The notes under the pieces were generated by a model. It did not search any database and was not told the DNA's origin. It saw nothing but the letters and a program-made list of their open reading frames with translations. From positions 39,420 through 103,419 of the forward strand of contig JARVGK010000007.1 of the NCBI GenBank assembly GCA_029762535.1: a DNA stretch of 64,000 nucleotides, written 5' to 3'. The number at the start of each line of letters is the position of its first letter. Within the stretch, counting starts at the first letter, position 1. Positions 1 through 64,000 of the stretch are shown piece by piece. This stretch comes from Thermoplasmatota archaeon. GTDB lineage: Archaea; Thermoplasmatota; Penumbrarchaeia; Penumbrarchaeales; Penumbrarchaeaceae. Both the position numbers and the translations under genes were made by a program.

Positions 1-1049
1 TTGATATCGAGGCCGCCGCCTCACTGATGGATGGGATCGATGACCTGCTGGTGATCGGCAACGGGGGCAGCGTCACATCTCTCAAGGGGTTGAGATGGCT
101 TGCCCCCGAATGGGAGGGGCGGCTTCATATCCTCGACACCGTGGACCCATCGCACCTAAAGAGGGTGAAAGAGCGCATAGAAGGACGCAGCGCGCACGTT
201 CTGGCCGTATCGAAGTCCGGCAGGAACATGAACGTGCTCGAGAACCTCTCCTTGTTCAAAGGGGTGCCGACCACGGTCGTTACGGCCCGTAGGAGGAGCC
301 CTCTTGGAGCGATGGCAAAGGGAAGAGGCTGGGACATCGTCGAGATCCCGGACGATGTGGGAGGGCGGTTCTCGGCGGGGACGGCCTCGGCGCTATTGCC
401 CGCCTCCGTGATGGGGATCGACGTGCGGTCGGTGTCCTCGGGGTTGCTGGAAGCATACGAGAAGGGGATGAAGGACAGGGATGTCCTGGACCTGTGCGGC
501 GCCATGTACCTCAAAGAGAGGATAGGGATGCGGACCCTTTTCATCCCGGTATATTCCAGGGCGTATTCGGGCTTCAACGATCTGGTGACCCAGCTGATGC
601 ACGAGACCCTCTGCAAGGACAGGAAGGGGCTGACGGCCCTGTGTTACGAAGGACCGGAGGTCCAGCACCACACGAACCAGAGGGTTCTCGACGGCCCGGA
701 GGACGTCATGTCCCTTTTCGTGACCGTTAAGGGATCGGAAGGCCCCCTGATAACATGGGACGATGATGTGATGATCGGGGATCGGGGGCTGGACGAGATC
801 GGAGGCTATTCCCTGGGATCCGCCATGAGATGTGAATATGAGGGCGTCATGGGACATATGAAGGAATTGCGAATGCCCTTCGCCCGGATCGAGATGGAGG
901 AGGAGAGCCCAAAAGCCCTCGGTAATTACATCGGTCTTTGGCACTACATCGCATATTACTCGGCACTGCTTCGGAACGTGAACCCCTTCGACCAGCCGGC
1001 CGTGGAGAAGGCCAAGGAGATCGGGATGGGGTTGCGGCTAGGTGGATGA
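1..1049 (+). CDS. pgi: glucose-6-phosphate isomerase (SIS/PGI family), probably 5'-truncated by the window edge
   Basis: ORF 27..1049. The frame stays open back to nt 3, so the start may lie upstream. Motifs VIGNGGS, SKSG and DDVGGRFS (GGRFS is the PGI signature). Confidence 0.75.
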   Translation, partial: DIEAAASLMDGIDDLLVIGNGGSVTSLKGLRWLAPEWEGRLHILDTVDPSHLKRVKERIEGRSAHVLAVSKSGRNMNVLENLSLFKGVPTTVVTARRRSPLGAMAKGRGWDIVEIPDDVGGRFSAGTASALLPASVMGIDVRSVSSGLLEAYEKGMKDRDVLDLCGAMYLKERIGMRTLFIPVYSRAYSGFNDLVTQLMHETLCKDRKGLTALCYEGPEVQHHTNQRVLDGPEDVMSLFVTVKGSEGPLITWDDDVMIGDRGLDEIGGYSLGSAMRCEYEGVMGHMKELRMPFARIEMEEESPKALGNYIGLWHYIAYYSALLRNVNPFDQPAVEKAKEIGMGLRLGG

Positions 1050-1131
1050 GGGGCATTCCTCTCGAAATATTCCCCCTGTCGTTAATAATTTCGGTCCCCT
1101 CCCCGGGTGGAGGTTTTATCCGCACAGAAGG

Positions 1132-1266
1132 ATGGGTGGACCCGGTGATGAAATGTACATCGGTCCCTCGGTCTGTCCATCCTGCGGCGAGAGAACGCTC
1201 GCCATGATGGGACCCTGCCCGTTCTGCTTCAACCCCCACTGCGATCTCAAGGGATGCTCTTTCTGA
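1132..1266 (+). CDS. small Cys-rich zinc-ribbon-like protein (hypothetical)
   Basis: In-frame ATGs at 1132 and 1153 within ORF 1042..1266. Contains CPSC...CPFC...HC..C. The short length makes it uncertain. Confidence 0.3.
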   Translation: MGGPGDEMYIGPSVCPSCGERTLAMMGPCPFCFNPHCDLKGCSF

Positions 1267-1340
1267 TGCGTTTGGTCCTCGTTAAGGAAAATTAAATGAG
1301 CCAACAAACCCCTATACCTCCCTGAAAAGGTGATCTCGCA

Positions 1341-1892
1341 ATGACGATGAACAATAGAACAGGGATGGCGGCCGCCCTGTCAGTGATCATGCTCGTCCTC
1401 GTCTGCGGATGCCTCGGAGGGGGTGGGGGGGAGGAGAAGGATGAGATCCCATCCACCTATCCCGGCGAGTTCGAGACCGAGGGGTCCGTTCCCCTGACAG
1501 CGCAGGCACAGCCCGTGACCCGCACCGAGGAGGTCCATTTCGATATCGTGGAAACGGATATCATGGACATCACCATAACGGTGAGCGTCGAGGACGGAGA
1601 TGATGGCACCAACCCGGACCTCGTGGATTCGATAAGGGTCTGGAGGGAGACGGGTGGAGATCCGGAAGAGGTTAAGGAAATGGCCGGCGGCAGCACGCCT
1701 TACGAGAACAGCGTTAGCTTTACCATGACCGGGAACGAGAACATGACCAACTGGTGGATCGTCGAGCTCACTGTTACATGCCATGCGGGGGAAGACACAT
1801 GGCCGGGGCCTATCATCTGGAGAGGGGTGCCGGATACAGGTTTCAGCTATCACATTCACGCATCTTTCAACGCATACAACAAGACCGCCTGA
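1341..1892 (+). CDS. secreted or lipid-anchored hypothetical protein
   Basis: The N-terminal hydrophobic segment ends in a lipobox-like LVCGC followed by a Gly run. The remainder is acidic and beta-rich. Confidence 0.6.
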   Translation: MTMNNRTGMAAALSVIMLVLVCGCLGGGGGEEKDEIPSTYPGEFETEGSVPLTAQAQPVTRTEEVHFDIVETDIMDITITVSVEDGDDGTNPDLVDSIRVWRETGGDPEEVKEMAGGSTPYENSVSFTMTGNENMTNWWIVELTVTCHAGEDTWPGPIIWRGVPDTGFSYHIHASFNAYNKTA

Positions 1893-2006
1893 TGAACGGT
1901 CCGACACTACGAACCTTCCATCCATGCAGTGAACCGTTCGAGTAAGTTTTAATAAGGGCGGTCATTTAGGGGGGGCATCCGTTGTGGCTTATTGGACGGT
2001 GCATTC

Positions 2007-3821
2007 ATGGCGAAGATAGGAATAACCGAACTTGTTTTGAGAGATGCTCACCAGTCACTTTTCGCGACCAGGATGAGGACCGAGGACATGCTTCCCATAT
2101 TGAAGAAGATGGACCAGGTGGGATACTGGGCAGTTGAGATGTGGGGAGGTGCGACCTTTGACGTCCCCATCAGGTATCTCAACCAGGATCCCTGGGACAG
2201 GCTGAGGGAGATCAAGAAGGCGATGCCCAATACCAACCTCATGATGCTTCTGAGGGCCCAGAACGTGGTGGCCTACAGGAACTTCCCCGATGACATCGTC
2301 GAGAACTTCGTAAGGCTCGCCCAAAAGAACGGGATCGACGTGTTCAGGATCTTCGATGCCCTCAACGACCTCAGGAACATGGAGGTCCCCATCAAGTCCG
2401 TCAAAGGTACCGGCGCGCACTGCCAGGCATCGGTCTCGTACACTATCTCCCCCATTCACACGGAAGAATACTTCGTCAAGAAGATGCTCAAGCTCGAGGA
2501 GTGGGGCGCCGATTCCATCTGCATAAAGGACATGGCGGGAATGATCTCGCCCAAGAGGGCGTACGACATCATCGGCGGGTACATCGAGGCCGGGGGGAAG
2601 TGCCCCATCGACCTCCACGCCCACTCCATATCCGGAATGACCGGCATGGCCTATCAGAGAGCTGCGGAGGCGGGGGTCAGCGTCGTGGACTGCGACATCT
2701 CCCCCTTCGCGGAGGGGACCGGGCACCCAGCGACAGAATCCACTGTATATGCCTTCAAGGGCACCGAGTGGGACACAGGGCTCGACATGGAGCTCCTCAT
2801 GGAGATCAGGGAATACTTCAGGACAGTGTTCAACAAGTACAGGCATCTGATCCGGATCGAGGCTCTCAGGCCCGATCCGTCCATTGTATTGCATCAGATC
2901 CCGGGAGGGATGATGTCGAACTTGGTCTCCCAGCTCGAGATGCAGGGGGCAAAGGACAAGCTGGACGCCGTTCTCAAGGAGGTACCAGTGGTCCGGGAGG
3001 AGCTCGGGTTCCCACCGCTGGTCACGCCCACGTCTCAGGTGGTCGGTGTCCAGGCGGTCATGAACGTGCTCTTCGGCAGGTACAAGAACATCCCCAGGGA
3101 GACGAAGGATTACGTGATGGGGATGTACGGGCAGTCCCCGGGCCCAATAAGAGATGAGATAAAGGAGATCGTGCTAGGTCCCGAATGGAAGAGCATGATC
3201 ATCACAGGCAGGCCCGCGGACTCCCTCGAGCCCGAGTTCGAGAAGAGGAAGAAGGAGCTCGAGGAGATGGGCCTTTTGAAGCAGGAGGAGGACATACTCA
3301 CATACGCGATCTACCCCCAGATCGGGCTCAAGTTCCTCAAGGGGGAGGCCTCTCCCGAGTTCACTTCTGAAAAACTACCCCTGCCTCTGGACCACCCACA
3401 GACCCGCGCCATGGTGAAGTCGTTCTTCCCAGAGGTAAAGGACATATACCTTTACGAAGAGGAGCCAAAGGGCGGCGGTCCGGTATCGATACCCACGGAG
3501 TTCGATGTCGAGGTCGACGGAGAGATGTTCGAGGTCAAGGTCAGCCCCAAGGGAGGGTTCATGGTCGCCGGAGGGGAAGGCGGTGCCCCGGCCCCCCCGA
3601 AGGACGTCGAGGGCGGTTTCAAGAGCCCGATGCAGGGGAACGTTCTATCGATCAAGGTCAAGGAAGGAGATGCGGTCACCGAAGGACAGGTTATCATGAC
3701 GGTCGAGGCCATGAAGATGGAGACCGAGGTCAAGATCGACCGCGCCGGGACCGTCAAACAGATCTTCGTCCAGTCCGGGGCGACCGTGGCGACCGGCGAT
3801 CTCCTGATTCAGGTGCTTTGA
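2007..3821 (+). CDS. pycB: pyruvate carboxylase subunit B / oxaloacetate decarboxylase alpha-type (carboxyltransferase plus biotinyl carrier domain)
   Basis: N-terminal LRDAHQS carboxyltransferase motif and C-terminal biotinylation motif EAMKMETE. ATG at 2007 within ORF 1992..3821. Immediately followed by a biotin carboxylase gene. Confidence 0.9.
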   Translation: MAKIGITELVLRDAHQSLFATRMRTEDMLPILKKMDQVGYWAVEMWGGATFDVPIRYLNQDPWDRLREIKKAMPNTNLMMLLRAQNVVAYRNFPDDIVENFVRLAQKNGIDVFRIFDALNDLRNMEVPIKSVKGTGAHCQASVSYTISPIHTEEYFVKKMLKLEEWGADSICIKDMAGMISPKRAYDIIGGYIEAGGKCPIDLHAHSISGMTGMAYQRAAEAGVSVVDCDISPFAEGTGHPATESTVYAFKGTEWDTGLDMELLMEIREYFRTVFNKYRHLIRIEALRPDPSIVLHQIPGGMMSNLVSQLEMQGAKDKLDAVLKEVPVVREELGFPPLVTPTSQVVGVQAVMNVLFGRYKNIPRETKDYVMGMYGQSPGPIRDEIKEIVLGPEWKSMIITGRPADSLEPEFEKRKKELEEMGLLKQEEDILTYAIYPQIGLKFLKGEASPEFTSEKLPLPLDHPQTRAMVKSFFPEVKDIYLYEEEPKGGGPVSIPTEFDVEVDGEMFEVKVSPKGGFMVAGGEGGAPAPPKDVEGGFKSPMQGNVLSIKVKEGDAVTEGQVIMTVEAMKMETEVKIDRAGTVKQIFVQSGATVATGDLLIQVL

Positions 3822-3822
3822 G

Positions 3823-5307
3823 GTGATGGGAATGGCTAGGGAAGGCCTGATAAACAAGGTAATGGTCGCGAACCGGGGCGAGATCGCCCTCAGGGTGATG
3901 AGGGCCTGCAAGGAGCTTGGCATATCCACCGTCGCCGTTTACAGCGATGCGGACAAGAACGCCCTCTTCGTCAGGTATGCGGACGAATCCTACAACATCG
4001 GCCCGGGACCCGCCAGGATGAGCTATCTCGATCAGGATAAGCTCATAGATGTGGCATTGAAAGCGAACGTCGAGGGCATACACCCCGGTTACGGCTTCCT
4101 GGCGGAGAACACACAATTCTGCAGGAAATGTCATAAGAACGGGATAGAGTTCATAGGGCCCCCTCCGGAGGCGATGGAGCTCATGGGATCGAAGATAGAT
4201 TCCAAGAGGTCCATGATCGCGGCCGGTGTCAGCGTCGTCCCCGGCGTCACAGAGGCGATCCCGGACCACGAGAGGGCAAAGGACATCGCCCATGAGATCG
4301 GATACCCGATAATGCTCAAGGCCTCCGCCGGCGGCGGAGGGATCGGGATCAGAATGGTCCCTGACGAGATCGAAATGGAGAAGGCGTTAGATTCGATAAA
4401 GGTCCTGGCCAAGAACTCCTTCGGGGACGACTCGGTTTTCATCGAGAAGTACATCTCCGATCCCAGGCACATAGAATACCAGGTCCTGGGGGACAAGAAC
4501 GGACACATGATACACCTGTACGAGAGGGAGTGCTCGGTCCAGAGGAGGCATCAGAAGCTCATCGAAGAGACGCCCTCCATGGCCTTGACCCCTGAGCTGA
4601 GGGAGGAGATCGGCGAGCAGGCGGTGCTGGCGGCCAAGACCGCTGGTTATCACAACGCTGGGACCTGCGAGTTCATGTTCAAGGACGACCAGTACTTCTT
4701 CCTCGAGATGAACACGAGGCTGCAGGTGGAGCATCCGATAACCGAGCAGGTCACCAGGACCGACCTCGCCCGTGAGATGCTATATGTCGCATCTGGCCTG
4801 GACCTTAGCTATGCCCAGGAGGATATTAAGCAGATAGGTCATTGCATCGAGTTCAGGATCAATGCAGAGGACCCCCTCAACCAGTTCGCCCCCTGCCCCG
4901 GGAAGATCACCAGGTACGCGGAGCCGAGCGGGATCGGGGTCCGGGTGGATTCCGGGGTCTATCAGGGTTTCACGATACCGCCGTTCTACGACTCGATGGT
5001 GGCGAAGCTTATCGTCTGGGGAGAGGATCGGAACTACTGCATCGAGAGGTCAAAGAGGGCACTGTTCGAGATGCAGGTGGGCGGCGTCAGAACGAACATC
5101 CCCTTCCATGAGGTCGTTCTCGAGCACCCTGCCTTCGTATCCGGAGATTACAACACCTCCTTCATCCCCAGGTACAACATCATGGAGCAGGTGGTGGAAT
5201 ACTACAAGCTAAAGAAGATGGGGCAGGGCAACGCGCAGAAGGCGGCCGCTATGGCCGCTGTAGAGGCTGTCATTGTCGCGGCCGCGCAGTCGAACGTATC
5301 GAAATGA
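3823..5307 (+). CDS. pycA: pyruvate carboxylase subunit A (biotin carboxylase, ATP-grasp)
   Basis: Motifs VANRGEIA, GYGFLAEN, MLKASAGGGGIGIR and EMNTRLQVEHP. Possible starts are GTG 3823, ATG 3826 or ATG 3832. The gap to the pycB stop is 1 nt. Confidence 0.9.
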   Translation: MMGMAREGLINKVMVANRGEIALRVMRACKELGISTVAVYSDADKNALFVRYADESYNIGPGPARMSYLDQDKLIDVALKANVEGIHPGYGFLAENTQFCRKCHKNGIEFIGPPPEAMELMGSKIDSKRSMIAAGVSVVPGVTEAIPDHERAKDIAHEIGYPIMLKASAGGGGIGIRMVPDEIEMEKALDSIKVLAKNSFGDDSVFIEKYISDPRHIEYQVLGDKNGHMIHLYERECSVQRRHQKLIEETPSMALTPELREEIGEQAVLAAKTAGYHNAGTCEFMFKDDQYFFLEMNTRLQVEHPITEQVTRTDLAREMLYVASGLDLSYAQEDIKQIGHCIEFRINAEDPLNQFAPCPGKITRYAEPSGIGVRVDSGVYQGFTIPPFYDSMVAKLIVWGEDRNYCIERSKRALFEMQVGGVRTNIPFHEVVLEHPAFVSGDYNTSFIPRYNIMEQVVEYYKLKKMGQGNAQKAAAMAAVEAVIVAAAQSNVSK

Positions 5308-5313
5308 TCGAGC

Positions 5314-5829
5314 TCATCTTCTTAGGATATAGGCCAGCGATGCCAGGGCAGCGAGGACAGCTATAGCCAATATCGTTACGGAACCGCATACGCTTCCTGC
5401 ATCGATGTCCTGGTCATCCATGATCGTTTCAAGGAGGTCCATCTCCACTTGGACATTGACCGTTTCCTCTTCATCCTCGTTCAGGACCAGCACGTATCTC
5501 ATTTCGGTCGCGTCATCTCCATAATCATACTTCACGGTCTTTGAGGTCACTCCCTCGAACTTCTGTTCGTATGAGGAGAAGTCCCCGCTCATTCCGGCGG
5601 TCATGAACTGGGTCTGTGTCATAATGTATATGGTCACGGGTCCGTCGCTTGAAAAAATCAGGTTATAGCTTCCTTTCGAGGTCATCGGGATCGGCATCCC
5701 ATCGTAGTCTCCAGGCCCCAGATCGAAATCGCCGGTGGGATTTACGGCAAGGACCATAAGCGGCCCGGCCGCCAATGCGCATATCAGGAACATTGCCGAT
5801 ATTAGAAATAGATATTTTTGCATATTCAC
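5314..5829 (-). CDS. hypothetical surface protein (N-terminal signal, C-terminal TM anchor)
   Basis: Hydrophobic N-terminus, acidic beta-rich body and C-terminal TM ending in ILRR. Confidence 0.6.
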   Translation of the reverse strand: MNMQKYLFLISAMFLICALAAGPLMVLAVNPTGDFDLGPGDYDGMPIPMTSKGSYNLIFSSDGPVTIYIMTQTQFMTAGMSGDFSSYEQKFEGVTSKTVKYDYGDDATEMRYVLVLNEDEEETVNVQVEMDLLETIMDDQDIDAGSVCGSVTILAIAVLAALASLAYILRR

Positions 5830-5982
5830 ACCCCGGGGATAATATGGTCAAGTTATAATATAAATCTTTCTTGATCTCGAGGGGCAGGGGGATCCCTTCG
5901 CCCCCCATTATTATCTTGGTACATTTTTGGATGTAGCTAACCTGCGAAGGGCTTATCTCATATTCCAACGATAAGGGGATCG

Positions 5983-7593
5983 ATGTCCATATTCCTCAAG
6001 CCCGAACATCAAGGGTCGGAAGAGGAGATGATGAAGGACCCCGTCTGGAACGGGGTCCCACCTGTAGGTAAGAATCCGATCGGGAGCCGATCCCGCCTCC
6101 TGATGCTCGTCCTTGCGGTGTTCATGGTCAAGATAACGATCTGGACCGTCTATCGCTGGATGACCGGGAACGTTTACCCGCTGACCGATCCCAGGGTCGA
6201 GGACTGGGTCAGCCTCTTTGCCAAACCCCTTCTACAGCTGGGGCCGGTCTTCATATTATGGTGGGTCCTCTTCAAGGAGAAGGGATCCCCCTTCAGGCTG
6301 ACCAAGGTCAATCTGTTCTCATCCCTGATATGGGGGTTGATCGGAGGCGTTCTGTTCTATATGGTCGCCTCCCTCATTTACGTAGGGCAGATGAACTTCT
6401 TCGGCTTCGGAAGGGACTTCCATGTTGTCGCAGGATGGATGCTCAGGGACGTGGGTTGGTTCGGGGTGATCTCGCTTCTATTCACATACATGCTCTCGAC
6501 CGGCCCCGCCGAGGAGCTGTTCTCGCGGGGTTTCATACAGGACCAGACCGCCAGGGGCTTCTCGCTCTCTACATCGATCATCATATCCGCATTCCTGTTC
6601 GCCATAGGTCATCTTCCCATATCCATAATGGTCCACAGGCTCTCCGCCACGGAGATCTTCTGGTACATGTGCGCCCTGATGCTCATGGGGATGTTCTTCT
6701 CCATCATCTATCAGATGTCCCGCAACATCGTGCTTGTGATCATCATACACGGGCTCTGGAACTGGTTCCTTACGCTCTTCGCTGTCAGGGGGGCCTACGA
6801 CGCATCGTTCCTTGCGAACGCGGGGGCGAACTTCGGAAGGGCGGACCTTATCAACACATTCCTGACCATATCGATCATGCTGCCTTTCTTCTATGCGTTG
6901 TACAGGATCTTCTGGAGAAAGCTGCGCTCCGGGGACAGGCCGGGGATCGAGGAGGCGCTGAGGGACATCCCAATAGTTAGGATGATAAGGGAGAGGGACA
7001 GGGGCGATTGGCCGAAAAGGCCCTGGATAATGACCGTCACCATCACGACCGTCTTCTGCCTTTCCATGATCCCGATCGCCGCTGTTGTGGGAACCTACGA
7101 TCCCTCCCTTGCATATGATAGGGTGACCCCTGAGAGCATGGATCCCATGGAGGTCCATAATGTATCCTCCGTCTTCAGCGAGAACTTCCTTCAGGAGGGG
7201 GATATGTTCTTATTCGATCTGGAGAGGAACATCACGATATACATGGTCAACGTGACCCTCAAGTGGACCGACGAGCCTCCCGCGGGTCCAAGATATACCA
7301 ATCTGGCGGATCATTTCAGGGTGGCCATTCTAGGTTCGGCCAGCGGAGAGCTGGATTCGGCCTCGGGATCGAGCGGGTTCATAGAGCTTCACTGGTCCAC
7401 GGACCCTGAGATGGCCCTGGACGATATCACTGTCTCTGTGGAAATGATCGAAGCGGGCGATCAGGAGCCGATGGTCTCCCTCATCGGCCTGCGTACGGTA
7501 AGTGACGACGGCAACTCGTTCCGGTTGGACGTATCATATCACACCGTCACATACCTACCAAGGACCGAAGAGAGCGGTGACGTGAGATGGTAA
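5983..7593 (+). CDS. CPBP (CAAX) family intramembrane metalloprotease with a C-terminal extracytoplasmic domain
   Basis: Polytopic. Carries the CPBP motifs EELFSRGF, FAIGH and HGLWN, plus a roughly 190-aa non-membrane C-terminal extension. Confidence 0.8.
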   Translation: MSIFLKPEHQGSEEEMMKDPVWNGVPPVGKNPIGSRSRLLMLVLAVFMVKITIWTVYRWMTGNVYPLTDPRVEDWVSLFAKPLLQLGPVFILWWVLFKEKGSPFRLTKVNLFSSLIWGLIGGVLFYMVASLIYVGQMNFFGFGRDFHVVAGWMLRDVGWFGVISLLFTYMLSTGPAEELFSRGFIQDQTARGFSLSTSIIISAFLFAIGHLPISIMVHRLSATEIFWYMCALMLMGMFFSIIYQMSRNIVLVIIIHGLWNWFLTLFAVRGAYDASFLANAGANFGRADLINTFLTISIMLPFFYALYRIFWRKLRSGDRPGIEEALRDIPIVRMIRERDRGDWPKRPWIMTVTITTVFCLSMIPIAAVVGTYDPSLAYDRVTPESMDPMEVHNVSSVFSENFLQEGDMFLFDLERNITIYMVNVTLKWTDEPPAGPRYTNLADHFRVAILGSASGELDSASGSSGFIELHWSTDPEMALDDITVSVEMIEAGDQEPMVSLIGLRTVSDDGNSFRLDVSYHTVTYLPRTEESGDVRW

Positions 7594-7669
7594 AATAAAA
7601 AAGAACGGGGCCCCGGACCAACCGGAGACCCCCATCGCCATGCTGAAGATGTTCCTCTTCTATCGGAAC

Positions 7670-9196
7670 TCAACGATCCTTGTCTATGTAGTACGTCTCG
7701 TAGAAATCGGCGTCGTGTGCATCCTTCTTGCCGATGCTCTCCCTGCGCCTCATCGCCATAAGCCCTCCTATGGACACGACCGCCACGACGACCACCAGAG
7801 CTACAGCGATGAAGAACACAATGCCAAGGACCATGACCCTGACGAAAGGCCTGTCCTGGTCCTGTTCATCAAGGGAGAGAACTCCCACTTCATAACCGGG
7901 GTCGTGGTATATGCTGGACCCGCCGGGGTAGGAAAACCCACCTACAACGCCGAAACCGGCGTAAAGAGCGCCGTTAGCGTTGATCCCCGCGAAAGCCCTT
8001 GCGAAATAGACCTGGAAGTGCATATCCGTCTCGTTCCCATCCACCGTGACGTTGGAGACCCAGGTCAGACCGCCTATCCTGTCCCAGTTGTCCCGTATCC
8101 CAAGATGGTTCTTCTGGATGATACGGGGCCGCTCGATGCCCTGGTTCAGGACGGGATCATCGCCTGTTATGCGCTTGATGTTCTTCGGTCCAAGGTTCTC
8201 GTATCCTGCGTTGGTGATGTATGAGGCGGACCCGTCCGCCTCCCCGAATCGCTCCCAGTACTGGTTCCTGAGATGCTCGGTGGCCTTTGGCGATATCGCG
8301 GTCAAAAAGAGTATCTCCGTCGAGAGCATCAAAGATCGATTGATATTCCTGCTGTGGAAATCCCATCCCTCGATGTAGTGGTCGTACTTCACATCGGCCG
8401 AGACCCTGCTCCCGCTGTAGGTTCGGTTGCCTTCTTCGGAGACGTCGCCCATGGACCAGTCCCCATTGCTCCTGCTGACCTCCACGCGATATACCGGTAC
8501 ATCATCGACGGCAACGTTGTTCCTCTGCGCGTATAGATGGAAGGTCAGCTCCACCTTCTCGAGCTTGTTCTGCCTGTCAACGGGGAGGCCCATAAGCGGC
8601 CCCTTGTAACCAAGGTCCTGCGCGGTGAGGGTCACTTCCCATTCCACGGAACCGTTCCCATTATCGGTCTTCTTCGTGTTCGAAGGGGTCCATCCAGTCC
8701 TCAGGGGCACCTTCTTGAATACCGGTTCAATGGTGTTTATATCGGAATCGTTCCCCTGATGACCCGAGGACCTTCTCGAGTCCCAGATCCCGTCCCCGTC
8801 CCTGTCATCGAACTCGTATATCGTATCGAATCGCTGGGCATAGAGGGTCTTCACCGGGATCGGCTTTCCAGATCGCAGCAGGTCCCCGTCCTCGTCATAT
8901 ATATCGGCGACCCCCAGGTACCTGGTGAAGATCGATATAACGTACACGTGGTTGGGGTTCTCCTCCGTTCCATAGAGAAGGCCTATCATGGCGTCGTTGT
9001 CCTCGTTGTGTATTCCGATGAAGTCCCCGCCGCCAAGGACGTTCTCGATCCTCTTCTCCGTCACTTTCAGCTCCGGGAACTCGGTCCCGGCCTCCGCCTC
9101 GGGTGCGCCTGATGCGAAGCTCATACCTCCTGTGAGGATTAGGATCGCGAGGGACACCGCGAGCGCCATTGTCGTTCCTGCTTTCATTTTCTTCAC
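7670..9196 (-). CDS. large secreted hypothetical protein with C-terminal TM anchor
   Basis: N-terminal signal-like MKKMKAGTTMALAVSLAILIL and a C-terminal TM followed by a charged tail. No family recognised. Confidence 0.65.
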   Translation of the reverse strand: MKKMKAGTTMALAVSLAILILTGGMSFASGAPEAEAGTEFPELKVTEKRIENVLGGGDFIGIHNEDNDAMIGLLYGTEENPNHVYVISIFTRYLGVADIYDEDGDLLRSGKPIPVKTLYAQRFDTIYEFDDRDGDGIWDSRRSSGHQGNDSDINTIEPVFKKVPLRTGWTPSNTKKTDNGNGSVEWEVTLTAQDLGYKGPLMGLPVDRQNKLEKVELTFHLYAQRNNVAVDDVPVYRVEVSRSNGDWSMGDVSEEGNRTYSGSRVSADVKYDHYIEGWDFHSRNINRSLMLSTEILFLTAISPKATEHLRNQYWERFGEADGSASYITNAGYENLGPKNIKRITGDDPVLNQGIERPRIIQKNHLGIRDNWDRIGGLTWVSNVTVDGNETDMHFQVYFARAFAGINANGALYAGFGVVGGFSYPGGSSIYHDPGYEVGVLSLDEQDQDRPFVRVMVLGIVFFIAVALVVVVAVVSIGGLMAMRRRESIGKKDAHDADFYETYYIDKDR

Positions 9197-9353
9197 CTCG
9201 AGGGCCCCTCTACGGGCCCATGACAGCCATATTCGCTTTTTTTAGGCATATAAGCAGCGCGTAATTGTCCCTACTTGTATCATGTAGTGCTCGCGTAAGA
9301 CCGAATGAAAGTGGGATGACAACTATTGAATAACACCGGATCGATGATGTATC

Positions 9354-11930
9354 ATGGAGGACCTGCCCAAGCTCACGATCGAGGAGAGGATCCTTCTTGT
9401 GCTCGCCGATAACCTTCGATACGACGAGGCCTTCGAGGTGCCTTCCAGCATGACCCAGGAAGGGCTATCGGAACTGATAGGAGCGAACAGGCCCAACACA
9501 TCCAGATCGCTGGGATCATTGTTGAAGAAGAGGATGGTCAGAGAGAGGCTGGCCCATGTCAAGGGCCACAGGCGCAGGAAGAAGGCCTACATGGCCATGG
9601 GCGAGGGGATCGATGAGGGGCATAGGGTTAGAGAGAACGTGTCCCGACTGAGTATCGGCGGGACCCCGGTATCTGAGATCGCTGAACGGACGGGAAGGAA
9701 CGTTTCCGAAACGTTCCTATACCTCTCGAAAGGCGGGGGCCAGGGGCCTGATCCCGTTGGAACCTTTCCACGAAAGGACAGGGGATTCTTCGGTCGAAGA
9801 GAAGAGGCGATCTCCATCCAGAGATGGGCGAAGGACCCTGATAGCAACGTTCTCGTAATTTGGGGCTTGGCGGGCATCGGCAAGACCGCCTTGGTCAAAA
9901 AGGCGCTGTCCCGGCTAAGATTCGATATCGTATCGGTCCCGGTCGCGTCCACAGCCGAAGGGATACTGCATCAGATAGAGATCGCCCTGTCGACCGATCT
10001 TCCCAGAAAGAGAGGACCTGCAGAAATTGCCGAAAGGATCTTAAAAGCGATCTCGGGAAAGGAGATACTTGTCCTCGATGACCTTCAAAATTCCGATGCC
10101 GCTTTCCTGAGAGTGATGTCCCATGTGGCGGTCAGCCCGTATAAGTTCAAGATGGTCATGATCACCAGGACCAAGGGCTCCTTCTACACCCCGAAACACG
10201 TCCTGGAAGGCAGGATCGCTGAGATGGAGATCCAGGGCTTGAAAAAGGATGATGCACTTGATCTGCTCCGCTCCAGGGGCTTGGACCCCGAGGTCTCGAA
10301 GGATATGTTCGAAAGGTTCGGAGGGCATCCTCTCGCTCTGATGCTCGTATCGGAGAATGAGGGACTCAAGGCCTATTCCGACATATCAGATATGATAGAA
10401 AAGGAGGTGATCTCCTCCCTCTCTGAGGAGGAGCTTTCGCTTTTGAGGGCGATATGCGTTCACCGATCCCCTCTTAACGACATCATGGGGCTCATAAGGG
10501 CAGGGGACCTTTCCCCATCCGCTCTCAGGACACTGTTGGAAAATGGCCTGCTGGAGACCCAGGGAGAAACGGTCAGCGTCCATTCCCTTATCAAGAACGT
10601 CGTGGGCGAGGGAATGGGACCGGACCATTGGAAACGCTTCAACTCGATCGCCTCGGACCTATACCTTCGAAGCATCGATAGATACCCCTCTTACATAGAA
10701 GCGATGTACCACCTGAGCCAGTCGGATAGAAAATCCGAATTCGTGGAATTGTTGAGGGATCGGGGTTCCAGGGCTCTGGACGCGGGTTTCCTGGAGCTCT
10801 TATTGGTCCTGGATGATGTCAACCCCGCCTCCTTCGATGATACAGGGAGGGGATACATACACGCTTTGAAGGGAGAGGGTTTGGGCCTTCTCGGGGACCT
10901 CGAAAAGGCCAGGCATGAAATGGAGCTTGCCATATCCGCCGGTTCCAAGGACCCTTCCCTTGAAGCGTTCATACTTGAGAGGTTGGGAAACACACTCAGG
11001 ATGTCCGGTGATGAGAGAGGGGCTATCGGTTACCTCGAGCGGGCGGAGAGGGCCCTCTTCCGGATGGCAGAAAAGAGTTCGATGGACATATCAAGACATA
11101 TCTCGGCGCTCAACGGCCTGGGTCTATCATATCGGGCCGTGGGTGAGAAAAGATCGGGCATCGATATTTTTCGCCGCTCGATAGAGATCGCCTCGGCATG
11201 CGATCCTTTCGGTTCCAAACCCGCACTCTACCTGAACCTCGGCAGGTCCCTGATGGAGGACGGTGAGAGGTCCAAGGCCTTGATCGAGCTTGAAAAAGGT
11301 TTGGGATCCGCCCGGGATCTGGGGGACGAACATACCGCTTCCCTCATACTGGGAACCATGGGAGAGATAGAGGCGGCACAGGGGAGGCAGCAGGAGGCGA
11401 TGGAGCTCTTCCAGAAGGCGCTGTCCACAACGCCAGACCCGTTCGAACTCGAGGACATGGCATCATCTTATCTCAGCCGGTCCGCCAAGGAGAAGGACGG
11501 AATGGACATGCTGAAGAGGATCGGTTCTCTCCTGAGCGTTAGGCGTTCCTCAGAGGATGCCGACCTGTCGCGTTTGTATTCCATGATCTGCAGGGTCGGC
11601 GGGGAGAGGGGGATCGCGATCCCCTCGGGCATACATGAAAAGGCCTACGATATGTTCATTGACAGAGGTATGCGTCCAGAGGCATACAAAGCCCTGAACA
11701 ATCTTGGGGTCACCCTTTCAAGGTCCGGCGAACATGCCAGGGCCGTGGATACGTTGATGATGACGCTGGAGCTTGCACAGGAGGCGCGATCGAGGATAAT
11801 GACCCTTTACAACCTCTCCAGGGCCCTGAAAAGGCTTAACAGGAACGCAGAGGCATCGTCCAGGATGCTCGAAGCCAAGAGGCTCGCGGAACAGGCCAGG
11901 CAGACGGACCTTATGGAATTGTTAGAATGA
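9354..11930 (+). CDS. STAND-like P-loop NTPase with N-terminal wHTH and C-terminal TPR-like repeats
   Basis: Basic wHTH-like N-terminus. Walker A VIWGLAGIGKTALV and Walker B ILVLDDLQ. Long alpha-helical repeat region with repeated LG..L....G....A patterns. Confidence 0.7.
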   Translation: MEDLPKLTIEERILLVLADNLRYDEAFEVPSSMTQEGLSELIGANRPNTSRSLGSLLKKRMVRERLAHVKGHRRRKKAYMAMGEGIDEGHRVRENVSRLSIGGTPVSEIAERTGRNVSETFLYLSKGGGQGPDPVGTFPRKDRGFFGRREEAISIQRWAKDPDSNVLVIWGLAGIGKTALVKKALSRLRFDIVSVPVASTAEGILHQIEIALSTDLPRKRGPAEIAERILKAISGKEILVLDDLQNSDAAFLRVMSHVAVSPYKFKMVMITRTKGSFYTPKHVLEGRIAEMEIQGLKKDDALDLLRSRGLDPEVSKDMFERFGGHPLALMLVSENEGLKAYSDISDMIEKEVISSLSEEELSLLRAICVHRSPLNDIMGLIRAGDLSPSALRTLLENGLLETQGETVSVHSLIKNVVGEGMGPDHWKRFNSIASDLYLRSIDRYPSYIEAMYHLSQSDRKSEFVELLRDRGSRALDAGFLELLLVLDDVNPASFDDTGRGYIHALKGEGLGLLGDLEKARHEMELAISAGSKDPSLEAFILERLGNTLRMSGDERGAIGYLERAERALFRMAEKSSMDISRHISALNGLGLSYRAVGEKRSGIDIFRRSIEIASACDPFGSKPALYLNLGRSLMEDGERSKALIELEKGLGSARDLGDEHTASLILGTMGEIEAAQGRQQEAMELFQKALSTTPDPFELEDMASSYLSRSAKEKDGMDMLKRIGSLLSVRRSSEDADLSRLYSMICRVGGERGIAIPSGIHEKAYDMFIDRGMRPEAYKALNNLGVTLSRSGEHARAVDTLMMTLELAQEARSRIMTLYNLSRALKRLNRNAEASSRMLEAKRLAEQARQTDLMELLE

Positions 11931-11958
11931 TCGGCATAAAAAATATATATTCTATATA

Positions 11959-11968
11959 TGAATATATA
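11959..11968 (+). promoter_or_regulatory. GAATATATAG element in the AT-rich pstS1 upstream region (candidate TATA or Pho-related box)
   Basis: Lies 77 nt upstream of the pstS1 start. Related copies occur upstream of three other phosphate-related units (16886, 26309, 38551-38560 minus strand). Confidence 0.3.
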
Positions 11969-12044
11969 GCCTATATCCTCTAATATAGTTTACGTATGTA
12001 AATCATATATATACTATGCACTTTGTCTGCCTCGGTGGTAATTA

Positions 12045-13064
12045 GTGAAAGGTTATAGAAAATACATTACCGGGGGCATTGCCGTTTTCGCCGTGGCCTT
12101 GATGGCCATAGTGGCGGGATGCCTGGAAGGAAGCAGTGGAAAGGAAAACCTGATCCAGACGGGTTCGAGCACGGTATTGCCTCTGGCCACGAAGTGGGCT
12201 GAGGAATACGATGGGGCCAACATAGCGGTCTCGGGCGGCGGTTCAAGCCATGGTTTGAACGCCCTCCTGAACGGCGAGGCCGATCTCGGCGATGCCAGCC
12301 GTCTGATGAAGGGGAGCGATTACGAGAAGGTCGGCGGAAACGCCGGTGACGTCAACTCCGACGGGACCGCCAAGAAGGCCGCCCCTACCGGCGTATGGCC
12401 CTACAAATGGGTAGTCGCCTATGACGTTCTCGCTACCGTTGTGAACAATGACAACACATGGGCGACAGAGCTCACTTTCGATCAGCTCTATCACATATTC
12501 ACCACGGATAACACAGCGATATACTGGGACGATCCGATCCTCAACCTGACCGGAGCCCCGCACGAGAAGATCGAGATATACGCTCCAGATGAGGCCTCGG
12601 GAACATACGACTACTTCTTCGAGTCCCTCATCTCCGATTGGGGCAAGGACACCAGGACGGTCAAGACCAGGCTCGAGGCTGGCGATGGGGTCTATCATCC
12701 CAGCGCCGATGACAACGTGATCATGAACGCTATAAAGGCGAACAAGAACGCGATCGGTTTCTTCGGGTTCGCATACCTCATCGAGAACCCGAACGTCGTG
12801 AAGCCCGTCAAGATAGCGGAGACGGATACCTTCGTGGAGCCCTCCTTCGCCACAGTGAGCACCTATCCGATGGCCAGGCCTCTGTTCATCTACACGAACG
12901 GCATCCCCAAACAGGACAACGATAAGGGAAAGGCGATCTATGAGTACCTGGAGTTCATCCTTTCCGAGGAAGGCCAGAGAATGGTACCCGAGGTAGGATA
13001 CGTCAGGCTATCCCTTGTGGACCCCTCTCTCGCAGCGAACCAGCTGGCAGACCTGAAGGCTTGA
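12045..13064 (+). CDS. pstS: phosphate ABC transporter substrate-binding protein, lipobox-type anchor
   Basis: GTG start. N-terminal IVAGC lipobox-like signal. PstS motifs GSSTVLPLA and SGGGSSHG. Followed by pst permease, pstB and phoU. Confidence 0.9.
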   Translation: MKGYRKYITGGIAVFAVALMAIVAGCLEGSSGKENLIQTGSSTVLPLATKWAEEYDGANIAVSGGGSSHGLNALLNGEADLGDASRLMKGSDYEKVGGNAGDVNSDGTAKKAAPTGVWPYKWVVAYDVLATVVNNDNTWATELTFDQLYHIFTTDNTAIYWDDPILNLTGAPHEKIEIYAPDEASGTYDYFFESLISDWGKDTRTVKTRLEAGDGVYHPSADDNVIMNAIKANKNAIGFFGFAYLIENPNVVKPVKIAETDTFVEPSFATVSTYPMARPLFIYTNGIPKQDNDKGKAIYEYLEFILSEEGQRMVPEVGYVRLSLVDPSLAANQLADLKA

Positions 13065-13065
13065 A

Positions 13066-14949
13066 GTGGTGAATATGGAGCCGTCGACGGAAAAGGGCGG
13101 GAACCCTTACAGAAAGAGGTTCCGCCCGGGGGAGGACCTCATATCATGGTTCCTCCTGGGGATGGCGAGCCTGGCGATCATCGTCAGCCTGGCCATAATC
13201 TACACCCTCGTCGACGGCTCTTACGGTTTTTTTATAGACGCCCGTGTTGACATCATCGATTTCTTCACGGGAAAGAACTGGTCCCCGCACGGGGCAACCC
13301 CAAGCTTCGGCATGGGGCCGCTGATCCAGGGGACGGTGATGATCGCGGGTGGCGCACTTATCCTGGGAGGGCCTCTCGGCATCATGGCGGCTTTATATCT
13401 TTCAGAGTTCGCCCATAACAGGATCAGGGCCGTGGCGAAACCGTTCCTGGAGATCCTTGCCGGGATCCCCTCGATCGTTTATGGTTTCTTCGCCCTCCTG
13501 GTCATAAGCCAGGTGTTCAGGGATTACTTCGAAGCGGATTATTTCAACGCCGCGTCCGCGATAGTCGTGATGGCCGTCATGATCCTGCCCATCGTCGTCA
13601 GCGTCTCCGATGACTCGATGAAGGCCGTACCCCGTGAGATGAGGGAAGCGAGCCTGGCAATGGGCGCCACGAAATGGGAGACCGCCACGAAGGTGGTCAT
13701 GCCCGCGGCATCATCGGGCATAATGGCCTCGGTACTCCTCGGACTCGCCAGGGCGATAGGCGAGACCATGGTCGTGGTCCTCGCGGCAGGAAGCATCGCG
13801 AAGTTCTCATGGTCAATATTCCACGAGCACATGACCATGACCGCCTACATCGCCCAGGTGGCAACGGGCGACATACCTCCCGGCATCGGGATCCAGGCGG
13901 CCTTCGCCGTCGGTCTTGTGCTCTTCGCCATCACTTTCTTGATCAACTGGCTGGCATCCAAGGTCGTGATCAGCATCAAGAAAGGCGGGTCCGGGGGCCT
14001 GAGGAGAAAAAAACTCGGCCTCCTCAGCAGCGCACTCCATCTACTTCCCAATCTGACCAACGATCTATTGGATAAGGTAAGATCGGACAGGATGTCGAAG
14101 AACATGACGATGCGTTATGTCAAGGAGCGGGTCGGAAAGGTGGTCCTGGGATCCTCTCTCTTGGTCGCGCTTGTGTTTCTCGTATTCCTGCTCTATTCGA
14201 TACTGGAGCAGGGGTTGTCAGGTCTTACCCCGCATTTCTTCACGAATTTCCCGAGCTCCGACCCCGCAAAGGCGGGGATATGGCCCGTTATACAGGGATC
14301 GGTTTACCTCGTGCTTCTGACCATGCTCTTCGCGATGCCGGTGGGGATCGGGGCCGCGATATACCTAAACGAGTTCGCGAAGGAGAACTGGTTCAATTTG
14401 TTCCTGAGGAGGATCATCCAGAACCTCGCGGGGGTCCCGTCGATCGTCTTCGGGCTAGTGGGCCTCACCATCTTCGTCAGGTTCTTCAGTTTCGGGCTCA
14501 GCCTTCTGTCAGGAGCTCTGACCCTGGCCATAATGGTTCTGCCTATAGTGATCGTGACGTCCGAGGAGGCGCTCAGGTCAGTTCCCCAGACCTTCAGGGA
14601 AGCGGCAAGGGGTTTAGGCGCCACGAAGTGGCAGACTGTCTGGCATCACGTCCTTCCCAATGCGATCCCCGGCGTGCTCACCGGGAGCATCCTGTCCCTC
14701 TCAAGAGCGCTGGGGGAGACCGCACCCATACTCTTTATCGCAAGTTTCTTCTCCAAGGTGGCGCCGAACTCCATCATGGACGGTTTCTTGGCCCTTCCGA
14801 TCACGATATTCTACTGGACCAAACATCCCAAGCAGGAGTTCCAGGACCTCGCAGCGACCACGATCATCGTCCTGTTGTTGATACTCCTTACCATGAACGC
14901 GGTCGCCATATTCATCAGACAGAGATCACAATCCAAAAGGAAGTGGTAG
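13066..14949 (+). CDS. pstCA: phosphate ABC transporter permease, PstC-PstA fusion
   Basis: 627 aa with two tandem permease cores. Each core has the (L)AG(I/V)PSIV(Y/F)G and ARA(I/L)GET motifs. Confidence 0.85.
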   Translation: MVNMEPSTEKGGNPYRKRFRPGEDLISWFLLGMASLAIIVSLAIIYTLVDGSYGFFIDARVDIIDFFTGKNWSPHGATPSFGMGPLIQGTVMIAGGALILGGPLGIMAALYLSEFAHNRIRAVAKPFLEILAGIPSIVYGFFALLVISQVFRDYFEADYFNAASAIVVMAVMILPIVVSVSDDSMKAVPREMREASLAMGATKWETATKVVMPAASSGIMASVLLGLARAIGETMVVVLAAGSIAKFSWSIFHEHMTMTAYIAQVATGDIPPGIGIQAAFAVGLVLFAITFLINWLASKVVISIKKGGSGGLRRKKLGLLSSALHLLPNLTNDLLDKVRSDRMSKNMTMRYVKERVGKVVLGSSLLVALVFLVFLLYSILEQGLSGLTPHFFTNFPSSDPAKAGIWPVIQGSVYLVLLTMLFAMPVGIGAAIYLNEFAKENWFNLFLRRIIQNLAGVPSIVFGLVGLTIFVRFFSFGLSLLSGALTLAIMVLPIVIVTSEEALRSVPQTFREAARGLGATKWQTVWHHVLPNAIPGVLTGSILSLSRALGETAPILFIASFFSKVAPNSIMDGFLALPITIFYWTKHPKQEFQDLAATTIIVLLLILLTMNAVAIFIRQRSQSKRKW

Positions 14950-14952
14950 GAC

Positions 14953-15774
14953 TTGTTCGCATTCCTGAATAAGAAAAAGAAAGAAGAATGTGTTTGCCCC
15001 ATACCCGGGAAAGAAGCCAAGGAAGCCTACATCGATATGAAGGGCGTCAATATATTCTACGGGTCCAATCGCGCGGTCAAGGACGTTTCGATGAGGATCA
15101 AACACCGCAAGGTCACGGCATTCATCGGACCCTCAGGGTGCGGAAAGAGCACGCTTTTAAGGGCCTTGAACCGCATGAACGATGAGATCGACGGATGCAA
15201 GATGACCGGTTCCATATTCATGAACGGAGTGGACATACTCGGAAAGAAGGTGGACCCGGTTTCCCTGAGGACCAACGTCGGCATGGTCTTCCAGAAGCCA
15301 AACCCGTTCCCCAAATCCATCTTCGACAACGTCGCCTACGGACCGCGGATCCACGGGATCAGGAAGAAGAGCACTCTCGACTGCATAGTCGAGAAGAGCC
15401 TGAGGGACGCCGCCCTCTGGGAAGAGGTAGGGGATAGGCTCGCGGAGTCCGCAATAGGACTATCAGGCGGCCAGCAGCAGAGGCTGTGCATCGCCAGGGC
15501 TCTTGCCGTGAACCCCGAAATGATACTGATGGACGAGCCCTGCTCGGCTTTGGACCCCATCGCGACCTCGAAGATCGAGGACCTTATTTTCGAGCTGAAG
15601 AAGAGCTATACTGTCGTGATAGTGACGCACAACATGCAGCAGGCCGCGAGGGTCAGCGACGACACCGGTTTCATGTACCTGGGGGAGCTCATAGAGTTCG
15701 GACCGACGAAACAGATCTTCCAGAGGCCGAAGCAGAAGCTGACTGAAAATTATATTACGGGAAGGTTCGGTTAG
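14953..15774 (+). CDS. pstB: phosphate ABC transporter ATP-binding protein
   Basis: Walker [10 protein letters not shown], signature LSGGQQQRL and Walker B ILMDEP. TTG start 4 nt after the pstCA stop. Confidence 0.9.
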
Positions 15775-15782
15775 GTGATGTC

Positions 15783-16433
15783 ATGCCAGAAAAACTTGAC
15801 GATGATATGCAGAAGTTGATGTCGGATATAACCGAGATGGCGAGTCTCTCCAAAGGCATGCTGATCGATTCCGTCCGAGCGCTCAAGGACCTTGACGGTG
15901 ATCTCGCCAATGACATCATATCGAGAAAGGACAGGCTCTACGAGTACGATGACCGCATCGAGGAGCGGGCGTTGAAGATGCTCACGTTATACAGCCCCAT
16001 GGCCTCGGACCTCAGAAGGATAGCCACCGTTTTCAAGATGATAACGTATCTGACAAGGATAGGCAGATACGGATACGACATATCAAAGATAACCCTGCAT
16101 CTGGTGGGCAAGCCCCACGTGAAGAAACTCATAGATATCCCGCGCATGGCCGAGATCGTGGCGGGGATGATCGATGATGTCATAGGCGCATTCCACACGG
16201 GCGACCTTGATAGGATCGCGGACCTGGCAGAGAGGGACAATATCGTGGATGAGACGAGGTATTCGATATTCAGGGAGTGCCTCACATACATGATGGAGGA
16301 CCCATCGACCATAACCCGATGCACGGATTACATAATGATCGCGAGATACCTTGAGAGATGCGGCGATCACGCATGCAAGATCGGTGAGAAGGTTCATTAC
16401 ATGATAACTGGCGAAAGGGTCGAGATCTCATAA
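15783..16433 (+). CDS. phoU: phosphate signalling/uptake regulator PhoU
   Basis: Two PhoU helical repeats, including ERCGDHACKIGE. Sits immediately after pstB. Confidence 0.9.
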   Translation: MPEKLDDDMQKLMSDITEMASLSKGMLIDSVRALKDLDGDLANDIISRKDRLYEYDDRIEERALKMLTLYSPMASDLRRIATVFKMITYLTRIGRYGYDISKITLHLVGKPHVKKLIDIPRMAEIVAGMIDDVIGAFHTGDLDRIADLAERDNIVDETRYSIFRECLTYMMEDPSTITRCTDYIMIARYLERCGDHACKIGEKVHYMITGERVEIS

Positions 16434-16445
16434 GGAGGATCCTCC

Positions 16446-16850
16446 TTGAAGAAGAGCGTTCTGATAATCTGCACTCAGAACTCGGCGAGGTCCCAGATGG
16501 CCGAGGCCATACTCAGGCATCTGAAAAGCGATGAATATGATGCTTTTAGCGCCGGGACGGATCCAACTTTCGTCCATCCCGGGGCCATCGATACCTTGAA
16601 GGAGGCGGGGATCGACACCACCCGTTTGAGATCGAAATCCGCCCTGGAATATCTCGGACGTGATTTCGATCTGGTGGTGACCGTCTGCGACAGGGCCAAG
16701 GAGAAATGCCCGTTCTTCCCGGGGGCCAAAGAGACCGAGCACAGCGGCTTCACGGATCCCGCCGATCTTATGGCCCAGGGCCTGTCCCAGCGCGAGGCCT
16801 TTGCAGAGGTCCGGGACAGGATCCGCCGGTGGATAGAGGATAGGTTCTGA
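16446..16850 (+). CDS. arsC: arsenate reductase, LMW-PTP/thioredoxin-coupled type
   Basis: CX5R P-loop CTQNSARSQMAE plus a downstream Cys pair in VTVCDRAKEKCP. TTG start. Confidence 0.8.
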   Translation: MKKSVLIICTQNSARSQMAEAILRHLKSDEYDAFSAGTDPTFVHPGAIDTLKEAGIDTTRLRSKSALEYLGRDFDLVVTVCDRAKEKCPFFPGAKETEHSGFTDPADLMAQGLSQREAFAEVRDRIRRWIEDRF

Positions 16851-16885
16851 AATATATAAAATATATATCTTTCCGGGCTTTATAT

Positions 16886-16899
16886 ACAAGATATAGGGA
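16886..16899 (+). promoter_or_regulatory. ACAAGATATAGGGA element upstream of the metallophosphoesterase gene
   Basis: 13 of 14 identical to ACAATATATAGGGA at 26309..26322. Lies 67 nt upstream of ATG 16966. Confidence 0.3.
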
Positions 16900-16965
16900 A
16901 TATTAATATCCTCTTCTTTGATTCCCGCGCTTGTAGAACGCGATAAAGCTTTGAAAGGTTGCGGG

Positions 16966-18039
16966 ATGGGAAATATGCTGTTCGATGGACCCGTGCGGAG
17001 AATGGAGAGGATATACTCCGGTTCACCTGGCAAAAGGATCGATGACTCGGACAGGATAGTGATATTCTCCGACATGCACATGGGGAACAAGGGAAGGGCG
17101 GACGATTTCAAGGACAATGCCCACATCTTCAAAACGGCCATGACCTCCCTCTATGTACCTGAGGATTTCGATCTGATCATGAACGGGGACATAGAGGAGC
17201 TGCACAAGTTCAGGCCCAGGAGCGTCATGGATAGCTGGAAGGGCATATACGAAATGTTCAACGGCGCACTCGACAGAGGCGGTCTGGACAAGATATCGGG
17301 GAACCACGACCATAGGATCTGGCATACGGGGGTCCCGAACAGGGTCTCGGATATCATGACCGACGGATTGAAGCTCAGGTTCGGGTCCGACACTATTTTC
17401 GTCATGCACGGGCACCAGGCCTCGCTCAGGGCCGAGTCGCTGGAGAGATGGGTCCACTACGGGCTCAGGTACGGGGCCTCCCCCATAGGATTGAAGAACT
17501 ATTCCTTCCCCCACGAGAGCGAACTCAAGTTCAGGATAGAGGAGAGGGTATATGATTTCTCGAAGAGGAAGAGGATTATGACGATAATAGGGCACACACA
17601 CCGCCCCCTCTTCGAATCCATGTCCAGGGCGGACTCGTTGAAGTTCAAGCTGGAGAGGCTGCTCAGGGATTACACTGACTCCACCGGGGATGAAAAGGCC
17701 AGGATCGAGAGGAACATACACATATACCATGCCGAGCTCGAGCGTCTCCTGCACAAGAACCCGAGGCCCGCCATGAGGGAGAGCCTCTACAACAGGGGCG
17801 TTCTGGTCCCGAACCTGTTCAACTCGGGATCATGCATAGGCAGGAAAGGGATAACGGCCCTTGAGATAGAGAACGGGAGGATCTCGCTCGTGTACTGGTT
17901 CGATGCCGATAGGTCCACGAAATATTTCAACTACAACGGATTCAAACCCCAACGGGCGGAAGGATCCTCCATCTACAGGGTCGTTCTGAAGGAAGAGGAC
18001 CTCTCCTACATATTCTCCAGGATCAATCTGCTCTCTTGA
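16966..18039 (+). CDS. calcineurin-like metallophosphoesterase
   Basis: Motifs IFSDMHMGN, NGDIEE, GNHD and GHTH. ATG 16966 lies within ORF 16918..18039. Confidence 0.75.
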   Translation: MGNMLFDGPVRRMERIYSGSPGKRIDDSDRIVIFSDMHMGNKGRADDFKDNAHIFKTAMTSLYVPEDFDLIMNGDIEELHKFRPRSVMDSWKGIYEMFNGALDRGGLDKISGNHDHRIWHTGVPNRVSDIMTDGLKLRFGSDTIFVMHGHQASLRAESLERWVHYGLRYGASPIGLKNYSFPHESELKFRIEERVYDFSKRKRIMTIIGHTHRPLFESMSRADSLKFKLERLLRDYTDSTGDEKARIERNIHIYHAELERLLHKNPRPAMRESLYNRGVLVPNLFNSGSCIGRKGITALEIENGRISLVYWFDADRSTKYFNYNGFKPQRAEGSSIYRVVLKEEDLSYIFSRINLLS

Positions 18040-18043
18040 GATC

Positions 18044-18466
18044 TCAATGGCAGTAAGGGGTGAGGTCGCAGAGCTTCGAAGCGTTCACCTGCTTGAGCTT
18101 GCTCCTTTTACCCTTCTGGTACGGAAGCTCGTCCTGAACATCGATATGGATGGAGGGGGAGTTCCTTTCCATTGTCACAGGGTCGATCTTCCGTCCTATC
18201 CTCTGAACCTCTCCGTTCTTGCATATGCAGGTGTGGACGTCCCTTAGACGGTCTATCAGATAGCAGAACTCGCTCTCGTCGAGCTTCGAACCGGTCTTCT
18301 TCTGGTCATCCTTGAAGACGTAACCCAGCCCCTCGATGAAGACCGTCCCGTCATCGATGATCTCCTCCTCCCATTCCTCGTACTTGCCCAGGGACCTGAA
18401 GAAGAGAAATCCCAGACCGGCCAGGAATAGCGTTATGGCGGATAGCGTCAGCCCGGAGATGATCAT
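18044..18466 (-). CDS. hypothetical membrane-anchored protein
   Basis: Single N-terminal TM (LSAITLFLAGLGFLFF). No recognised family. Confidence 0.45.
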   Translation of the reverse strand: MIISGLTLSAITLFLAGLGFLFFRSLGKYEEWEEEIIDDGTVFIEGLGYVFKDDQKKTGSKLDESEFCYLIDRLRDVHTCICKNGEVQRIGRKIDPVTMERNSPSIHIDVQDELPYQKGKRSKLKQVNASKLCDLTPYCH

Positions 18467-18619
18467 GAGTATGGTCTGCGTGATATCGCCTCTTATATGC
18501 TGTTTATACGAATCTGGATAACGTTTTTTATCCTTGCCTATGTACTAGATAGACACTATTTAGCCGGATATAGTCTATAGATAATATGGCGCGGCATTCT
18601 CACAAGTGGTACTTCCGGG

Positions 18620-19438
18620 TCACCAATCGTATGTGGAAGAGGTTGTGGACCTCATCCCGAACTGATCGGCCACATCGAGCCGTATCGAGTAGGTCATCGG
18701 TGACATCGGGAACGTGACCCTGGCCATCCTTCCGTTGAGGGGGAATTCCAGGTCGGGAGTTCCCGGGAGACCATCATGGTCATATGAGATCGTCCAGTCC
18801 CAGCTCAATATCTCTCCGCCCACCCCCGGATGATCGGAAAGCGAACCGTCGAGGACCGGGACCGATATGTACGATGCCGACCCCGCATCCCATTCCGTCT
18901 GGGTCCTTACAACGAAGACAGGGGACGGAGGGAGGAAGTTCCTGTTGAACGAGTTCCCGTAGCTGGTGGATATCTTGATGTTCAGATAGGACGTGAGCGC
19001 TATGTCCTTGTCCCCGCCGAAGAAGTAAGTGTCCGGATATACGATAATCGTCACCTGCTCAGTCGAATCCAATTTGCCCCAGGAGGCGTAATCCGTCCCG
19101 GTCTCGAGGAGAACTCCGTTCTTCATGATATCGAACTTCTCGACGACGTGTTCGTTTATGCTTATCATCCTGATGTAGGAGGTGCCCTCATGGAAGCTGG
19201 CGATGATCAATCCGATCTCGAACCACTCCGTTCCGGCAAGGTTCTCCTGAAGCGATATGGAGGATATGCCTATCTTCTCATTATCGCTGAGGTCCTGTAT
19301 CCTCTGGTTCCTCTGGTACGCGTCCTGGCGGTCAGCCACGAAAACGGCGAACGATGTGGCGGCGACGACGACGATCAGAACGAGTATCAACGCTCCGACC
19401 ACCTCGGAGACTCCCGAACCGCCCTTGATCTTCTTCAT
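18620..19438 (-). CDS. archaeal type IV pilin-like protein (class III signal peptide) with C-terminal Ig/PKD-like domain
   Basis: N-terminus MKKIKGGSG/VSEVVGALILVLIVVVAATSFAVF matches the prepilin pattern of a short basic n-region, a small residue and a long hydrophobic helix. Confidence 0.7.
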   Translation of the reverse strand: MKKIKGGSGVSEVVGALILVLIVVVAATSFAVFVADRQDAYQRNQRIQDLSDNEKIGISSISLQENLAGTEWFEIGLIIASFHEGTSYIRMISINEHVVEKFDIMKNGVLLETGTDYASWGKLDSTEQVTIIVYPDTYFFGGDKDIALTSYLNIKISTSYGNSFNRNFLPPSPVFVVRTQTEWDAGSASYISVPVLDGSLSDHPGVGGEILSWDWTISYDHDGLPGTPDLEFPLNGRMARVTFPMSPMTYSIRLDVADQFGMRSTTSSTYDW

Positions 19439-19614
19439 CCTCGATGCTATGAGGGACTATCTAGATAAAATGCATCAATGTATAGCCGATATTATATGGA
19501 GTGGAATATAGGACTATGAAGATACATTACTTCTATATGGGTCAGGTTTAAACGAGACGGGGTTCTACAGCGTTACCCGGGTAAAAGAGAACCTGGCAGT
19601 ATGGATGTTTCGAG

Positions 19615-20229
19615 ATGGCATTGAAGATACCCGTTCCCGGAATGGACCAGTTCCTATGCGACATACCGGACGGTTCGATGCTCGTGATGTCCGGGGGCTT
19701 CGAGGGCACACAGTCATTCCTCGCACAGTCCATCGGGTACGGGGCCTACAAATCCGGAAGGGAGGTGACCTACGTCACCTCGAGGGCGATCCCGGACATC
19801 ATGGGCGAGGTAATGAGATTCGAACCGGGAGTGGTCCCTTTCTACCTTATAGAGAACGTGCCTCTAAATGATTGGAGAACGTTCATATCCTCAAAATGCG
19901 TCCTGATAGTGGACTCATACTCCCTGCTCGTTATGAACGTGGAACTCCCTCAACTGAGGGACGGGCTGATGGAGATCAAGACGATTGCGAAGGAGCGCGG
20001 GGCCACGTTGGTCCTTGTGGCCCACCCTCCTCTCATCGATGAAAGGAGAACGTCCGTCACGGAATACTTCGCCGACTCTCTTGTCGAGTTCAGGTCCCAG
20101 GAGGAGGACGAGTTCGTACGAAGATACCTGAGGGTCCACAAATGGTACGGTACGATACTGGAGCAGCTTATCTACTACAGGATCGATGAAGGGCGAATGG
20201 AGATAGACCTCAGGGCCAGGATAGTGTGA
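19615..20229 (+). CDS. KaiC/FlaH(ArlH)-like RecA-superfamily protein with degenerate Walker A
   Basis: GMDQFL..IPDGSMLVMSGGFEGTQSF aligns to the FlaH/KaiC P-loop region but lacks GK(S/T), with Q in place of K. A Walker B-like LIVDSYS is present. Confidence 0.6.
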   Translation: MALKIPVPGMDQFLCDIPDGSMLVMSGGFEGTQSFLAQSIGYGAYKSGREVTYVTSRAIPDIMGEVMRFEPGVVPFYLIENVPLNDWRTFISSKCVLIVDSYSLLVMNVELPQLRDGLMEIKTIAKERGATLVLVAHPPLIDERRTSVTEYFADSLVEFRSQEEDEFVRRYLRVHKWYGTILEQLIYYRIDEGRMEIDLRARIV

Positions 20230-20239
20230 GGACGTTCTT

Positions 20240-21754
20240 ATGATACAATCCAAGGGATACGAGAGATTCGGCCTAACGGGCAACCCTTTCCGGGACCTTG
20301 CCTCCGAGACGCTCGAGACCATCGACATCTTCCACGTCAGACAGGAGATGGACGATCATCTGCGAATGATAATCGACGAGATCTTCGAGAAGCAGTCCAA
20401 GGCGGTCGTGGCCATACTCGGAGCCCTGGGCATGGGCAAGACCCAGAGGCTTCTCCTGATCCAGAGCTGGGCCAGGGATAAGAAGGCCTACTGCGTGTTC
20501 AGGTCCATCAATCCCCAGGCAAAGCTCGTCATAAGCGATGTCATAAAGACCTTGATCGATACGGTCCCCCTGACATTCTTCGAGAGGAACATCTCCGCGC
20601 CCAGATTCTATTCGGACCTGAAGAAGGCATACAGGTCCTCCCGGAAGAAGTTCGACCCGGAACTGATCGGCAGGGCCATCGCCGGAGCCCTCAACGCCCG
20701 TTCCCCTTCGATACTTATACTTAACGACCTTCACAACGTCGATCCAACGGCCGAGCTGCCGGATTTCCTTCAGGTGCTGTATTCCATAGTCAACAACCTG
20801 GACGAGGGCGTCATGATAGCGATAGGGTCCAACTCCGCATATTTCGACGGGATAATGAAGAGGCATCAGTCCCTCGAGGAGAGGATAAACTACAAGCTGG
20901 AGGTGCAGCCCCTCATAGACACGGAGGCCCAGGAGATGGTGGCGAAGAGGCTGACGGCGAAGAGGCTCGTCGAGGACCTAAACCCCATATACCCCTTCAA
21001 CAACGATTCCATATCGATATTGAACTCGGAATCACATGGAAATCCCCGGCAGGTCCTCAAGCTCTCGGACAGGATCATCGACCAGGCCGCGACCGAGAGG
21101 GTCATACAGATAGACGCCCAGTATGCGATGGATATACTCGAGGGATCGAGACAGAAGAGGTCCCTTCCTCCGGCCCCCCATGAGATCCTCAAGAAGCTGA
21201 GGGAGGAGGCCAGGGTCAAGAGGCCGGCCATCCCGTCTCGGACCCCCCCGGGCATCTCAACAGAGTTCGAGAAGAAGGTCAAGGAATACGAGCATGCCCT
21301 GGAGAAGATGGAGAAGGCCCTGGAGAGGAAAGAACCCCTGCCTGAAAAAGAGAAGAGGATGCCCGGGGCAGCGGTCAAGGTCGATCTCCCGGTCGATGCT
21401 CCTCTGGAGGTCGCTCCATCGATGCCCGATCCGATCGGGACGGTGCCCCCGGTCAAGGTCGATCTCCCCGTCGATACTCCTCTGGAGGTCGCTCCCCCGA
21501 TGACCGGTCCTACCACGATCGTGCCCAAGCCCTCCCTGGACGAGGAGCTGCCGCTCATCATCAAGAAGAAGGTGACGATGAGAAAATTGGAGACCGTCAC
21601 CGAGGACGGCATTCCGGCGCCTCCGAAGAGCATCTTCATAATTGAGGAGAGGGAAATGCCCGGTCCTCCCAGGAAAGAGAAGGGTTCCAAGGGCGAACCG
21701 TCCGAGGATGCCGTTCTCTCCAGGTACAGGTCGGTTCCTCCGACGCGGAGTTAA
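20240..21754 (+). CDS. ExeA/GspA-like AAA ATPase with Pro-rich repeat-containing C-terminus
   Basis: The N-terminus Y..FGL..NPF followed by Walker A GALGMGKTQ and Walker B ILILNDLH resembles the ExeA (COG3267) layout. The C-terminus is Lys/Glu/Pro-rich. Confidence 0.65.
   Translation: MIQSKGYERFGLTGNPFRDLASETLETIDIFHVRQEMDDHLRMIIDEIFEKQSKAVVAILGALGMGKTQRLLLIQSWARDKKAYCVFRSINPQAKLVISDVIKTLIDTVPLTFFERNISAPRFYSDLKKAYRSSRKKFDPELIGRAIAGALNARSPSILILNDLHNVDPTAELPDFLQVLYSIVNNLDEGVMIAIGSNSAYFDGIMKRHQSLEERINYKLEVQPLIDTEAQEMVAKRLTAKRLVEDLNPIYPFNNDSISILNSESHGNPRQVLKLSDRIIDQAATERVIQIDAQYAMDILEGSRQKRSLPPAPHEILKKLREEARVKRPAIPSRTPPGISTEFEKKVKEYEHALEKMEKALERKEPLPEKEKRMPGAAVKVDLPVDAPLEVAPSMPDPIGTVPPVKVDLPVDTPLEVAPPMTGPTTIVPKPSLDEELPLIIKKKVTMRKLETVTEDGIPAPPKSIFIIEEREMPGPPRKEKGSKGEPSEDAVLSRYRSVPPTRS
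21374..21495 (+). repeat. in-frame tandem duplication, two copies with a 78-nt period
   Basis: The 44-nt cores at 21374..21417 and 21452..21495 are near-identical. They encode VKVDLPVD(A/T)PLEVAP(S/P)M twice inside the ExeA-like gene. Confidence 0.85.
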
Positions 21755-21888
21755 TGCAGTAAGTATCCTACTTTTATCTATGTAAACCACTGTCCCTAAC
21801 GCCTGGTATATCATATTATTTAGAGTAAATTATTGCCGTAGGCAGGGCTTAAGGCATGTATCGGTCCTCGGTGTCCTCGGTGTAGGAC

Positions 21889-22146
21889 ATGATACGGGAA
21901 CTAAGGCATCAAACGGTGGTCGAGGCCATCTGGAACAGAGGGGGCTGCGCCTCCATGAAGGACATCGAGAACTTGATGTACCAGCATCTCAAGGGGCCTT
22001 ACCACTCCGATCTGGGCTTCATGTATCTGGAGGACCGAACGGCGATCATGAGGCTCAAGATCGACGAGATCCTCGACGACCTGCGCAGGAACGGGCTCGT
22101 TGAGATGATCGATGAGGACCTGTTCGCACTCACCGACGCCTCGTAG
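21889..22146 (+). CDS. small hypothetical protein
   Basis: 85-aa ORF in an otherwise empty intergenic gap. No motif recognised. Confidence 0.35.
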   Translation: MIRELRHQTVVEAIWNRGGCASMKDIENLMYQHLKGPYHSDLGFMYLEDRTAIMRLKIDEILDDLRRNGLVEMIDEDLFALTDAS

Positions 22147-22206
22147 ATGTAGATGCATCTTCCATGGTCCGAACGAAGCGTGGGCGCAAGACCCGATCCG
22201 CTCAGG

Positions 22207-23610
22207 CTAGAACACGGCTATGGAGAATAGAAGGACCACGACCAGGGCGAGAACGAGCGAGTGTACCAGTCCGTAGCGGATCTTGCCCTCGGTTATCTTC
22301 CCTATTATCGTTCCAGATCCGATCCCCATTATGATCGCCAGATGGAAGAAGCGCCTCTTCAGCGTCAGAAGCCCCATCTTGACGACAGATGCGCCCCCTT
22401 CCGACCCTTCGAGTCCCTGGAAGCCGAAGACCATGGACATGTCCAGATTCTCGAACTTGGGATAGACGTCCATAAGCATGTATATGACCGTGAGGAGAAC
22501 GCCCAAGGCCATGTATATTATAGTTATCTGAATGGTCATCTGCCTCCTTCTCTCGGCCTTGACCTTCACGAAATCGTCCAGATCCCTCGCAGCCCTGTGC
22601 ACGACGACGGCTATGTTGCCCCCTATCTTCGTTGATTCGGCGATGAGCGTCGTGTACCTCTTCACCACCCTGCTGTTCGAGGGAGCGGCCACGATGTCCA
22701 GGGCCTCTTCGAACGCCCGCCCCGCCATGATGTTCTTCGAGGCGATCCTGAGGTATTTTGACATGACGCTCGAGTCGGTCTTCGCTATCTCGACTATCGC
22801 CCTGGCCGGGTCTATGCCGCCTCTCATTCCGTCCGCGATCCCGAACAGGAGCTGGGCGAACGCCGCCTCGTACCTGTTTATCCTCTTGAGCTCCCTCTGC
22901 GAGTCGATCGCGTACGGGGTCGTTCCGATGAAGAAACCGATTATCAGAACGATCTCGATCCCGAACCTTCCCAGGTCCGGATGGTCGTGGACGTAGAATA
23001 GTCCCAGTATGGTGAAGGTGATGGCGGTGAGGATCGGTACGTAGAGTATTAGATACTTCTGCTGCACCGGATGCGTTATGAGGAACTTCTTGAGCCTGAA
23101 TCTCCTCTTGGCCCTCAGATAGATATAACCGGATATGGCCAGTACCGCGAGGATGGCGAATATCACGCTGATGAAAACGAGGACCTGCATCGAGGAGGGG
23201 AGGGTGAGTTCGAACCCGGGCTCCGGTTCGTCGCTGACGATGAAGACCGAATCGACCATCGCCTCGTTCCCCGCGTTGTCCCTGATGATGAAGGTGAGAT
23301 TGTGCGGGCCGCTCGATAGGGTGTATATAGTGTCTATCTTGACCGTCATGTCGGTCTCGTTCACTATGAGGTCGAAGTAGGCGGAGACGTCGAAATCGTC
23401 GATGTAAAGAACCGCGCTTCCCGTGTCAATGCCCGAATAATCGGTGTACTTTATCTGTATCACCGGGTTGGGATCGTATATGGTCTGGTTCGCCGCGGGA
23501 TAGACCAGGGTGACGATCGGCGGATCCGTGTCCTCTGCTGATGCATAGGACATGATGAGGACCAGGGGCAACAGGAGAAGGACCGCTGCGGGGAACGTGA
23601 ACGATCTCAT
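22207..23610 (-). CDS. T2SS-F/TadC-like pilus platform protein with N-terminal signal peptide and Ig-like ectodomain
   Basis: Signal-like N-terminus. A roughly 110-aa beta module ends in IIRDNAGNEA. It is followed by TM segments and a T2SF-type cytoplasmic helical domain (INRYEAAFAQLL..ADGMRGG). Last gene of the ATPase operon. Confidence 0.75.
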   Translation of the reverse strand: MRSFTFPAAVLLLLPLVLIMSYASAEDTDPPIVTLVYPAANQTIYDPNPVIQIKYTDYSGIDTGSAVLYIDDFDVSAYFDLIVNETDMTVKIDTIYTLSSGPHNLTFIIRDNAGNEAMVDSVFIVSDEPEPGFELTLPSSMQVLVFISVIFAILAVLAISGYIYLRAKRRFRLKKFLITHPVQQKYLILYVPILTAITFTILGLFYVHDHPDLGRFGIEIVLIIGFFIGTTPYAIDSQRELKRINRYEAAFAQLLFGIADGMRGGIDPARAIVEIAKTDSSVMSKYLRIASKNIMAGRAFEEALDIVAAPSNSRVVKRYTTLIAESTKIGGNIAVVVHRAARDLDDFVKVKAERRRQMTIQITIIYMALGVLLTVIYMLMDVYPKFENLDMSMVFGFQGLEGSEGGASVVKMGLLTLKRRFFHLAIIMGIGSGTIIGKITEGKIRYGLVHSLVLALVVVLLFSIAVF

Positions 23611-24519
23611 TCAATCCACCTTTGCATAGGATGCCGATATGAACAGGTTCATGGCGATCACGGAGAAGGGGATCAGGAAATATGTCATGATTATGAGAAG
23701 GGTGCTCGCGTCTATCCCGTTGAACGTCGATGCCAGCGTCTCCATGAGGAACGCCGCCACCCCGGCGAACAATATTCCCATCAGCACCAGGCTGGTATAG
23801 ATCTCCATCAGGGTGCCGAGGCCCTCTATGAACTCCTTCTGTATGTCCCTCTTGAGTTTGAGGCTCGCATCGGCCTTGTTCCTGAGATACGTGTCCATGT
23901 CGCCGCCCTCGTGTATCATGTTCGAGAAGTCCCAGAGCATCTCCCTGAGATGCTGGGAGGGAGTCTCCTTGGCCGTCTCGCTTATGGCGGTGATTATGTC
24001 CTTCCCCTCCACGTCCAGGTGGTATATTATCTTCCTGAACTCCCTGGACATGTACTTCGAGTCCTTTCTCTGGGAGATCTTCCTCATTATCTGAACCGGG
24101 GAGAGGCCGGTGGATGCCAGGATGGAGAGCTCGCTCATGGTGAAGGGCAGCTCCTTGTCTATCTCCGACTTCTTCTTGGATATCCTCGAGGAGATGATAA
24201 GGGGATAGGAGAATATCGTGACGAGAAGGGAGACGGCAAAGAGCGAGGCCGTGAACAAGGGCCAGCCTTCCACGTTGAACATCACCCTGAAGACGAGTAT
24301 GGATATGATAAGGACCGCCGCGGCCGAGAACAGCGTGGCGTATAACATCATGGAGAGGTACATCCCCGGGGACATGTTCACGTCCCCCTTGGACAGCCTG
24401 AGCTTGAGCCGGTTCATGTCGTATTTTAGATCCAATGTGCGACCAAGGGACTGATAGGAGAAACGCTTGTACCTCTCCAGGAACCCCTCCCAGGCGGAGG
24501 GGTCATCCTTTCTTGACAT
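23611..24519 (-). CDS. T2SS-F/TadB-like pilus platform protein
   Basis: TM segments flank a T2SF domain (ELPFTMSELSILASTGLSP). Overlaps the ATPase gene by 17 nt and abuts the TadC-like gene. Confidence 0.75.
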   Translation of the reverse strand: MSRKDDPSAWEGFLERYKRFSYQSLGRTLDLKYDMNRLKLRLSKGDVNMSPGMYLSMMLYATLFSAAAVLIISILVFRVMFNVEGWPLFTASLFAVSLLVTIFSYPLIISSRISKKKSEIDKELPFTMSELSILASTGLSPVQIMRKISQRKDSKYMSREFRKIIYHLDVEGKDIITAISETAKETPSQHLREMLWDFSNMIHEGGDMDTYLRNKADASLKLKRDIQKEFIEGLGTLMEIYTSLVLMGILFAGVAAFLMETLASTFNGIDASTLLIIMTYFLIPFSVIAMNLFISASYAKVD

Positions 24520-26254
24520 CGATGGCCCCCATCGATTCGAGGTTGACCATGGCCTTCGTGGGGTCCATGTAGAATTCGTTTATCGCCCTGCTCACGTCCT
24601 TGTAATACGTCAGGTTCTTCTGGTCCATCAGCTTGAGGTATTTCTCCTTGCGGTATATCTCGTCCATTATGGACTGGAGCGTCTTTCCGGTCGATCTCGC
24701 TATGTCCTCTATCAGGAAGCTCCTCCCCGTGAACTTGAACGCATCGTTCGTGGGATCCCACGTGAAGGGGGCGTTCGTCAGAAGGTTCTTTGAGGATGGC
24801 TCGATGTCCAGGACCTCCGTCACGCCCTTGACGCGCCTGACCCTCCTGCCCCTGTACACGACCTGCCCCTGGAAAACGACGGCGTCGAGCGACATGAACA
24901 GGGACCTGGGTATGTCCATCGGGGGGTTCTCCACCCTGTGTATCAGCTCGTCGATGGAGCCGGCGTGTATCGTCGCCATCGCGGCGTGCCCGACGGCTAT
25001 GGCCTGGAACAGGGTGAACGCCTCCTTGCCCCTGACCTCCCCCACTATCACGTATTCCGGTCTCTGTCTCAGGGCCGCTACCAGCAGGTCGAACATCGAT
25101 ATGCTCCCCGAGGACCCTCCCGAGGCGCTGACCCCGAACCCCCCCCTTGATACGGACTGTATCCAGTTGGTGTGGTCGATGTGGATCTCGGGGGTGTCCT
25201 CTATGGAGACCACCTTGTCCTCCGGCTTCACGAACATGCACAGCGCGTTCATGAGCGTGGTCTTGCCCGAGGCCGTGCCTCCGGAGATGAGAAGCGACCT
25301 CTTATACTCGATTATCGTCCAGAAGTAGGCGAGCTGGAAGGCGGAGATCGATCCGAACCTCATGAGGTCCACAGGTGAGATGGGATCGTGGGAGAACTTC
25401 CTTATCGTGAAGGTGGAACCTTTTCTCGTGACCTCGGAGCCCAGCGTCAGGTTGATCCTCGAGCCGTCGGTGAGGGTGGCGTCGAGTATGGGCTGATAGA
25501 CGGAGACGTGCTTTCCGGCGACCTGGGCGAGTTTTACGACATAGCGGTTCAGCTCCACATCGGAGGGGAATTGTATGTTGGTCTTCATTGACCCCATCCC
25601 CCTGTGGAATATGTAGATGGGGATGTTGGGTCCGTTGCAGGATATGTCCTCTATGAACGGGTCCTTGATGAGGGCGTCCGCCCTCCCCCAGCCGATGAGG
25701 TCCCTCTGGAGGTAGTAGAAGAGGACGCGCCTCCTCTTCTCGTCAAGGTCTATGTTGTAGAGGTCCAGAACTGACTGGTAGAGGCCGAGTATGTAGTTCC
25801 TGAGCTGGTCGGAGCGTCCGTACTCGGAACCCTCGGAGATCGGGAGCTCGTCCTGGTCCATTGCGACCTCCATCTTCGACTTTATGCTCTGGATGAGGTC
25901 CTCCTCGCCCTCTTTGAGCCTGGGCTCCTTTATGAGGTACTTCATCTCGCCCTCTTTTCTGTCATATGTGATGTTGACGAAGGAATAAGGAGGGTTCACC
26001 GGATAGGTCAGGTTGACCCCGAGCTTCTCCTTGTCCAGTTCCCGCCTCATGAAGTTGAGCTCGCGCTGGATGATTATCTTCTCGGAGATCTCGCCTTTCT
26101 TCCTCAGCTGGGATTCGATCTCGCGGGCGCGCTTTCGAAGCTTTTCCCGGAACTCGGGATCCTCCATCCTGTCGTCCGTGAGCTTCTCCTTCTTCATGAA
26201 GGGCAGGTCCGCCGATGCGGTCCATTTTACAATTCTATCCATTAATCCTGTCAA
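24503..26254 (-). CDS. type II/IV secretion ATPase of the FlaI(ArlI)/PilB/VirB11 family
   Basis: Walker A SGGTASGKTTLMNAL, Asp/His-box region SIEDTPEI and VGEVRGKEAFTLFQAIAVGH. Confidence 0.9.
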   Translation of the reverse strand: MTGLMDRIVKWTASADLPFMKKEKLTDDRMEDPEFREKLRKRAREIESQLRKKGEISEKIIIQRELNFMRRELDKEKLGVNLTYPVNPPYSFVNITYDRKEGEMKYLIKEPRLKEGEEDLIQSIKSKMEVAMDQDELPISEGSEYGRSDQLRNYILGLYQSVLDLYNIDLDEKRRRVLFYYLQRDLIGWGRADALIKDPFIEDISCNGPNIPIYIFHRGMGSMKTNIQFPSDVELNRYVVKLAQVAGKHVSVYQPILDATLTDGSRINLTLGSEVTRKGSTFTIRKFSHDPISPVDLMRFGSISAFQLAYFWTIIEYKRSLLISGGTASGKTTLMNALCMFVKPEDKVVSIEDTPEIHIDHTNWIQSVSRGGFGVSASGGSSGSISMFDLLVAALRQRPEYVIVGEVRGKEAFTLFQAIAVGHAAMATIHAGSIDELIHRVENPPMDIPRSLFMSLDAVVFQGQVVYRGRRVRRVKGVTEVLDIEPSSKNLLTNAPFTWDPTNDAFKFTGRSFLIEDIARSTGKTLQSIMDEIYRKEKYLKLMDQKNLTYYKDVSRAINEFYMDPTKAMVNLESMGAIDVKKG

Positions 26255-26308
26255 GGCGCCTTGGCTACTCTTATTACGATATTAATTACTGTTTCACGTA
26301 AAGGACAT

Positions 26309-26322
26309 ACAATATATAGGGA
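26309..26322 (+). promoter_or_regulatory. ACAATATATAGGGA element in the divergent ATPase/pstS2 intergenic region
   Basis: Lies in the 192-bp divergent intergenic region. Shares the core AATATATAG with 11959..11968 and 38551..38560 (minus strand). Confidence 0.3.
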
Positions 26323-26446
26323 TACGGAGGGGATCTTTCCCCAATGGAGAGGAAGTTGGGATCGGTAAGACAAGACAACTATTTGGAGAACGCCTATATG
26401 CCCTTCTTTGGGTCAGGGAAATGGGTCCCGAAGGGGATCCAAGTAG

Positions 26447-27595
26447 GTGAAAGAAATGAAGCACATGAAAAACGACAAGGCAGGGGTCTCCCCGGTCATT
26501 GCCACGTTGATATTGGTGCTCATCGCCGTAGCGGCGGGAGTTGCCTTTTTCGCATGGCAGTCTGGCTGGCAGGAAGACGCCACAGGTAACATAAGCAATG
26601 CGAACGCACAGACGGAGATAACCATCGGTGGATCCTCCACCGTCTATCCTTTCACGGCAGTTGCGGCTGAGGCTTTCATGGAAGCCAACCCCACCGTGAA
26701 GATCTCCTACCAGTCCGGTGGATCCGGTGCAGGAACCGCTGGCGTCAGGGAGGGTGTCATCGATATCGGTGCCGCCTCCTCCGACAGGACCCAGGCCAAG
26801 CACTTCCCCGACCACCCCGACGTGGTCATCACCGCCGTCGGCTATGACGCCGTCGGTGTCGTCGTCGATGATGGCAACACCAGGATAAACGATATCAACG
26901 CAACCGTCGCAATCGAGATCTTCACAATGGTCATCACCGACTGGAACCAGGTCCCTGTTGCATCTGGCGCGTCCGGAACTGGCACAACTGGTGCAGCTGG
27001 TTCTGAGACCACTGTAACAGTCTCCACCGGAACCCTTGCAATTGGCAGGTACAGGATGTGGTCTGCAACAACTCTCGTGAGGACTGTCGATGTTATAGCT
27101 GCAAATACGCTCCCCTCAGATCTCTTCGGAGCATCCGCATCCATCTCCTGGCAGGTTATCACCTCCGCTACCTCCGCTCCTATCGAAGTCTACGACAGGG
27201 CTGACAAGTCCGGAACCGAGGAGTGCTTCAACGAGAAGCTCCTCGGCCTCGATGGATCCTCCATCCCCGAAGGTGATCAGACCGGTGTCGCAGGCAATCA
27301 GGAAATGCTCGACCTCTTCGAGGCTGGCGCACCCAACGCTATCGGATTCATCTCCACCGGTGTCGCCACCTCCGATGTGAAGCTCGTCACCCTCGACGGC
27401 GTCGCCGCCACCGAGGAGAACATCGCTGACGGGTCCTACACCGCCCAGAGGCCCCTGAACTATATGTACATCCCCTCCCAGCTCGGCGGAAAGCTCGCCA
27501 TCGTTGAGGCGTACATAGACTTCTGCATGTCCCCCAAGAACAATATTGACTTCGCCCACTCCGTGGACTACCTCTCCTGGTATGACCTCGAGTAA
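26447..27595 (+). CDS. pstS2: PstS-family phosphate-binding protein with archaeal class III (prepilin-type) signal peptide
   Basis: N-terminus MKEMKHMKNDKAG/VSPVIATLILVLIAVAAGVAFF. PstS motifs GGSSTVYPF, SGGSGAG and DRADKSGT. A Gly/Thr/Ser/Ala-rich insertion lies between the lobes. Confidence 0.8.
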   Translation: MKEMKHMKNDKAGVSPVIATLILVLIAVAAGVAFFAWQSGWQEDATGNISNANAQTEITIGGSSTVYPFTAVAAEAFMEANPTVKISYQSGGSGAGTAGVREGVIDIGAASSDRTQAKHFPDHPDVVITAVGYDAVGVVVDDGNTRINDINATVAIEIFTMVITDWNQVPVASGASGTGTTGAAGSETTVTVSTGTLAIGRYRMWSATTLVRTVDVIAANTLPSDLFGASASISWQVITSATSAPIEVYDRADKSGTEECFNEKLLGLDGSSIPEGDQTGVAGNQEMLDLFEAGAPNAIGFISTGVATSDVKLVTLDGVAATEENIADGSYTAQRPLNYMYIPSQLGGKLAIVEAYIDFCMSPKNNIDFAHSVDYLSWYDLE

Positions 27596-27628
27596 TCGGG
27601 TTGATGGCAAAATATCAAATAACATCTC

Positions 27629-27661
27629 GGAGGGTTTTTTATTAAACCCTCCTTTTTTTTT
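27629..27661 (+). terminator. hairpin plus T-run between pstS2 and pstCA2
   Basis: GGAGGGTTT-TTTATT-AAACCCTCC forms a 9-bp perfect stem, followed directly by 9 T. Archaeal terminators are typically oligo-T. Confidence 0.6.
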
Positions 27662-27708
27662 ATTTTCTTTCTTTTTGAAATGTTTCGTCTCTAGGATAGG
27701 GTAGTAAA

Positions 27709-30700
27709 ATGGATCTCAAGGTTCCGAATTGGGCTGTTGCGATAGTTCAGGCATTGATATTCGTCATAATCTTCTTCCCCGCCCTCTTCGCATTGGACTC
27801 ATTCTATCTACAATTGCCTTTCTTCATCCTGGAATTGATCATGATCTTCATCGTTCTCACCAAGAAGGATATGAGATTCTTTTACATGTTCTGGCAGTTC
27901 CAGATATATCTCCTCATTCTATTCAAGGTGATATTCGATTACAATACAACGTTCAAGACGATCGATTCTGAACCATTGGCGATCATTGTCATCTCGTTCT
28001 TCATAACATTCCTGGAAGCATTGATCCTTGTGGGATTCATCCTTCGGGAAAAGGGCGTTAAGCCCATACTTGTGACACTGTCCTCAACGACCAGCATCGT
28101 TGTGCTGCTCATTATCATTTTTATTTTCAAGGAAGGTCTCCCGGCTTTTTCGGAGAACGATCCTATCGAGTTCTTGACAGGAAATAGCTGGACGGCAGAT
28201 TATGAACCATCCTTGGAAGATACGATCCTGATCGAGGTCGTTGTTTCGGATTACGATCACGAAATATCGATACCGGATGATAGGCTGTATCTCGCAATAG
28301 ATGAGAACCATACTGTTCCCATCGATCTGAAGAACACCGGATCGAAGGATGATACCTATCTGTTAAGTTTGGAATATCCCTCCGGTCTATCGGTTCAGGA
28401 TCATCAAAGAACTGTTTTTTTAAGATCTGGATCGGATCATACTTTCGATATCGATCTTTCTTCAAATATTTCCATGGACTTGGATCTGAGGATCATTGTG
28501 GGATCCATGAATGGAAGTATATCAAAGGAAAGGACAATAGACCTGGCTTTCGGAGACGTTGGGATCGATGCGGGGCCGGAGTACTTCCATTATCTGAATT
28601 CGGAGATGAATGTCCCTCGCACTCCTTTTTGGGTGAAGAATACCGGGAACGTAGTTGAGACCTATTCCGTGACATTGACCTTCGATGAAGAGATCATCAA
28701 ACCTTTTGTGACCGGGACCGACAATGATTGGGACCACGATAACGATACAGTTGACATCACCCTGGACCCCATGGAAACCGTTTCCTTCAACGTGATAACA
28801 AGGATCCTGAACCTTCGCCCGTTCAGGTCTACAATAACGATCGATGTCGTGTCAAGGACGGATCCCGGCATATATGACAGCATAGTGATCGACTTCGAGT
28901 ATCGGGACAGGAGCTATTTCGATCACGATCAAACTTCTTTCGTCGTATCCAAAGGCTCCGATGTCATCATCCCGGTCTTCGTCAATATCACAAACCCGGC
29001 AAATTCCAATTTCTTCATACTGGTTGAAGATGGGAACGGGCCCCTGGAGACCTTCAGCCTATCGTATGATTCCGTAAATATCGATGAAATCGATGAAAAG
29101 GTTCCGATCAACCTATCATCGGGTATGAAGACCCTTCTATTGACCGTCAGGTCCAATTCGAATATCGGAGGATCGGAGAATATCACCCTTAATATCACAT
29201 TGGAGAGGGAAGGGACCTATCCTTCCTTCGGCATCGGCCCGATGATCGTCGGCACGTTCATCACCGTCCTTGTCGCATTGATCATAGCCGTTCCATTAGG
29301 ACTGGGTACGGCGATCTTTTTGGCGGAATACTGCCCCAAGAAACTGCACATCTTCCTGCGTCCTATGTTCGAACTTTTGGCCGGGATCCCTTCGATAGTT
29401 TACGGCCTCTGGGGATATTTCACATTGGTACCCTTCTTCAGGGACAACATATACGGCCCGGTGAGTGGATCTTTGGGATTGGCGATCCCCTTCCTAAGGA
29501 TCACACCGGAGACCCCCAGTTCCGAGGGGACCGTGATCGTTGCCGGTTTCGTCCTATCAATTATGATACTTCCGATCATCATAACCCTTTCCGAAGATTC
29601 TATACGAGCCGTTGCCAGGAGCCTGAAGGAGGGATCGCTCTCATTGGCCACGACTAAATGGCAGACGATAAGAGGCGTGGTCCTGAAAAGAGCGAAAAGC
29701 GGGATCATATCCTCTATCATTTTGGCCATGGGAAGGGCCATAGGCGAGACCATGGCTGTTATAATGATACTCAGGATAGCGACGAATTATCCGAGTTCGC
29801 TCTTCGAACGGGCAGGGTCAATGACCGCGGTCATCGCCGGGACCTTCGGATGGGCATTCGATCTCGATCTTTCAAGACATGCCGTCTTTGGGGTTGCGAT
29901 CGTGCTGTTCATGATCGTCTTCGTTCTTAACCTGATAGTCTTCAGGATACAGAACGGTGAGAAGAAGGGAAGTATCGCTTTCCGGTGGGTAAATCGTATC
30001 GTCGAGAAGGCCATCAATTATTGTTTCAGGAAAAAAGAAGACATGAGGACCCTTCCGACCAAGGGACCGGTGTTCGATAAAAAGAATATGACATCACTTG
30101 GCTTTTTACGGTTCCAGGAATACCTGTTCAGGTCATTGTTCGCGCTATCGGCAATAGTGATCTTCATATTCCTCCTGCTTGTCCTAAGCAATGTTTTCAT
30201 TACGGGAATATCATCGATGAAATTATACTATCTTTTCGAAAAGGAAGTCGCGGGAGGATTGGAGGACGGTGGATTCCTCAATGCCATTCTCGGTTCCCTT
30301 CAGCTGACGTTCTTGGCATTATTGATCTCCTCCATATTCTCGTTGGGAGCGGCCATATACATTACACAGTTCAGCAAACAGAACAATATCCTAACGAGGA
30401 CCATACTCTTCTCTTCCGATACCCTTGCTGCGACGCCTTCGATCGTATTCGGGGCATTTGGGTTCATTTTCTTCTCCATCGAGCTCAAACTAGGCCTGTC
30501 GATGTTGTCGGCAGCGCTTACTCTGTCAATAATGGTGATCCCCCTCCTTTTAAGAAGTTCGATAGAAGCTCTCAACAGCATACCCAGAGAGCTTGGGGAT
30601 GGTTCCCTGGCATTGGGAGCGAGTAAATGGCAGACGGTGTGGAACGTGATATTGCCGCCGGCATTGGGGGGAATATCAAGTGGCGTTATCCTTTCCATCG

Positions 30701-30954
30701 GCAGGGCCATCGGAGAGACGGCGGCCATCCTTTTCACGGCAGGTTATGCCCTGACCATAAACAACTCCATAATGTCATCGGTTGCGACCATGCCGAATAT
30801 GATCTACAATTACTATGGTCTCAGCTCCCACAATCCCGCCCTTCAGGATAAATTATATTCATGTGCCCTTGTCTTGATCGTCCTGGTATTGATCCTGAAC
30901 TCCATCGCCCGTTTATCACAGATAAGAACGAACAAATTGAAGGGGAATTATTAG
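27709..30954 (+). CDS. pstCA2: PstC-PstA fusion permease with N-terminal TM extension and a large extracellular loop insertion
   Basis: 1081 aa. PstC core: FGIGPMIVGT..LAGIPSIVYG..GRAIGETMAV. PstA core: LAATPSIVFG..GRAIGETAAI. About 340 non-membrane residues lie between TGNSW (aa 157-161) and YPSFGIGP (aa 504-511). Confidence 0.85.
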   Translation: MDLKVPNWAVAIVQALIFVIIFFPALFALDSFYLQLPFFILELIMIFIVLTKKDMRFFYMFWQFQIYLLILFKVIFDYNTTFKTIDSEPLAIIVISFFITFLEALILVGFILREKGVKPILVTLSSTTSIVVLLIIIFIFKEGLPAFSENDPIEFLTGNSWTADYEPSLEDTILIEVVVSDYDHEISIPDDRLYLAIDENHTVPIDLKNTGSKDDTYLLSLEYPSGLSVQDHQRTVFLRSGSDHTFDIDLSSNISMDLDLRIIVGSMNGSISKERTIDLAFGDVGIDAGPEYFHYLNSEMNVPRTPFWVKNTGNVVETYSVTLTFDEEIIKPFVTGTDNDWDHDNDTVDITLDPMETVSFNVITRILNLRPFRSTITIDVVSRTDPGIYDSIVIDFEYRDRSYFDHDQTSFVVSKGSDVIIPVFVNITNPANSNFFILVEDGNGPLETFSLSYDSVNIDEIDEKVPINLSSGMKTLLLTVRSNSNIGGSENITLNITLEREGTYPSFGIGPMIVGTFITVLVALIIAVPLGLGTAIFLAEYCPKKLHIFLRPMFELLAGIPSIVYGLWGYFTLVPFFRDNIYGPVSGSLGLAIPFLRITPETPSSEGTVIVAGFVLSIMILPIIITLSEDSIRAVARSLKEGSLSLATTKWQTIRGVVLKRAKSGIISSIILAMGRAIGETMAVIMILRIATNYPSSLFERAGSMTAVIAGTFGWAFDLDLSRHAVFGVAIVLFMIVFVLNLIVFRIQNGEKKGSIAFRWVNRIVEKAINYCFRKKEDMRTLPTKGPVFDKKNMTSLGFLRFQEYLFRSLFALSAIVIFIFLLLVLSNVFITGISSMKLYYLFEKEVAGGLEDGGFLNAILGSLQLTFLALLISSIFSLGAAIYITQFSKQNNILTRTILFSSDTLAATPSIVFGAFGFIFFSIELKLGLSMLSAALTLSIMVIPLLLRSSIEALNSIPRELGDGSLALGASKWQTVWNVILPPALGGISSGVILSIGRAIGETAAILFTAGYALTINNSIMSSVATMPNMIYNYYGLSSHNPALQDKLYSCALVLIVLVLILNSIARLSQIRTNKLKGNY

Positions 30955-30955
30955 T

Positions 30956-31103
30956 TCACTGCTTCGGATAGTCGAAGATCTCGGGCGCGTCCTCGGCTAT
31001 CACGTGCACTCTGGGCTTGACCTTCATGCTCATCTCGATCAATCTCTTCGTGGAGAGGACCAACGCCACGAAGATCACCGCAAAGGAGATCCCCGCTATG
31101 ATC
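30956..31103 (-). pseudogene. orphan 3' fragment (about 48 codons plus stop) of a PPC-domain surface protein gene; left copy of a direct repeat
   Basis: About 92% identical by eye to 33661..33808. Translates to IIAGISFAVIFVALVLSTKRLIEMSMKVKPRVHVIAEDAPEIFDYPKQ*, one aa different from the intact gene. No upstream coding continuation. Confidence 0.7.
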
Positions 31104-31139
31104 GATGACGTTGGGAGAACAGTGATTATATCGCTTTCA

Positions 31140-31370
31140 TTACATAGGGACCTGTACCTCGGTCAGGATCTCCGATCCCGATGTCTTGCCGGGATCGTTG
31201 CGAAAGGGCTCCCTTGCCTTCCATGCGGGAGGGATGCCCTTCTGCTCGAGATATTTGAACAGCATTCACCACGCCGCTCCTACCTGATCGTAGGGGCCTT
31301 TGTGGATGGCGGACATCACTTTTTTTGCGGATATCCATTTCACATTCAGTTCCTTTTGCAGGGTCCACAT
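31140..31370 (-). pseudogene. GyrI-like/effector-binding-domain relic with an in-frame TGA
   Basis: Minus-strand translation is MWTLQKELNVKWISAKKVMSAIHKGPYDQVGAAW*MLFKYLEQKGIPPAWKAREPFRNDPGKTSGSEILTEVQVPM*. HKGPY..G.A...L..YL...G and E...P resemble the GyrI-like fold. It is only about half the domain length. Confidence 0.4.
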
Positions 31371-31557
31371 GATTGCAATCTCGGTCGGACCACCATTCAA
31401 ACCTAGGTTGCGATCCTTTAACGGACCCTGGAATGAAAGGCCTATTTAGTATGTGATAGGATAACAGATAGTATTATATACAGAGCAGTTTTATACGTCT
31501 TTCTTGTGAAGTACCCGTAAAAAAGAGACTTAAAACTTAAAAAAGAGGCGGTCTAAA

Positions 31558-32784
31558 ATGTTGATAGAGTTCAAGCTCAGGAACTTCAGGTCCATCAGGG
31601 ACGAGATGACCTTCAGCCTGCTGGCATCGAGCGACAGGACGCATTCCCAGAACTTAATCGTTCACGATGCATTGAAAAAGGACCTTCTGCTTAAGAGCGC
31701 CGTGATCTACGGCGCCAACGCTTCGGGTAAGACCAACGTTCTTCTGGGTTTGAACACCCTAAGAGGACTTGTCGTCCATTCTCACAGCAACCAGATAGGT
31801 CAGGAGCTTCCTTACGAGCCGTTCAGATTGGACGAAAGGGCCGGGTCCGACGATACCTCCTTCCGGATCGCATACATTCATAAGGACATCAAGTACATCT
31901 ACGAGCTCTCCTACAACAGGGAAAAGGTTGTTGATGAGGTTCTCTACAGCTATCCGCAGGGAAGAAGGTCGTTGCTCTTTTCAAGGACCGGAACGGATAA
32001 TTACAGGTTCACCAAAGATGAAAAGGAGCAGACCCTGATCAAAGAAAGGACACCCCCGAACGTCCTCTACCTTTCAAGGGCCGCACAGTTCAACTACCAA
32101 CCTGCAATAGATGCGTTCGAATGGTTCAAGGAAAAGCTGAAATTTATAGGACCTTCCGACCATATCAATCTGATGAAGTTCACAAGCAAAATGCTGGAGG
32201 ACCCCAAGAGCAAGGACATGATCCTTCAGGGGCTCAGGACCGCGGACCTCGGGATAGACGATGTCATCCTCAACAATGTCACTATCAGGGCCGAGGAGCT
32301 GCCCGGGGACCTCCCTTCGGAGCTAAAGGATAGGTTGGTAGGCTCCGAACGTACTAGGATATTGACATATCATAAGGGTGTTCCGTTTGACCTTTCAGAT
32401 GATGAGTCCGAAGGCACCAAGAGAATGTTCCATCTGATCGGACCCGTAATAAAAGCTCTCAACGATTCACAGGTCCTCCTGATAGACGAGCTCGATACAA
32501 AGCTCCATCACCTTATGAACATCTTTTTGATAGAGCTGTTCCAGAATACCGACAACCCTTCATCCCAGCTCGTGTTCACAACACACAACACAACCCTTCT
32601 CGAATCCGAACTCTTCAGAAGGGACCAGATATGGTTCACCGAAAGACGGCCTGATGACGATTCGACCGACCTCTACTCTCTCCTTGAGTTCCACCCCAGA
32701 AACGATGCGAACATAAAGATAGGATACCTGTCGGGAAGGTACGGTGCCATACCTCTCATCAAGAGCGAAAGGTTGTGCCCATGA
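31558..32784 (+). CDS. AAA_15/AAA_21-type ABC-like ATPase (AbiLi-like partner of RloB)
   Basis: N-terminus F.L.NFRSI, Walker A GANASGKTN, Walker B LLIDELDTKLH and FTTHN. Overlaps the RloB gene by 10 nt. Confidence 0.85.
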   Translation: MLIEFKLRNFRSIRDEMTFSLLASSDRTHSQNLIVHDALKKDLLLKSAVIYGANASGKTNVLLGLNTLRGLVVHSHSNQIGQELPYEPFRLDERAGSDDTSFRIAYIHKDIKYIYELSYNREKVVDEVLYSYPQGRRSLLFSRTGTDNYRFTKDEKEQTLIKERTPPNVLYLSRAAQFNYQPAIDAFEWFKEKLKFIGPSDHINLMKFTSKMLEDPKSKDMILQGLRTADLGIDDVILNNVTIRAEELPGDLPSELKDRLVGSERTRILTYHKGVPFDLSDDESEGTKRMFHLIGPVIKALNDSQVLLIDELDTKLHHLMNIFLIELFQNTDNPSSQLVFTTHNTTLLESELFRRDQIWFTERRPDDDSTDLYSLLEFHPRNDANIKIGYLSGRYGAIPLIKSERLCP

Positions 32785-33404
32785 CCGAAAGAGGCTATTC
32801 CAGGAGAAGGGACCGAACGCGGCGTTCCTTTAACACGGTCCTCGTTGTCTGTGAAGGGCTCAAGACGGAAAGGATATATCTGAAAGGATTGAACGAAAGG
32901 TACGGTCGTGTTCATATCCTACCTGTTCATTCCGGTTCGACCGATGTCAGGTCCATGGTAAGATTTGCTGTGGGAAAGAGAAGGGAATACCAGTTCCGGG
33001 AAGGGGACGGGAACGAGACCTGGTGCGTCTTCGACGTGGATGAGAAGGACGATGATGAGCTCCTTCAATGGATCCCATATGCAGAAAGGAACGGTGTGAT
33101 GGTGGCTCTCTCCAATCCTTCTTTTGAGCTCTGGTACCTCCTTCATTTCGATTACAGGCCCGGTCCGACCGACAGGTACAAGGTCCTGGAGGACCTGAAA
33201 AGGTCCATACCTGATTACGAGAAGAGCGGTTGTTACAATCATATCCTTTACCCCCTGACCATGAATGCAATAGATAATTCCAAACGATTGAACAAAGAAC
33301 ATTCAAGGATAGGAGTTGACCTTAACTCCAAAAAGGCCAACCCATCGACCCAGGTCTTCAAGCTTATCGAAGCGGTCAAACTTTTAAAAGAAAGGAATGG
33401 ATAA
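32775..33404 (+). CDS. RloB-like (Toprim-related) protein, AbiLii-like
   Basis: RloB family hallmarks VLVVCEGLKTERIY, WCVFDVDE and SNPSFELWYLLHF. Confidence 0.85.
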   Translation: MPMTERGYSRRRDRTRRSFNTVLVVCEGLKTERIYLKGLNERYGRVHILPVHSGSTDVRSMVRFAVGKRREYQFREGDGNETWCVFDVDEKDDDELLQWIPYAERNGVMVALSNPSFELWYLLHFDYRPGPTDRYKVLEDLKRSIPDYEKSGCYNHILYPLTMNAIDNSKRLNKEHSRIGVDLNSKKANPSTQVFKLIEAVKLLKERNG

Positions 33405-33499
33405 AAGCGATCGATCATCTCATCATAGTTGTATTACCTTAATAAAAACTCATAAGGCATTCCAGGCTTTTGATGCTGTGTGAAGGATTTATCCTGTGA

Positions 33500-33676
33500 A
33501 TGGCTTTATGGAGAGGACGTATTGACCCCGTCCAGTTCCCCGAGGTGAACGACAAGGTATATTCGCCGGCGTTCATACTCATAGTCATCGTTCTGATATT
33601 GAACTCCCTGGCCAGATCGATAGCTGAGGTCATCGAGGATGCAGGGAGAATAGAGAACGATCACTGCTTCGGATAG
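33500..33676 (+). pseudogene. relic of a PstA C-terminus (58 codons)
   Basis: Translation contains ..VQFPEVNDKVYSPAFILIVIVLILNSLARS.., which parallels the PstCA2 C-terminus ..NPALQDKLYSCALVLIVLVLILNSIARL... It abuts the 3' end of the PPC-protein gene exactly as the intact pstCA2 abuts the fragment at 30956. Confidence 0.5.
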
Positions 33677-33808
33677 TCGAAGATCTCCGGCGCGTCCTCG
33701 GCTATCACGTGCACTCTGGGCTTGACCTTCATGCTCATCTCGATGAGCCTCTTCGTGGAGAGGACCAAAGCAACGAAGATAACCGCGAAGGCGATCCCCG
33801 CTATGATG
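33661..33808. repeat. right copy of the roughly 148-bp direct repeat (left copy 30956..31103)
   Basis: By-eye alignment gives about 11 mismatches in 148 nt. Similarity ends abruptly after CCCCGCTATGAT. Confidence 0.85.
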
Positions 33809-34290
33809 AACGGGATCGTCCTCGCGTTGAAGAGGGTCTCGGAATCGATCCGGATCACCTTAACAACGACGTTGAGCCTGTACTCTCCCTTCCCGGAGAT
33901 GAGAATGAATATCCTAGCATCCTCCGATCCCTCGTTGATGACATCAACGAATAGCTGCTCGCCCTTGTCGATGGTCTGACGGAACGTCCCGTTGATGGGG
34001 TCCCTGTTCTCATCATACACCATGAACTTTATGAAGCCGGAGCTCTGCTGGAATATGCTTATGTTGACCTTCCTGTTCGCCGGGATCGAGTAGCTGAAAT
34101 AATCGATATCCTCCACATCGCCTAAATTGACATAACCCCTGACGTAGTCGTTGCCGATCATCCTGTTCGCCCTGTCGAAGGAGTCGTTGGGCTCCCTCTC
34201 GTTGAAATCGGATCCCGAACAGATCCCCGAAAATAACACCGTCGATAAGATGAACACACTCAGAATGCGGAGGAAACGCAAGGAGATCAT
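33661..34290 (-). CDS. secreted PPC (pre-peptidase C-terminal)-domain protein with C-terminal TM anchor
   Basis: Signal-like N-terminus, the EPNDSFDRAN motif typical of PPC domains, and a C-terminal TM. Confidence 0.75.
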   Translation of the reverse strand: MISLRFLRILSVFILSTVLFSGICSGSDFNEREPNDSFDRANRMIGNDYVRGYVNLGDVEDIDYFSYSIPANRKVNISIFQQSSGFIKFMVYDENRDPINGTFRQTIDKGEQLFVDVINEGSEDARIFILISGKGEYRLNVVVKVIRIDSETLFNARTIPFIIAGIAFAVIFVALVLSTKRLIEMSMKVKPRVHVIAEDAPEIFDYPKQ

Positions 34291-34773
34291 TGGGCTCTGC
34301 TCCCGGCCATCATCATCAACAAGATAGATGAGAGTTTTGAACTTACTCTATGGATATTATATAAAATACATATTTACCCGGGGCGGGAACCTTTCTCATT
34401 CATCACATGAGGCCTTCCCATTTTTCCTTGCACCTGTTGCGATACATCGGAGAATTATTAATCCGTTTCCTAAATAGAAAACGTCCCCAATATAGAGGAT
34501 ATAAATCGATCGGAATTCTCCCTCTCTATATCGCACTCATTACATCTACATAAAGAAAACACTATCGGTTCATCGACTTTATATCCGGCATGGCGTTTTC
34601 CCTTTTGTCTGCCCAAAGGGGCAGTCACCATCCGGAGTGTCACGGAAGCGATCCCTGAAAAGGGGATCCCGCCATCAGGGAACGAAAGGTTTTCTCATTA
34701 AACCCCCCCAGTAGAAAGATCCGATGGGTAATCCAAACTGAAGGGACTTACCACCAGCGGGATCCCCACTCCA

Positions 34774-34801
34774 TCTATGTAGAGAACATATTCTACATAG
34801 A
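34774..34801. promoter_or_regulatory. 9-bp inverted repeat TCTATGTAG-N10-CTACATAGA
   Basis: Perfect palindrome arms 41 nt upstream of ORF 34842..35213. Candidate operator. Confidence 0.35.
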
Positions 34802-34841
34802 CAGTCCTTCTATCCATCTACAGCGATGCCGGTGGCCGTCC

Positions 34842-35213
34842 ATGCAGGAGAACGAGCAGCGAAGGAGCGAACTCATATCGAAGCTCTACGAGCGGGTCTG
34901 CCGATCCATTCTGGAGAGGCGCAGGCTGAGGATCATCATGAGGGATCCCCTTAAAAAGAGCATAGAGCTCATTGTGGAGCCCCATTACTCGAACATCGAC
35001 TGGGAGGGGGACCTGTTCATGATCGCAAAAAGGGTCCGCGGCCCCGCCCCTTATGCCGAGAGAAGGGGTTGGAATATAATATTCCTCAAGGAGATAAGCA
35101 GATACACCCTGCTCAAAGACGCGTTCGAACCCGACATCAAAATCCACGATTACATCGAGGAGTTCGCCCATACCGTCATTCGCCCGAGCGAATATGAGCT
35201 ATACATCGTCTAG
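34842..35213 (+). CDS. hypothetical cytoplasmic protein
   Basis: 123-aa ORF with coding-like composition. Weak by-eye resemblance to WYL/Sm-like sensor folds (WEGDLFMIA....GWNIIFLKEISRYTLL), not verifiable here. Confidence 0.5.
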   Translation: MQENEQRRSELISKLYERVCRSILERRRLRIIMRDPLKKSIELIVEPHYSNIDWEGDLFMIAKRVRGPAPYAERRGWNIIFLKEISRYTLLKDAFEPDIKIHDYIEEFAHTVIRPSEYELYIV

Positions 35214-35425
35214 CTCGGAGCCTTCACGGAGGAGTGGAAGCCCTTGAGGCCCAGAGCGAGAAGCACTGTGCCGAGAACGAACAGCGTCATCCAGTCGAAG
35301 AACAGATCGAACATCACGGGAACGTAGTAGGATCCCGGATGGAAGATGCCCTGATACAGCATCCTCGATCCCTGCCCCATCATCGCGATCCCGCATATCA
35401 CGATCAATATCATCCTTGCCTTCAT
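35210..35425 (-). CDS. small two-TM membrane protein (hypothetical)
   Basis: 71 aa with two hydrophobic helices. Convergent with the preceding ORF and overlaps it by 4 nt. Confidence 0.4.
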   Translation of the reverse strand: MKARMILIVICGIAMMGQGSRMLYQGIFHPGSYYVPVMFDLFFDWMTLFVLGTVLLALGLKGFHSSVKAPS

Positions 35426-35685
35426 GAACGATCATCGATATGCCGTATATATATCAGGTATTGGAATATTATCAATGATGAAAAACGCATTTGCATGCAA
35501 AAACTATATGTATCAAGATAACCAATATATACCCAATTCGGGTCACGGGGATCAAGCTTCCCTTTCACCTACTGGAACATCTTTCCCGTGACCCGAAAAC
35601 CTTTTCCGAAGATGCATCCCTGCATCAGGGATGCCGTATATAACCCGAACCACAATAGATTACGGACCCTTTATAGACTATATCG

Positions 35686-36633
35686 TCACTTCATGAAGGA
35701 AGCGCGGTATGCGATCTCGGCTATCTCGTCGATGTAGGTTATTATCCTGTTGAACGAATCGGCCACTTCCGCCCAAGCGATCGCGTTCTCGGCCCCGTCG
35801 TGTACCCGGTCTACCCATCGAAGCTCCCTGCAGGAATGGATCACGCTCTCGGACACCTCGGCATCCTTCTCCAGAAACGCCTTGACGGACCGGTCCAGTA
35901 TCTCCTGCAGCTGGAAGAACGCCGTATCGGGCGGGATCGGACCCTGCCCCGACGCGACCTTGGCCATATTCAATGCGTGGTCCGCGATCCTCTCGAGATT
36001 GTTGCTCACGGTCACGTAATTGCTGCCGTTGTCCCTGTATATTCCAAGCGTCTCCGAGTTCGATGAATCGTATAGAACAAGGTTGTAATGCCTCTTTATG
36101 AGCCAGTTGTAAAAGTTTACGCTGTGGTCCATATCCTCCATGTCGGGGATGCGGCCCTTGTCCCCCTCCATGCTCTCCACCGAAAGCCGGAGCATGCTCC
36201 GCGTCATCTTGTGCATCCTCTCGAGCGCCCTGACGGTGTCGTACCTGGAATAATCCAGAAGGTCCCTGGCGACGAGGCGGTCGGCCTCCTCCTCGACGAT
36301 CTCGAACCCGGTGATCCTGGACAGCACCGTTTTGATGTCGGACCTCAGCCTGTTCGGGTCCCTGTCCCCGAACCTGAAGTTTATGGCGGTGAACCCGGAT
36401 ATGTAAAGGCCGATTATCTTTCGGTAGAGGGTGTCGATATCGTCATCGACGACCATGTCATATTCCCTGGGATTGCGCGGCCTTCCGGGGATGTTGAGCA
36501 CCATGGTCCCGTCCCCCCTCAACGAGAGCTTCATGCTCTCCCCCTTGGACAGGCCGCTCCTGACAACCCAATCCTTCGGAAGGGATATCGTGAAGGTCGA
36601 GTGCCCTGTCTTCTGGATCTTTCTCGTATCCAT
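35686..36633 (-). CDS. AbrB/SpoVT-domain plus PhoU-domain phosphate uptake regulator
   Basis: Start taken at MDTRKIQKTGHSTFTISLPKDWV (AbrB-like swapped hairpin). PhoU repeat with NNLERIADHALN. The ORF-track start at 36798 would overlap the upstream gene. Confidence 0.8.
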   Translation of the reverse strand: MDTRKIQKTGHSTFTISLPKDWVVRSGLSKGESMKLSLRGDGTMVLNIPGRPRNPREYDMVVDDDIDTLYRKIIGLYISGFTAINFRFGDRDPNRLRSDIKTVLSRITGFEIVEEEADRLVARDLLDYSRYDTVRALERMHKMTRSMLRLSVESMEGDKGRIPDMEDMDHSVNFYNWLIKRHYNLVLYDSSNSETLGIYRDNGSNYVTVSNNLERIADHALNMAKVASGQGPIPPDTAFFQLQEILDRSVKAFLEKDAEVSESVIHSCRELRWVDRVHDGAENAIAWAEVADSFNRIITYIDEIAEIAYRASFMK

Positions 36634-36697
36634 GCGACCATATTCGCTATCAAGGTAGTTTATGATTGTCAATATATAATATATTGGACCATATATA

Positions 36698-37729
36698 CTA
36701 TGTATTATGCGGGGCCGCGAATTCGCGCGAGAAGAGCTGATTGATGGATATCTCGCATATGTCCTGCATGTAAGATACGATCCTGTCCATCGAATCAAGG
36801 ACGAAGGCGCAAGCGAGTGATGCCTGGGTCCTGTCGGCAGAAGCGAGAAGGGGGTCCCTTATCGCGCGGATGTTCCTCTCGAGATCGGCGCATTTATTTA
36901 CAAGGGAATCGGACATGGCCAGATCGCCCCTGTTGAACGCCTCCATGGCATTGTCCAGGATGCGCACCATGGCCGCGTTGATCCGGTTCATCCCTGATAG
37001 GTCCATGCCTTCCCCCACCGCGTCCCAGTATTTACCGATCCTCAGGACATGCCGGCTTATCCTCTCCAGACACCTCACAAGAAGAAGGTATCCCAGGGCC
37101 CCGTGGACCTTCATCTCCTCCTCGGTCTCGTCCCTGGATATCCTGGTGTAGTTCTTCATGATGAGGAGATGGAACCTCTGTATCTCGGCATATCTCTCCT
37201 CGAGCTCTCCGACGTTCGGAGCGTCCCCTCCTTTGCGGTCCGGGATGTACTTCATCATGCCCCTGACGATGAGATGGACCCTTCTCACCGACTGTTCGAA
37301 GGAGAATCTGCCCTTGACGGTGAGGTCCCTCACGATAACATGGTCCGAATCCTCCTCGATTATATCCAGACCGGTGAAGCTGGATAATATGGACCTGATC
37401 GAGTCACGGGACACTAAATCGTTCTCCTCCATATCGAGCCTTATGGAATCATATCCCGCCAGATAGGCCGCGGTGAAGGCCCGCAGGACGTCCTCCGGAT
37501 CCTTCCCGCGCATGTCGATCCTGTAAGGAGGGGTCCTGTCGACCGGGACAGAGATATCCAGGAGGGGCTTGAACAGTATCGTTCGGTCGGATACGGGAAT
37601 TATGTTCATGTTGTCGCCGTTCTTGAGCCCCAATCTCTCGACCCATTTCTTAGGGAGAGTAATGAGGAACGTGGAGTTGCCCGAGCACTGTATCCTTCTC
37701 ATCTCGGATAATACCTCATCCATACGCAT
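36698..37729 (-). CDS. AbrB/SpoVT-domain plus PhoU-domain phosphate uptake regulator (paralogue)
   Basis: Start [30 protein letters not shown] at 37729, overlapping the pstB2 stop by 1 nt (TGATG). PhoU-like helices (LERISRHVLRIG). Confidence 0.8.
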   Translation of the reverse strand: MRMDEVLSEMRRIQCSGNSTFLITLPKKWVERLGLKNGDNMNIIPVSDRTILFKPLLDISVPVDRTPPYRIDMRGKDPEDVLRAFTAAYLAGYDSIRLDMEENDLVSRDSIRSILSSFTGLDIIEEDSDHVIVRDLTVKGRFSFEQSVRRVHLIVRGMMKYIPDRKGGDAPNVGELEERYAEIQRFHLLIMKNYTRISRDETEEEMKVHGALGYLLLVRCLERISRHVLRIGKYWDAVGEGMDLSGMNRINAAMVRILDNAMEAFNRGDLAMSDSLVNKCADLERNIRAIRDPLLASADRTQASLACAFVLDSMDRIVSYMQDICEISINQLFSREFAAPHNT

Positions 37730-38484
37730 CACCCGAACTTCCCCGATATGTAGTTCCTGGTGTTCTCCGAGCGCGGGTTCTTGAAGACCTGCGCGGTCCT
37801 GCCGTACTCTATCAACTTTCCCAGGTGCATATACGCGACGTGATCCGAGACGCGGGCTGCCTGCTCCATGTTGTGGGTCACTATCGCCACGCAGTACTCT
37901 TTGGAGAGCTCCCTGATGAGCTTCTCTATCTTCGATGTTGAAATAGGGTCCAGAGCCGAGCAGGGCTCGTCCATGAGCAGGATCTCCGGGTCCATGGCAA
38001 GGGCCCTGGCGATGCACAGCCTCTGCTGCTGCCCGCCAGATAGCTCCGTGGCGTCCTCGTCGAGCCTGTCGCCCAGCTCCTCATCGAGGGCGGACCTCTC
38101 CAGGGAACTCTTGACGATCGCATCGAGTATGCTCCTCTTCCTGATACCTGCCATCCTGGGTCCATATGCTATGTTGTCATACACCGAGAATGGAAAGGGG
38201 TTTGGCTTCTGGAACACCATTCCCACCCTTCTCCTCAGGCTGACCAGGTCCGATCCCTTCGAATAGATGTCCTCGCCGTCAAGGATGATGGAGCCCTTGA
38301 CCCTGCACCCTTCGATGTGGTCGTTCATCCTGTTCATGCATCTTATGAGCGTGGATTTCCCGCATCCGGAGGGGCCTATGATCGCGGTGACCTTTCTATC
38401 AAGAACAGGGAGATCGACATCGTACAGAGCCTGCTTCTTTCCATACCATAGAGAGAGGCCTCTGACCGCCACCTTGCTGCTCAT
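37729..38484 (-). CDS. pstB2: phosphate ABC transporter ATP-binding protein, second copy
   Basis: [18 protein letters not shown] and LLMDEP. Closely parallels PstB1 along its whole length. Confidence 0.9.
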
Positions 38485-38550
38485 GCGGAAAAGCCATATG
38501 GAACACGATATTTGTATATGTTCAATATATTTTATATGCCAAACTATATT

Positions 38551-38560
38551 CTATATATTC
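38551..38560 (-). promoter_or_regulatory. GAATATATAG element (read on the minus strand) upstream of pstB2
   Basis: Lies 67 nt upstream of the pstB2 ATG in the same orientation relative to the gene as at pstS1. The plus-strand 14-mer TATATTCTATATAT at 38545..38558 is identical to 11945..11958. Confidence 0.3.
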
Positions 38561-39717
38561 ACAAGGGACTGATAGAGGTCCTCCATCCTTGCCGAAAGTC
38601 GCTCCATGGACCATTTGCGGGCATGTTCCAAAGCCTCGTTCGATACCCTATCCCAGAGATCAACATCGGTCAGCAGCTGCACCGTTCTCATCGAGAAATC
38701 CTCCACATCGTTCTCGACCATGAAACCCCCGTTGTCCCCTCCCATGAAGTATTTCGTCCCCATCTCCCCTACCGCAACAACGGGAGTGCCGCAGCACATC
38801 GCCTCCCCTGTGACGAGGCCCTGCGTCTCGGTGAGCGACGGGAACACGAACACGTCAGCTATGGTCAGCACGTTCTTCACAAGCTCCCGTGGAACGTATC
38901 CAGTGAAGGTGGCTTTCTTCTCGAGCCCCCTCCCCTTCACATCGGACCTCATCTCCTCGAGGTAAGGGCCGGATCCCGTCACGAGCAGATGGGCCTCGGG
39001 GACCTCCCCGACGACCTTCTCGAGCACCCCAACGAGCATGTCCACGTTCTTCTCCAGGCCCACCCTTCCGAGATAGGCCATGACCTTCTTTCCCTTCAGC
39101 TCCGGCCATTTCAAAAATAAGGGCGACCCCCTCTTCTCAGCCTCCTTGTCCGCACTCTGGAACTCATCGGCATCGATCCCCGTGGGAACGACGTGGATCT
39201 CCCCCTTTATACCGTAACCCTTGAGCACCTCCTTCATCTGAGGGGTGGGGGTTATCAGAAGGTCCGCCCTTTTAGACAGCCCTCTCATTATGGAGCGGGC
39301 GATCCCTCTGGAGACGGATGATGGCGCGAACGGCAGGTAGTGGCCGGCGTACTGCTCCCAGTGGGTGTGGAAGGTGACGGCCGTTGGCACCTTCCTCTTT
39401 TTGGCCCAGGCCATGGAGAGCCTTCCCATCTCGAACTCGGTCTGAACGTGGACGATGTCCGGACGGATCCCATCCAGCACCTTGAAGACACTTCTCCTCT
39501 CCCAGGGTAGGACAAGTCGGTCCTCCTTTGAAAAGAACAGCCCCGTGGATCGGAAGCGATGTGTGTTCCCATCGTCTAGATGATCCCCCGGATAGCGGGG
39601 GGCCAGAACGTGGATATCATGCCCTCTCCTGCGGAGGTACTTCCCGAAGCGGTCTATGGATGTGGCCATGCCGCTGACGCGGGGATGATAGTTGTCGGTG
39701 GAATATACGATCTTCAT
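38551..39717 (-). CDS. GT-B glycosyltransferase (GT4-like, Glycos_transf_1)
   Basis: N-terminal SGMATSI region and C-terminal FPSLTETQGLVTGEAMCCGTPVVA (the E-x7-E region). Confidence 0.85.
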   Translation of the reverse strand: MKIVYSTDNYHPRVSGMATSIDRFGKYLRRRGHDIHVLAPRYPGDHLDDGNTHRFRSTGLFFSKEDRLVLPWERRSVFKVLDGIRPDIVHVQTEFEMGRLSMAWAKKRKVPTAVTFHTHWEQYAGHYLPFAPSSVSRGIARSIMRGLSKRADLLITPTPQMKEVLKGYGIKGEIHVVPTGIDADEFQSADKEAEKRGSPLFLKWPELKGKKVMAYLGRVGLEKNVDMLVGVLEKVVGEVPEAHLLVTGSGPYLEEMRSDVKGRGLEKKATFTGYVPRELVKNVLTIADVFVFPSLTETQGLVTGEAMCCGTPVVAVGEMGTKYFMGGDNGGFMVENDVEDFSMRTVQLLTDVDLWDRVSNEALEHARKWSMERLSARMEDLYQSLVNI

Positions 39718-39734
39718 TCATCCCCCTCGATTTT

Positions 39735-40589
39735 CTAAAGTTCATCGCTCTCTTCATCCTCAAAAAAAACTTCAATGGGTCTTATATCGAGCCACTCGTT
39801 AATTTTATCTGAAAATCCCTTTCTCACCTGATGGTTATTAATATCCATTCGTATAATGAACTTATCATGATCCATCTCAAGATAATTCTTTAAATGCGAT
39901 CTCGAAAGATCCGTCATGATCCTTCTAACCTTTTCCCGCAATTGTGCCTTGCTTTTATCGCTAAAAGATTTATCGAGACACCCCAGAAGATTATGGACTA
40001 TACTTTCATAGCTGATCCATTCCGATTTAACCGAAGCCCATTTCAAAATACCTGCTATTGGTTTTTTTAACTCCTCTGGTGACGATTCCGGAACAGCCAA
40101 CAATTGAAAGGAAGGTTCTACTGTCCTGAAACCTTGCCAATTTTTTAGTATTATCTCCAGATTTCTATCATTTATCATTTCGATCTCAACATTAATGGGT
40201 GTTTCAACCTGGATCAGATTGTACCCTGGATATTTGTTTAATCCGAACTGGTCTGTTATCAAGAATGGATATCCGGCAGGGGACCTATCCCCTTCGATCG
40301 ATAGCACCCGTTTGATATAATCCCTTGGTTTACAGTCTTTATACTTTTTCATGACGTCTCCCTTCGATTTCGAAGAGGACAGGTCACAGATGCAAAAAAA
40401 TTCCTGAGAAAACCCGAATATATCAGGCGTCAAACCGTCATCTGTAGAACCCTCACACCAGTAATCCGAATACCCTGCTTGATAGAAAGGTCCCTCTTCC
40501 TCGCTGGTCTTGTGAAAAAGAAATATCCCTCTCCTCCATAGGTTTATCCTTCGCTGAGCATCATCAGGCAAATATTTCCACTCCATCAT
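39735..40589 (-). CDS. hypothetical protein, no recognisable family (AT-rich cassette, downstream gene)
   Basis: 284-aa ORF. Overlaps the upstream ORF by 26 nt. A sampled 60-nt line (39781) is about 35% G+C, against about 58% in the adjacent glycosyltransferase gene. Confidence 0.65.
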   Translation of the reverse strand: MMEWKYLPDDAQRRINLWRRGIFLFHKTSEEEGPFYQAGYSDYWCEGSTDDGLTPDIFGFSQEFFCICDLSSSKSKGDVMKKYKDCKPRDYIKRVLSIEGDRSPAGYPFLITDQFGLNKYPGYNLIQVETPINVEIEMINDRNLEIILKNWQGFRTVEPSFQLLAVPESSPEELKKPIAGILKWASVKSEWISYESIVHNLLGCLDKSFSDKSKAQLREKVRRIMTDLSRSHLKNYLEMDHDKFIIRMDINNHQVRKGFSDKINEWLDIRPIEVFFEDEESDEL

Positions 40590-41589
40590 GGTAAAGAGTG
40601 GACATCGTGCTGAGATATCTGGAGGATAGAGTTCCGAAACGTGGAGCGATATTCATACAACCTTTTTGCTCTGTCGATATATAGGAGAACTTATCAGCCA
40701 TGTCTATCTGGACGAAATCTCCGGTATGCAGGTCAACACCACTATATCTCGATAAGTCGTTTTCCATGCCATACTGTTGAAGCCAAAGCTTCATTTCTCC
40801 TCTACCTGTCTGTGATATCGAATCAAATCCCTCGCGATCGATTTTTGATGAGAACGTTACTTCAACAAAAGTGGGACGTTCCATGTTCCGTTTCTCCAGG
40901 TCTCTGAGGCTGCCACTGTAATGGTCTCCGATCGTGCTGATCAGGAAAAATGTCTCCTCCATGTCATCGGAGGCGGAAATTGTCATATGGCCGTTGTAGA
41001 ACAGTTCATATAATTGGCCGGGTCGTCCATGCTCGGACTTTCCGAATCTTGTCGAAGATATGGAAAATCGCTCTTTTATCCTTTCCAGAAGGTCATCCTG
41101 AACGTTGTTCTTTCCTATCCAAAATTTGGCTGAGAAATCCGTTCTATCGTTCCGTGGGGAAAAAATATCCCTGTACTTTATTCCAAAACCCCGGTTAACG
41201 AAACCTGTTCTCTTCTCTATACCCGTCATGAAACGTTGGGTGAACCAAGTCCTGTCCACACCAAGATTATTCGTAAAGTTCCTTTTTATCATTGCATTGG
41301 TCGCTTCGGTCGTGGAAAGAGTGAATATCTCCCAGATCCTGCTGTTGCGGGTATCGATCCAGAATAGATCGTTGCGGTACTTGATCTCATATAGGTTGCG
41401 GTCAATCAGTTCCATACCCGATAGGTCGACAACATGAGGAAGGACCTTTTCGTCCACTTCCAACCAGAACACCTTTATCTGGGGGTTTGTCCAAGGGCCA
41501 TATTTAGAATAAAAACTCACGTCCGAATTTCCGATAGAGGTTAGAAGGGAATACAGTTCCTTTCTATCCCTAACTCTTTTCATGGCCAC
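40564..41589 (-). CDS. hypothetical protein, no recognisable family (AT-rich cassette, upstream gene)
   Basis: 341-aa ORF. No P-loop, nuclease, TM or signal motif seen by eye. Has its own AT-rich upstream region. Confidence 0.65.
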   Translation of the reverse strand: MAMKRVRDRKELYSLLTSIGNSDVSFYSKYGPWTNPQIKVFWLEVDEKVLPHVVDLSGMELIDRNLYEIKYRNDLFWIDTRNSRIWEIFTLSTTEATNAMIKRNFTNNLGVDRTWFTQRFMTGIEKRTGFVNRGFGIKYRDIFSPRNDRTDFSAKFWIGKNNVQDDLLERIKERFSISSTRFGKSEHGRPGQLYELFYNGHMTISASDDMEETFFLISTIGDHYSGSLRDLEKRNMERPTFVEVTFSSKIDREGFDSISQTGRGEMKLWLQQYGMENDLSRYSGVDLHTGDFVQIDMADKFSYISTEQKGCMNIAPRFGTLSSRYLSTMSTLYHDGVEIFA

Positions 41590-41602
41590 ATCCCTTTTTT
41601 AG

Positions 41603-41620
41603 TTATACATCGTTGTATAA
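41603..41620. promoter_or_regulatory. 7-bp inverted repeat TTATACA-N4-TGTATAA upstream of the AT-rich cassette
   Basis: Lies 14-31 nt upstream of the 41589 start. A TTTAAATAGG TATA-like box (read on the minus strand) lies just beyond it. Confidence 0.4.
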
Positions 41621-41652
41621 TCATTGGCCTATTTAAAGGATATCGGGTGGTT

Positions 41653-42342
41653 TTAGAACCTTCCCCTCGCCCCTCCCCCGCCGGATCGCCCGCCGCCGAA
41701 ACCGCCCCCGCCCCTCCCCCCGAAGATCCAGAAGGGAAAGAGGAACACCCTGCCTTTGGTGAGGACGCTCACGGCCACGAATATAACGACGACGATAAGG
41801 AGCTGCCACCAGAGCAAGGGCAGACAAGGTATGGGATACCACGGTTCCTTGACCTTCGGGGGTTCACCTCCATATTCATCGATTATGATCCGACCTATGG
41901 CAAGGGTCAGGTCGTATATGCCCTCGTAGTACATGCTCGCATTAAGGTAAGGAACGAAACCCTCCATTGCCAGCCGGTTCACCCTCGCGTCCGGGAGAAC
42001 CCCCTCCAGGCCGTACCCCACCTCTACCCTCCACAGACCCTCGGAATAGGATATTAGTATCAGCAATCCATTGTCCTTCCCCTCCTGACCCAGCCCCGTG
42101 GCCTCGAACGTTCTCACGGCGAAGAGGTCGATCCCGTCTGGCTGGGTTTCGTTGACTATCAGTATCGCCATCTCCGCCCCCGTCCTTTTATAGACCTCGG
42201 AGCAGACGGATTCGATGTCGTATATCTCCTCATCAAAAAGCAGGCCTACCTGGTCGGTGACGTAGTATTCGAGAACCGGATAATCCCCAATGACGGATGG
42301 AAGGATGAGGATACTTATCAGGAACAGGGTGAGCGCTCTCAT
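41653..42342 (-). CDS. TPM-domain protein (YgcG-like) with C-terminal TM and Gly-rich tail
   Basis: Start at MRALTLFLISILIL. TPM pattern YVTDQVGLL...AILIV...NGLLILIS. Tail GGRGGGGFGGGRSGGGG. Begins 10 nt after the lemA stop. Confidence 0.8.
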   Translation of the reverse strand: MRALTLFLISILILPSVIGDYPVLEYYVTDQVGLLFDEEIYDIESVCSEVYKRTGAEMAILIVNETQPDGIDLFAVRTFEATGLGQEGKDNGLLILISYSEGLWRVEVGYGLEGVLPDARVNRLAMEGFVPYLNASMYYEGIYDLTLAIGRIIIDEYGGEPPKVKEPWYPIPCLPLLWWQLLIVVVIFVAVSVLTKGRVFLFPFWIFGGRGGGGFGGGRSGGGGARGRF

Positions 42343-42352
42343 CGCGGACCCT

Positions 42353-42940
42353 TCATATCCCAGGCTGGTTGGGAGCGGCCCCGGATTCGAAGTACGAACG
42401 CTTCTCGAAGCCGAAAGAGTTCGCAACGATAAATGCAGGGAACTGCCGGATCTTGGTGTTGTAGTCCTTGACGGCGTCGTTGTATCTCATCCTCTCGACG
42501 GTGATCCTGTTCTCGGTGCCCTCCAATTCCACGATGAGATCGCTGACCGCCTCTATGGATCCAAGGTAGGGGTAGGCCTCATAGGTCAGTATTATCGACC
42601 TCAACGCGGCATCCAGTTGGTTCGACGTCTCCACCTGCTCCTCGGTGGATCCCGCTTCCATCCACTGGGTCCTCAACGCCGTGACGTTCTGCAGGGTCCC
42701 GGATTCGAACTCCTGATAGCCCTCAACGGTCGCCACAAGATTCGGAATGAGATCGATCTTCCTCTGGTACTGGTTCTCGACCTGCGCCCATTGGTTGTCT
42801 ATCGATTCCTCCTTGCCCACGAGGTCGTTGTAGGTCCCCGCCGTCCAAACGACGGCGCCGATAAGGAAAAGGAATACGGCCCCCACGACCACGGCAGCGG
42901 CTATCAACCCCACTTTCGCGCTCATGATAACCACAATCAA
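42353..42940 (-). CDS. lemA: LemA family protein
   Basis: N-terminal TM, then YNDLV...QWAQVENQYQRKIDLIPNLV, typical of LemA. The LemA-TPM pairing is common. Confidence 0.85.
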   Translation of the reverse strand: MIVVIMSAKVGLIAAAVVVGAVFLFLIGAVVWTAGTYNDLVGKEESIDNQWAQVENQYQRKIDLIPNLVATVEGYQEFESGTLQNVTALRTQWMEAGSTEEQVETSNQLDAALRSIILTYEAYPYLGSIEAVSDLIVELEGTENRITVERMRYNDAVKDYNTKIRQFPAFIVANSFGFEKRSYFESGAAPNQPGI

Positions 42941-43059
42941 TAACTAATATAAAATCCCGAAGGCATAAATGCTAGTTCCGCAGCATTTACACATGTGTAC
43001 TGAAATGTTCAGGGAAATACCGAAAATTAATTAGCCGTAATGAAAAATCCAATCGGCAC

Positions 43060-46000
43060 ATGCAAATATCCGAAAAGGTGATGGAGATATGCAGCTCGAA
43101 GCTGACACGATCCCGGACGGTGAAAGGGCGGATGGAGTCCATGACCCATAGGACCGAAACTCGGCATGTTACGGCGATGACCCTCAAGGTCCTCGCCATA
43201 TCATTCGTAATGCTCTGCCCGATGTTCACCCACGGCAGCGCGGGGATCGATCCTCGACCCTCGTCCAGGATCGAGATCGAACTAGAGCATTACATCTCTC
43301 ACACCATGATCGAAGGCACCGCCCACAGGGAGATCCTCCTGATGGAAGGAGGGATCTCAAGGGCCGAGGGAGGATACCGGATCCCCTTCTATTCGCGAAT
43401 GCTGAGCGTTCCCGGAACGATATTCGATATCGATGTCCGATTCGAGGACCCCAGCACCTTCGACATTCCGGCGGCCCCCTGGACCACACCTTCGATAATA
43501 GGCCAACGCTCTGAGATCGACCCGGAATGGGATCCGAACTCTCATCTGAAAAATGTGCAAAGCTACGAGCTCATAGACCTCGGACGGAGATCCCCGAACG
43601 GGGATAGGCTCTACTCCCTAAGGCTTTACCCGTTGAGATTCCAGGGCGACGGGTCCTCGATCCTTCACAGCAAGGTTTTGATATCCATCGATCACGCCCC
43701 CCTTAATCCCGGCGCGTTCAACGCCGAGAGGAAGCCTTTCGGACCGATCGAATACCTCATCATCACCCACGAGGACCTCGAAGATGAGCTCATACCCTTC
43801 GCGGAATGGAAGTCGCAGAAAGGGCTGTTCACGAGGATACTCACAACAGAACACATCGGATCGGCATACGAGGGAGCGGACCTCGCCATGAAGATGAGGA
43901 ACTGTGTGATGGACATGGAACAGAGGTATGACCTCGACTATCTCCTCATCGTCGGGGATTACGATAAGGTGCCGACGAGATACACCTACAACGATTATGC
44001 ATACACCGCCTACGGAGAGCCTGGCTACTACGCCACGGACGGCTACTTCGCCTGCGTGGATGCGGGCACGACCTGGAACAAGGACAATGATGCGAACTAC
44101 GCTGAACCCGGAGAGATAGACGACCCGGTGCCGGACATGGCCGTGGCAAGGCTCGCCATAAACAGCCCATCCGTGCTTAGGTCCGTCCTCTCTGACCTGA
44201 TCCAAAGGGACAAGGAGCTGCCATACTCCTCTCACAACAACGTCCCGATATACATGGTTGGCAATCCCAATCCGAACCCCGGAGACCCGGTCGATGTCAT
44301 GGACCACTTCTGGGACACCTACGGTGAGGACGTTTTCGACGATAGGGAGACCATGCATTACGACGGCACGGGGACGATGAGCTTCTCCAAGTCCTCGGTG
44401 AAGATGGTGATGGACGACCGGCACCAGTTCATGGGATACTTCAGCCACGGAACGCCAACCGGCATCCCGAACCTCTACGACCGCAGCGATGTCTCCGATC
44501 TCTCCGGGAACGGCCATGCGGGGGTATTCTTCGCCATGGCCTGCTCCACCGGATGGTTCGATAAGCCAGGCACCGGAGCCAATTACTTCACGGGGGACTG
44601 CCTGGCCGAGGCCCTGACGGAAACCCCCGGAAAGGGCGTCGCGGGCTACATCGGGTCCTCAAGGCTGGCCGTGGGCCACATCGACACCGCATATTCGGGG
44701 GACGCTCCAGGACTGATGGAGGACTACTGGAGGGGTGTTGGGGAGGCCATGAACGGCAACCTGAACTCAACGTCAGGCGACATATACAGATACGCCATAA
44801 CGCGGTTCGCCTCCAATTTCCATCCTTTCCCCGGCGGGGCCTCGGACGGGTCCCTTCGCACGTACCTCGAATACAATCTCCTGGGCGAGCCCGACGCCCC
44901 GCTCATAATAAAGGAGCCCGAGCAACTCTCCCTCACCTTCGACCTCTCGCCGGACCTGACATACGTCAAGGCAAGGGTCAAGGACTCGGGAGGATCCCCC
45001 GTGGAAGGCGTCACCGTCACCATCAGCAGGCTCGGGGAGCTTGGGATCTCCGCATTGACGGACATACAAGGAGATGTCAACATCAGCATTCCGCCCTCGA
45101 ACGGCGGCAACATATCGATCACGGCATACAGAAGGGGGGACCTCCCCTCCACCTCATATTTCGAGCTGCCAGACGAACTCCCTCCGATCGCGATCCTCGA
45201 AATATCCCCGGAAGCCCCGGACGGGCTTAACGGATATTACAAGACCACGCCCGACCTCTTCATTGGGGCCGATGAGGAGGTCGAGGTCGAATACATCCTC
45301 GACGGGCAAGGGTCGGTCTTCTGCCCCGGCAACGAGGCGATCCCCCTTCACGACGGGGAACACGAACTCGCATACAGGGTCAAGGACCTAGCAGGCCACA
45401 GATCGGACTGGGACACTATCTCTGTAAAGATCGACACCACCCCTCCCGAACTGCGGATCGATACCGACCCGCATCTTCCAGACGGCCAAGACGGCTGGTT
45501 CAAAACAACGCCGGCCTTATCCCTTAACGCGAACGAGGAAATATTCGACGTAGGCTTGAGCATCGACGACGGTTTCTGGACCGGATACACACAGGACATA
45601 TATCTGGACGACGGAGTGACAAAGGTAGCTATCCAGGCCCGGGACGTCGCCGGGAACTGGAACACGACATCGAGGATACTAAAAATCGACAGCACGGCCC
45701 CGGTCTCATCCCTTTTCGTATCCCATTCACCTGACGGCCTGAACGGTTACTATGTCACCGCTCCCATGATCGAATTGAGGGCCCACGACCCCAACTCCCC
45801 GCAGCTGGAATACCGATGGGACGGCGGCGAGTGGAACGTATATCAAGACCCATTCGAGGCCCCGGAAGGCATACACGCTCTCGGCTACAGAGCAAGGGAC
45901 GCCCCCGGGAACGTCGAAGAGTGGAGAACGGAGGAGTTCAAGGTCGATACGGTCGGACCTTCCATTGGGATCGACATAGATCCCGAAGATACGAACGGGC

Positions 46001-47181
46001 TCAATGGATACTACATATCCTCGCCCATGGTAAACGCCACATGGAGCGAAGGCACATTGTTGTACGCCCTGAGGGAGGAGGGCTACGAGGTCTCATGGCC
46101 CCTTCACGGCAGGGATTGGACCGGACCTATCAAGATACCCGAGGGCAACTGGACGCTCCTTCTGAAATGCCAGGACGAGGCGGGGAACGAAATAGTGTCC
46201 GGCCCGCACTTCTTCAGCGTGGACCTTGCCCCGCCGTCTTTGAACATCAGCTTCTGGCCGGAGATGCCCGATGGCAGGAACGGATGGTATGTCACGATCC
46301 CCTCGATAACGGCCAAAGCGGGCGCTGAGGACGATCTTTTCTACCGGACGCTCCCCGAAGAGGATTGGACCAAATATAAGGAGACGCTCTTCATAGAGGC
46401 CCAGAATACAAGACTTGAGTTCAAGGCCAGGGACAGGGCGGGCAACGAGAACGTAGTTCAGGCCCCCCCCATAAGATACGATCCGGAACCTCCATGGGTC
46501 TCGATAACGAGCCCCTCCTCCGGGGACGTCCTCGGGGGCGGTAGGGTTCTTTTAACTTGGACGGGCGGGGACAACGTTATGAATGGAACTACCTACTGGC
46601 TCAGATCGGACGCCGACGAGTTCGTACCCCTGGGATACGCACTCTCGCACAACCTTTCGGGCCTATCCGACGGAAAGCATCACGTCATCCTGAGAGCCAT
46701 CGACGATGCGGGGAACCATGCGGAATCGTGGGTAATATTCAATGTGGACTCCACGCCCCCTACTGTCTCAGCATACGCCCCTGTGGGGGATGCAGTGGAC
46801 GAGCTCTCGGACATCAGCGTCACCTTCTCCGAGGCCATGGACAGGGATTCCGTCGTCTTCGAGATCGAAGGGGTATCGGGAACCGTGAGATGGAGTCTGA
46901 ACGAAGCCGTGTTCACACCGTCCGATCCCCTGTTGAAAGGAACCACATACAACATAACCGTTCGGGGAAGGGACCTCTACGGGAACGAACTCGCCCCGTT
47001 CTCATGGGAATTCACCACGTTGGAGGAGCCTGAGGTCCCCGTGGAGGATAAGGACACCCCCCTCGGACTGATAGCTGCGGCAGCCATTTCCTCGATCATG
47101 GTCCTGGCCGCTATATCGGCCCTGTTCCTGCTCATCCAGCGAAGAAGGCGCAAGTATGATGAAATGGAATTCTTCGAATGA
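43060..47181 (+). CDS. giant surface protein: C25 (gingipain-like) cysteine peptidase domain, tandem Ig-like modules and a C-terminal TM anchor
   Basis: C25-like YLIITHEDL..FAEWK..DYLLIVGDYDKVP. His/Cys dyad candidates are FSHGTP and MACSTGWF. Five modules share the (P)DG.NG(Y/W)(Y/F) motif and two further Ig-like modules follow. An alternative start MTLKVLAISF lies at 43177. Confidence 0.8.
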   Translation: MQISEKVMEICSSKLTRSRTVKGRMESMTHRTETRHVTAMTLKVLAISFVMLCPMFTHGSAGIDPRPSSRIEIELEHYISHTMIEGTAHREILLMEGGISRAEGGYRIPFYSRMLSVPGTIFDIDVRFEDPSTFDIPAAPWTTPSIIGQRSEIDPEWDPNSHLKNVQSYELIDLGRRSPNGDRLYSLRLYPLRFQGDGSSILHSKVLISIDHAPLNPGAFNAERKPFGPIEYLIITHEDLEDELIPFAEWKSQKGLFTRILTTEHIGSAYEGADLAMKMRNCVMDMEQRYDLDYLLIVGDYDKVPTRYTYNDYAYTAYGEPGYYATDGYFACVDAGTTWNKDNDANYAEPGEIDDPVPDMAVARLAINSPSVLRSVLSDLIQRDKELPYSSHNNVPIYMVGNPNPNPGDPVDVMDHFWDTYGEDVFDDRETMHYDGTGTMSFSKSSVKMVMDDRHQFMGYFSHGTPTGIPNLYDRSDVSDLSGNGHAGVFFAMACSTGWFDKPGTGANYFTGDCLAEALTETPGKGVAGYIGSSRLAVGHIDTAYSGDAPGLMEDYWRGVGEAMNGNLNSTSGDIYRYAITRFASNFHPFPGGASDGSLRTYLEYNLLGEPDAPLIIKEPEQLSLTFDLSPDLTYVKARVKDSGGSPVEGVTVTISRLGELGISALTDIQGDVNISIPPSNGGNISITAYRRGDLPSTSYFELPDELPPIAILEISPEAPDGLNGYYKTTPDLFIGADEEVEVEYILDGQGSVFCPGNEAIPLHDGEHELAYRVKDLAGHRSDWDTISVKIDTTPPELRIDTDPHLPDGQDGWFKTTPALSLNANEEIFDVGLSIDDGFWTGYTQDIYLDDGVTKVAIQARDVAGNWNTTSRILKIDSTAPVSSLFVSHSPDGLNGYYVTAPMIELRAHDPNSPQLEYRWDGGEWNVYQDPFEAPEGIHALGYRARDAPGNVEEWRTEEFKVDTVGPSIGIDIDPEDTNGLNGYYISSPMVNATWSEGTLLYALREEGYEVSWPLHGRDWTGPIKIPEGNWTLLLKCQDEAGNEIVSGPHFFSVDLAPPSLNISFWPEMPDGRNGWYVTIPSITAKAGAEDDLFYRTLPEEDWTKYKETLFIEAQNTRLEFKARDRAGNENVVQAPPIRYDPEPPWVSITSPSSGDVLGGGRVLLTWTGGDNVMNGTTYWLRSDADEFVPLGYALSHNLSGLSDGKHHVILRAIDDAGNHAESWVIFNVDSTPPTVSAYAPVGDAVDELSDISVTFSEAMDRDSVVFEIEGVSGTVRWSLNEAVFTPSDPLLKGTTYNITVRGRDLYGNELAPFSWEFTTLEEPEVPVEDKDTPLGLIAAAAISSIMVLAAISALFLLIQRRRRKYDEMEFFE

Positions 47182-47182
47182 A

Positions 47183-48265
47183 TCAGATCCACTTCCTCTT
47201 CCTGAAGTATATCAGCATCACCAGAGGGATCGCCGCCATGAGCGTCAGGGCCAACGGGTATCCGAAATACCATCTCAGTTCCGGCATGTTGAACGGTGAA
47301 TAGTCCGGGTCGAAGTTCATTCCGTATATTCCGGCTATGAACGTGAGGGGGATGAATATCGTCGCTATTATGGTCAGGACCTTCATGACCTCGTTCATTC
47401 GGTTGCTGACGCTCGAGAGGTATATGTCGAGCATGCTCGATGTTATATCCCGATGGCTCTCGATGGAGTCTATGACCTGTATCGTATGATCGTATAGGTC
47501 ACGGAAATAGAGTTTTGTCTCATCCTTCACCATTCCTGAGGATTCCCTGTACAGAGATGACACCGACTCCCTCAGTGGCCAGGTCGACCTGCGCATCGTG
47601 ATCAGCTGCCTCTTGAGCTCGTGTATGGCCTGCACGGTGCCCCTCTCCGGCCTCTCGATCACTTCGTCCTCGATGGACTCCACCTTCTCGCCCAAGTTCT
47701 CGATTACCAGGAAGTAGCTGTCAACGATCGAATCCATCAGGCAGTATGCCAGATAGTCCGATCCCAAGCTCCGGACCCGCCCCTTCCCCGTCCGGATCCT
47801 GTCCCTTATCGGATCGAAAACGTCCCCTCTTCTCTCCTGGAAGGACAGGATGTAGCCTTCCCCCAGTATTATCGAGACCTGCTCGGATTCCACCTCCCCG
47901 CCATCCTTGGACGGGTATATCATCCTCAGGACGATGAAGATGTGGCTCTCATGATGCTCTGTCTTGGGCCTCTGCGAGGTGTTGAGCACGTCCTCTATGA
48001 CCAGAGGGTGTATCCCGAACTCCCTTCCTATTCGCTCAAGAAGGGACGTGTCGTTGAGCCCGTCGATGTTTATCCATCGAACGCCATCGGCCTTGGCTTC
48101 CCTGGCGCATTCTCCAATATCGGCCATCTTCCTCTCGGAATACCCTTCGGGGCCGTATTCGAAAAGGGTGATCACCGGTCTGTCCGACCTGCTCCTGCCC
48201 GTATATACGAGGGATCCAGGGGGCATCCCTATCTTATGTTTGGTCCGGGCCTTTTCCATCCTCAT
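47183..48265 (-). CDS. corA: CorA-family magnesium/cobalt transporter
   Basis: YGMNF signature between two C-terminal TMs. Start set at an ATG downstream of the pheS stop. Confidence 0.85.
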   Translation of the reverse strand: MRMEKARTKHKIGMPPGSLVYTGRSRSDRPVITLFEYGPEGYSERKMADIGECAREAKADGVRWINIDGLNDTSLLERIGREFGIHPLVIEDVLNTSQRPKTEHHESHIFIVLRMIYPSKDGGEVESEQVSIILGEGYILSFQERRGDVFDPIRDRIRTGKGRVRSLGSDYLAYCLMDSIVDSYFLVIENLGEKVESIEDEVIERPERGTVQAIHELKRQLITMRRSTWPLRESVSSLYRESSGMVKDETKLYFRDLYDHTIQVIDSIESHRDITSSMLDIYLSSVSNRMNEVMKVLTIIATIFIPLTFIAGIYGMNFDPDYSPFNMPELRWYFGYPLALTLMAAIPLVMLIYFRKRKWI

Positions 48266-48315
48266 TCGTCCACCCCATTCACCAATGGGAATGTTCCTAT
48301 ATAAATCAGGACCGT

Positions 48316-49872
48316 TCAGCGGACGGCAACGCTCCTCAGCCAATCCACATCGGAGAGGTACAGGTCCCTTATGTCGGATATCCCGAGGACCATCATGGCG
48401 AGCCTTTCAAGACCCAGGCCCCATGCCAGGACAGGTTGTTCGACCCCCGTGGGAAGGGTGACCTCCGGTCTGAATATTCCTGAACCCCCAAGCTCCATCC
48501 ACCTGCCCTCGTAGAACACATCGACCTCCATGGAGGGCTCCGTGTACGGAAAATACCCGGGCCTCATCCGTATCCGCTCGAAACCCATCCTCCTGTAGAA
48601 TTCCTTCAAGAGGCCCACAAGCATGTCAAAGGACGCGCCCTTCTCGACCAGAACACCCTCTATCTGATAGAACTCGGGCAGGTGATGAGCGTCAATGGAC
48701 TCGTTCCTGAACACCTTCTCAATGGAGAACACCTTCAAAGGTGGTTCGGGGTGGTCGTACAGGTACCTGATGGTGCTGACCGTGGTGTGTGTCCTCAGGA
48801 TCGGCTTCATGGCCTTATCCTCCGACCATGCGTACCCCCAACCTTTTGACCCGGTCCCACCACCTCTCTCATGGACCTCTCGGAAAGTACCGATAGGATC
48901 CATCTCCTTGCTGTTGAACTCCATGGGAGCGAGAGGTCTTCCCAGCTCCAGGTAGAACGTGTCCTGCATCTCCCTTGCGGGATGGTCCTGAGGGATGAAG
49001 AGAGCGTCCATGTTCCACAGTTCAAGCTCGGCGTAGTTGCCGGTGATCTCGGTGAATCCCATGTCCAGGAATATCCTTCTGACCCTCTCGATTATTCTCG
49101 TAAGCGGATGCGGCCTTCCCCCGGATGGTATGGGGGCCAACGCGTTCACGTCGTAGCGCCTGAAATCCACCTTGGACCATCTTCCGTCCTTGAGCAATTC
49201 CGGAGTGAGCTGGGTCACCTCCCTTTTGAGCTCTATCCCCATCGAGGCCACCTCTTTGCCCAGGTCCGTGAGCTCCAGCCTCCTCTCGACGATCTCCCTC
49301 TCGGTTATGACGTCCTTACGCCCCTTGAGGTCCTTCAGCACCGCCGGATCGATCTCCGATCCCTCTATCTCCGAACGCGATAGGGCCTCGATCAATCTTT
49401 CGTCCTCACCCTTGACGCCTATCGCCTTCTTTCCGGCCTCCGTGATGACAAGGTATGTCTCCTCCCCCTCCTTCCTGACCTTGGCCCACCGCTTACGGTT
49501 CAGCCATCCTATGGCGATGTTGAGTTCAGCCCGGTTGACCTTTCCACTGGACACGATCTCGGATAGGCTCGCCACGCCCTCGGACCTTCCGAGTATCTCG
49601 AGCACCCGCCTCTCGGGCAGCCCCTGAACGGCATACGATCTGTGCCCCAGGGCTATCATCCTCCTGACGCTCTCGTGGATCAGGAGAAGGCCCTTCGACC
49701 GCAGCCAGGAGGCGGCGTTCATGATCTCCACCTCCTTCGAGAAGCCGCCCTTCCTCATGGCCTTGTCCAGTCTGAGAGATATCTCATCGGATAGGGCCAT
49801 CACCAGCTTTTTCTCGTTGAGGCTGAGCTCGTCCCCTATGTCCTTTTTCTCCTTGCGGGTCAAATAACTCAC
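48316..49872 (-). CDS. pheS: phenylalanine--tRNA ligase alpha subunit (archaeal/eukaryal type)
   Basis: Class II core motifs FIPQDHPAREMQDTFY, LRTHTT and GSGIFRPEV..GLGLERL. Long N-terminal wHTH region typical of archaeal PheS. Confidence 0.9.
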   Translation of the reverse strand: MSYLTRKEKKDIGDELSLNEKKLVMALSDEISLRLDKAMRKGGFSKEVEIMNAASWLRSKGLLLIHESVRRMIALGHRSYAVQGLPERRVLEILGRSEGVASLSEIVSSGKVNRAELNIAIGWLNRKRWAKVRKEGEETYLVITEAGKKAIGVKGEDERLIEALSRSEIEGSEIDPAVLKDLKGRKDVITEREIVERRLELTDLGKEVASMGIELKREVTQLTPELLKDGRWSKVDFRRYDVNALAPIPSGGRPHPLTRIIERVRRIFLDMGFTEITGNYAELELWNMDALFIPQDHPAREMQDTFYLELGRPLAPMEFNSKEMDPIGTFREVHERGGGTGSKGWGYAWSEDKAMKPILRTHTTVSTIRYLYDHPEPPLKVFSIEKVFRNESIDAHHLPEFYQIEGVLVEKGASFDMLVGLLKEFYRRMGFERIRMRPGYFPYTEPSMEVDVFYEGRWMELGGSGIFRPEVTLPTGVEQPVLAWGLGLERLAMMVLGISDIRDLYLSDVDWLRSVAVR

Positions 49873-49909
49873 CGATCTCGTTACCGGAGGATTGCCGGAT
49901 GATTTTAAT

Positions 49910-50476
49910 TTAACCCCCGAGGATCAGCTCGAGGTACGACCTTCGCTCGAAGGTCGAATACCCTAAAGACCCCATCAAAGTAATGACCTTACCCTCCGCC
50001 TCTTCAAGGGTCTCCGACATGATCTCACCCTCGAGGAACACACCCAGACCCTCGACCGAGTCCACACAAAGTACCACACCGTCCATCTCGAGTATATGTC
50101 TGGTCTTATTTATGGTCCTGAGCGAGTCAAATCCCATGGAACCGAACAAATCCACCGCCTGGGCAAGGGAGCATCCTTGAGAGAAGGATAGCTCGATCTC
50201 TTTTCTGGATTTGGACCTGCCGGATAGCTTTGGCCCTTTGTATGTCAGCTTCAGGCTCTCCGATCCGTCCTTGACCTCGGACCGGATCCTCAGAGATTCG
50301 TCCGTACTTGCCAGATCACGGCAGGGATGAACGAGATAGATATCGCTCTGAACGACACTTCCCTTCGGATCGGCCCCCAGGGTGATGAGGCGCCTCATCA
50401 GTGTCGAGCAGATCGCCTCCATCCTAACCGGGTCCTTCGTCATCTCCACGGGGGATTTCATCTCGACCTCGATCAT
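49910..50476 (-). CDS. CYTH-domain protein (class IV adenylate cyclase/triphosphatase-like)
   Basis: N-terminal EVEMK (ExExK) motif. Length and beta pattern are typical of CyaB/CYTH. Confidence 0.75.
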   Translation of the reverse strand: MIEVEMKSPVEMTKDPVRMEAICSTLMRRLITLGADPKGSVVQSDIYLVHPCRDLASTDESLRIRSEVKDGSESLKLTYKGPKLSGRSKSRKEIELSFSQGCSLAQAVDLFGSMGFDSLRTINKTRHILEMDGVVLCVDSVEGLGVFLEGEIMSETLEEAEGKVITLMGSLGYSTFERRSYLELILGG

Positions 50477-50563
50477 AAGAGTTCATCTCCACACATTGGG
50501 GACGGATGATATCCCAGAACCATTATATTGATTTCCGACCCTACACCCCGGAAGGTGCAAACG

Positions 50564-51985
50564 ATGGCCACATCAAAAGCGCGAAAGGACGATCTCTCCT
50601 ACAGGAGGAGACCGGTCATGGAGACCGCTTCGGCGGATGAGAAAAGGTCCATAGAGGAGATCTGCCGCGAATACATGGCATTCATAAGCAGGGCAAAGAC
50701 CGAGAGGATGGTCGTGGACGAGATCGTCGCGCTGCTCGGATCGAACGGTTTCAAGAACATCGATACTGTCAAGAAATGGAGGGCCGGAACAAAGCTTTAC
50801 ATGACCAACAGGGGCAAGAACGTTGTCGCCGCCGTTCTGGGAAAGAGGCATCCGGTCGAGGGCGCTAACCTTGTAGCGGCCCATGGCGACGCCCCGAGGC
50901 TCGACCTCAAGCAGAAACCGCTCTACGAGGACGGTGAGACAAGGCTCGCGCTGTTCAAGACCCACTATTACGGAGGGATCAAGAAATATCAATGGGTCAA
51001 CATACCCCTCTCCCTGCACGGAAAGGTCGTCCTCTCCGATGGAAGGGAGATCGATCTTCACATAGGCGAGGACCCATCGGACCCGGTATTCACCATATGT
51101 GATCTCCTGCCCCATCTATATCGAAAGAAACAGGCGGAAAGAAAGCTTTCCGAGGGCATTACTGGCGAGGAGCTCAACGTCCTCCTCGCGTCCATGCCCG
51201 CCGATGAGAAGGATCCGAAGAAGAAGGTCAAGACATGGGTCCTGGAGCACCTGAACAAGGAGTATGGTATGATAGAGGAGGATTTCGTATCCTCGGAACT
51301 GGAGATAGTTCCGGCAGGGCCTGCAAGGGAGATCGGTCTTGACCGCTCCATGATCGGGGCTTACGGACAGGACGACAGGATATGCGCCTATACGTGCATG
51401 AGGGCGCTTCTGGAGGTAAAGGGGAACGAGCGAACGGCCATCGGATTCGTTATGGACAAGGAGGAGATAGGCTCCGACGGGCCCACTTCGATCAAGAGCC
51501 GCTTCCTCGAGGATTTTTACTCGCGCCTCATGGACCTCAGGGACCCGGACCATCCGGACAGCGCACTTCGCCGGTCGCTGTCCAACACATTGGCCATATC
51601 CTCCGATGTGAACGGTGCGGTGAACCCTTCTTTCAAGGACGTGCACGAGCTGCAGAACGCGGCGAGGATGGGTTACGGCATATGCGTGACCAAATACACC
51701 GGTTCGGGCGGCAAGGTCGCCTCGAACGACGCATCCGCCGAATTCATGGGCGTCATAAGGAGGATACTCAACAACGGAAAGGTGCCATGGCAGGTAGGAG
51801 AACTGGGCAAGGTGGATGAGGGCGGTGGCGGGACAGTGGCCAAGTTCCTCGCCGAGCACAACATGGACGTCGTGGATGCAGGGCCAGCACTAATATCGAT
51901 GCATTCACCCATGGAGATATCCTCCAAAGGAGACGTATGGGCCACTTACAGGGCCTATAAGGAGTTCTTCGGATACTGTCCGTAG
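50564..51985 (+). CDS. M18-family aminopeptidase
   Basis: AAHGDAPRLDLK, GAYGQDDRIC, EEIGSDG and SMHSPMEI match the M18 metal-ligand regions. ATG 50564 lies within ORF 50528. Confidence 0.8.
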   Translation: MATSKARKDDLSYRRRPVMETASADEKRSIEEICREYMAFISRAKTERMVVDEIVALLGSNGFKNIDTVKKWRAGTKLYMTNRGKNVVAAVLGKRHPVEGANLVAAHGDAPRLDLKQKPLYEDGETRLALFKTHYYGGIKKYQWVNIPLSLHGKVVLSDGREIDLHIGEDPSDPVFTICDLLPHLYRKKQAERKLSEGITGEELNVLLASMPADEKDPKKKVKTWVLEHLNKEYGMIEEDFVSSELEIVPAGPAREIGLDRSMIGAYGQDDRICAYTCMRALLEVKGNERTAIGFVMDKEEIGSDGPTSIKSRFLEDFYSRLMDLRDPDHPDSALRRSLSNTLAISSDVNGAVNPSFKDVHELQNAARMGYGICVTKYTGSGGKVASNDASAEFMGVIRRILNNGKVPWQVGELGKVDEGGGGTVAKFLAEHNMDVVDAGPALISMHSPMEISSKGDVWATYRAYKEFFGYCP

Positions 51986-51990
51986 ATCTT

Positions 51991-52161
51991 TCAGAGGGAG
52001 AGGGCATTCACCGGGCACACGCCGATGCAGGCACCGCAGTCCACGCAGAGTTCTGCGTCAACCTTCGCCTTGTCGCCTTCCATCGAGAGCGCCTGTACCG
52101 GGCAGGTCGCCACGCATGCTCCGCATCCTATGCACGTATCCGTATCCACTTTGACTGCCAT
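51991..52161 (-). CDS. 2x[4Fe-4S] ferredoxin
   Basis: Two CxxCxxCxxxCP motifs (CIGCGACVATCP and CVDCGACIGVCP). Confidence 0.8.
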   Translation of the reverse strand: MAVKVDTDTCIGCGACVATCPVQALSMEGDKAKVDAELCVDCGACIGVCPVNALSL

Positions 52162-52246
52162 GAGTTCATTCCTCCATGATATCATCCCCCACCTGGGCGA
52201 TGGGCGACATCTACAAGTAAAGGAAGAATGTATTTAACGATTGTTG

Positions 52247-53341
52247 ATGACGACTGACGGAGCAGGTGCTTCAGGCCCTGGCGGGGATCCCATACATATC
52301 GATCCAGATAATTGGCTTCCCAGGGACCTGGCCGGGAGATGCGCTCGCTGCGGGACCGGGCCGGAATTGGAGGGATTTTTCAGATCCGTTGTCTTCCCTG
52401 AACTGGATATGGGATATTGGATATCCGAAATGATCAGAGGTATCGGACCTGGAGAGGTCACAACCTTCGGAGCCATCGCCAGGGGTCTGGGGGATCCCGC
52501 CGCCGCAAGGGCGGTCGGGGCCCTGATATCGGAAGGTGTGATCGAAGGCCCCGTTCACAGGGTGATCTTCTCCGACGGGAGGGTCCCAAGAGGCTCCATG
52601 GACCCGTTGTCGTCCGAGATCGGGGATCCGGTCCTGATCAAGCTCGAACGGCCTGTCGAATTCGAGCTGTCCCGCCCGCCTCTGATCGTCCTTTCCGACA
52701 TACAGAAGGCGCTTGCAATAAGGGCGGAAAGGGGCACACGGAACGTGAACAGCGTTTGCGGCCTCGACGTCTCTTACGGATCGATCAATGTATGCGCCCT
52801 CTCCAAGTTCACCCTTTCCGGGAAGCATGAAGGGGATATGACGACGGAGGTGGAACCCGGGCTCCCATACATTCCAGGGTATCTGTTCTACCGTGAGGGG
52901 CCCTGCATGATAGAAGCCGTCTCCAAGGCCAGAGAGGAGGGAATGATCGATGGGGAGACCCTTCTAATGATCGATGGGAATGGGATGCTGCATCCGAGGA
53001 GAATGGGTATCGCACGCCAGCTTGGCATGGTCCTGGACCTTCCGACATGCGGGGCTTCGAAGAGGCTGATGATGGGCAGGGTCGGGGAGTATCGAAATGC
53101 CATAAAAGGGATATCGATAGCGAAAGTGACGGATGACGAAGAGGTTATCGGAGCATCCATCAAAGCGGGGGAAAAAAAAGCGTTCTACCTATCTGCAGGG
53201 CATCTTACGGACCTTCGAACCTGCATACCCCTGGTATCGAGGATGTTGTCGGGGCGTCATCCGGCACCGGTCAAGAGAGCTCATGACCTTGCCAACGAGA
53301 CGCGTAAGCGTTCTCTTAAAAACCCCATCGGGCTATCTTAA
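52247..53341 (+). CDS. nfi: alkyltransferase-like (AGT DNA-binding domain, Cys-less) fused to endonuclease V
   Basis: N-terminal half: TTFGAIARGLGDPAAARAVG...GPVHRV, the AGT HTH with PCHRV changed to PVHRV. C-terminal half carries the EndoV motifs GLDVSY, YIPGYLFYREGP and IDGNGMLHPRRMGIA. Confidence 0.8.
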   Translation: MTTDGAGASGPGGDPIHIDPDNWLPRDLAGRCARCGTGPELEGFFRSVVFPELDMGYWISEMIRGIGPGEVTTFGAIARGLGDPAAARAVGALISEGVIEGPVHRVIFSDGRVPRGSMDPLSSEIGDPVLIKLERPVEFELSRPPLIVLSDIQKALAIRAERGTRNVNSVCGLDVSYGSINVCALSKFTLSGKHEGDMTTEVEPGLPYIPGYLFYREGPCMIEAVSKAREEGMIDGETLLMIDGNGMLHPRRMGIARQLGMVLDLPTCGASKRLMMGRVGEYRNAIKGISIAKVTDDEEVIGASIKAGEKKAFYLSAGHLTDLRTCIPLVSRMLSGRHPAPVKRAHDLANETRKRSLKNPIGLS

Positions 53342-53858
53342 GGTCCTTCCTCTTCCTCTCCAGAAAGCTGTATACCGATGAATGCTCAGAACCCTGAAGG
53401 ATCATGGTGATCGCTTTCTTGGCGACCCTGAGGCCTTCTAAGTCGCCGATTATGGCAACGGTGTTCCCCTTTATCGAGAGGAAGCAGTCCGTCAGCTCCT
53501 CCACGAGGGTCCGCGTCTTTCCGCCGCTGCCGATGAGCCGGGCCCTGACCTGCATGACCCTCCTGGGGGATTTTCCCGAGAACTCCCTGATGTCGATCTC
53601 CTCGTAGTAAAGATCGTCATCGAGCAGGCTCTGGGCCTTCTCCGGGGAGAACCCGCGCCCGATAGCTCGGATGACATCCCTCATTCTGAAGGCCTTGTAG
53701 GTGTCCGCCGTCTCTTCATCGTACAGGGTTGCCTCCCCGTTCTCAGAATCGACCTCGATCCTTGTCCCGCAGATATCCTGCAGTTGACGCAGCGTCTCCC
53801 CGTCTTTGCCTATCAAGACGCCTATCCTGTCCTGGGGAACCTTCAACTTGAACGGCAT
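53316..53858 (-). CDS. archaeal KH-domain RNA-binding protein (Dim2/Pno1-like)
   Basis: Two KH modules (RIGVLIGKDGETLRQL and LIGSGGKTRTLVE). Start at MPFKLKVP. Confidence 0.75.
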   Translation of the reverse strand: MPFKLKVPQDRIGVLIGKDGETLRQLQDICGTRIEVDSENGEATLYDEETADTYKAFRMRDVIRAIGRGFSPEKAQSLLDDDLYYEEIDIREFSGKSPRRVMQVRARLIGSGGKTRTLVEELTDCFLSIKGNTVAIIGDLEGLRVAKKAITMILQGSEHSSVYSFLERKRKDLKIARWGF

Positions 53859-54081
53859 CGGCCATACCTGGACTGCGATTCTGCTGATGATATAAAAGGA
53901 TGCCCCCATCCCATGCTGGATGCTCATTTCCTTTCCGGGACTCGAACGGGAAAAAGGTTTTATAAACCATGTAGGATATTAATCCGCTGCAGGAGCATTG
54001 GGTGCCTGATGGGCTGCGGTCTTTCCTGACAGCGGCGATCGTGGCCGTTCGATCGGGCAGTATCGCAATAGAGGATCGGAC

Positions 54082-55269
54082 ATGGAAGGACTTGAGAAGA
54101 AGGACGCCGGGAGCGATGACGCCCTATGGCAGGTGGAGATGGCCAAACAGCGCGGGCTGCAGACCACGAAGGGCGTCAACTTCCTCAACCTGTCCAAAGA
54201 AGCTAGGACCTACGGTAACGATAAACTTGCCCTGAGCATGCTATCTAGGGCGAGGGATATCCTGTTCAACGATTATCTCTCATCGATCATGCAGGAGGTC
54301 GAGGGGCATAGCGAGACCGTGAAGATGAACCGACTCGAGGAGGCGATAAAACGTTCGAAGACCGCTTTCTCTTCGGGAAGGACGCGGGAGGCGTACCAGA
54401 TCATCCTGGACTCGATGAAGGATGAGGAAAAGACCGCCGAGTCCGCCCAGAAGGAGGCTTTCGAGGATCCCGATCTCTATTCCGAAGCCCTTGGCGACCT
54501 TCAGAAGGTCTGGCTGAAGATGAAGCACGAGGAGGGTAAGGGCAAGGACATCTCCAAGGCCAACAAAATGATGAAGCAGGCGAAAACACTCCTCTCCAAG
54601 CGAAACTACGGCAGGGTCATCGAGATATGCGATGAGATCACCAGGGAGATACAGACCCCGCAGGAAAGATTGACGGAGGAGGCCGATCAGAACATAGACG
54701 ACATCACCAAGACCCTCAAGGCCCTGTTCCCCAACGATCCCCGTTCTCCCAAGGAGCGTTTCTTCAAGAGGCAGATCGAGGAGCTCATTGCACAGGCCCG
54801 CTCCAGCCTCAAAGCGGGTTCTGTCATAGACGGGATCAACTACTCGAAGAAGGCAAGGGAGATACTGACGCGGCTCGAGCAGGAGACAATAAAAGGAGAG
54901 ATCCCCCGTCAGATAATAGAATTGAGGGCGTCCCTGGACGAGCTGAGAAGGTTCAACATCGACGTATCGTACGAGGACTTCCTCCTCAAACAGGTCGAGG
55001 AGACCTTCTGGAACGGGCATTTCATCGAATCGAGAAAGACCGCGAACAAACTATTGAACATCCTGAACAACGCGAGGATCAACTACAGGATGAACGAGCT
55101 CAATACCAAATACAGGTCGCTCAACGACAGGTTGAAGGAGATGGTCGGACGGGAAGGCTATCTCGAGGCGAAGGAATACCTCGAAAAGGCAAGGTCCCTG
55201 ATGGACCAGAAGGCATTCGACATGGCCGTTTCGTTCCTCGACAAGGCCCACCACGTTCTCGAGCCTTGA
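54082..55269 (+). CDS. hypothetical alpha-helical/coiled-coil protein
   Basis: 395 aa, highly charged (Lys/Glu-rich) and predicted helical. No motif recognised. Confidence 0.55.
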   Translation: MEGLEKKDAGSDDALWQVEMAKQRGLQTTKGVNFLNLSKEARTYGNDKLALSMLSRARDILFNDYLSSIMQEVEGHSETVKMNRLEEAIKRSKTAFSSGRTREAYQIILDSMKDEEKTAESAQKEAFEDPDLYSEALGDLQKVWLKMKHEEGKGKDISKANKMMKQAKTLLSKRNYGRVIEICDEITREIQTPQERLTEEADQNIDDITKTLKALFPNDPRSPKERFFKRQIEELIAQARSSLKAGSVIDGINYSKKAREILTRLEQETIKGEIPRQIIELRASLDELRRFNIDVSYEDFLLKQVEETFWNGHFIESRKTANKLLNILNNARINYRMNELNTKYRSLNDRLKEMVGREGYLEAKEYLEKARSLMDQKAFDMAVSFLDKAHHVLEP

Positions 55270-55312
55270 GCCCGGGATAAGATAGTAATAGGGATTCGTT
55301 TCTCACGCTGCC

Positions 55313-56434
55313 GTGTTCAAGAGGATAGCCGCCATCCAGATCCTCACGGGAGGGGCGTCCATGGCATCATTTACCTATATCTCCCTCTATGCCAGGGAGA
55401 TCTCCCTGTCCAACCTCGAGATCACGATAATAGCGGCGCTTTTCGCGACCGCCTCTTTCCTCTCAGCATATCTTTTCGGAAGGGCCGCCGACCGCTACGG
55501 CAGGAGGAGGACGCTGATAATTGGCCTCTCATGCGCATCTTTCTTCGTTCTGCTTCAGGCGGTGGGAATGAACTTCCCTGTCCTAGCAGGCGGCAGGTTG
55601 CTCGCCGGAATAGGTTTCGGAATGTTCCCTGCAGCCCTTGCTGTCTATGCCTACGAGGCCGACATCAGGATGGGGAAGTTCTCCTCCTTCGCCTCTCTAG
55701 GATGGGGCTTGGCCCTTCCTATATCGGGAGCCATAGCCAAGCATGTCTCGATAACGGCGGTGTTCGTATTCGCATCGGCATTGGTACTGGCCTCACTTAT
55801 CATATCGCTGAACCTACCCAGGATAAGGGAGGCGCGGTTCCTCGCCCCTCTTCTTCCGTTCAAGATGATACTGAAGAATCACAGGGTGCTCCTACCGTTG
55901 ATCATAAGGCACTCGTCCGCATCGGCGATATGGGTCCTGTGGCCCCTCTTTCTGAGGGATAGGATCGGGCTTGACCTCTTCGAGATAGGCCTGATCCAGG
56001 CCACGAACGCGTTCACGCAGTTCACTACCTTTTACCTGATCGGGGACAAAGTTCCCCCCAAACCCTCCATGGTGGGGGGCTTGATCATGACCGCCATCGC
56101 TGCCACCTCTTTCATTCTCATCCAGAGCTTTCCACTTTTTCTCATCACGCAGGTATTCCTGGGCATGTCGTGGTCCCTCATGTATATCGGGGCACTTCGC
56201 ATAATGCTGCGGGAGAACGATGAGAGGGCCACGGCCACAGGCCTTTTGAACTCTTCGATAAGCATTTCAGCTCTTTTCGGTCCGGGGATCTCCCTCATCA
56301 TCGTTGCGGTCCTACCACATGCGAGCTACGAGGGGCCCATGGTCCTCGCGGCCGTCGCATCGGCCCTGGCCGCACTTTACTTCGCGTCCCTATCCCTTTT
56401 ACAGGGCAGGGACAAAGCTCAGTCCAATAGATAG
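55313..56434 (+). CDS. MFS transporter
   Basis: About 11-12 hydrophobic segments. MFS motif A GRAADRYGRRRTLIIG. Confidence 0.8.
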   Translation: MFKRIAAIQILTGGASMASFTYISLYAREISLSNLEITIIAALFATASFLSAYLFGRAADRYGRRRTLIIGLSCASFFVLLQAVGMNFPVLAGGRLLAGIGFGMFPAALAVYAYEADIRMGKFSSFASLGWGLALPISGAIAKHVSITAVFVFASALVLASLIISLNLPRIREARFLAPLLPFKMILKNHRVLLPLIIRHSSASAIWVLWPLFLRDRIGLDLFEIGLIQATNAFTQFTTFYLIGDKVPPKPSMVGGLIMTAIAATSFILIQSFPLFLITQVFLGMSWSLMYIGALRIMLRENDERATATGLLNSSISISALFGPGISLIIVAVLPHASYEGPMVLAAVASALAALYFASLSLLQGRDKAQSNR

Positions 56435-56466
56435 CTTTTAAAACAACTTCGTCATTTTGCCGGGCC

Positions 56467-57507
56467 ATGGACGCGTCCGAACGCGGTGTCCCGGTCTATC
56501 ATCATCCGGACTACGAGGCCAATATCCAGCCGGTCGGCCACCCGGAATCACCGGACCGTATCGCTTCGATCTTGAACCTCCTTAACAAGGTGGGCCTAAA
56601 GGTGGATAGAAGAACACCAGAGCCCGTGTCCGAGGAGGACCTTCTTCTGGCCCATACTCCGCGACATGTGGGACTGGTCCGCGATTTCGGCGTGGGTTAC
56701 ATGGACCCCGACACCTTTCACGACGACAGCACATTCAGATACGCCTTGATGGCCTGTGGGGGAACTTACATGGCGGCCAGGGACTGCATATCGGAGGGGG
56801 TGCCCACATTCTCCCTTGCCAGGCCGCCCGGACATCATGCCGGATCAGATTTCAACATGGGTTTCTGCTACTTCAACAACGTTGCCATCGCCGCCAGGAA
56901 GCTGTTGAAGGAGAACGCTTCGTTGGACAGGATAGCGATAGTCGACATAGACGCTCATCACGGGAACGGGACGCATGACATCTTCTACAAGGACCCAGAC
57001 GTTCTATATATTTCGACCCATCATTGGGGGATATTCCCGGGAACGGGGTTCACAGACGAGGTCGGGATCGGAGAGGGAGAGGGGAGAACGGTGAACCTTC
57101 CCCTTCGTGGAGGGACCGGGGACCACACTTTCGAAGAGATCACCAGGGAGGTCGTCGCACCTATCCTTCGGCAGTTCTCACCCGGAGCGATACTCGTTTC
57201 ACTGGGCGTTGACTCCCATCAGATGGACCCGCTTGCAGGCCTCTCGCTATCGACCCCCGGATATCTGAGGGTGGTCAAGGAATTGATCGAGGCCTCGAAG
57301 GAAATATGCGGGAGAAGGATATGCTTCGAGCTGGAGGGGGGCTATCACATCGGATCATTATCAGAGACGGTGGTCGGATGCATGAACCTTTGCAGCGTCG
57401 AACCTATCGATATGAGGGTCCGGTTCGATGAGACCAGGGAAAGCGTCCCGGACATGCTCAAGGTCCGTGAGTTCAAGGACGTACATGCATCCTACTGGAA
57501 CATCTGA
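56467..57507 (+). CDS. histone deacetylase-family (AcuC/Aph-like) deacetylase
   Basis: HPE.PDR, RPPGHHA, DIDAHHGNGT and EGGY motifs. Confidence 0.85.
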   Translation: MDASERGVPVYHHPDYEANIQPVGHPESPDRIASILNLLNKVGLKVDRRTPEPVSEEDLLLAHTPRHVGLVRDFGVGYMDPDTFHDDSTFRYALMACGGTYMAARDCISEGVPTFSLARPPGHHAGSDFNMGFCYFNNVAIAARKLLKENASLDRIAIVDIDAHHGNGTHDIFYKDPDVLYISTHHWGIFPGTGFTDEVGIGEGEGRTVNLPLRGGTGDHTFEEITREVVAPILRQFSPGAILVSLGVDSHQMDPLAGLSLSTPGYLRVVKELIEASKEICGRRICFELEGGYHIGSLSETVVGCMNLCSVEPIDMRVRFDETRESVPDMLKVREFKDVHASYWNI

Positions 57508-58635
57508 TCAGCGTACCCGCTTGTCCTTTGTTTTCTTTACATGCTTCTCCACCGAGGAGAGGGCGGATTCCAGTGAGAAGCCCAGATCATAGTCGTATCC
57601 CTCCCTGACGACGATACCTTCCGGCATCGTCACCTTCACGTTCACAGTATATTTGTCCTCGTCGCTGGTGTAATGATGCTGCTTGATCCTGACGGTCACC
57701 GCGTTGACGGATGATACCTTGTCTATCTTGGCGATATATCTCTTTATGATATCGTTGAGATCCGATGCGTCCATCAATCGGGATTCCTCCATTCCCGCTA
57801 TCTGGATGAGAGGGCCCGTCCTGCGGTCCTCCCTGAGTATGAGTTCCATGATGTCCACTTCGCTGACCGATCCCGCTATCTCATCGCCATCCACGATATA
57901 GATGACAGGGCTGTTCGATTCGATCATCAACGATCCAGCTTCCTTCACGCTCGAACGTCTCTGAAGGGTCTTTGGCATCGAGGCCATCGAACCCACTTCC
58001 CGGTTCCTCGTCACTTTCTGTCCAATGGAGCCCTTCTGCTGCCTGACGGGCGGCAGTTCTTTCATCGTGGCAAGAGTTGTCGAGAGTACCTCCCCTTGGA
58101 ACCTGCCCTTCTCATCCAGAACGGCCGCGGAGGATTCGCCGGTCATCTCCATCTTGGATATCGCATTGAAAACGCTCTCGGAATAATCCAACGTCAGCGG
58201 CGCGAAGTTCATTATCGACTCGACGGGGATCGAATCCATCGAAGGGTCTCTCATCATGCCCTTTATTATGTCCCTTCTGGAAATAACCCCCTTCAGGACT
58301 GAATTGACGGTCACGGGCATGGAGCCGTAATCCCTGGTAATGAGCTTCTCGACGGTCTGGTTTATCCTGTCCTTGGGCTTGGCCCTGGGAGGAGATACCA
58401 TGAAGCTTCTCGTCACCGCGTTCAACGGGATCTTCCTTCTCTTGGCCAGACTTCTCATCTTTATGTAACCTTTGAGCCTGTCACCCTCGACCACCGGTAG
58501 TTCCAGCACCTTGTGCTTCTTCATCTTTCCCAATGCCTCGGATATAGGGTCGTTCGGCCTTACCGTCCATTCCACCTTGGACATCACATCCTCAACTCTG
58601 ATCCTTAAAAGATCCCTGCTCATCAAAGTCCACAC
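57508..58635 (-). CDS. four-CBS-domain protein with C-terminal HPF/RaiA-like domain
   Basis: Two CBS pairs. The last 95 aa or so follow the beta-alpha-beta-beta-beta-alpha residue pattern of ribosome hibernation factors (see finding). Confidence 0.75.
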
Positions 58636-58760
58636 CTCCTTATCGACCTATGTGGTGCCTTCACCATGTCATTGGACCGTTTACCCCACATGTCATATAT
58701 ATTTTCTCCCTGCGCCCCCCCATGATAAACCCTTATATCCCACTAGTCATTACGGAATGC

Positions 58761-59279
58761 ATGCCTGACGATAAAGGAAAGAAGAGGGCCCTCATGACGG
58801 GTCCGGATCGCGCCCGTGTCCATATACTCATGGGGTCCTCTTCGGACATGCCAGTTGCCTCAAAGTCGATGGACATCCTGAAGAGGCTGGAGATACCTTA
58901 TGCTGTGACCGTGGCATCGGCCCACCGCACCCCGGACCTGGTCCAGAGAACCGTGGAGGGTTCTGCCGCAGCCGTATTCATCGCGATCGCGGGACTGTCC
59001 GCCGCACTGCCTGGAGTTGTCGCATCCCACACGATGAGACCTGTCATCGGAGTACCGGTCTCCGGCAAGCTGAACATGGATTCCATACTTTCGATAGTCC
59101 AGATGCCGCCCGGAGTCCCAGTTGGGGGCGTGGGTCTGGACCGAGGCGACAACGCTGCGCTTCTGGCCGCAAGGATGATCGCGATATCCGATCCCGCTCT
59201 TCTCTCAAGGCTGAAGGAGCATTGGGAGGATATGAGGAATAAGGTGATCTCCTCACAGGGAGAAGTGCTGTCCGGATGA
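58761..59279 (+). CDS. purE: 5-(carboxyamino)imidazole ribonucleotide mutase
   Basis: [19 protein letters not shown] and [11 protein letters not shown] motifs. ATG 58761 lies within ORF 58650. Confidence 0.85.
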
Positions 59280-61108
59280 CGGAAGAACATGACACCATAT
59301 GCATCGTAGACAACGGGGGTCAGTTCGCACATCTGATCGCCTCCAGGATACGGGACCATCTGAAGGTGAAGACCGTTATCATGGACCCGCAGACCGACGC
59401 GAACGAGATACTGGGAGCTTTGGGGATCATACTCTCGGGGGGGCCGGATTCCATACACGAGGAGGGAGCGGTCAAGCTGAACCCCGACATCATGGAGATC
59501 GAGGCCCCTATACTCGGCCTCTGCTACGGTATGCACCAGATTGCCGTCCATTACGGTGGGAACGTCAGCAGGTCCGATCTGAAGGAGTATGGATATGCAA
59601 GGCTCGGATCGGAAGATGATCCCATCTTCGAGGGGATCCCTCAGAACGACCGGGTCTGGATGAGCCATGGGGACAAGGTCACTGAGCTGCCCGTTGGGTT
59701 TTCAACGATCGGGAGGACCGACAACTGCCCAATTTCGGCAATGTCGGACCCCGCCAGGAGGAGATGGGGGTTCCAGTTCCACCCCGAGGTCGAGGACACC
59801 GCCCACGGGATGGAGATGCTGGGAAACTTCGTGCTCAAGATATGCGGCGCCCGCCCAACGTGGAGGACAGGGGATATCATCTCCGAGATAGTGGATCGGA
59901 TCAAGGAGGAGGCGGGGAGCCGAAAGGTCCTGACACTGGTCTCCGGAGGCGTTGACTCCTCTGTGGTGGCGGCTCTTCTGAACAGGGCGCTTCCTCCGGA
60001 GCAGCTGAGATTCATACATATCGACACGGGTTTGATGAGACATGACGAATCCCGGATGGTAGAGGCCGCATTGAGGGAACAGGGTCTCGAGAACCTCAAA
60101 GTTATCAACTCGAAGGAGGCCTATTTCGACGCCCTTGACGGCCTCGTCGATCCAGAGGAGAAGAGAAAGGTCATCGGACGCCTTTTCGTCGAGATAGTGA
60201 ACAGGGAGGCCGTCTTCGCCCGAGATTCGGACTGGGTACTCGCCCAGGGAACGCTGTACCCGGACACCATCGAGAGCGGAGGGACGAGGAACGCCGACAT
60301 CATAAAGACCCATCACAACAGAGTGGACCTCATAATGGAGATGATCGACGAGGGCAGGGTCATAGAGCCGGTAAGGGAGCTGTACAAGGCGGAGGTCCGG
60401 CAGGTCGGGGAACTACTGGGATTGCCGCCCGAGATGGTGCACAGGCATCCGTTCCCGGGTCCCGGGCTCGGGATAAGGGCGCTCTGTCAGGACGAATCGG
60501 TCATCGAGGCCGACCTCAAGGGGATCGGCTCGATCCAGAGGGATGTGGAGATGGCCATAAGAAGGGACGTTTGGGCCTCGGAAAGGCTTTCCGCCCTTGT
60601 CCTGCCCATCAGGTCAGTAGGGGTAAAGGGGGATGCCAGGTCCTATGAGCATCCGGTCGCAATGTGGTGCCTCTCGGATTTTGAGTGGGGGGACCTCAAG
60701 ACCTTCGCCACGCGATTGGTCAACGGGACCAGGGGCATAAACAGATGTATCATCATTCTCCATCCGGAAACGTTCAGAACGCCCGTTCCAGTACCCAGAT
60801 ACCTGACGGAAAAACGGGTGGACCTCCTCAGGGAGGCGGACAGGATCGTCATGGAGGGGCTAGTTAACCACGACCTCTACGACCGCGTCTGGCAATGTCC
60901 GACCGTCCTGGTGCCCCTTTCCTTTGGAAGGGGGGAGTTGATCGTCATCCGACCGGTTTGGTCCAGCAGGGCGATGACGGCCGAGGTCGCCGAACTCCCG
61001 GACGAATTCTATACGGACGTGATGCACGGTCTGCTATCTCTCACCGGGATCGAGAGCGTAGCGGTGGACGTGACGTCCAAACCCCCTGGAACCATCGAAT
61101 GGGAGTGA
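59276..61108 (+). CDS. guaA: GMP synthase (glutamine-hydrolysing), fused GATase and ATP-pyrophosphatase
   Basis: GATase LGLCYGMH and FHPEV. PP-loop [10 protein letters not shown]. Overlaps the purE stop by 4 nt. Confidence 0.9.
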
Positions 61109-61115
61109 TGTTCGT

Positions 61116-61700
61116 ATGATCGTCCTCGCCTCTTCCTCGCCGAGGAGAAGGGACCTGCTCCTCGAGGCGGGGATCGAACATATAGTGAAAGAGCCTTCCG
61201 CACCGGAGGCGGCCGAAGGCGATCCCGCCCAGATCGTCGTTGAGAACGCCAGACGAAAGGCCGTATCCGTCGAAGGCCGCCCTGGGGACCTGATCATAGG
61301 ATGTGATACGCTCGTTCTCTGTTCGAGGAGCATCCTCGGGAAACCTGTGGATAAAAAGGATGCAAAACGAATGGTCCTTCTGCAGATATCGTCCCCGGCC
61401 CAGGTATTCTCCGGAATATGCCTGTACGAAGCCGGGAAAAAGAAGGAACTCTACGGATATGAAGTTAGCACCGTGGTCCTTGAAGGAGATGTCGAAAAGG
61501 TGGACGAATACCTCGACACTGGAATGTGGACGGGAAAGGCGGGCGCTTTCGGGATACAGGATAGGGGGCCGATAAATGCAAGGTTGATCTCCGGGGAGGA
61601 GGACAACGTCATGGGGCTGCCCATGACGCTGCTCCGGAGGCTTCTGGCCCTGGCCGAATGCGAATATCCTGCCGATGCGCCCTCAGTTGTGGGTCGATGA
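61116..61700 (+). CDS. maf: Maf-like nucleoside triphosphate pyrophosphatase
   Basis: LASSSPRRRDLL, GCDT and GAFGIQD motifs. Confidence 0.85.
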   Translation: MIVLASSSPRRRDLLLEAGIEHIVKEPSAPEAAEGDPAQIVVENARRKAVSVEGRPGDLIIGCDTLVLCSRSILGKPVDKKDAKRMVLLQISSPAQVFSGICLYEAGKKKELYGYEVSTVVLEGDVEKVDEYLDTGMWTGKAGAFGIQDRGPINARLISGEEDNVMGLPMTLLRRLLALAECEYPADAPSVVGR

Positions 61701-61704
61701 CGGT

Positions 61705-62127
61705 TCACTCGATACTCTTGCCATTTATCTCTATGTCATGATGTATCCTGACGGACGATCTCAGCATCGCCGATACGGCACAGTAGCGGTCCATCGAAAG
61801 GGAGACCGCCTTTTTTACCTTTTCCGGATCCACTTCCTCCCCCTCTATCGCGTAGACCAGATGTATGCTCGTGTAGACCTTGGGATGCTCCAGGGACCTC
61901 TCGTGCTCCTCCCTGACCTCGAATGAGGTAAAGGTCACCTTCATCTTCTCGAGAATGGACACAACGTCCATGCCCGTGCAGCCCATCAATGCCTGGAGCA
62001 CCATCTCCATGGGTGCGGGCCCGCCGGTGATCCCGCCCACCTGCTCCGATGTGTCCATCGTCACCCATTTACCGCTGTCCGTCAGGCCTGCAAAGGCCAA
62101 TCCCTTGACTCTGATCGAGGATGCCAT
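61705..62127 (-). CDS. osmC: OsmC/Ohr-family peroxiredoxin-like protein
   Basis: OsmC pattern GP.PMEMVLQALMGCTGMDV...YCAVSAML with two conserved Cys. Confidence 0.8.
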   Translation of the reverse strand: MASSIRVKGLAFAGLTDSGKWVTMDTSEQVGGITGGPAPMEMVLQALMGCTGMDVVSILEKMKVTFTSFEVREEHERSLEHPKVYTSIHLVYAIEGEEVDPEKVKKAVSLSMDRYCAVSAMLRSSVRIHHDIEINGKSIE

Positions 62128-62303
62128 TTTCTTCCCTCCATCGCTACCAGAGGCTCGCTGTTTAAATAACTAACCCTTCAAGGGTTAGGAGCAGGAAGTT
62201 TTTAAATAATGGAGGTATAGACCATACCTCCTTCGTGGGGTCCATACCATGCCTCACCCGGAGAGGCGCATCTCGGGACCAGATACCACATGGGGTTGAG
62301 AAA

Positions 62304-64000
62304 ATGAGCGAAGAGAACGAGAACGAAAGAACATCCGGCCTCTCATCCTCCGTATCCCTGGAGGAGAGCGTGCTCTGCCACTGGAGGGAACACGAGGTTA
62401 CCGGAAGGCTTCTGGAGCACAATAAGGGCGGGCAATACTTTCGATTCCTGGAAGGCCCCCCCACCGCGAATGCACCTCCGGGCGTTCATCATATATTCGC
62501 GAGGACCGTCAAGGACACCGTTTGCAGGTACAGGAACATGAAGGGGTCCTTCGTACCTCGTATGGGTGGCTGGGACTGCCACGGCCTACCTGTCGAGATC
62601 GCGGTCGAGAAACAGCTCGGCATAGAGAACAAGGACCAGATAGAGAAGTATGGCATCGAGCCGTTCATAAAGAAATGCCGGGAATCCGTTTTCTCGTACA
62701 TAGACGACTGGTCCCGAATGACGGAGCGCCTCGGTTACGTCCTCGATCTGGACCACCCTTACATAACCATGACCGATCAGTATATCGAATCCGTCTGGTG
62801 GTCGCTAAAGGAGATCTGGAAGAAGGGGCTTCTGAGCGAGGGGCACACCATCGTCCCATACTGCCCCAGATGCGGAACCTCGCTCTCCTCCCACGAGGTC
62901 GCCCAGGGATACCGGGAGGTCGAGGACCCTTCGATATTCATCAAGTTCAAGGTGATGGGGCAGGATAACACGTACATCCTGGCGTGGACCACCACTCCGT
63001 GGACGTTGATATCCAATGTCGCCCTGGCGGTCCATCCGGACGAATTCTACCTCGTCATAGAACACAAGGGTGCGAATCTGATACTGGCCGAGCAGCGGGC
63101 GAGGGTCCTTTTGAAGGAGGGAGAGTATTCTATCATCCGGAGGCTCATGGGATCGGACCTGGAGGGGACCAGGTACGAGCCTCTGTATTCCTTCGTAAAG
63201 CCCGATAGACCGGGACACTTCGTGTGCACGGCGGATTTCGTCACCATGGAGGATGGGACCGGCGTCGTTCACATCGCGCCCGCCTTCGGCGAGGACGATC
63301 ACAACCTCGGGAAGGCCTATGACCTTCCCATGGTCCAACCGGTCGAGGCCGATGGGACGTTCTCCGAGGCGGTCACCCCATGGAAGGGCATGTTCGTCAA
63401 AGACGCTGATCCCCTCATCATCGAGGACCTCACCCAAAGGGGGCTCCTGGAGGGCACGCATCTCTACGCTCACCAGTATCCCTTCTGCTGGAGATGCGAC
63501 ACCCCGCTCCTCTACTATGCCAGGAAAGGGTATTTCATCAGGATGACCCAACTGAGGGAGGGCCTGCAGCGGAACAACCGGTCCATAACATGGTATCCCG
63601 ACAACATCAAGAACGGCCGGTTCGGGAACTTCCTCGAAGAGGTCAAGGACTGGAACCTCTCCAGGGAGAGGTACTGGGGGACTCCCCTGCCGATCTGGAA
63701 GTGCCCGAAAGGGCATGATCATGCCGTCGGGTCGATCGAGGAGCTGAAGGGTCTCTCCGGCATGGAACACATCCCCGAGCTTCATCGGCCATATGTGGAT
63801 GCAGTGACCTTCCCATGTCCGAAGTGCGGTGAGACCATGAACAGGGTCAGCTACGTCATCGACTGCTGGTACGATTCGGGATCGGCCCCTCACGCCTCAT
63901 TACACTATCCCTTCGAGAACACGGAAGAGTTCCATAACCAGTTCCCGAGGGATTTCATCGCGGAAGGCATAGACCAGACCAGAGGATGGTTCTATTCTCT
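62304..64000 (+). CDS. ileS: isoleucine--tRNA ligase, 3'-truncated by the window edge
   Basis: Not in the ORF track because no stop falls in the window. Translation MSEENE...FLEGPPTANAPPGVHHIFART..GWDCHGLPVE...DFIAEGIDQTRGWFYS. HIGH-type motif, IleRS-like connective region and a CP..C zinc motif. Confidence 0.9.
   Translation, partial: MSEENENERTSGLSSSVSLEESVLCHWREHEVTGRLLEHNKGGQYFRFLEGPPTANAPPGVHHIFARTVKDTVCRYRNMKGSFVPRMGGWDCHGLPVEIAVEKQLGIENKDQIEKYGIEPFIKKCRESVFSYIDDWSRMTERLGYVLDLDHPYITMTDQYIESVWWSLKEIWKKGLLSEGHTIVPYCPRCGTSLSSHEVAQGYREVEDPSIFIKFKVMGQDNTYILAWTTTPWTLISNVALAVHPDEFYLVIEHKGANLILAEQRARVLLKEGEYSIIRRLMGSDLEGTRYEPLYSFVKPDRPGHFVCTADFVTMEDGTGVVHIAPAFGEDDHNLGKAYDLPMVQPVEADGTFSEAVTPWKGMFVKDADPLIIEDLTQRGLLEGTHLYAHQYPFCWRCDTPLLYYARKGYFIRMTQLREGLQRNNRSITWYPDNIKNGRFGNFLEEVKDWNLSRERYWGTPLPIWKCPKGHDHAVGSIEELKGLSGMEHIPELHRPYVDAVTFPCPKCGETMNRVSYVIDCWYDSGSAPHASLHYPFENTEEFHNQFPRDFIAEGIDQTRGWFYS

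Follow-up and report, generated by a model that had tools for sequence, protein, structure and literature searches.

A pilin-type phosphate-binding protein encoded with pilus-assembly machinery: a candidate bindosome-like system for phosphate in Thermoplasmata and Methanomicrobia

The DNA analysed here, a 64-kb stretch that we refer to as the window, contains a gene cluster that combines a complete phosphate importer with its own pilus-assembly machinery, and the importer's phosphate-binding protein begins like a pilin. An earlier note, made from the sequence alone, had reported pilus-like genes next to a PstS with a prepilin signal and its permease. Domain checks confirm that reading, and every gene it named was confirmed at its coordinates. 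The list was nevertheless incomplete, because it missed pstB2 and two genes for AbrB-PhoU regulators; once these are counted, the cluster extends from ~18620 to 38484. Across the window, a class III-type N-terminus occurs in just two ORFs, both of them members of this cluster.

The phosphate-binding protein, PstS2 (26456..27595, plus strand), is identified by a PBP_like_2 match of 87 bits to the ORF at 26447-27595 and by a class III N-terminal domain, TIGR02537 (22.5 bits, cutoff 20). Its most likely start is ATG 26456, which is preceded by an AGGTGA ribosome-binding site; both are conserved with L161, the locus of the closest relative. The closest sequence matches are the phosphate-binding proteins 4gd5, 4q8r, and 4h1x, while the N-terminus matches the Iho670 filament protein 5kyh. 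The AF2 model predicts a helix at residues 13-44, a flexible linker, and a PstS fold with a beta insertion, and this model matches phosphate-bound 4gd5 with a TMt of 0.90 (Foldseek). The globular domain hangs on a low-confidence linker in the model, as in tethered binding proteins. TIGR02136 reaches only 145 bits against a cutoff of 206.6, which we attribute to the insertion and the unusual N-terminus. In a 25-sequence alignment of homologues the phosphate-binding motifs GSST, GGSG, and R..SGT are invariant, whereas the residue corresponding to E. coli Asp56 is uncertain. PstS2 has a genuine phosphate-binding fold, as predicted by the model, placed behind a class III N-terminus whose cleavage is inferred.

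The N-terminus itself is strongly constrained. Seven positions of the pattern [AG]|VSP[VI][VI]ATL.L are invariant in 78 of 80 homologues, which elsewhere are only ~30% identical. An uncleaved transmembrane anchor, the alternative raised in the earlier note, is disfavoured by this near-invariance of cleavage-site and helix residues, although the argument is comparative and there are no experimental data on cleavage. No class III signal (prepilin) peptidase of the PibD/FlaK/EppA kind, which the same note had proposed to locate in the genome, was found among the multi-TM ORFs of the 64-kb window.

Transcribed divergently from pstS2 are the genes for a TFF assembly ATPase and two platform proteins. 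The intergenic region between them (26255..26455), which presumably holds the promoters and had been given as 192 bp (26255..26446), comes to ~213 bp with the revised starts at ATG 26456 and, for the ATPase, probably ATG 26242. The ATPase (24503..26254, minus strand) has a T2SSE domain (PF00437, 112 bits), and its Walker motifs are invariant in the homologue alignment. It scores 410 bits against the FlaI model, below the cutoff of 550, and among solved structures it is nearest to A. fulgidus GspE 2oap (397 bits) and then to FlaI 4ii7 (302 bits). Each platform protein has a single T2SSF domain (PF00482). The TadB-like protein (23611..24519, minus strand; 49.8 bits) resembles ArlJ, UpsF, and BasF, in each case far under the cutoff. 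For the TadC-like protein (22207..23610, minus strand; 44.5 bits), a signal peptide and an Ig-like ectodomain of ~120 aa are indicated by predicted TM segments, and this ectodomain is conserved across the Thermoplasmata subclade.

Three further proteins are encoded on the other side of the platform genes. A class III-signal protein of 272 aa (18620..19438, minus strand) matches Pilin_N with 27 bits (cutoff 25.2). Its AF2 model (pLDDT 84.6) places two beta-sandwiches after a helix at residues 8-53, so that an archaellin/pilin fold is joined to a C-terminal PKD-like beta domain; Foldseek matches it to H. salinarum archaellin 9eq7 (TMt 0.69) and a Pyrobaculum type IV pilus 8fk7 (TMt 0.66). The predicted helix continues straight into the beta domain, as it does in filament subunits. 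This partner is found in most related loci, and we consider it a likely scaffold subunit, an inference made without assembly data. No small PilA-type pilin is present at the locus, where PstS2 and this archaellin-fold protein are the class III proteins. A cytoplasmic KaiC/ArlH-like protein (19615..20229, plus strand; Pfam KaiC 32.6 bits, cutoff 26.6) is only weakly similar to ArlH (43.5 bits, cutoff 215) and matches PH0186 in the PDB; its gene is conserved in the cluster, and the alignment shows that in this genome the Walker A lysine is replaced by glutamine. The neighbouring P-loop NTPase (20240..21754, plus strand), previously called an ExeA-like ATPase, retains that assignment only in part: the AAA_22 match is sub-threshold (21.5 bits, cutoff 27), whereas GxGKT, its Walker A motif, does not vary among 37 homologues. 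It has a proline-rich, repetitive C-terminus and no sequence match in the PDB, and its gene is conserved in Thermoplasmata loci.

Downstream of pstS2 lies a gene for a PstC-PstA fusion permease, PstCA2 (27709..30954, plus strand), which exceeds the cutoffs of both TIGR02138 (418 bits) and TIGR00974 (375 bits). PstCA2 has four extra N-terminal TM segments, an ectodomain of ~370 aa that interrupts the first outside loop of PstC, and eight N-glycosylation sequons. This topology is conserved in L002-L011, L081/82, L098, and L102, and in L161 a 1086-aa BPD_transp_1 permease occupies the same position. At 0.47, the GC content of pstCA2 is below the 0.54-0.58 of the remaining cluster. The second Pst importer is made complete by the ATP-binding subunit PstB2 (37729..38484, minus strand; TIGR00972 385 bits, cutoff 343), and a cluster-linked pstB also occurs in L002, L007, L008, L011, L081, L084, and L100. 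Next to it are two AbrB/SpoVT-PhoU-domain proteins, one at 36698..37723 (minus strand, start ATG 37723; Pfam PhoU 36.8 bits, MazE/AbrB 23.5 bits) and one at 35686..36633 (minus strand; PhoU 52 bits, MazE/AbrB 27.7 bits), the latter a putative phosphate regulator with homologous genes in related clusters. Both pstB and the AbrB-PhoU genes are recurrent members of the cluster.

The cluster is split at ~31-35.7 kb by a low-GC island (30955..35685) that is not part of the system and that carries an AbiLi/AbiLii defence pair at 31558-33404 (PADLOC, 293 and 94 bits, respectively). The corresponding stretch measures 116 bp in L081 and holds 2.5 kb of other genes in L161; an independent assembly stops ~60 bp past pstCA2. 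On the other side of the cluster is a canonical pstS1-pstCA1-pstB1-phoU operon (12045..16433, plus strand), whose PstS1 has the conventional lipobox-like anchor (IVAGC) already attributed to it. The neighbourhood of canonical pst operon and TFF cluster recurs in other Thermoplasmata, with pstB-phoU at the cluster edge in L016, L017, L040, L052, L058, L083, L087, L089, and L095.

The linkage between PstS-pilin, Pst permease, and TFF machinery holds across a clade. A forward search from class III PstS in species-representative genomes gave 144 confirmed matches, from which 80 loci were kept; in 54 of these the ATPase gene lies within 1.5 kb of pstS, and in nine more it follows pstC-pstA. Where at least 3 kb of sequence was available on both sides of PstS, the ATPase was present at 43 of 46 loci. 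In a reverse search covering the 80 closest ATPase loci, all PstS- or PstCA-linked ATPases fell into one clade of a neighbour-joining tree (without support values), with one branch from Thermoplasmata and another from Methanomicrobia/ANME. The ATPase of the window is itself a member of this clade. Most apparent exceptions inside this clade are truncated by contig ends; the others are L091, where PstS is ~11 kb away, and L104. The possibility left by the earlier note, that pstS2-pstCA2 and the ATPase/TadBC genes are never syntenic in related genomes, is thus refuted.

This linkage persists even though gene order differs between the two branches, being either divergent or co-directional, pstS-pstC-pstA-ATPase-tadB-tadC with overlapping stops and starts. 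In Methanomicrobia the overlap includes the stop of pstA and the start of the ATPase gene, and operons of this type have no pstB within 10 kb. Not all loci share the large permease ectodomain, since in many from soil Thermoplasmata a long PstCA is not adjacent, and in some the genes that follow PstS are unrelated. Giant class III proteins with an adhesin-like look are also encoded at two loci, L098 and L102; they are at least 1289 aa long, their N-terminal part matches PBP_like_2, and the length in L102 is a lower bound because the ORF runs off the locus. JGI labels one homologue as FlaG/FlaF family.

With a T2SSE/VirB11-family ATPase, T2SSF/TadC/ArlJ-family platform proteins from two genes, and class III subunits, the cluster has the defining parts of an archaeal TFF system apart from a prepilin peptidase, of which the window holds none, and the closest functional parallel is the Bas system of Sulfolobus/Saccharolobus. 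There, BasEF and BasABC are paired with the class III-signal sugar-binding proteins GlcS, AraS, and TreS, for which assembly into a surface bindosome by a TFF ATPase, a platform protein, and one or more pilin-like proteins has been proposed (PMC3047682; 10.64898/2026.04.22.720090). The present cluster likewise places a TFF ATPase, platform, and pilin-like protein beside a class III-signal binding protein, although cleavage of PstS2 is inferred. It differs in its substrate, phosphate rather than sugars; in its hosts, Thermoplasmata and Methanomicrobia rather than Sulfolobales; in an ATPase and platform that are nearer to euryarchaeal GspE/FlaI-like ATPases; and in having a single archaellin-fold partner of 272 aa where Bas has three small pilins, along with additional KaiC-like and AAA_22-like proteins. 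Furthermore, binding protein, permease, NBD, regulators, and assembly machinery share one cluster here, whereas the Sulfolobus binding proteins are encoded with their transporters, away from bas. Orthology to Bas was rejected (BasE NF053672, 193 bits against a cutoff of 1000; BasF NF053673, 40 against 1300). Membership of the archaellum was likewise not met, the ArlI, ArlJ, and ArlH equivalogs being below cutoff and no archaellin gene (ArlB) being present in the window.

Other known systems share parts of this arrangement. Euryarchaeal "clade 2 / system 2" type IV pili (Haloferax PilB/PilC; A. fulgidus GspE 2oap) also have a T2SSE ATPase, a T2SSF platform, and Pilin_N subunits, and KaiC-family neighbours are frequent among them (PMC4858521), as in the present cluster. 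Here, by contrast, the platform is split between two genes, one with an Ig-like ectodomain, and there is no small PilA set; the resemblance to Makarova's clade 2 rests on no reference-sequence comparison. What defines the ATPase clade is its linkage to PstS-pilin and pst genes, which is absent from the main texts of PMC4858521 and 10.64898/2026.04.22.720090. Compared with canonical PstSCAB-PhoU, the importer retains PstC, PstA, and PstB above equivalog cutoffs and a PstS2 with the PstS fold and phosphate motifs, but the N-terminus of PstS2 is of the prepilin type rather than a lipobox or Sec signal, the protein carries a beta insertion of ~60 aa, PstCA2 is enlarged by its TM segments and ectodomain, TFF genes stand among the importer genes, and the regulators are AbrB-PhoU fusions. 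Bacterial modular, bulky-domain minor pilins, such as Streptococcus sanguinis PilB/PilC, graft a functional globular module onto a pilin N-terminus and are delivered by pilus machinery; their modules are adhesins on motility or adhesion pili, not receptors of a same-cluster ABC importer. PstS2 resembles them in its grafted module and differs in being, as we propose, such a receptor.

We therefore favour, with a probability of about 0.6, a surface-assembly system that is dedicated to phosphate and acts in the manner of a bindosome, without being orthologous to Bas. An analogous bindosome for phosphate had been suggested in the earlier note, and it is supported here on comparative and structural grounds only; signal cleavage, assembly, and dependence on phosphate are inferred, and the genetic linkage supports only indirectly that uptake or surface assembly of PstS2 needs the ATPase and platform. 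In this model PstS2 would be made with a class III signal and cut after Ala-Gly by a prepilin peptidase whose gene lies elsewhere. Its conserved N-terminal helix would then be pulled out of the membrane by the ATPase and the TadB/TadC platform pair, which would build PstS2 and the archaellin-fold protein into a short pilus-like or pseudopilus scaffold, and the phosphate-binding domains would thereby be held above the membrane on flexible linkers. Loaded PstS2 would pass phosphate to the PstCA2-PstB2 importer, for which the 370-aa ectodomain of PstCA2 may, in this lineage, provide a raised docking site, and the AbrB-PhoU proteins may bring the cluster under phosphate control. Points against this reading are a KaiC-like protein that has lost its Walker A lysine, an ATPase and platform without Bas orthology, the lack of a peptidase in the window, the soil Thermoplasmata loci without an adjacent long PstCA, the Methanomicrobia-type operons without a nearby pstB, and an ATPase tree that has no support values.

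Alternatively, the PstS-pilin may serve as a major subunit or tip subunit in an extended filament whose role is to bind minerals or surfaces bearing phosphate, or to sense external phosphate, without feeding the ABC importer directly. Many Thermoplasmata loci keep PstS-pilin and TFF genes without an adjacent permease, giant adhesin-like class III proteins occur at two loci, the 272-aa partner carries PKD/Ig-like domains, and the PstS2 N-terminus resembles that of Iho670. We nonetheless find this unlikely: both branches have pstC and pstA, often with pstB, in the cluster or operon, the ATPase gene overlaps with pstA in Methanomicrobia, the transport-type phosphate-binding motifs are invariant, and a flexible linker is more to be expected of a tethered receptor than of a filament subunit that packs tightly.

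It is also improbable that co-regulation alone accounts for the arrangement, with an ordinary adhesion pilus in a phosphate-starvation regulon and PstS2 anchored by an uncleaved or Sec-processed helix rather than handled by the machinery. PhoU-type regulators and a canonical pst operon do adjoin the cluster, and the class III binding proteins of one survey usually occur with transporters rather than TFF genes (10.64898/2026.04.22.720090). However, a passive anchor would not preserve seven invariant positions, including G/A at -1 and VSP at +1 to +3 of the peptidase site; the ATPase clade is specifically and almost exclusively tied to PstS-pilin; and a small PilA-type pilin is lacking. Least plausible is an archaellum-derived rotary or motility device with an ArlH/I/J-like core that lies beside pst genes by chance. 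The top NCBIfam matches are indeed FlaI, ArlJ, and ArlH, the partner resembles archaellin, and one homologue is named as FlaG/FlaF family. Yet the equivalog cutoffs are far from reached (ArlJ at 76.6 of 550, and FlaI and ArlH as given above), A. fulgidus GspE is closer to the ATPase than FlaI is, two genes encode the platform, and there is no ArlB, ArlCDE, or ArlX gene.

A bolder form of the favoured phosphate-specific assembly, which we think doubtful as a whole, is that PstS-pilin and the archaellin-fold protein polymerise into an extended, possibly dynamic phosphate-harvesting pilus that captures phosphate away from the cell and hands it to an importer with a matching 370-aa permease ectodomain. 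If true, it would be the first nutrient-specific TFF appendage co-evolving with its own ABC transporter, and would offer in cultured Methanolobus a tractable model for the still unseen architecture of bindosomes. As the earlier note had supposed, no description of such a phosphate-capturing pilus-linked system was found in the searchable literature. The pairing of PstS-pilin with assembly machinery recurs in well over 100 archaeal species, which suggests a surface structure for phosphate capture that has not been described. Because the cluster is present in several cultured Methanolobus strains, the idea is experimentally testable.

The cluster at about 18620-38484 can be treated as one functional unit that joins a second Pst importer to genes for the assembly of a type IV filament (TFF). 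The open reading frames described in an earlier note, which was made from the sequence alone, were all found where it placed them, and nearly all of its gene labels held in profile searches. On the minus strand lie a class III pilin-like protein (18620-19438; Pilin_N, the archaeal type IV pilin N-terminus, 27 bits, cutoff 25.2), TadC-like and TadB-like platform proteins with one T2SSF domain each (22207-23610 and 23611-24519), and a TFF assembly ATPase of the secretion type (24503-26254; T2SSE). The plus strand encodes a KaiC-like protein (19615-20229) with only weak similarity to ArlH, PstS2 (26447-27595), and the PstC-PstA fusion PstCA2 (27709-30954). The proposed fusion held, both halves scoring far above their equivalog cutoffs, as did the prepilin-type N-terminus of PstS2 at the domain level, where TIGR02537 (class III N-terminal domain) is above cutoff and accompanies a PBP_like_2/PstS domain. 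The conventional lipobox-like anchor claimed for PstS1, which is encoded in the canonical pst1 operon just upstream of the cluster (12045-16433), was confirmed as IVAGC. The exception was the label "ExeA-like" for the plus-strand protein at 20240-21754, supported only in part by a sub-threshold AAA_22 match (21.5 bits, cutoff 27). The earlier account was also incomplete: on the minus strand it overlooked pstB2 (37729-38484; TIGR00972, 385 bits, cutoff 343) and two AbrB/SpoVT-PhoU-domain genes recovered by profile search (35686-36633 and 36698-37723). Because these genes are present at 35686-38484, the second importer is complete, comprising PstS2, PstCA2, and PstB2 with its own putative regulators.

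A scan of every open reading frame in the 64-kb window found just two class III-type N-termini, both inside the cluster. The best start of PstS2 is the ATG at 26456, preceded by an AGGTGA ribosome-binding site that is conserved in the closest relative. No peptidase A24 that could act as prepilin peptidase was found among the multi-TM candidates of the window; the Rce1-like protease (5983-7593) and the MFS transporter (55313-56434) were both rejected for this role. Overlapping 85-aa open reading frames on both strands at 21889-22158, in the gap where the AAA_22-like and tadC genes converge, lack homologues in related loci and are unlikely to be genes, and the same applies to a 129-aa open reading frame after pstCA2 (31017-31406).

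The sequence of PstS2 matches the solved phosphate-binding proteins 4gd5, 4q8r, and 4h1x, and its first 90 residues match Iho670, a true archaeal filament subunit. An AlphaFold2 model with 25 homologues as input (mean pLDDT 84) predicts a 32-residue N-terminal helix, then a low-confidence linker, then the PstS fold, with a beta-strand insertion at about 173-235. Foldseek searches with this model returned phosphate-bound 4gd5 at the top, with a target-normalized TM-score of 0.90, and dozens of other PstS structures ranked below it. Invariant in the alignment are the motifs GSST, GGSG, and R..SGT, which line the phosphate site in PstS proteins and correspond to E. coli T10, S38, R135, and S139-T141; the equivalent of Asp56 is uncertain. 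The N-terminus reads [A/G]|V-S-P-[VI]-[VI]-A-T-L-x-L in 78 of 80 homologues, with seven positions invariant despite an overall identity of about 30%. Such a pattern fits a peptidase recognition site together with a helix that packs against defined partners, a constraint that a passive anchor would not need. Thus, the alternative raised in the earlier note, that this N-terminus is an uncleaved TM anchor, is disfavored, with cleavage inferred in the absence of direct data. The PstS-pilin family is large, since 667 relatives at E<=1e-10 emerged when 1.84 billion representative proteins were searched exhaustively and, among the best 150 hits, 92 of 137 new representatives have the class III core.

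The earlier note had proposed synteny of pstS2-pstCA2 with the ATPase and TadB/TadC genes in related genomes as a test; it was run, and the linkage held. A forward search of one genome per GTDB species, using an alignment of class III PstS proteins as query, gave 144 confirmed matches, and 80 loci were kept and annotated with the proteins of the window. A cluster-type ATPase is present in 43 of the 46 loci with 3 kb or more of sequence flanking PstS on each side; across the 80 loci, it lies within 1.5 kb of PstS in 54 and follows pstC-pstA in 9 more. The exceptions are L047, with the ATPase 11 kb off on the same contig; L071, a Methanoregula locus in which tadB, tadC, and kaiC are present; and L056, where PstS looks like an additional copy, the full cluster accompanying the other copy of the same genome (L038). 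In a reverse search of the 80 closest ATPase loci, all ATPases linked to PstS or PstCA fell into one clade and unlinked ATPases fell outside it, as judged from a neighbor-joining tree without support values. This clade divides into two branches, one from Thermoplasmata and one from Methanomicrobia/ANME, and its seemingly unlinked members are mostly contig-end truncations, the others being L091, where PstS is about 11 kb away, and L104. In Thermoplasmata the ATPase operon and pstS are divergent, as in the window; a single-strand order, pstS-pstC-pstA-ATPase-tadB-tadC, with an overlap of 4-8 nt between the pstA stop and the ATPase start, is found in Methanolobus, Methanomethylovorans, Methanoculleus, Methanocella, and ANME-1. 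Because the linkage survives rearrangement across classes, we interpret it as functional coupling and not chance neighborhood. Open reading frame calling was crude in high-GC loci, where the first start codon after a stop was taken, and the pstA/ATPase overlap in several Methanomicrobia/ANME-type operons rests on such calls, whose starts are perhaps over-extended. Parts of the cluster also occur on contigs binned as Nitrososphaerales (from two independent MAGs), Anaerolineales, Acidimicrobiales, and Woesearchaeota (L061, L117, L109, L075, L084), reflecting either horizontal transfer or mis-binning; binning errors are possible.

Other members of the cluster recur with variation. Among the related loci, pstB adjoins the pilin-like gene in L002, L007, L008, L011, L084, and L100 and lies beside pstCA in L081, and AbrB-PhoU or PhoU-domain genes occupy the cluster edge in both branches. 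In many soil Thermoplasmata the pstB-phoU end of the canonical pst operon abuts the cluster, and many have downstream either a second TM-anchored PstS with a permease or unrelated genes. Methanoregula has long PstA proteins rather than the ectodomain architecture of PstCA2. No pstB was found within 10 kb of the Methanomicrobia/ANME-type operons (L032, L039, L046, L055, L073, L076, L078, L079, and similar loci). Substitution of PstB by the TFF ATPase in these operons was considered and rejected, the long N-terminal extensions of the ATPases as called being K/E-rich, disordered, and without NBD homology. A dedicated PstB lineage was also rejected, as cluster-linked PstBs are not cleanly separate from canonical PstB. 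In two Methanomassiliicoccales loci, a giant class III-signal protein (L098, 11186-15055; L102, 12839-17689) occupies the interval from the tadC-like to the AAA_22-like gene, in which a pilin-like gene was not detected. The L098 protein has 1289 aa, with its PBP_like_2 match confined to the N-terminal part, and the L102 reading frame, of at least 1,600 codons, continues past the end of the locus.

In regard to the assembly machinery, the ATPase is neither an archaellum motor nor an orthologue of the Sulfolobus bindosome assembly (Bas) system, because it scores below the cutoffs for FlaI (410 bits, cutoff 550) and BasE (193 bits, cutoff 1000) and the solved structure closest to it is Archaeoglobus GspE (2oap), with FlaI ranking lower. 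The TadC-like protein carries a signal peptide together with an Ig-like ectodomain; the latter spans about 120 aa and is conserved throughout the Thermoplasmata branch. For the 272-aa pilin-like protein, a model (pLDDT 84.6) predicts that a long helix passes without a break into a pair of beta-sandwich domains; the filament proteins that it matches best are the archaellin of Halobacterium and a type IV pilus subunit of Pyrobaculum, and its C-terminus has a PKD-like motif. The Walker A GxGKT of the AAA_22-like protein is invariant in 37 homologues, and a PDB sequence search and PADLOC gave no match to this protein. Its C-terminal half is proline-rich, with a near-perfect tandem repeat, VKVDLPVD[AT]PLEVAP..., at about 21365-21520. 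The KaiC/ArlH-like protein has Gln at the Walker A position that is lysine in 46 of 49 aligned homologues (G....[AI]K[ST]), and it may neither bind nor hydrolyze ATP in the source genome.

Based on sequence, predicted structure, and gene neighborhood, we favor a phosphate-specific bindosome-like assembly, giving the whole mechanism a probability of roughly 0.6. The part identities, predicted folds, complete importer, and clade-wide linkage are shown, which lends comparative support to the phosphate-dedicated bindosome analogue first suggested in the earlier note; cleavage, extraction, co-assembly, delivery, and control are all inferred. A peptidase encoded elsewhere would cut PstS2 after Ala-Gly, the ATPase/TadB/TadC complex would extract its helix in an ATP-driven step, and PstS2 and the archaellin-fold protein would co-assemble into a short scaffold. 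The partner, with a predicted helix continuous with its beta domain, would resemble filament subunits, and PstS2, on a flexible linker, would resemble Sulfolobus binding proteins. PstCA2-PstB2 would then receive the phosphate, the permease ectodomain serving as a putative raised docking site in the lineage of the window, and the AbrB-PhoU proteins may exert control.

Alternatively, the cluster could encode a phosphate-binding pilus for adhesion or sensing. This would explain the loci without a nearby permease, and also why L098 and L102 have giant class III proteins derived from PstS, and we regard it as unlikely. There is even less reason to invoke co-regulation alone, with the PstS2 N-terminus as a passive anchor, because neither the clade specificity nor the invariance of the N-terminus is easily reconciled with it. 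An archaellum-like motor is very unlikely, as every equivalog cutoff is missed and there are no archaellins.

The closest concept to a phosphate-specific assembly is the Sulfolobus bindosome (PMC3047682). The bindosome concept is almost two decades old, but no one has yet observed the structure, and signal-peptide predictions are the main basis for placing it outside Sulfolobales. The likeness lies in a bindosome-like working; the cluster is not a member of the Bas family, from which it differs in substrate, ATPase clade, partner protein, and host lineages, and it co-encodes all components. A 2026 preprint (10.64898/2026.04.22.720090) counts class III binding proteins in the thousands across archaea, puts forward TFF machines as the means of their display, and finds them co-localized with ABC transporters, not TFF clusters; its main text mentions neither phosphate nor PstS. 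Makarova et al. 2016 (PMC4858521) do not mention a PstS-pilin/TFF system, and we found no description of one, or of a phosphate bindosome, in the full-text literature searched, where an unremarked listing in a supplementary table is not excluded. Here, a private TFF machine is inherited along with the binding protein, the permease, the NBD, and PhoU-type regulators across Thermoplasmata, Methanosarcinales, Methanomicrobiales, Methanocellales, and ANME, which by the analyses used is the strongest genomic evidence for a TFF machine dedicated to the receptor of one transporter. If our reading is true, phosphate acquisition would be a new function for type IV filament systems, and the cluster suggests how archaea that are common in peat, soil, and sediment scavenge scarce phosphate. 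Its predictions are testable in the cultured strains Methanolobus bombayensis DSM 7082, M. profundi Mob M, and Methanolobus sp. ZRKC2.

Within the window, about 4.7 kb of lower GC (30955-35685) separates pstCA2 from the pstB2-phoU genes, and we read this interval as an island inserted into the cluster. It contains an AbiLi/AbiLii anti-phage pair (31558-33404; PADLOC 293 and 94 bits; Pfam AAA_21 and RloB), and an independent assembly with the same sequence breaks about 60 bp past pstCA2. The equivalent interval is 116 bp in L081, where pstCA directly faces pstB and one abrB-phoU gene in convergent orientation, and holds other small genes in L161, the closest relative on record (PstS 66% identical), which has two PhoU-domain genes at the pstB2-phoU position, followed by a truncated open reading frame, probably pstB. 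PstCA2 is enlarged by four additional TM segments and by an ectodomain that lies in the first outside loop of PstC, spans about 370 aa, and bears 8 N-glycosylation sequons; conservation of these additions is limited to the closest subclade. The GC of pstCA2 is 0.47, compared with 0.54-0.58 for all other cluster genes and 0.571 for pstCA1, the other membrane permease, and a recent replacement by the copy of a lower-GC relative, along with the adjacent island, is possible.

AATATAG-like elements occur at 11982, 19505, and 38544, in the promoter regions of pstS1, the pilin/kaiC pair, and pstB2, and TATATAG occurs at about 26312. We rejected AATATAG as a shared promoter motif: it is found in 3 of 4 pst/TFF promoter regions, but its 4 occurrences across the window, against 4.4 expected, amount to chance, and these elements may merely be TATA-box-like sequence. 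Alignment of the intergenic region with L161 shows conservation chiefly of the ribosome-binding site.

Several neighboring genes are worth recording. An 858-aa STAND-type NTPase directly upstream of pstS1 (9354-11930) has a MalT-like arrangement of weak HTH, NB-ARC/AAA, and TPR, with no homologue among the related loci examined. After phoU of the pst1 operon are a low-molecular-weight phosphatase/ArsC-like gene and a metallophosphoesterase (16446-18039), and homologues of the former adjoin pst/TFF clusters in L007, L037, L073, L080, and L084. Directly upstream of pstB2 on the same strand is a GT4 glycosyltransferase (38551-39717, minus) whose top NCBIfam match, monoglucosyl-diacylglycerol synthase, is below cutoff at 149 bits; speculatively, it may make phosphorus-free glycolipids under phosphate limitation. 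Farther along, at 43060-47181, the window encodes a secreted protein of 1373 aa in which a Peptidase_C25 domain of the gingipain type is combined with several bacterial Ig-like domains.

Follow-up and report, generated by a model that had tools for sequence, protein, structure and literature searches.

Genes of the pstS2 locus

The gene pstS2 (26447..27595, + strand) lies in a 64,000-nt stretch of Thermoplasmatota archaeon DNA, here called the window, and encodes a prepilin-type PstS of 382 aa when read from its GTG start. This open reading frame was found exactly as the initial annotation had quoted it, and was assigned through PF12849, TIGR02136, TIGR02537 and a structure model. The true start is probably the ATG at 26456 rather than the GTG at 26447, since AGGTGA stands 5 nt upstream of this ATG and the database gene call (P0001) begins there; read from this position, the leader is 10 aa long (MKHMKNDKAG|VSPV). 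After a gap of 114 bp begins the gene for a fused PstC-PstA permease (PstCA2; 27709..30954, +; 1081 aa; TIGR02138, 1.2e-125, and TIGR00974, 1.7e-112), which carries a beta-rich insert of ~335 aa in PstC's first extracellular loop (~nt 28204..29208, mapped against PstCA1) and an extra N-terminal transmembrane region of ~120 aa; the fused PstCA proteins of related loci are 985-1126 aa long. An AbiL defence pair is inserted between pstCA2 and the gene of the ABC ATPase PstB2 (37729..38484, −; Walker A GPSGCGKST), which probably serves PstCA2 and has orthologues of 55-66% identity near the module elsewhere. Two PhoU-domain/AbrB-type phosphate-regulator genes (35686..38017, −) correspond to ORFs 35686..36798 and 36698..38017; because the latter overlaps pstB2, its start is uncertain. 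The same pair is found in locus L001 and other loci. Both regulator genes and pstB2 lie within 11 kb of pstS2, on the opposite strand.

On its other side, outside the stretch covered by the initial annotation, pstS2 is divergently adjoined by a pilus-assembly set. The nearest member is a FlaI-like ATPase of the type IV pilus/archaellum assembly type (24503..26254, −; PF00437, 2.8e-32; PilB3_C), whose start is probably the ATG at 26242. It is followed by a platform protein split into two genes, each with a T2SSF domain and each kept in related loci: a FlaJ/TadC-like first half (23611..24519, −; assigned by domain matches) and a second half, TadC2 (22207..23610, −), which has a Sec-type signal and, at its N-terminus, an extracellular Ig-like domain. 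Also present are an AAA+ ATPase of the AAA_22 type with a Pro-rich tail (20240..21754, +) and a KaiC/ArlH (FlaH)-like ATPase (19615..20229, +; PF06745, 6.7e-8; DUF7125 in homologues), which are kept in 29 and 33, respectively, of the 41 related loci with full flanks. A 272-aa archaeal type IV pilin (18620..19438, −; Pilin_N, 27 bits, cut-off 25.2) bears the class III signal MKKIKGGSG|VSEVVGALILVLIVV; homologues occur in most related loci, and the protein is a filament-subunit candidate. No prepilin peptidase gene was detected among the larger ORFs of the window scanned with Pfam, and genes of this family (PibD/FlaK/EppA) are usually located elsewhere in the genome.

N-terminus, fold and lobe II insertion of PstS2

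The N-terminus of PstS2 is of the class III type, with a short basic leader followed by a long hydrophobic helix (MKHMKNDKAG|VSPVIATLILVLIAVAAGVAFFAW), and cleavage is predicted after G13 (nt 26485|26486), before VSPVIATL (residues 14-21). The mature protein would then begin with a hydrophobic/amphipathic helix of the pilin alpha-1 type, VSPVIATLILVLIAVAAGVAFFAWQSGWQED (26486..26578, +), recognized by TIGR02537, by alignment to the Iho670 filament subunit and in the AlphaFold model, where the helix comprises residues 13-44 (P0001 numbering). TIGR02537, the archaellin/type IV pilin N-terminal domain, scores 22.5 bits (cut-off 20), and the UpsA model gives a weak match under its cut-off. V14 aligns with residue 1 of mature Iho670 (PDB 5kyh, 3j1r; E = 2e-5), with 21 of 27 positions identical over Iho670 residues 1-27. 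Within the PstS2 family, no part of the protein is better conserved than the helix (61% identity vs 31-40% in the lobes), a degree of sequence conservation greater than passive anchoring in the membrane would call for. The organism does not use a class III signal by default, as the PstS1 encoded in the same window (12045..13064) has a lipobox signal (IVAGC) and TadC2 a Sec-type signal.

An ordinary Sec or lipoprotein PstS, with a chance resemblance to pilins and an insertion created by annotation or assembly, is hardly credible as an alternative. Hydrophobic signal peptides can look alike, and the TIGR02537 score stands just 2.5 bits over its cut-off; however, ~60 homologues from independent assemblies carry the same N-terminal motif, inspection of the PstS2 N-terminus revealed neither a Cys lipobox nor a twin-arginine motif, the Iho670 match begins exactly at mature residue 1, and the insertion described below is in frame, recurs in two homologues and is predicted to fold.

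Structurally, the AlphaFold model (mean pLDDT 89.3) predicts the two-lobed type II periplasmic-binding-protein fold of solved PstS structures. The top 41 Foldseek matches of the model were all PstS or phosphate-binding proteins, the best being phosphate-bound PstS of C. perfringens (4gd5; E = 1.6e-20, TM-score 0.88). PF12849 (2e-24; 87.1 bits, cut-off 27) matches in two stretches, and the insertion divides the TIGR02136 match (2.8e-42; 144.9 bits, under the cut-off of 206.6, as is PstS1 of the same window with 181 bits) into two parts. In the model, a 16-residue linker of lower confidence (pLDDT 65-70) joins the helix to the binding domain of 33 kDa, and a pilin-type beta domain is absent. All motifs that had been quoted for the protein are in place (besides VSPVIATL, GGSSTVYPF at 61-69, SGGSGAG at 90-96 and DRADKSGT at 250-257), with a further ligand motif (A-S-x-D) at 107-113, and GSSTV, GGSG, GAASSD and RADKSGT line up with their counterparts in solved PstS, including 4gd5. 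The key motif residues are invariant or nearly so within the family (S60, G88, G89, R248, G253 and T254 are invariant in a 32-sequence alignment), and we take their ligand role to be the one established for E. coli PstS. Sequence and model together identify PstS2 as a PstS-family phosphate-binding protein, predicted to bind phosphate and deliver it to PstCA2. With these signatures intact and TIGR02537 above cut-off, the initial reading of the gene as a PstS paralogue with a prepilin signal holds.

The ~70 extra residues noted earlier are real. Alignment to 4gd5 and fold prediction place an insertion of 72 aa at residues 170-241 (26954..27169, +): PstS2 residues 50-169 correspond to 31-146 of 4gd5 and residues 242-364 to 149-265, so that the insertion stands in place of a 2-residue turn. 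It had been described as a Gly/Ser/Thr/Ala-rich linker followed by further sequence and located between the lobes; in the model it is mainly a folded, six-stranded beta module, and its place is not the inter-lobe hinge but a surface loop of lobe II, flanked by helix 149-156 and by the strand bearing the R-x3-SGT phosphate ligands. The module is predicted to be compact and all-beta both in context (pLDDT 83-93) and when modelled alone (pLDDT 80). Ordinary lipoprotein PstS homologues lack the segment, as had been supposed, their spacing from GGSG to RxxSGT being 87-91 residues vs 162 in PstS2.

The module is an orphan. It is common only to PstS2 and two homologues (P0002 and P0003) of 66-68% identity from other samples, and tblastn against 169 loci matched it solely in L001. 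A Pfam scan at E <= 1 gave no match, and a profile search of 1.84e9 representative proteins recovered PstS2's own cluster only, plus three repeat proteins that we rejected as spurious, matched via a WD-like 'GRFLTWS' motif or Asn/Ser-rich repeats. Foldseek of the isolated module against the PDB gave nothing below E = 0.09 (TM-score ~0.35), and the weak likeness that it shows to the N-terminal beta barrel of F1-ATPase, and to domains of the Ig-like kind, was dismissed as not significant. Related proteins also bear insertions at the same lobe II site; these are 14% identical across lineages and missing from most of them, and the large inserts of soil-clade PstS contain Cys and are not alignable with that of PstS2. 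On sequence and model evidence, we regard the insertion as a lineage-specific, autonomously folding beta module in a tolerant surface loop, and as such it matters less than the locus: it marks a permissive PstS loop in which different lineages have placed different beta modules. The earlier suggestion of a glycosylated spacer finds no positive support, because the insertion holds no N-X-S/T sequon (the only two of PstS2 are N48 and N151); O-glycosylation is possible, as is a role as an oligomerisation element, and participation in ligand binding is unlikely. Most likely, the module would serve as an exposed decoration that makes contacts with the envelope or inside the assembled array, or that varies under virus selection.

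Linkage of pstS to assembly genes

The pairing of prepilin-type PstS with the assembly ATPase is essentially obligate, across both Thermoplasmatota and Methanomicrobia. In the six metagenome contexts examined (PstS of 28-68% identity), an ATPase-TadC-TadC set was divergent from PstS in all six. A search starting from PstS found a link to the ATPase in 73 of 86 loci, divergently adjacent in 65 (median gap 381 bp) and downstream on the same strand in eight. Starting from the ATPase, with an alignment as query against metagenomes, PstS was divergently adjacent in 63/63 informative loci (a metagenome scan with a single ATPase sequence as query returned no match). The order in Methanolobus, pstS-pstC-pstA-ATPase-T2SSF-T2SSF, is rearranged, yet the genes remain linked. 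An 8-mer census of ~110 pstS-upstream regions for a regulatory motif gave a signal dominated by the coding VSP motif, ribosome-binding-site-like sequence and single-clade conservation.

Such linkage bears on whether the PstS2 helix might be a mere membrane anchor, cleaved or not, of an ordinary tethered receptor, the adhesion pilus of the 272-aa pilin being only co-regulated with the Pho regulon, for example for attachment in phosphate scarcity. We consider this unlikely, while giving it some weight: pilins sit in the membrane before assembly, so that unassembled PstS2 could work, docking to PstCA needs membrane proximity, the cluster encodes a separate pilin (272 aa), and prepilin-type PstS copies without a neighbouring ATPase do occur (L060, L070 and possibly L062). 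An anchor, however, leaves unexplained both the conservation of the helix (61% vs 31-40%) and its near-identity to the filament-core helix of Iho670, and PstS1 of the same genome is anchored via a lipobox. The linkage seen from the ATPase side (63/63), kept despite rearrangement between Thermoplasmata and Methanosarcinales, is also stronger than typical co-regulation.

The pst genes bear in turn on a different alternative, in which transport is not the main task of PstS2. As an adhesin or sensor carried on a pilus, it would act as a minor or tip pilin and attach to phosphate groups of minerals, polymers or other cells. Modular pilins with functional domains are described in bacteria (S. sanguinis PilB, PMC8179133), surface appendages of P. 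aeruginosa that contain PstS promote adherence (PMC2242829), the PstS head domain carries large lineage-specific insertions, and pstCA does not follow pstS in the soil clade of Thermoplasmata. Against this, PstS2 keeps all the small-anion ligand motifs of transport PstS; pstCA lies directly downstream of pstS in this window, as it does at many other loci; further pst or phoU genes, pstB among them, occur within 10 kb in nearly all loci (39 of the 41 with full flanks); and in Methanolobus pstS is the first gene of a pstSCA operon. We judge an adhesin or sensor improbable.

A proposed phosphate-receptor assembly and its relation to known systems

We posit that PstS2 is probably the working receptor of a second Pst importer (PstCA2 plus PstB2), exported as a pilin-like precursor and assembled by the adjacent machinery into a pilus-like or pseudopilus surface structure. 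A prepilin peptidase encoded elsewhere would cut the ~10-residue basic leader after Gly13, exposing an N-terminal hydrophobic helix all but identical to the filament-core helix of Iho670. The FlaI-like ATPase, the split FlaJ/TadC platform and the ArlH/KaiC-like ATPase would then extract or position this helix, and PstS2, probably with the 272-aa pilin, would form a pilus-like or short pseudopilus structure displaying PstS heads. That PstS2 becomes part of a filament or of some oligomeric structure on the surface we infer from helix conservation together with the gene linkage. The assembly would do for phosphate what the Sulfolobus bindosome does for sugars, with non-orthologous machinery encoded beside its substrate. 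A PstS2 homopolymer with heads as large as 33 kDa is sterically uncertain, and a long static filament fits awkwardly with a binding protein that docks on a membrane permease.

A bolder and more tentative possibility, which we rate as less probable than not, is a dedicated phosphate-scavenging pilus in which PstS itself polymerises, as a major or an interspersed subunit, into a possibly dynamic filament built by the ArlH/I/J-like machine encoded beside it. Phosphate would be caught beyond the envelope and returned to the Pst permease, the ~335-residue PstC tower would be the docking station in Thermoplasmatota, and the lobe II beta modules would form the outer surface of the filament, shaped by packing or virus pressure. 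If true, it would stand as the first 'nutrient pilus' that is substrate-specific and genetically self-contained, and as a tractable model for bindosome architecture.

Knowledge of prepilin-type binding proteins in Sulfolobus goes back ~25 years, and the bindosome of Sulfolobus/Saccharolobus comprises the binding proteins GlcS, AraS and TreS, which have class III signal peptides, and BasABC-BasEF. To our knowledge, the architecture of the bindosome, and whether its binding proteins polymerise, have been hard to settle, in part because many sugar-binding proteins encoded at remote sites depend on one and the same Bas machinery. What is new here is a phosphate-specific variant with its own adjacent machinery, a simpler module that genetically ties a single binding protein (for phosphate) to a single ABC permease and a single dedicated assembly machine. 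It spans Thermoplasmatota and Methanomicrobia, including cultured Methanolobus species such as Methanolobus bombayensis DSM 7082 and Methanolobus sp. ZRKC2, and is common in soil, peat and sediment Thermoplasmata; because phosphate is often scarce in such places, it may matter for phosphorus acquisition by abundant uncultured archaea. With this module, the general idea of 'functionalised type IV filaments' becomes open to experimental test.

Compared with canonical PstS (E. coli, 4gd5 of C. perfringens, and PstS1), PstS2 shares the fold, the phosphate-ligand motifs and the link to pstC/A, pstB and phoU; the canonical proteins differ in having a Sec or lipoprotein signal, a 2-residue turn at the insertion site and no associated pilus genes. 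The adhesion filament of Ignicoccus hospitalis (Iho670) has the same +1 residue and a nearly identical helix (VSPVIATLLLILIAVAAAVLLYTWVSG vs VSPVIATLILVLIAVAAGVAFFAWQSG), whereas its head is a beta-rich pilin domain in a homopolymeric filament and that of PstS2 a two-lobed binding protein. For the ATPase, the platform and the KaiC-like protein, the best curated models are those of the archaellum, FlaI, ArlJ/FlaJ and ArlH. An archaellum was nevertheless rejected: all three score under their cut-offs (FlaI 410 of 550 bits, ArlJ 77 of 550, ArlH 43.5 of 215 at 3e-11), the platform here is two genes, and among the cluster ORFs neither an archaellin nor any ArlF/G/C/D/E/X stator or switch gene came up in the Pfam and NCBIfam scans. 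In multidrug-resistant P. aeruginosa, PstS occurs on extracellular appendages under phosphate limitation (PMC2242829, PMC3949141); these are bacterial, with no reported pilin-type N-terminus on PstS, and the analogy to PstS2 is functional only.

The closest likeness is to the bindosome, in which a pilus-type ATPase and platform serve the surface localisation of a binding protein, as shown in Sulfolobus and proposed here for PstS2, and small pilin-like proteins accompany the machinery. The two differ in substrate (sugars in Sulfolobus vs phosphate here), in host (Sulfolobales vs Thermoplasmatota or Methanomicrobia), in the splitting of the PstS2 platform into two genes and in the presence here of an ArlH/KaiC-like ATPase. 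BasE and BasF belong to the same superfamily as this ATPase and platform and are not their orthologues: the BasE model scores 193 bits (cut-off 1000) against the 410 of FlaI, and BasF 40 bits (cut-off 1300) against the 77 of ArlJ. A literature search found no relevant paper joining PstS with the bindosome, a class III signal peptide or FlaI.

Substrate-binding proteins that bear class III signals have been predicted across Archaea with FlaFind (Szabo et al. 2007, cited by PMC3387779), and a recent preprint reports prepilin-type binding proteins to be widespread and hypothesizes that they functionalise pilus-type machineries, with no mention of phosphate or Pst in its text (Sivabalasarma & Albers 2026, 10.64898/2026.04.22.720090). 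PstS2 fits this class through its class III cleavage motif, hydrophobic helix, binding-protein domain and euryarchaeal lineage. According to the same preprint, such proteins usually lie beside ABC transporters and not pilus clusters, and in Sulfolobus several remote binding-protein genes are served by one Bas locus (10.64898/2026.04.22.720090); unlike these, pstS2 adjoins both an ABC transporter and pilus genes, and is physically paired with a machinery of its own.

Fold and N-terminus of PstS2

The pstS2 open reading frame (26447-27595, forward strand, 382 aa), whose translation matches exactly the one quoted in the initial annotation, has GTG as its first codon. Translation more likely starts from the ATG at 26456, which has AGGTGA ahead of it at a 5-nt spacer, and the public gene call (P0001) begins there; from this codon the leader reads MKHMKNDKAG and is followed by VSPVIATLILVLIAVAAGVAFFAW. 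All three PstS signatures noted earlier were recovered (GGSSTVYPF at 61-69, SGGSGAG at 90-96 and DRADKSGT at 250-257), and the Pfam PBP_like_2 and NCBIfam TIGR02136 PstS-family models match at 2.2e-24 and 2.8e-42, respectively, each in two separate stretches. An AlphaFold2 model (82 homologues in the alignment, mean pLDDT 89.3) comprises an N-terminal helix of 32 residues (13-44, P0001 numbering), a short lower-confidence linker and a two-lobed binding-protein fold. Top Foldseek matches in the PDB were exclusively PstS/phosphate-binding proteins, the best being 4gd5, the phosphate-bound PstS of C. perfringens (E = 1.6e-20, target-normalised TM-score 0.88). PstS2 has both the fold and the ligand motifs of PstS.

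The prepilin-type signal proposed for this protein is borne out by several comparisons: TIGR02537 (archaellin/type IV pilin N-terminal domain) scores 22.5 bits against a cut-off of 20, the UpsA pilin model matches weakly, and the N-terminus contains neither a Cys lipobox nor a twin-arginine motif. Searched with phmmer against all PDB sequences, the first 86 residues retrieved Iho670, the adhesion-filament subunit of Ignicoccus hospitalis (5kyh_A, E = 2e-5; 3j1r_A, 3.5e-4). The aligned region (VSPVIATLLLILIAVAAAVLLYTWVSG versus VSPVIATLILVLIAVAAGVAFFAWQSG) opens with the deposited chain's residue 1, so the predicted +1 position of PstS2 falls exactly where an archaeal type IV pilin-like subunit with an experimentally solved structure begins. 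On sequence criteria, then, the N-terminus is of the pilin type and not a Sec, Tat or lipobox signal. The class III signal is a choice specific to PstS2, since in the same window the conventional PstS1 (12045-13064) carries an IVAGC lipobox and the platform protein TadC2 a Sec-type signal.

The main rival explanation is that the helix merely anchors PstS2, the pilus being co-regulated and nothing more. In a 32-sequence family alignment (A1), identity to PstS2 is 61% across the helix (P0001 residues 11-36), 31-40% in the two lobes and 14% in the insertion, a pattern suggesting that the helix does more than sit in the membrane. Its exceptional conservation and its near-identity to a filament core both weaken the anchor-only explanation.

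Linkage of pstS to pilus-assembly genes

Upstream of pstS2 and divergent from it lie a FlaI/PilB-type ATPase gene (24503-26254) and two T2SSF-domain platform genes (23611-24519 and 22207-23610), the second of which, TadC2, has an N-terminal Ig-like extracellular domain of ~100 aa (Big_3_2, E = 0.016) behind its signal; in Methanolobus the equivalent protein carries Big_1 at its C-terminus instead. Further upstream are genes for an AAA_22-type AAA+ protein with a Pro-rich repetitive tail (20240-21754), a KaiC/ArlH-like ATPase (19615-20229; DUF7125 in homologues) and a 272-aa archaeal type IV pilin (18620-19438). Of 41 full-flank loci, 29 retain the AAA_22-type gene and 33 the KaiC/ArlH-like gene next to the pilus genes. 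The AAA_22-type product shows faint similarity only (E = 1e-3), to XrtA/PEP-CTERM system-associated ATPases.

On the other side, 114 bp after pstS2, a fused pstC-pstA encodes the 1081-aa permease PstCA2 (27709-30954; TIGR02138 1.2e-125, TIGR00974 1.7e-112). It has an additional N-terminal transmembrane region of ~120 aa and a beta-rich insert of ~335 aa (about 28204-29208) with no family match, which is flanked by GNSWTAD and EGTYPSFGIGP in PstC's first extracellular loop and could serve as an extracellular docking tower for the pilin-like PstS. This insert is not present in PstCA1, the window's other permease, or in Methanolobus PstC; the large permease size (985-1126 aa) is kept across Thermoplasmatota loci. 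The second pstB (PstB2, 37729-38484) and two PhoU/AbrB-type regulator genes (35686-38017) follow on the opposite strand, separated from pstCA2 by an AbiLi/AbiLii (AAA_21 + RloB) abortive-infection pair (31558-33404). The pair falls within lower-GC DNA (0.48-0.50 versus about 0.55), and L001, the closest related contig, has no such pair at the equivalent position; probably a defence island was inserted here recently and divided the pst locus. Upstream of the pilus cluster, at a distance of 10 kb, is a complete pst operon of conventional type (12045-16433; lipobox PstS1, fused 627-aa PstCA, PstB and PhoU), so the organism has two Pst systems with differently anchored receptors. Directly upstream of that operon is a gene for an 858-aa STAND-type NB-ARC/AAA + TPR protein (9354-11930) that shows weak HTH similarity at its N-terminus (E 7e-4), and at 43060-47181 one for a 1373-aa secreted protein combining Peptidase_C25 (gingipain-like) and several bacterial Ig-like domains.

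Genetically, PstS2 is locked to the pilus-assembly set. A protein search returned 98 homologues, about 60 with an (A/G)|VSP(V/I)(I/V)ATL N-terminus, some of these VSP-type proteins bearing the JGI label 'flagellin-like protein'. All six metagenome contexts examined (PstS 28-68% identity) had ATPase-T2SSF-T2SSF divergent from PstS, together with a KaiC-like and a pilin-sized gene. Scanning species-representative genomes from PstS added another 80 loci, from Thermoplasmata, Methanomassiliicoccales, 'Lutacidiplasmatales', Methanolobus, Methanomethylovorans and Methanoregula. The ATPase was divergently adjacent in 65 of 86 non-redundant loci (median gap 381 bp) and downstream on the same strand in eight; five loci were too short to tell, and it was missing from eight, several with flanks too short for the downstream order or with platform genes alone. 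Starting instead from the ATPase (orthologues of 55-63% identity in JGI metagenomes), PstS was divergently adjacent in 63/63 loci with enough upstream DNA (gaps of 274-559 bp), 17 others stopping too near the ATPase to tell; this reverse linkage further weakens the anchor-only explanation. Other pst or phoU genes lay within 10 kb in 39 of the 41 full-flank loci.

The complete genome of Methanolobus sp. ZRKC2 (L069 9983-20695, NZ_CP146980.1) has the order pstS (prepilin-type)-pstC-pstA-ATPase-T2SSF-T2SSF, with a KaiC-like gene, a gene for a class III-signal PKD protein and phoU coming next. The linkage has survived a change of gene order between the classes, the classical signature of a functional module. 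In Methanosarcinales loci (L069, L045, L052, L059, L089) the ATPase and two T2SSF genes occupy the usual pstB position on the same strand after pstS-pstC-pstA, and the flanking 10 kb in both directions yielded no pstB; the ATPase of these loci has a charged, low-complexity N-terminal extension of ~280 aa. Some Thermoplasmata genomes (L060, L070 and, from the same MAG as L070, L051) hold a second prepilin-type PstS copy away from the ATPase, so one machinery may serve more than one PstS paralogue.

The insertion in lobe II

The initial annotation described an insertion between the lobes. The extra segment is real, and in the model it sits inside lobe II, away from the hinge; with this anatomy corrected, the observation as a whole is confirmed. 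In the sequence alignment to 4gd5, PstS2 residues 50-169 and 242-364 pair with chain residues 31-146 and 149-265, which places the insertion at 170-241 (nt 26954-27169) in place of a two-residue turn; in the model it follows the first lobe II helix (149-156) and precedes the strand entering the R-x3-S-G-T ligand motif. Six beta strands are predicted, both in the whole-protein model (pLDDT 83-93) and when the segment is modelled alone with its two homologues (pLDDT 80). It has no Pfam match and no significant Foldseek neighbour (best E = 0.09), and when 1.84 billion representative proteins were searched exhaustively with a profile, only its own cluster and three spurious repeat proteins came up. 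The Thr/Ser/Ala/Gly richness holds (Thr+Ser 32% versus 15% in the remaining protein); the suggested glycosylated spacer gains no support, the insertion having no N-glycosylation sequons.

Among all sequences and 169 loci examined, this version is confined to two homologues, P0002 and P0003 (66-68% identity), both keeping the core motif G-x-Y-R-x-W-S-x-x-T-L-x-R. Ordinary lipoprotein PstS lacks the insertion: GGSG-to-RxxSGT spacing is 87-91 residues in bacterial lipoprotein-type and Methanosarcinales prepilin-type PstS, 112-131 in most Thermoplasmatota prepilin-type PstS, 160-217 in the PstS2 clade and one soil Thermoplasmata clade, and 309 in a single protein, P0057. Inserts from different clades cannot be aligned to each other. 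These spacings mark the site as a hot spot: the loop is generally permissive, and the PstS2 insertion is a lineage-specific occupant of it that does not define the family. A soil/peat Thermoplasmata clade of prepilin-type PstS (P0036-P0063, 450-600 aa) has C-terminal extensions and, at the same lobe II site, bigger Cys-containing inserts of unrelated sequence, including ~220 additional residues in P0057.

Our best guess is that the insertion is an exposed structural decoration, which could mediate contacts between heads or with the envelope, or vary as viruses exert selection on it; a passage of the 2026 preprint of Sivabalasarma & Albers (10.64898/2026.04.22.720090) describes viruses attaching to archaeal pili in Pyrobaculum. 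Being too variable between lineages and missing from too many, it would lie outside the core mechanism, and as a lineage-restricted orphan beta module it is of modest interest alone.

Proposed mechanism and comparison with known systems

We consider it likely that PstS2 is functionally coupled to the adjacent assembly machinery, be it in a membrane-proximal array, on a short stalk or in a long filament. The leader would first be removed by a prepilin peptidase whose gene lies elsewhere, after which the adjoining ATPase and platform, modulated by the ArlH/KaiC-like protein, would pull the helix out of the membrane. PstS2, probably with the 272-aa pilin, would then be assembled into a pilus-like or pseudopilus array offering phosphate receptors to PstCA2/PstB2.

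The Sulfolobus bindosome is believed to function in this way (PMC3047682; PMC3387779), and the mechanism also fits the general hypothesis of the 2026 preprint. By analogy, the PstS2 module would work like the bindosome, yet outside the Bas system. Bas membership was rejected at 193 bits for the BasE model (cut-off 1000) and 40 bits for BasF (cut-off 1300); for the same proteins the FlaI (410 bits) and ArlJ (77 bits) models gave higher scores, and ArlH was the best match of the KaiC-like protein. An archaellum was likewise rejected, the FlaI, ArlJ and ArlH scores all falling under cut-off, and neither archaellin nor stator genes came up in family scans of the cluster. With the P. aeruginosa appendages that contain PstS (PMC2242829) there is a loose, functional analogy only.

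Prepilin signals are already known from other binding proteins: a citation in PMC3387779 points to a 2007 prediction of class III-signal binding proteins in euryarchaea, and the 2026 preprint describes them at scale (4364 proteins), usually beside ABC transporters and not pilus clusters. The text of that preprint mentions neither phosphate nor Pst, transporters in pilus loci go unmentioned in Makarova et al. 2016, and no paper in the searchable literature brings 'PstS' and 'bindosome' together. So far as that literature shows, what is new relative to these systems is the phosphate specificity and the obligate pairing of PstS with a dedicated, non-Bas ArlHIJ-like set in two archaeal classes.
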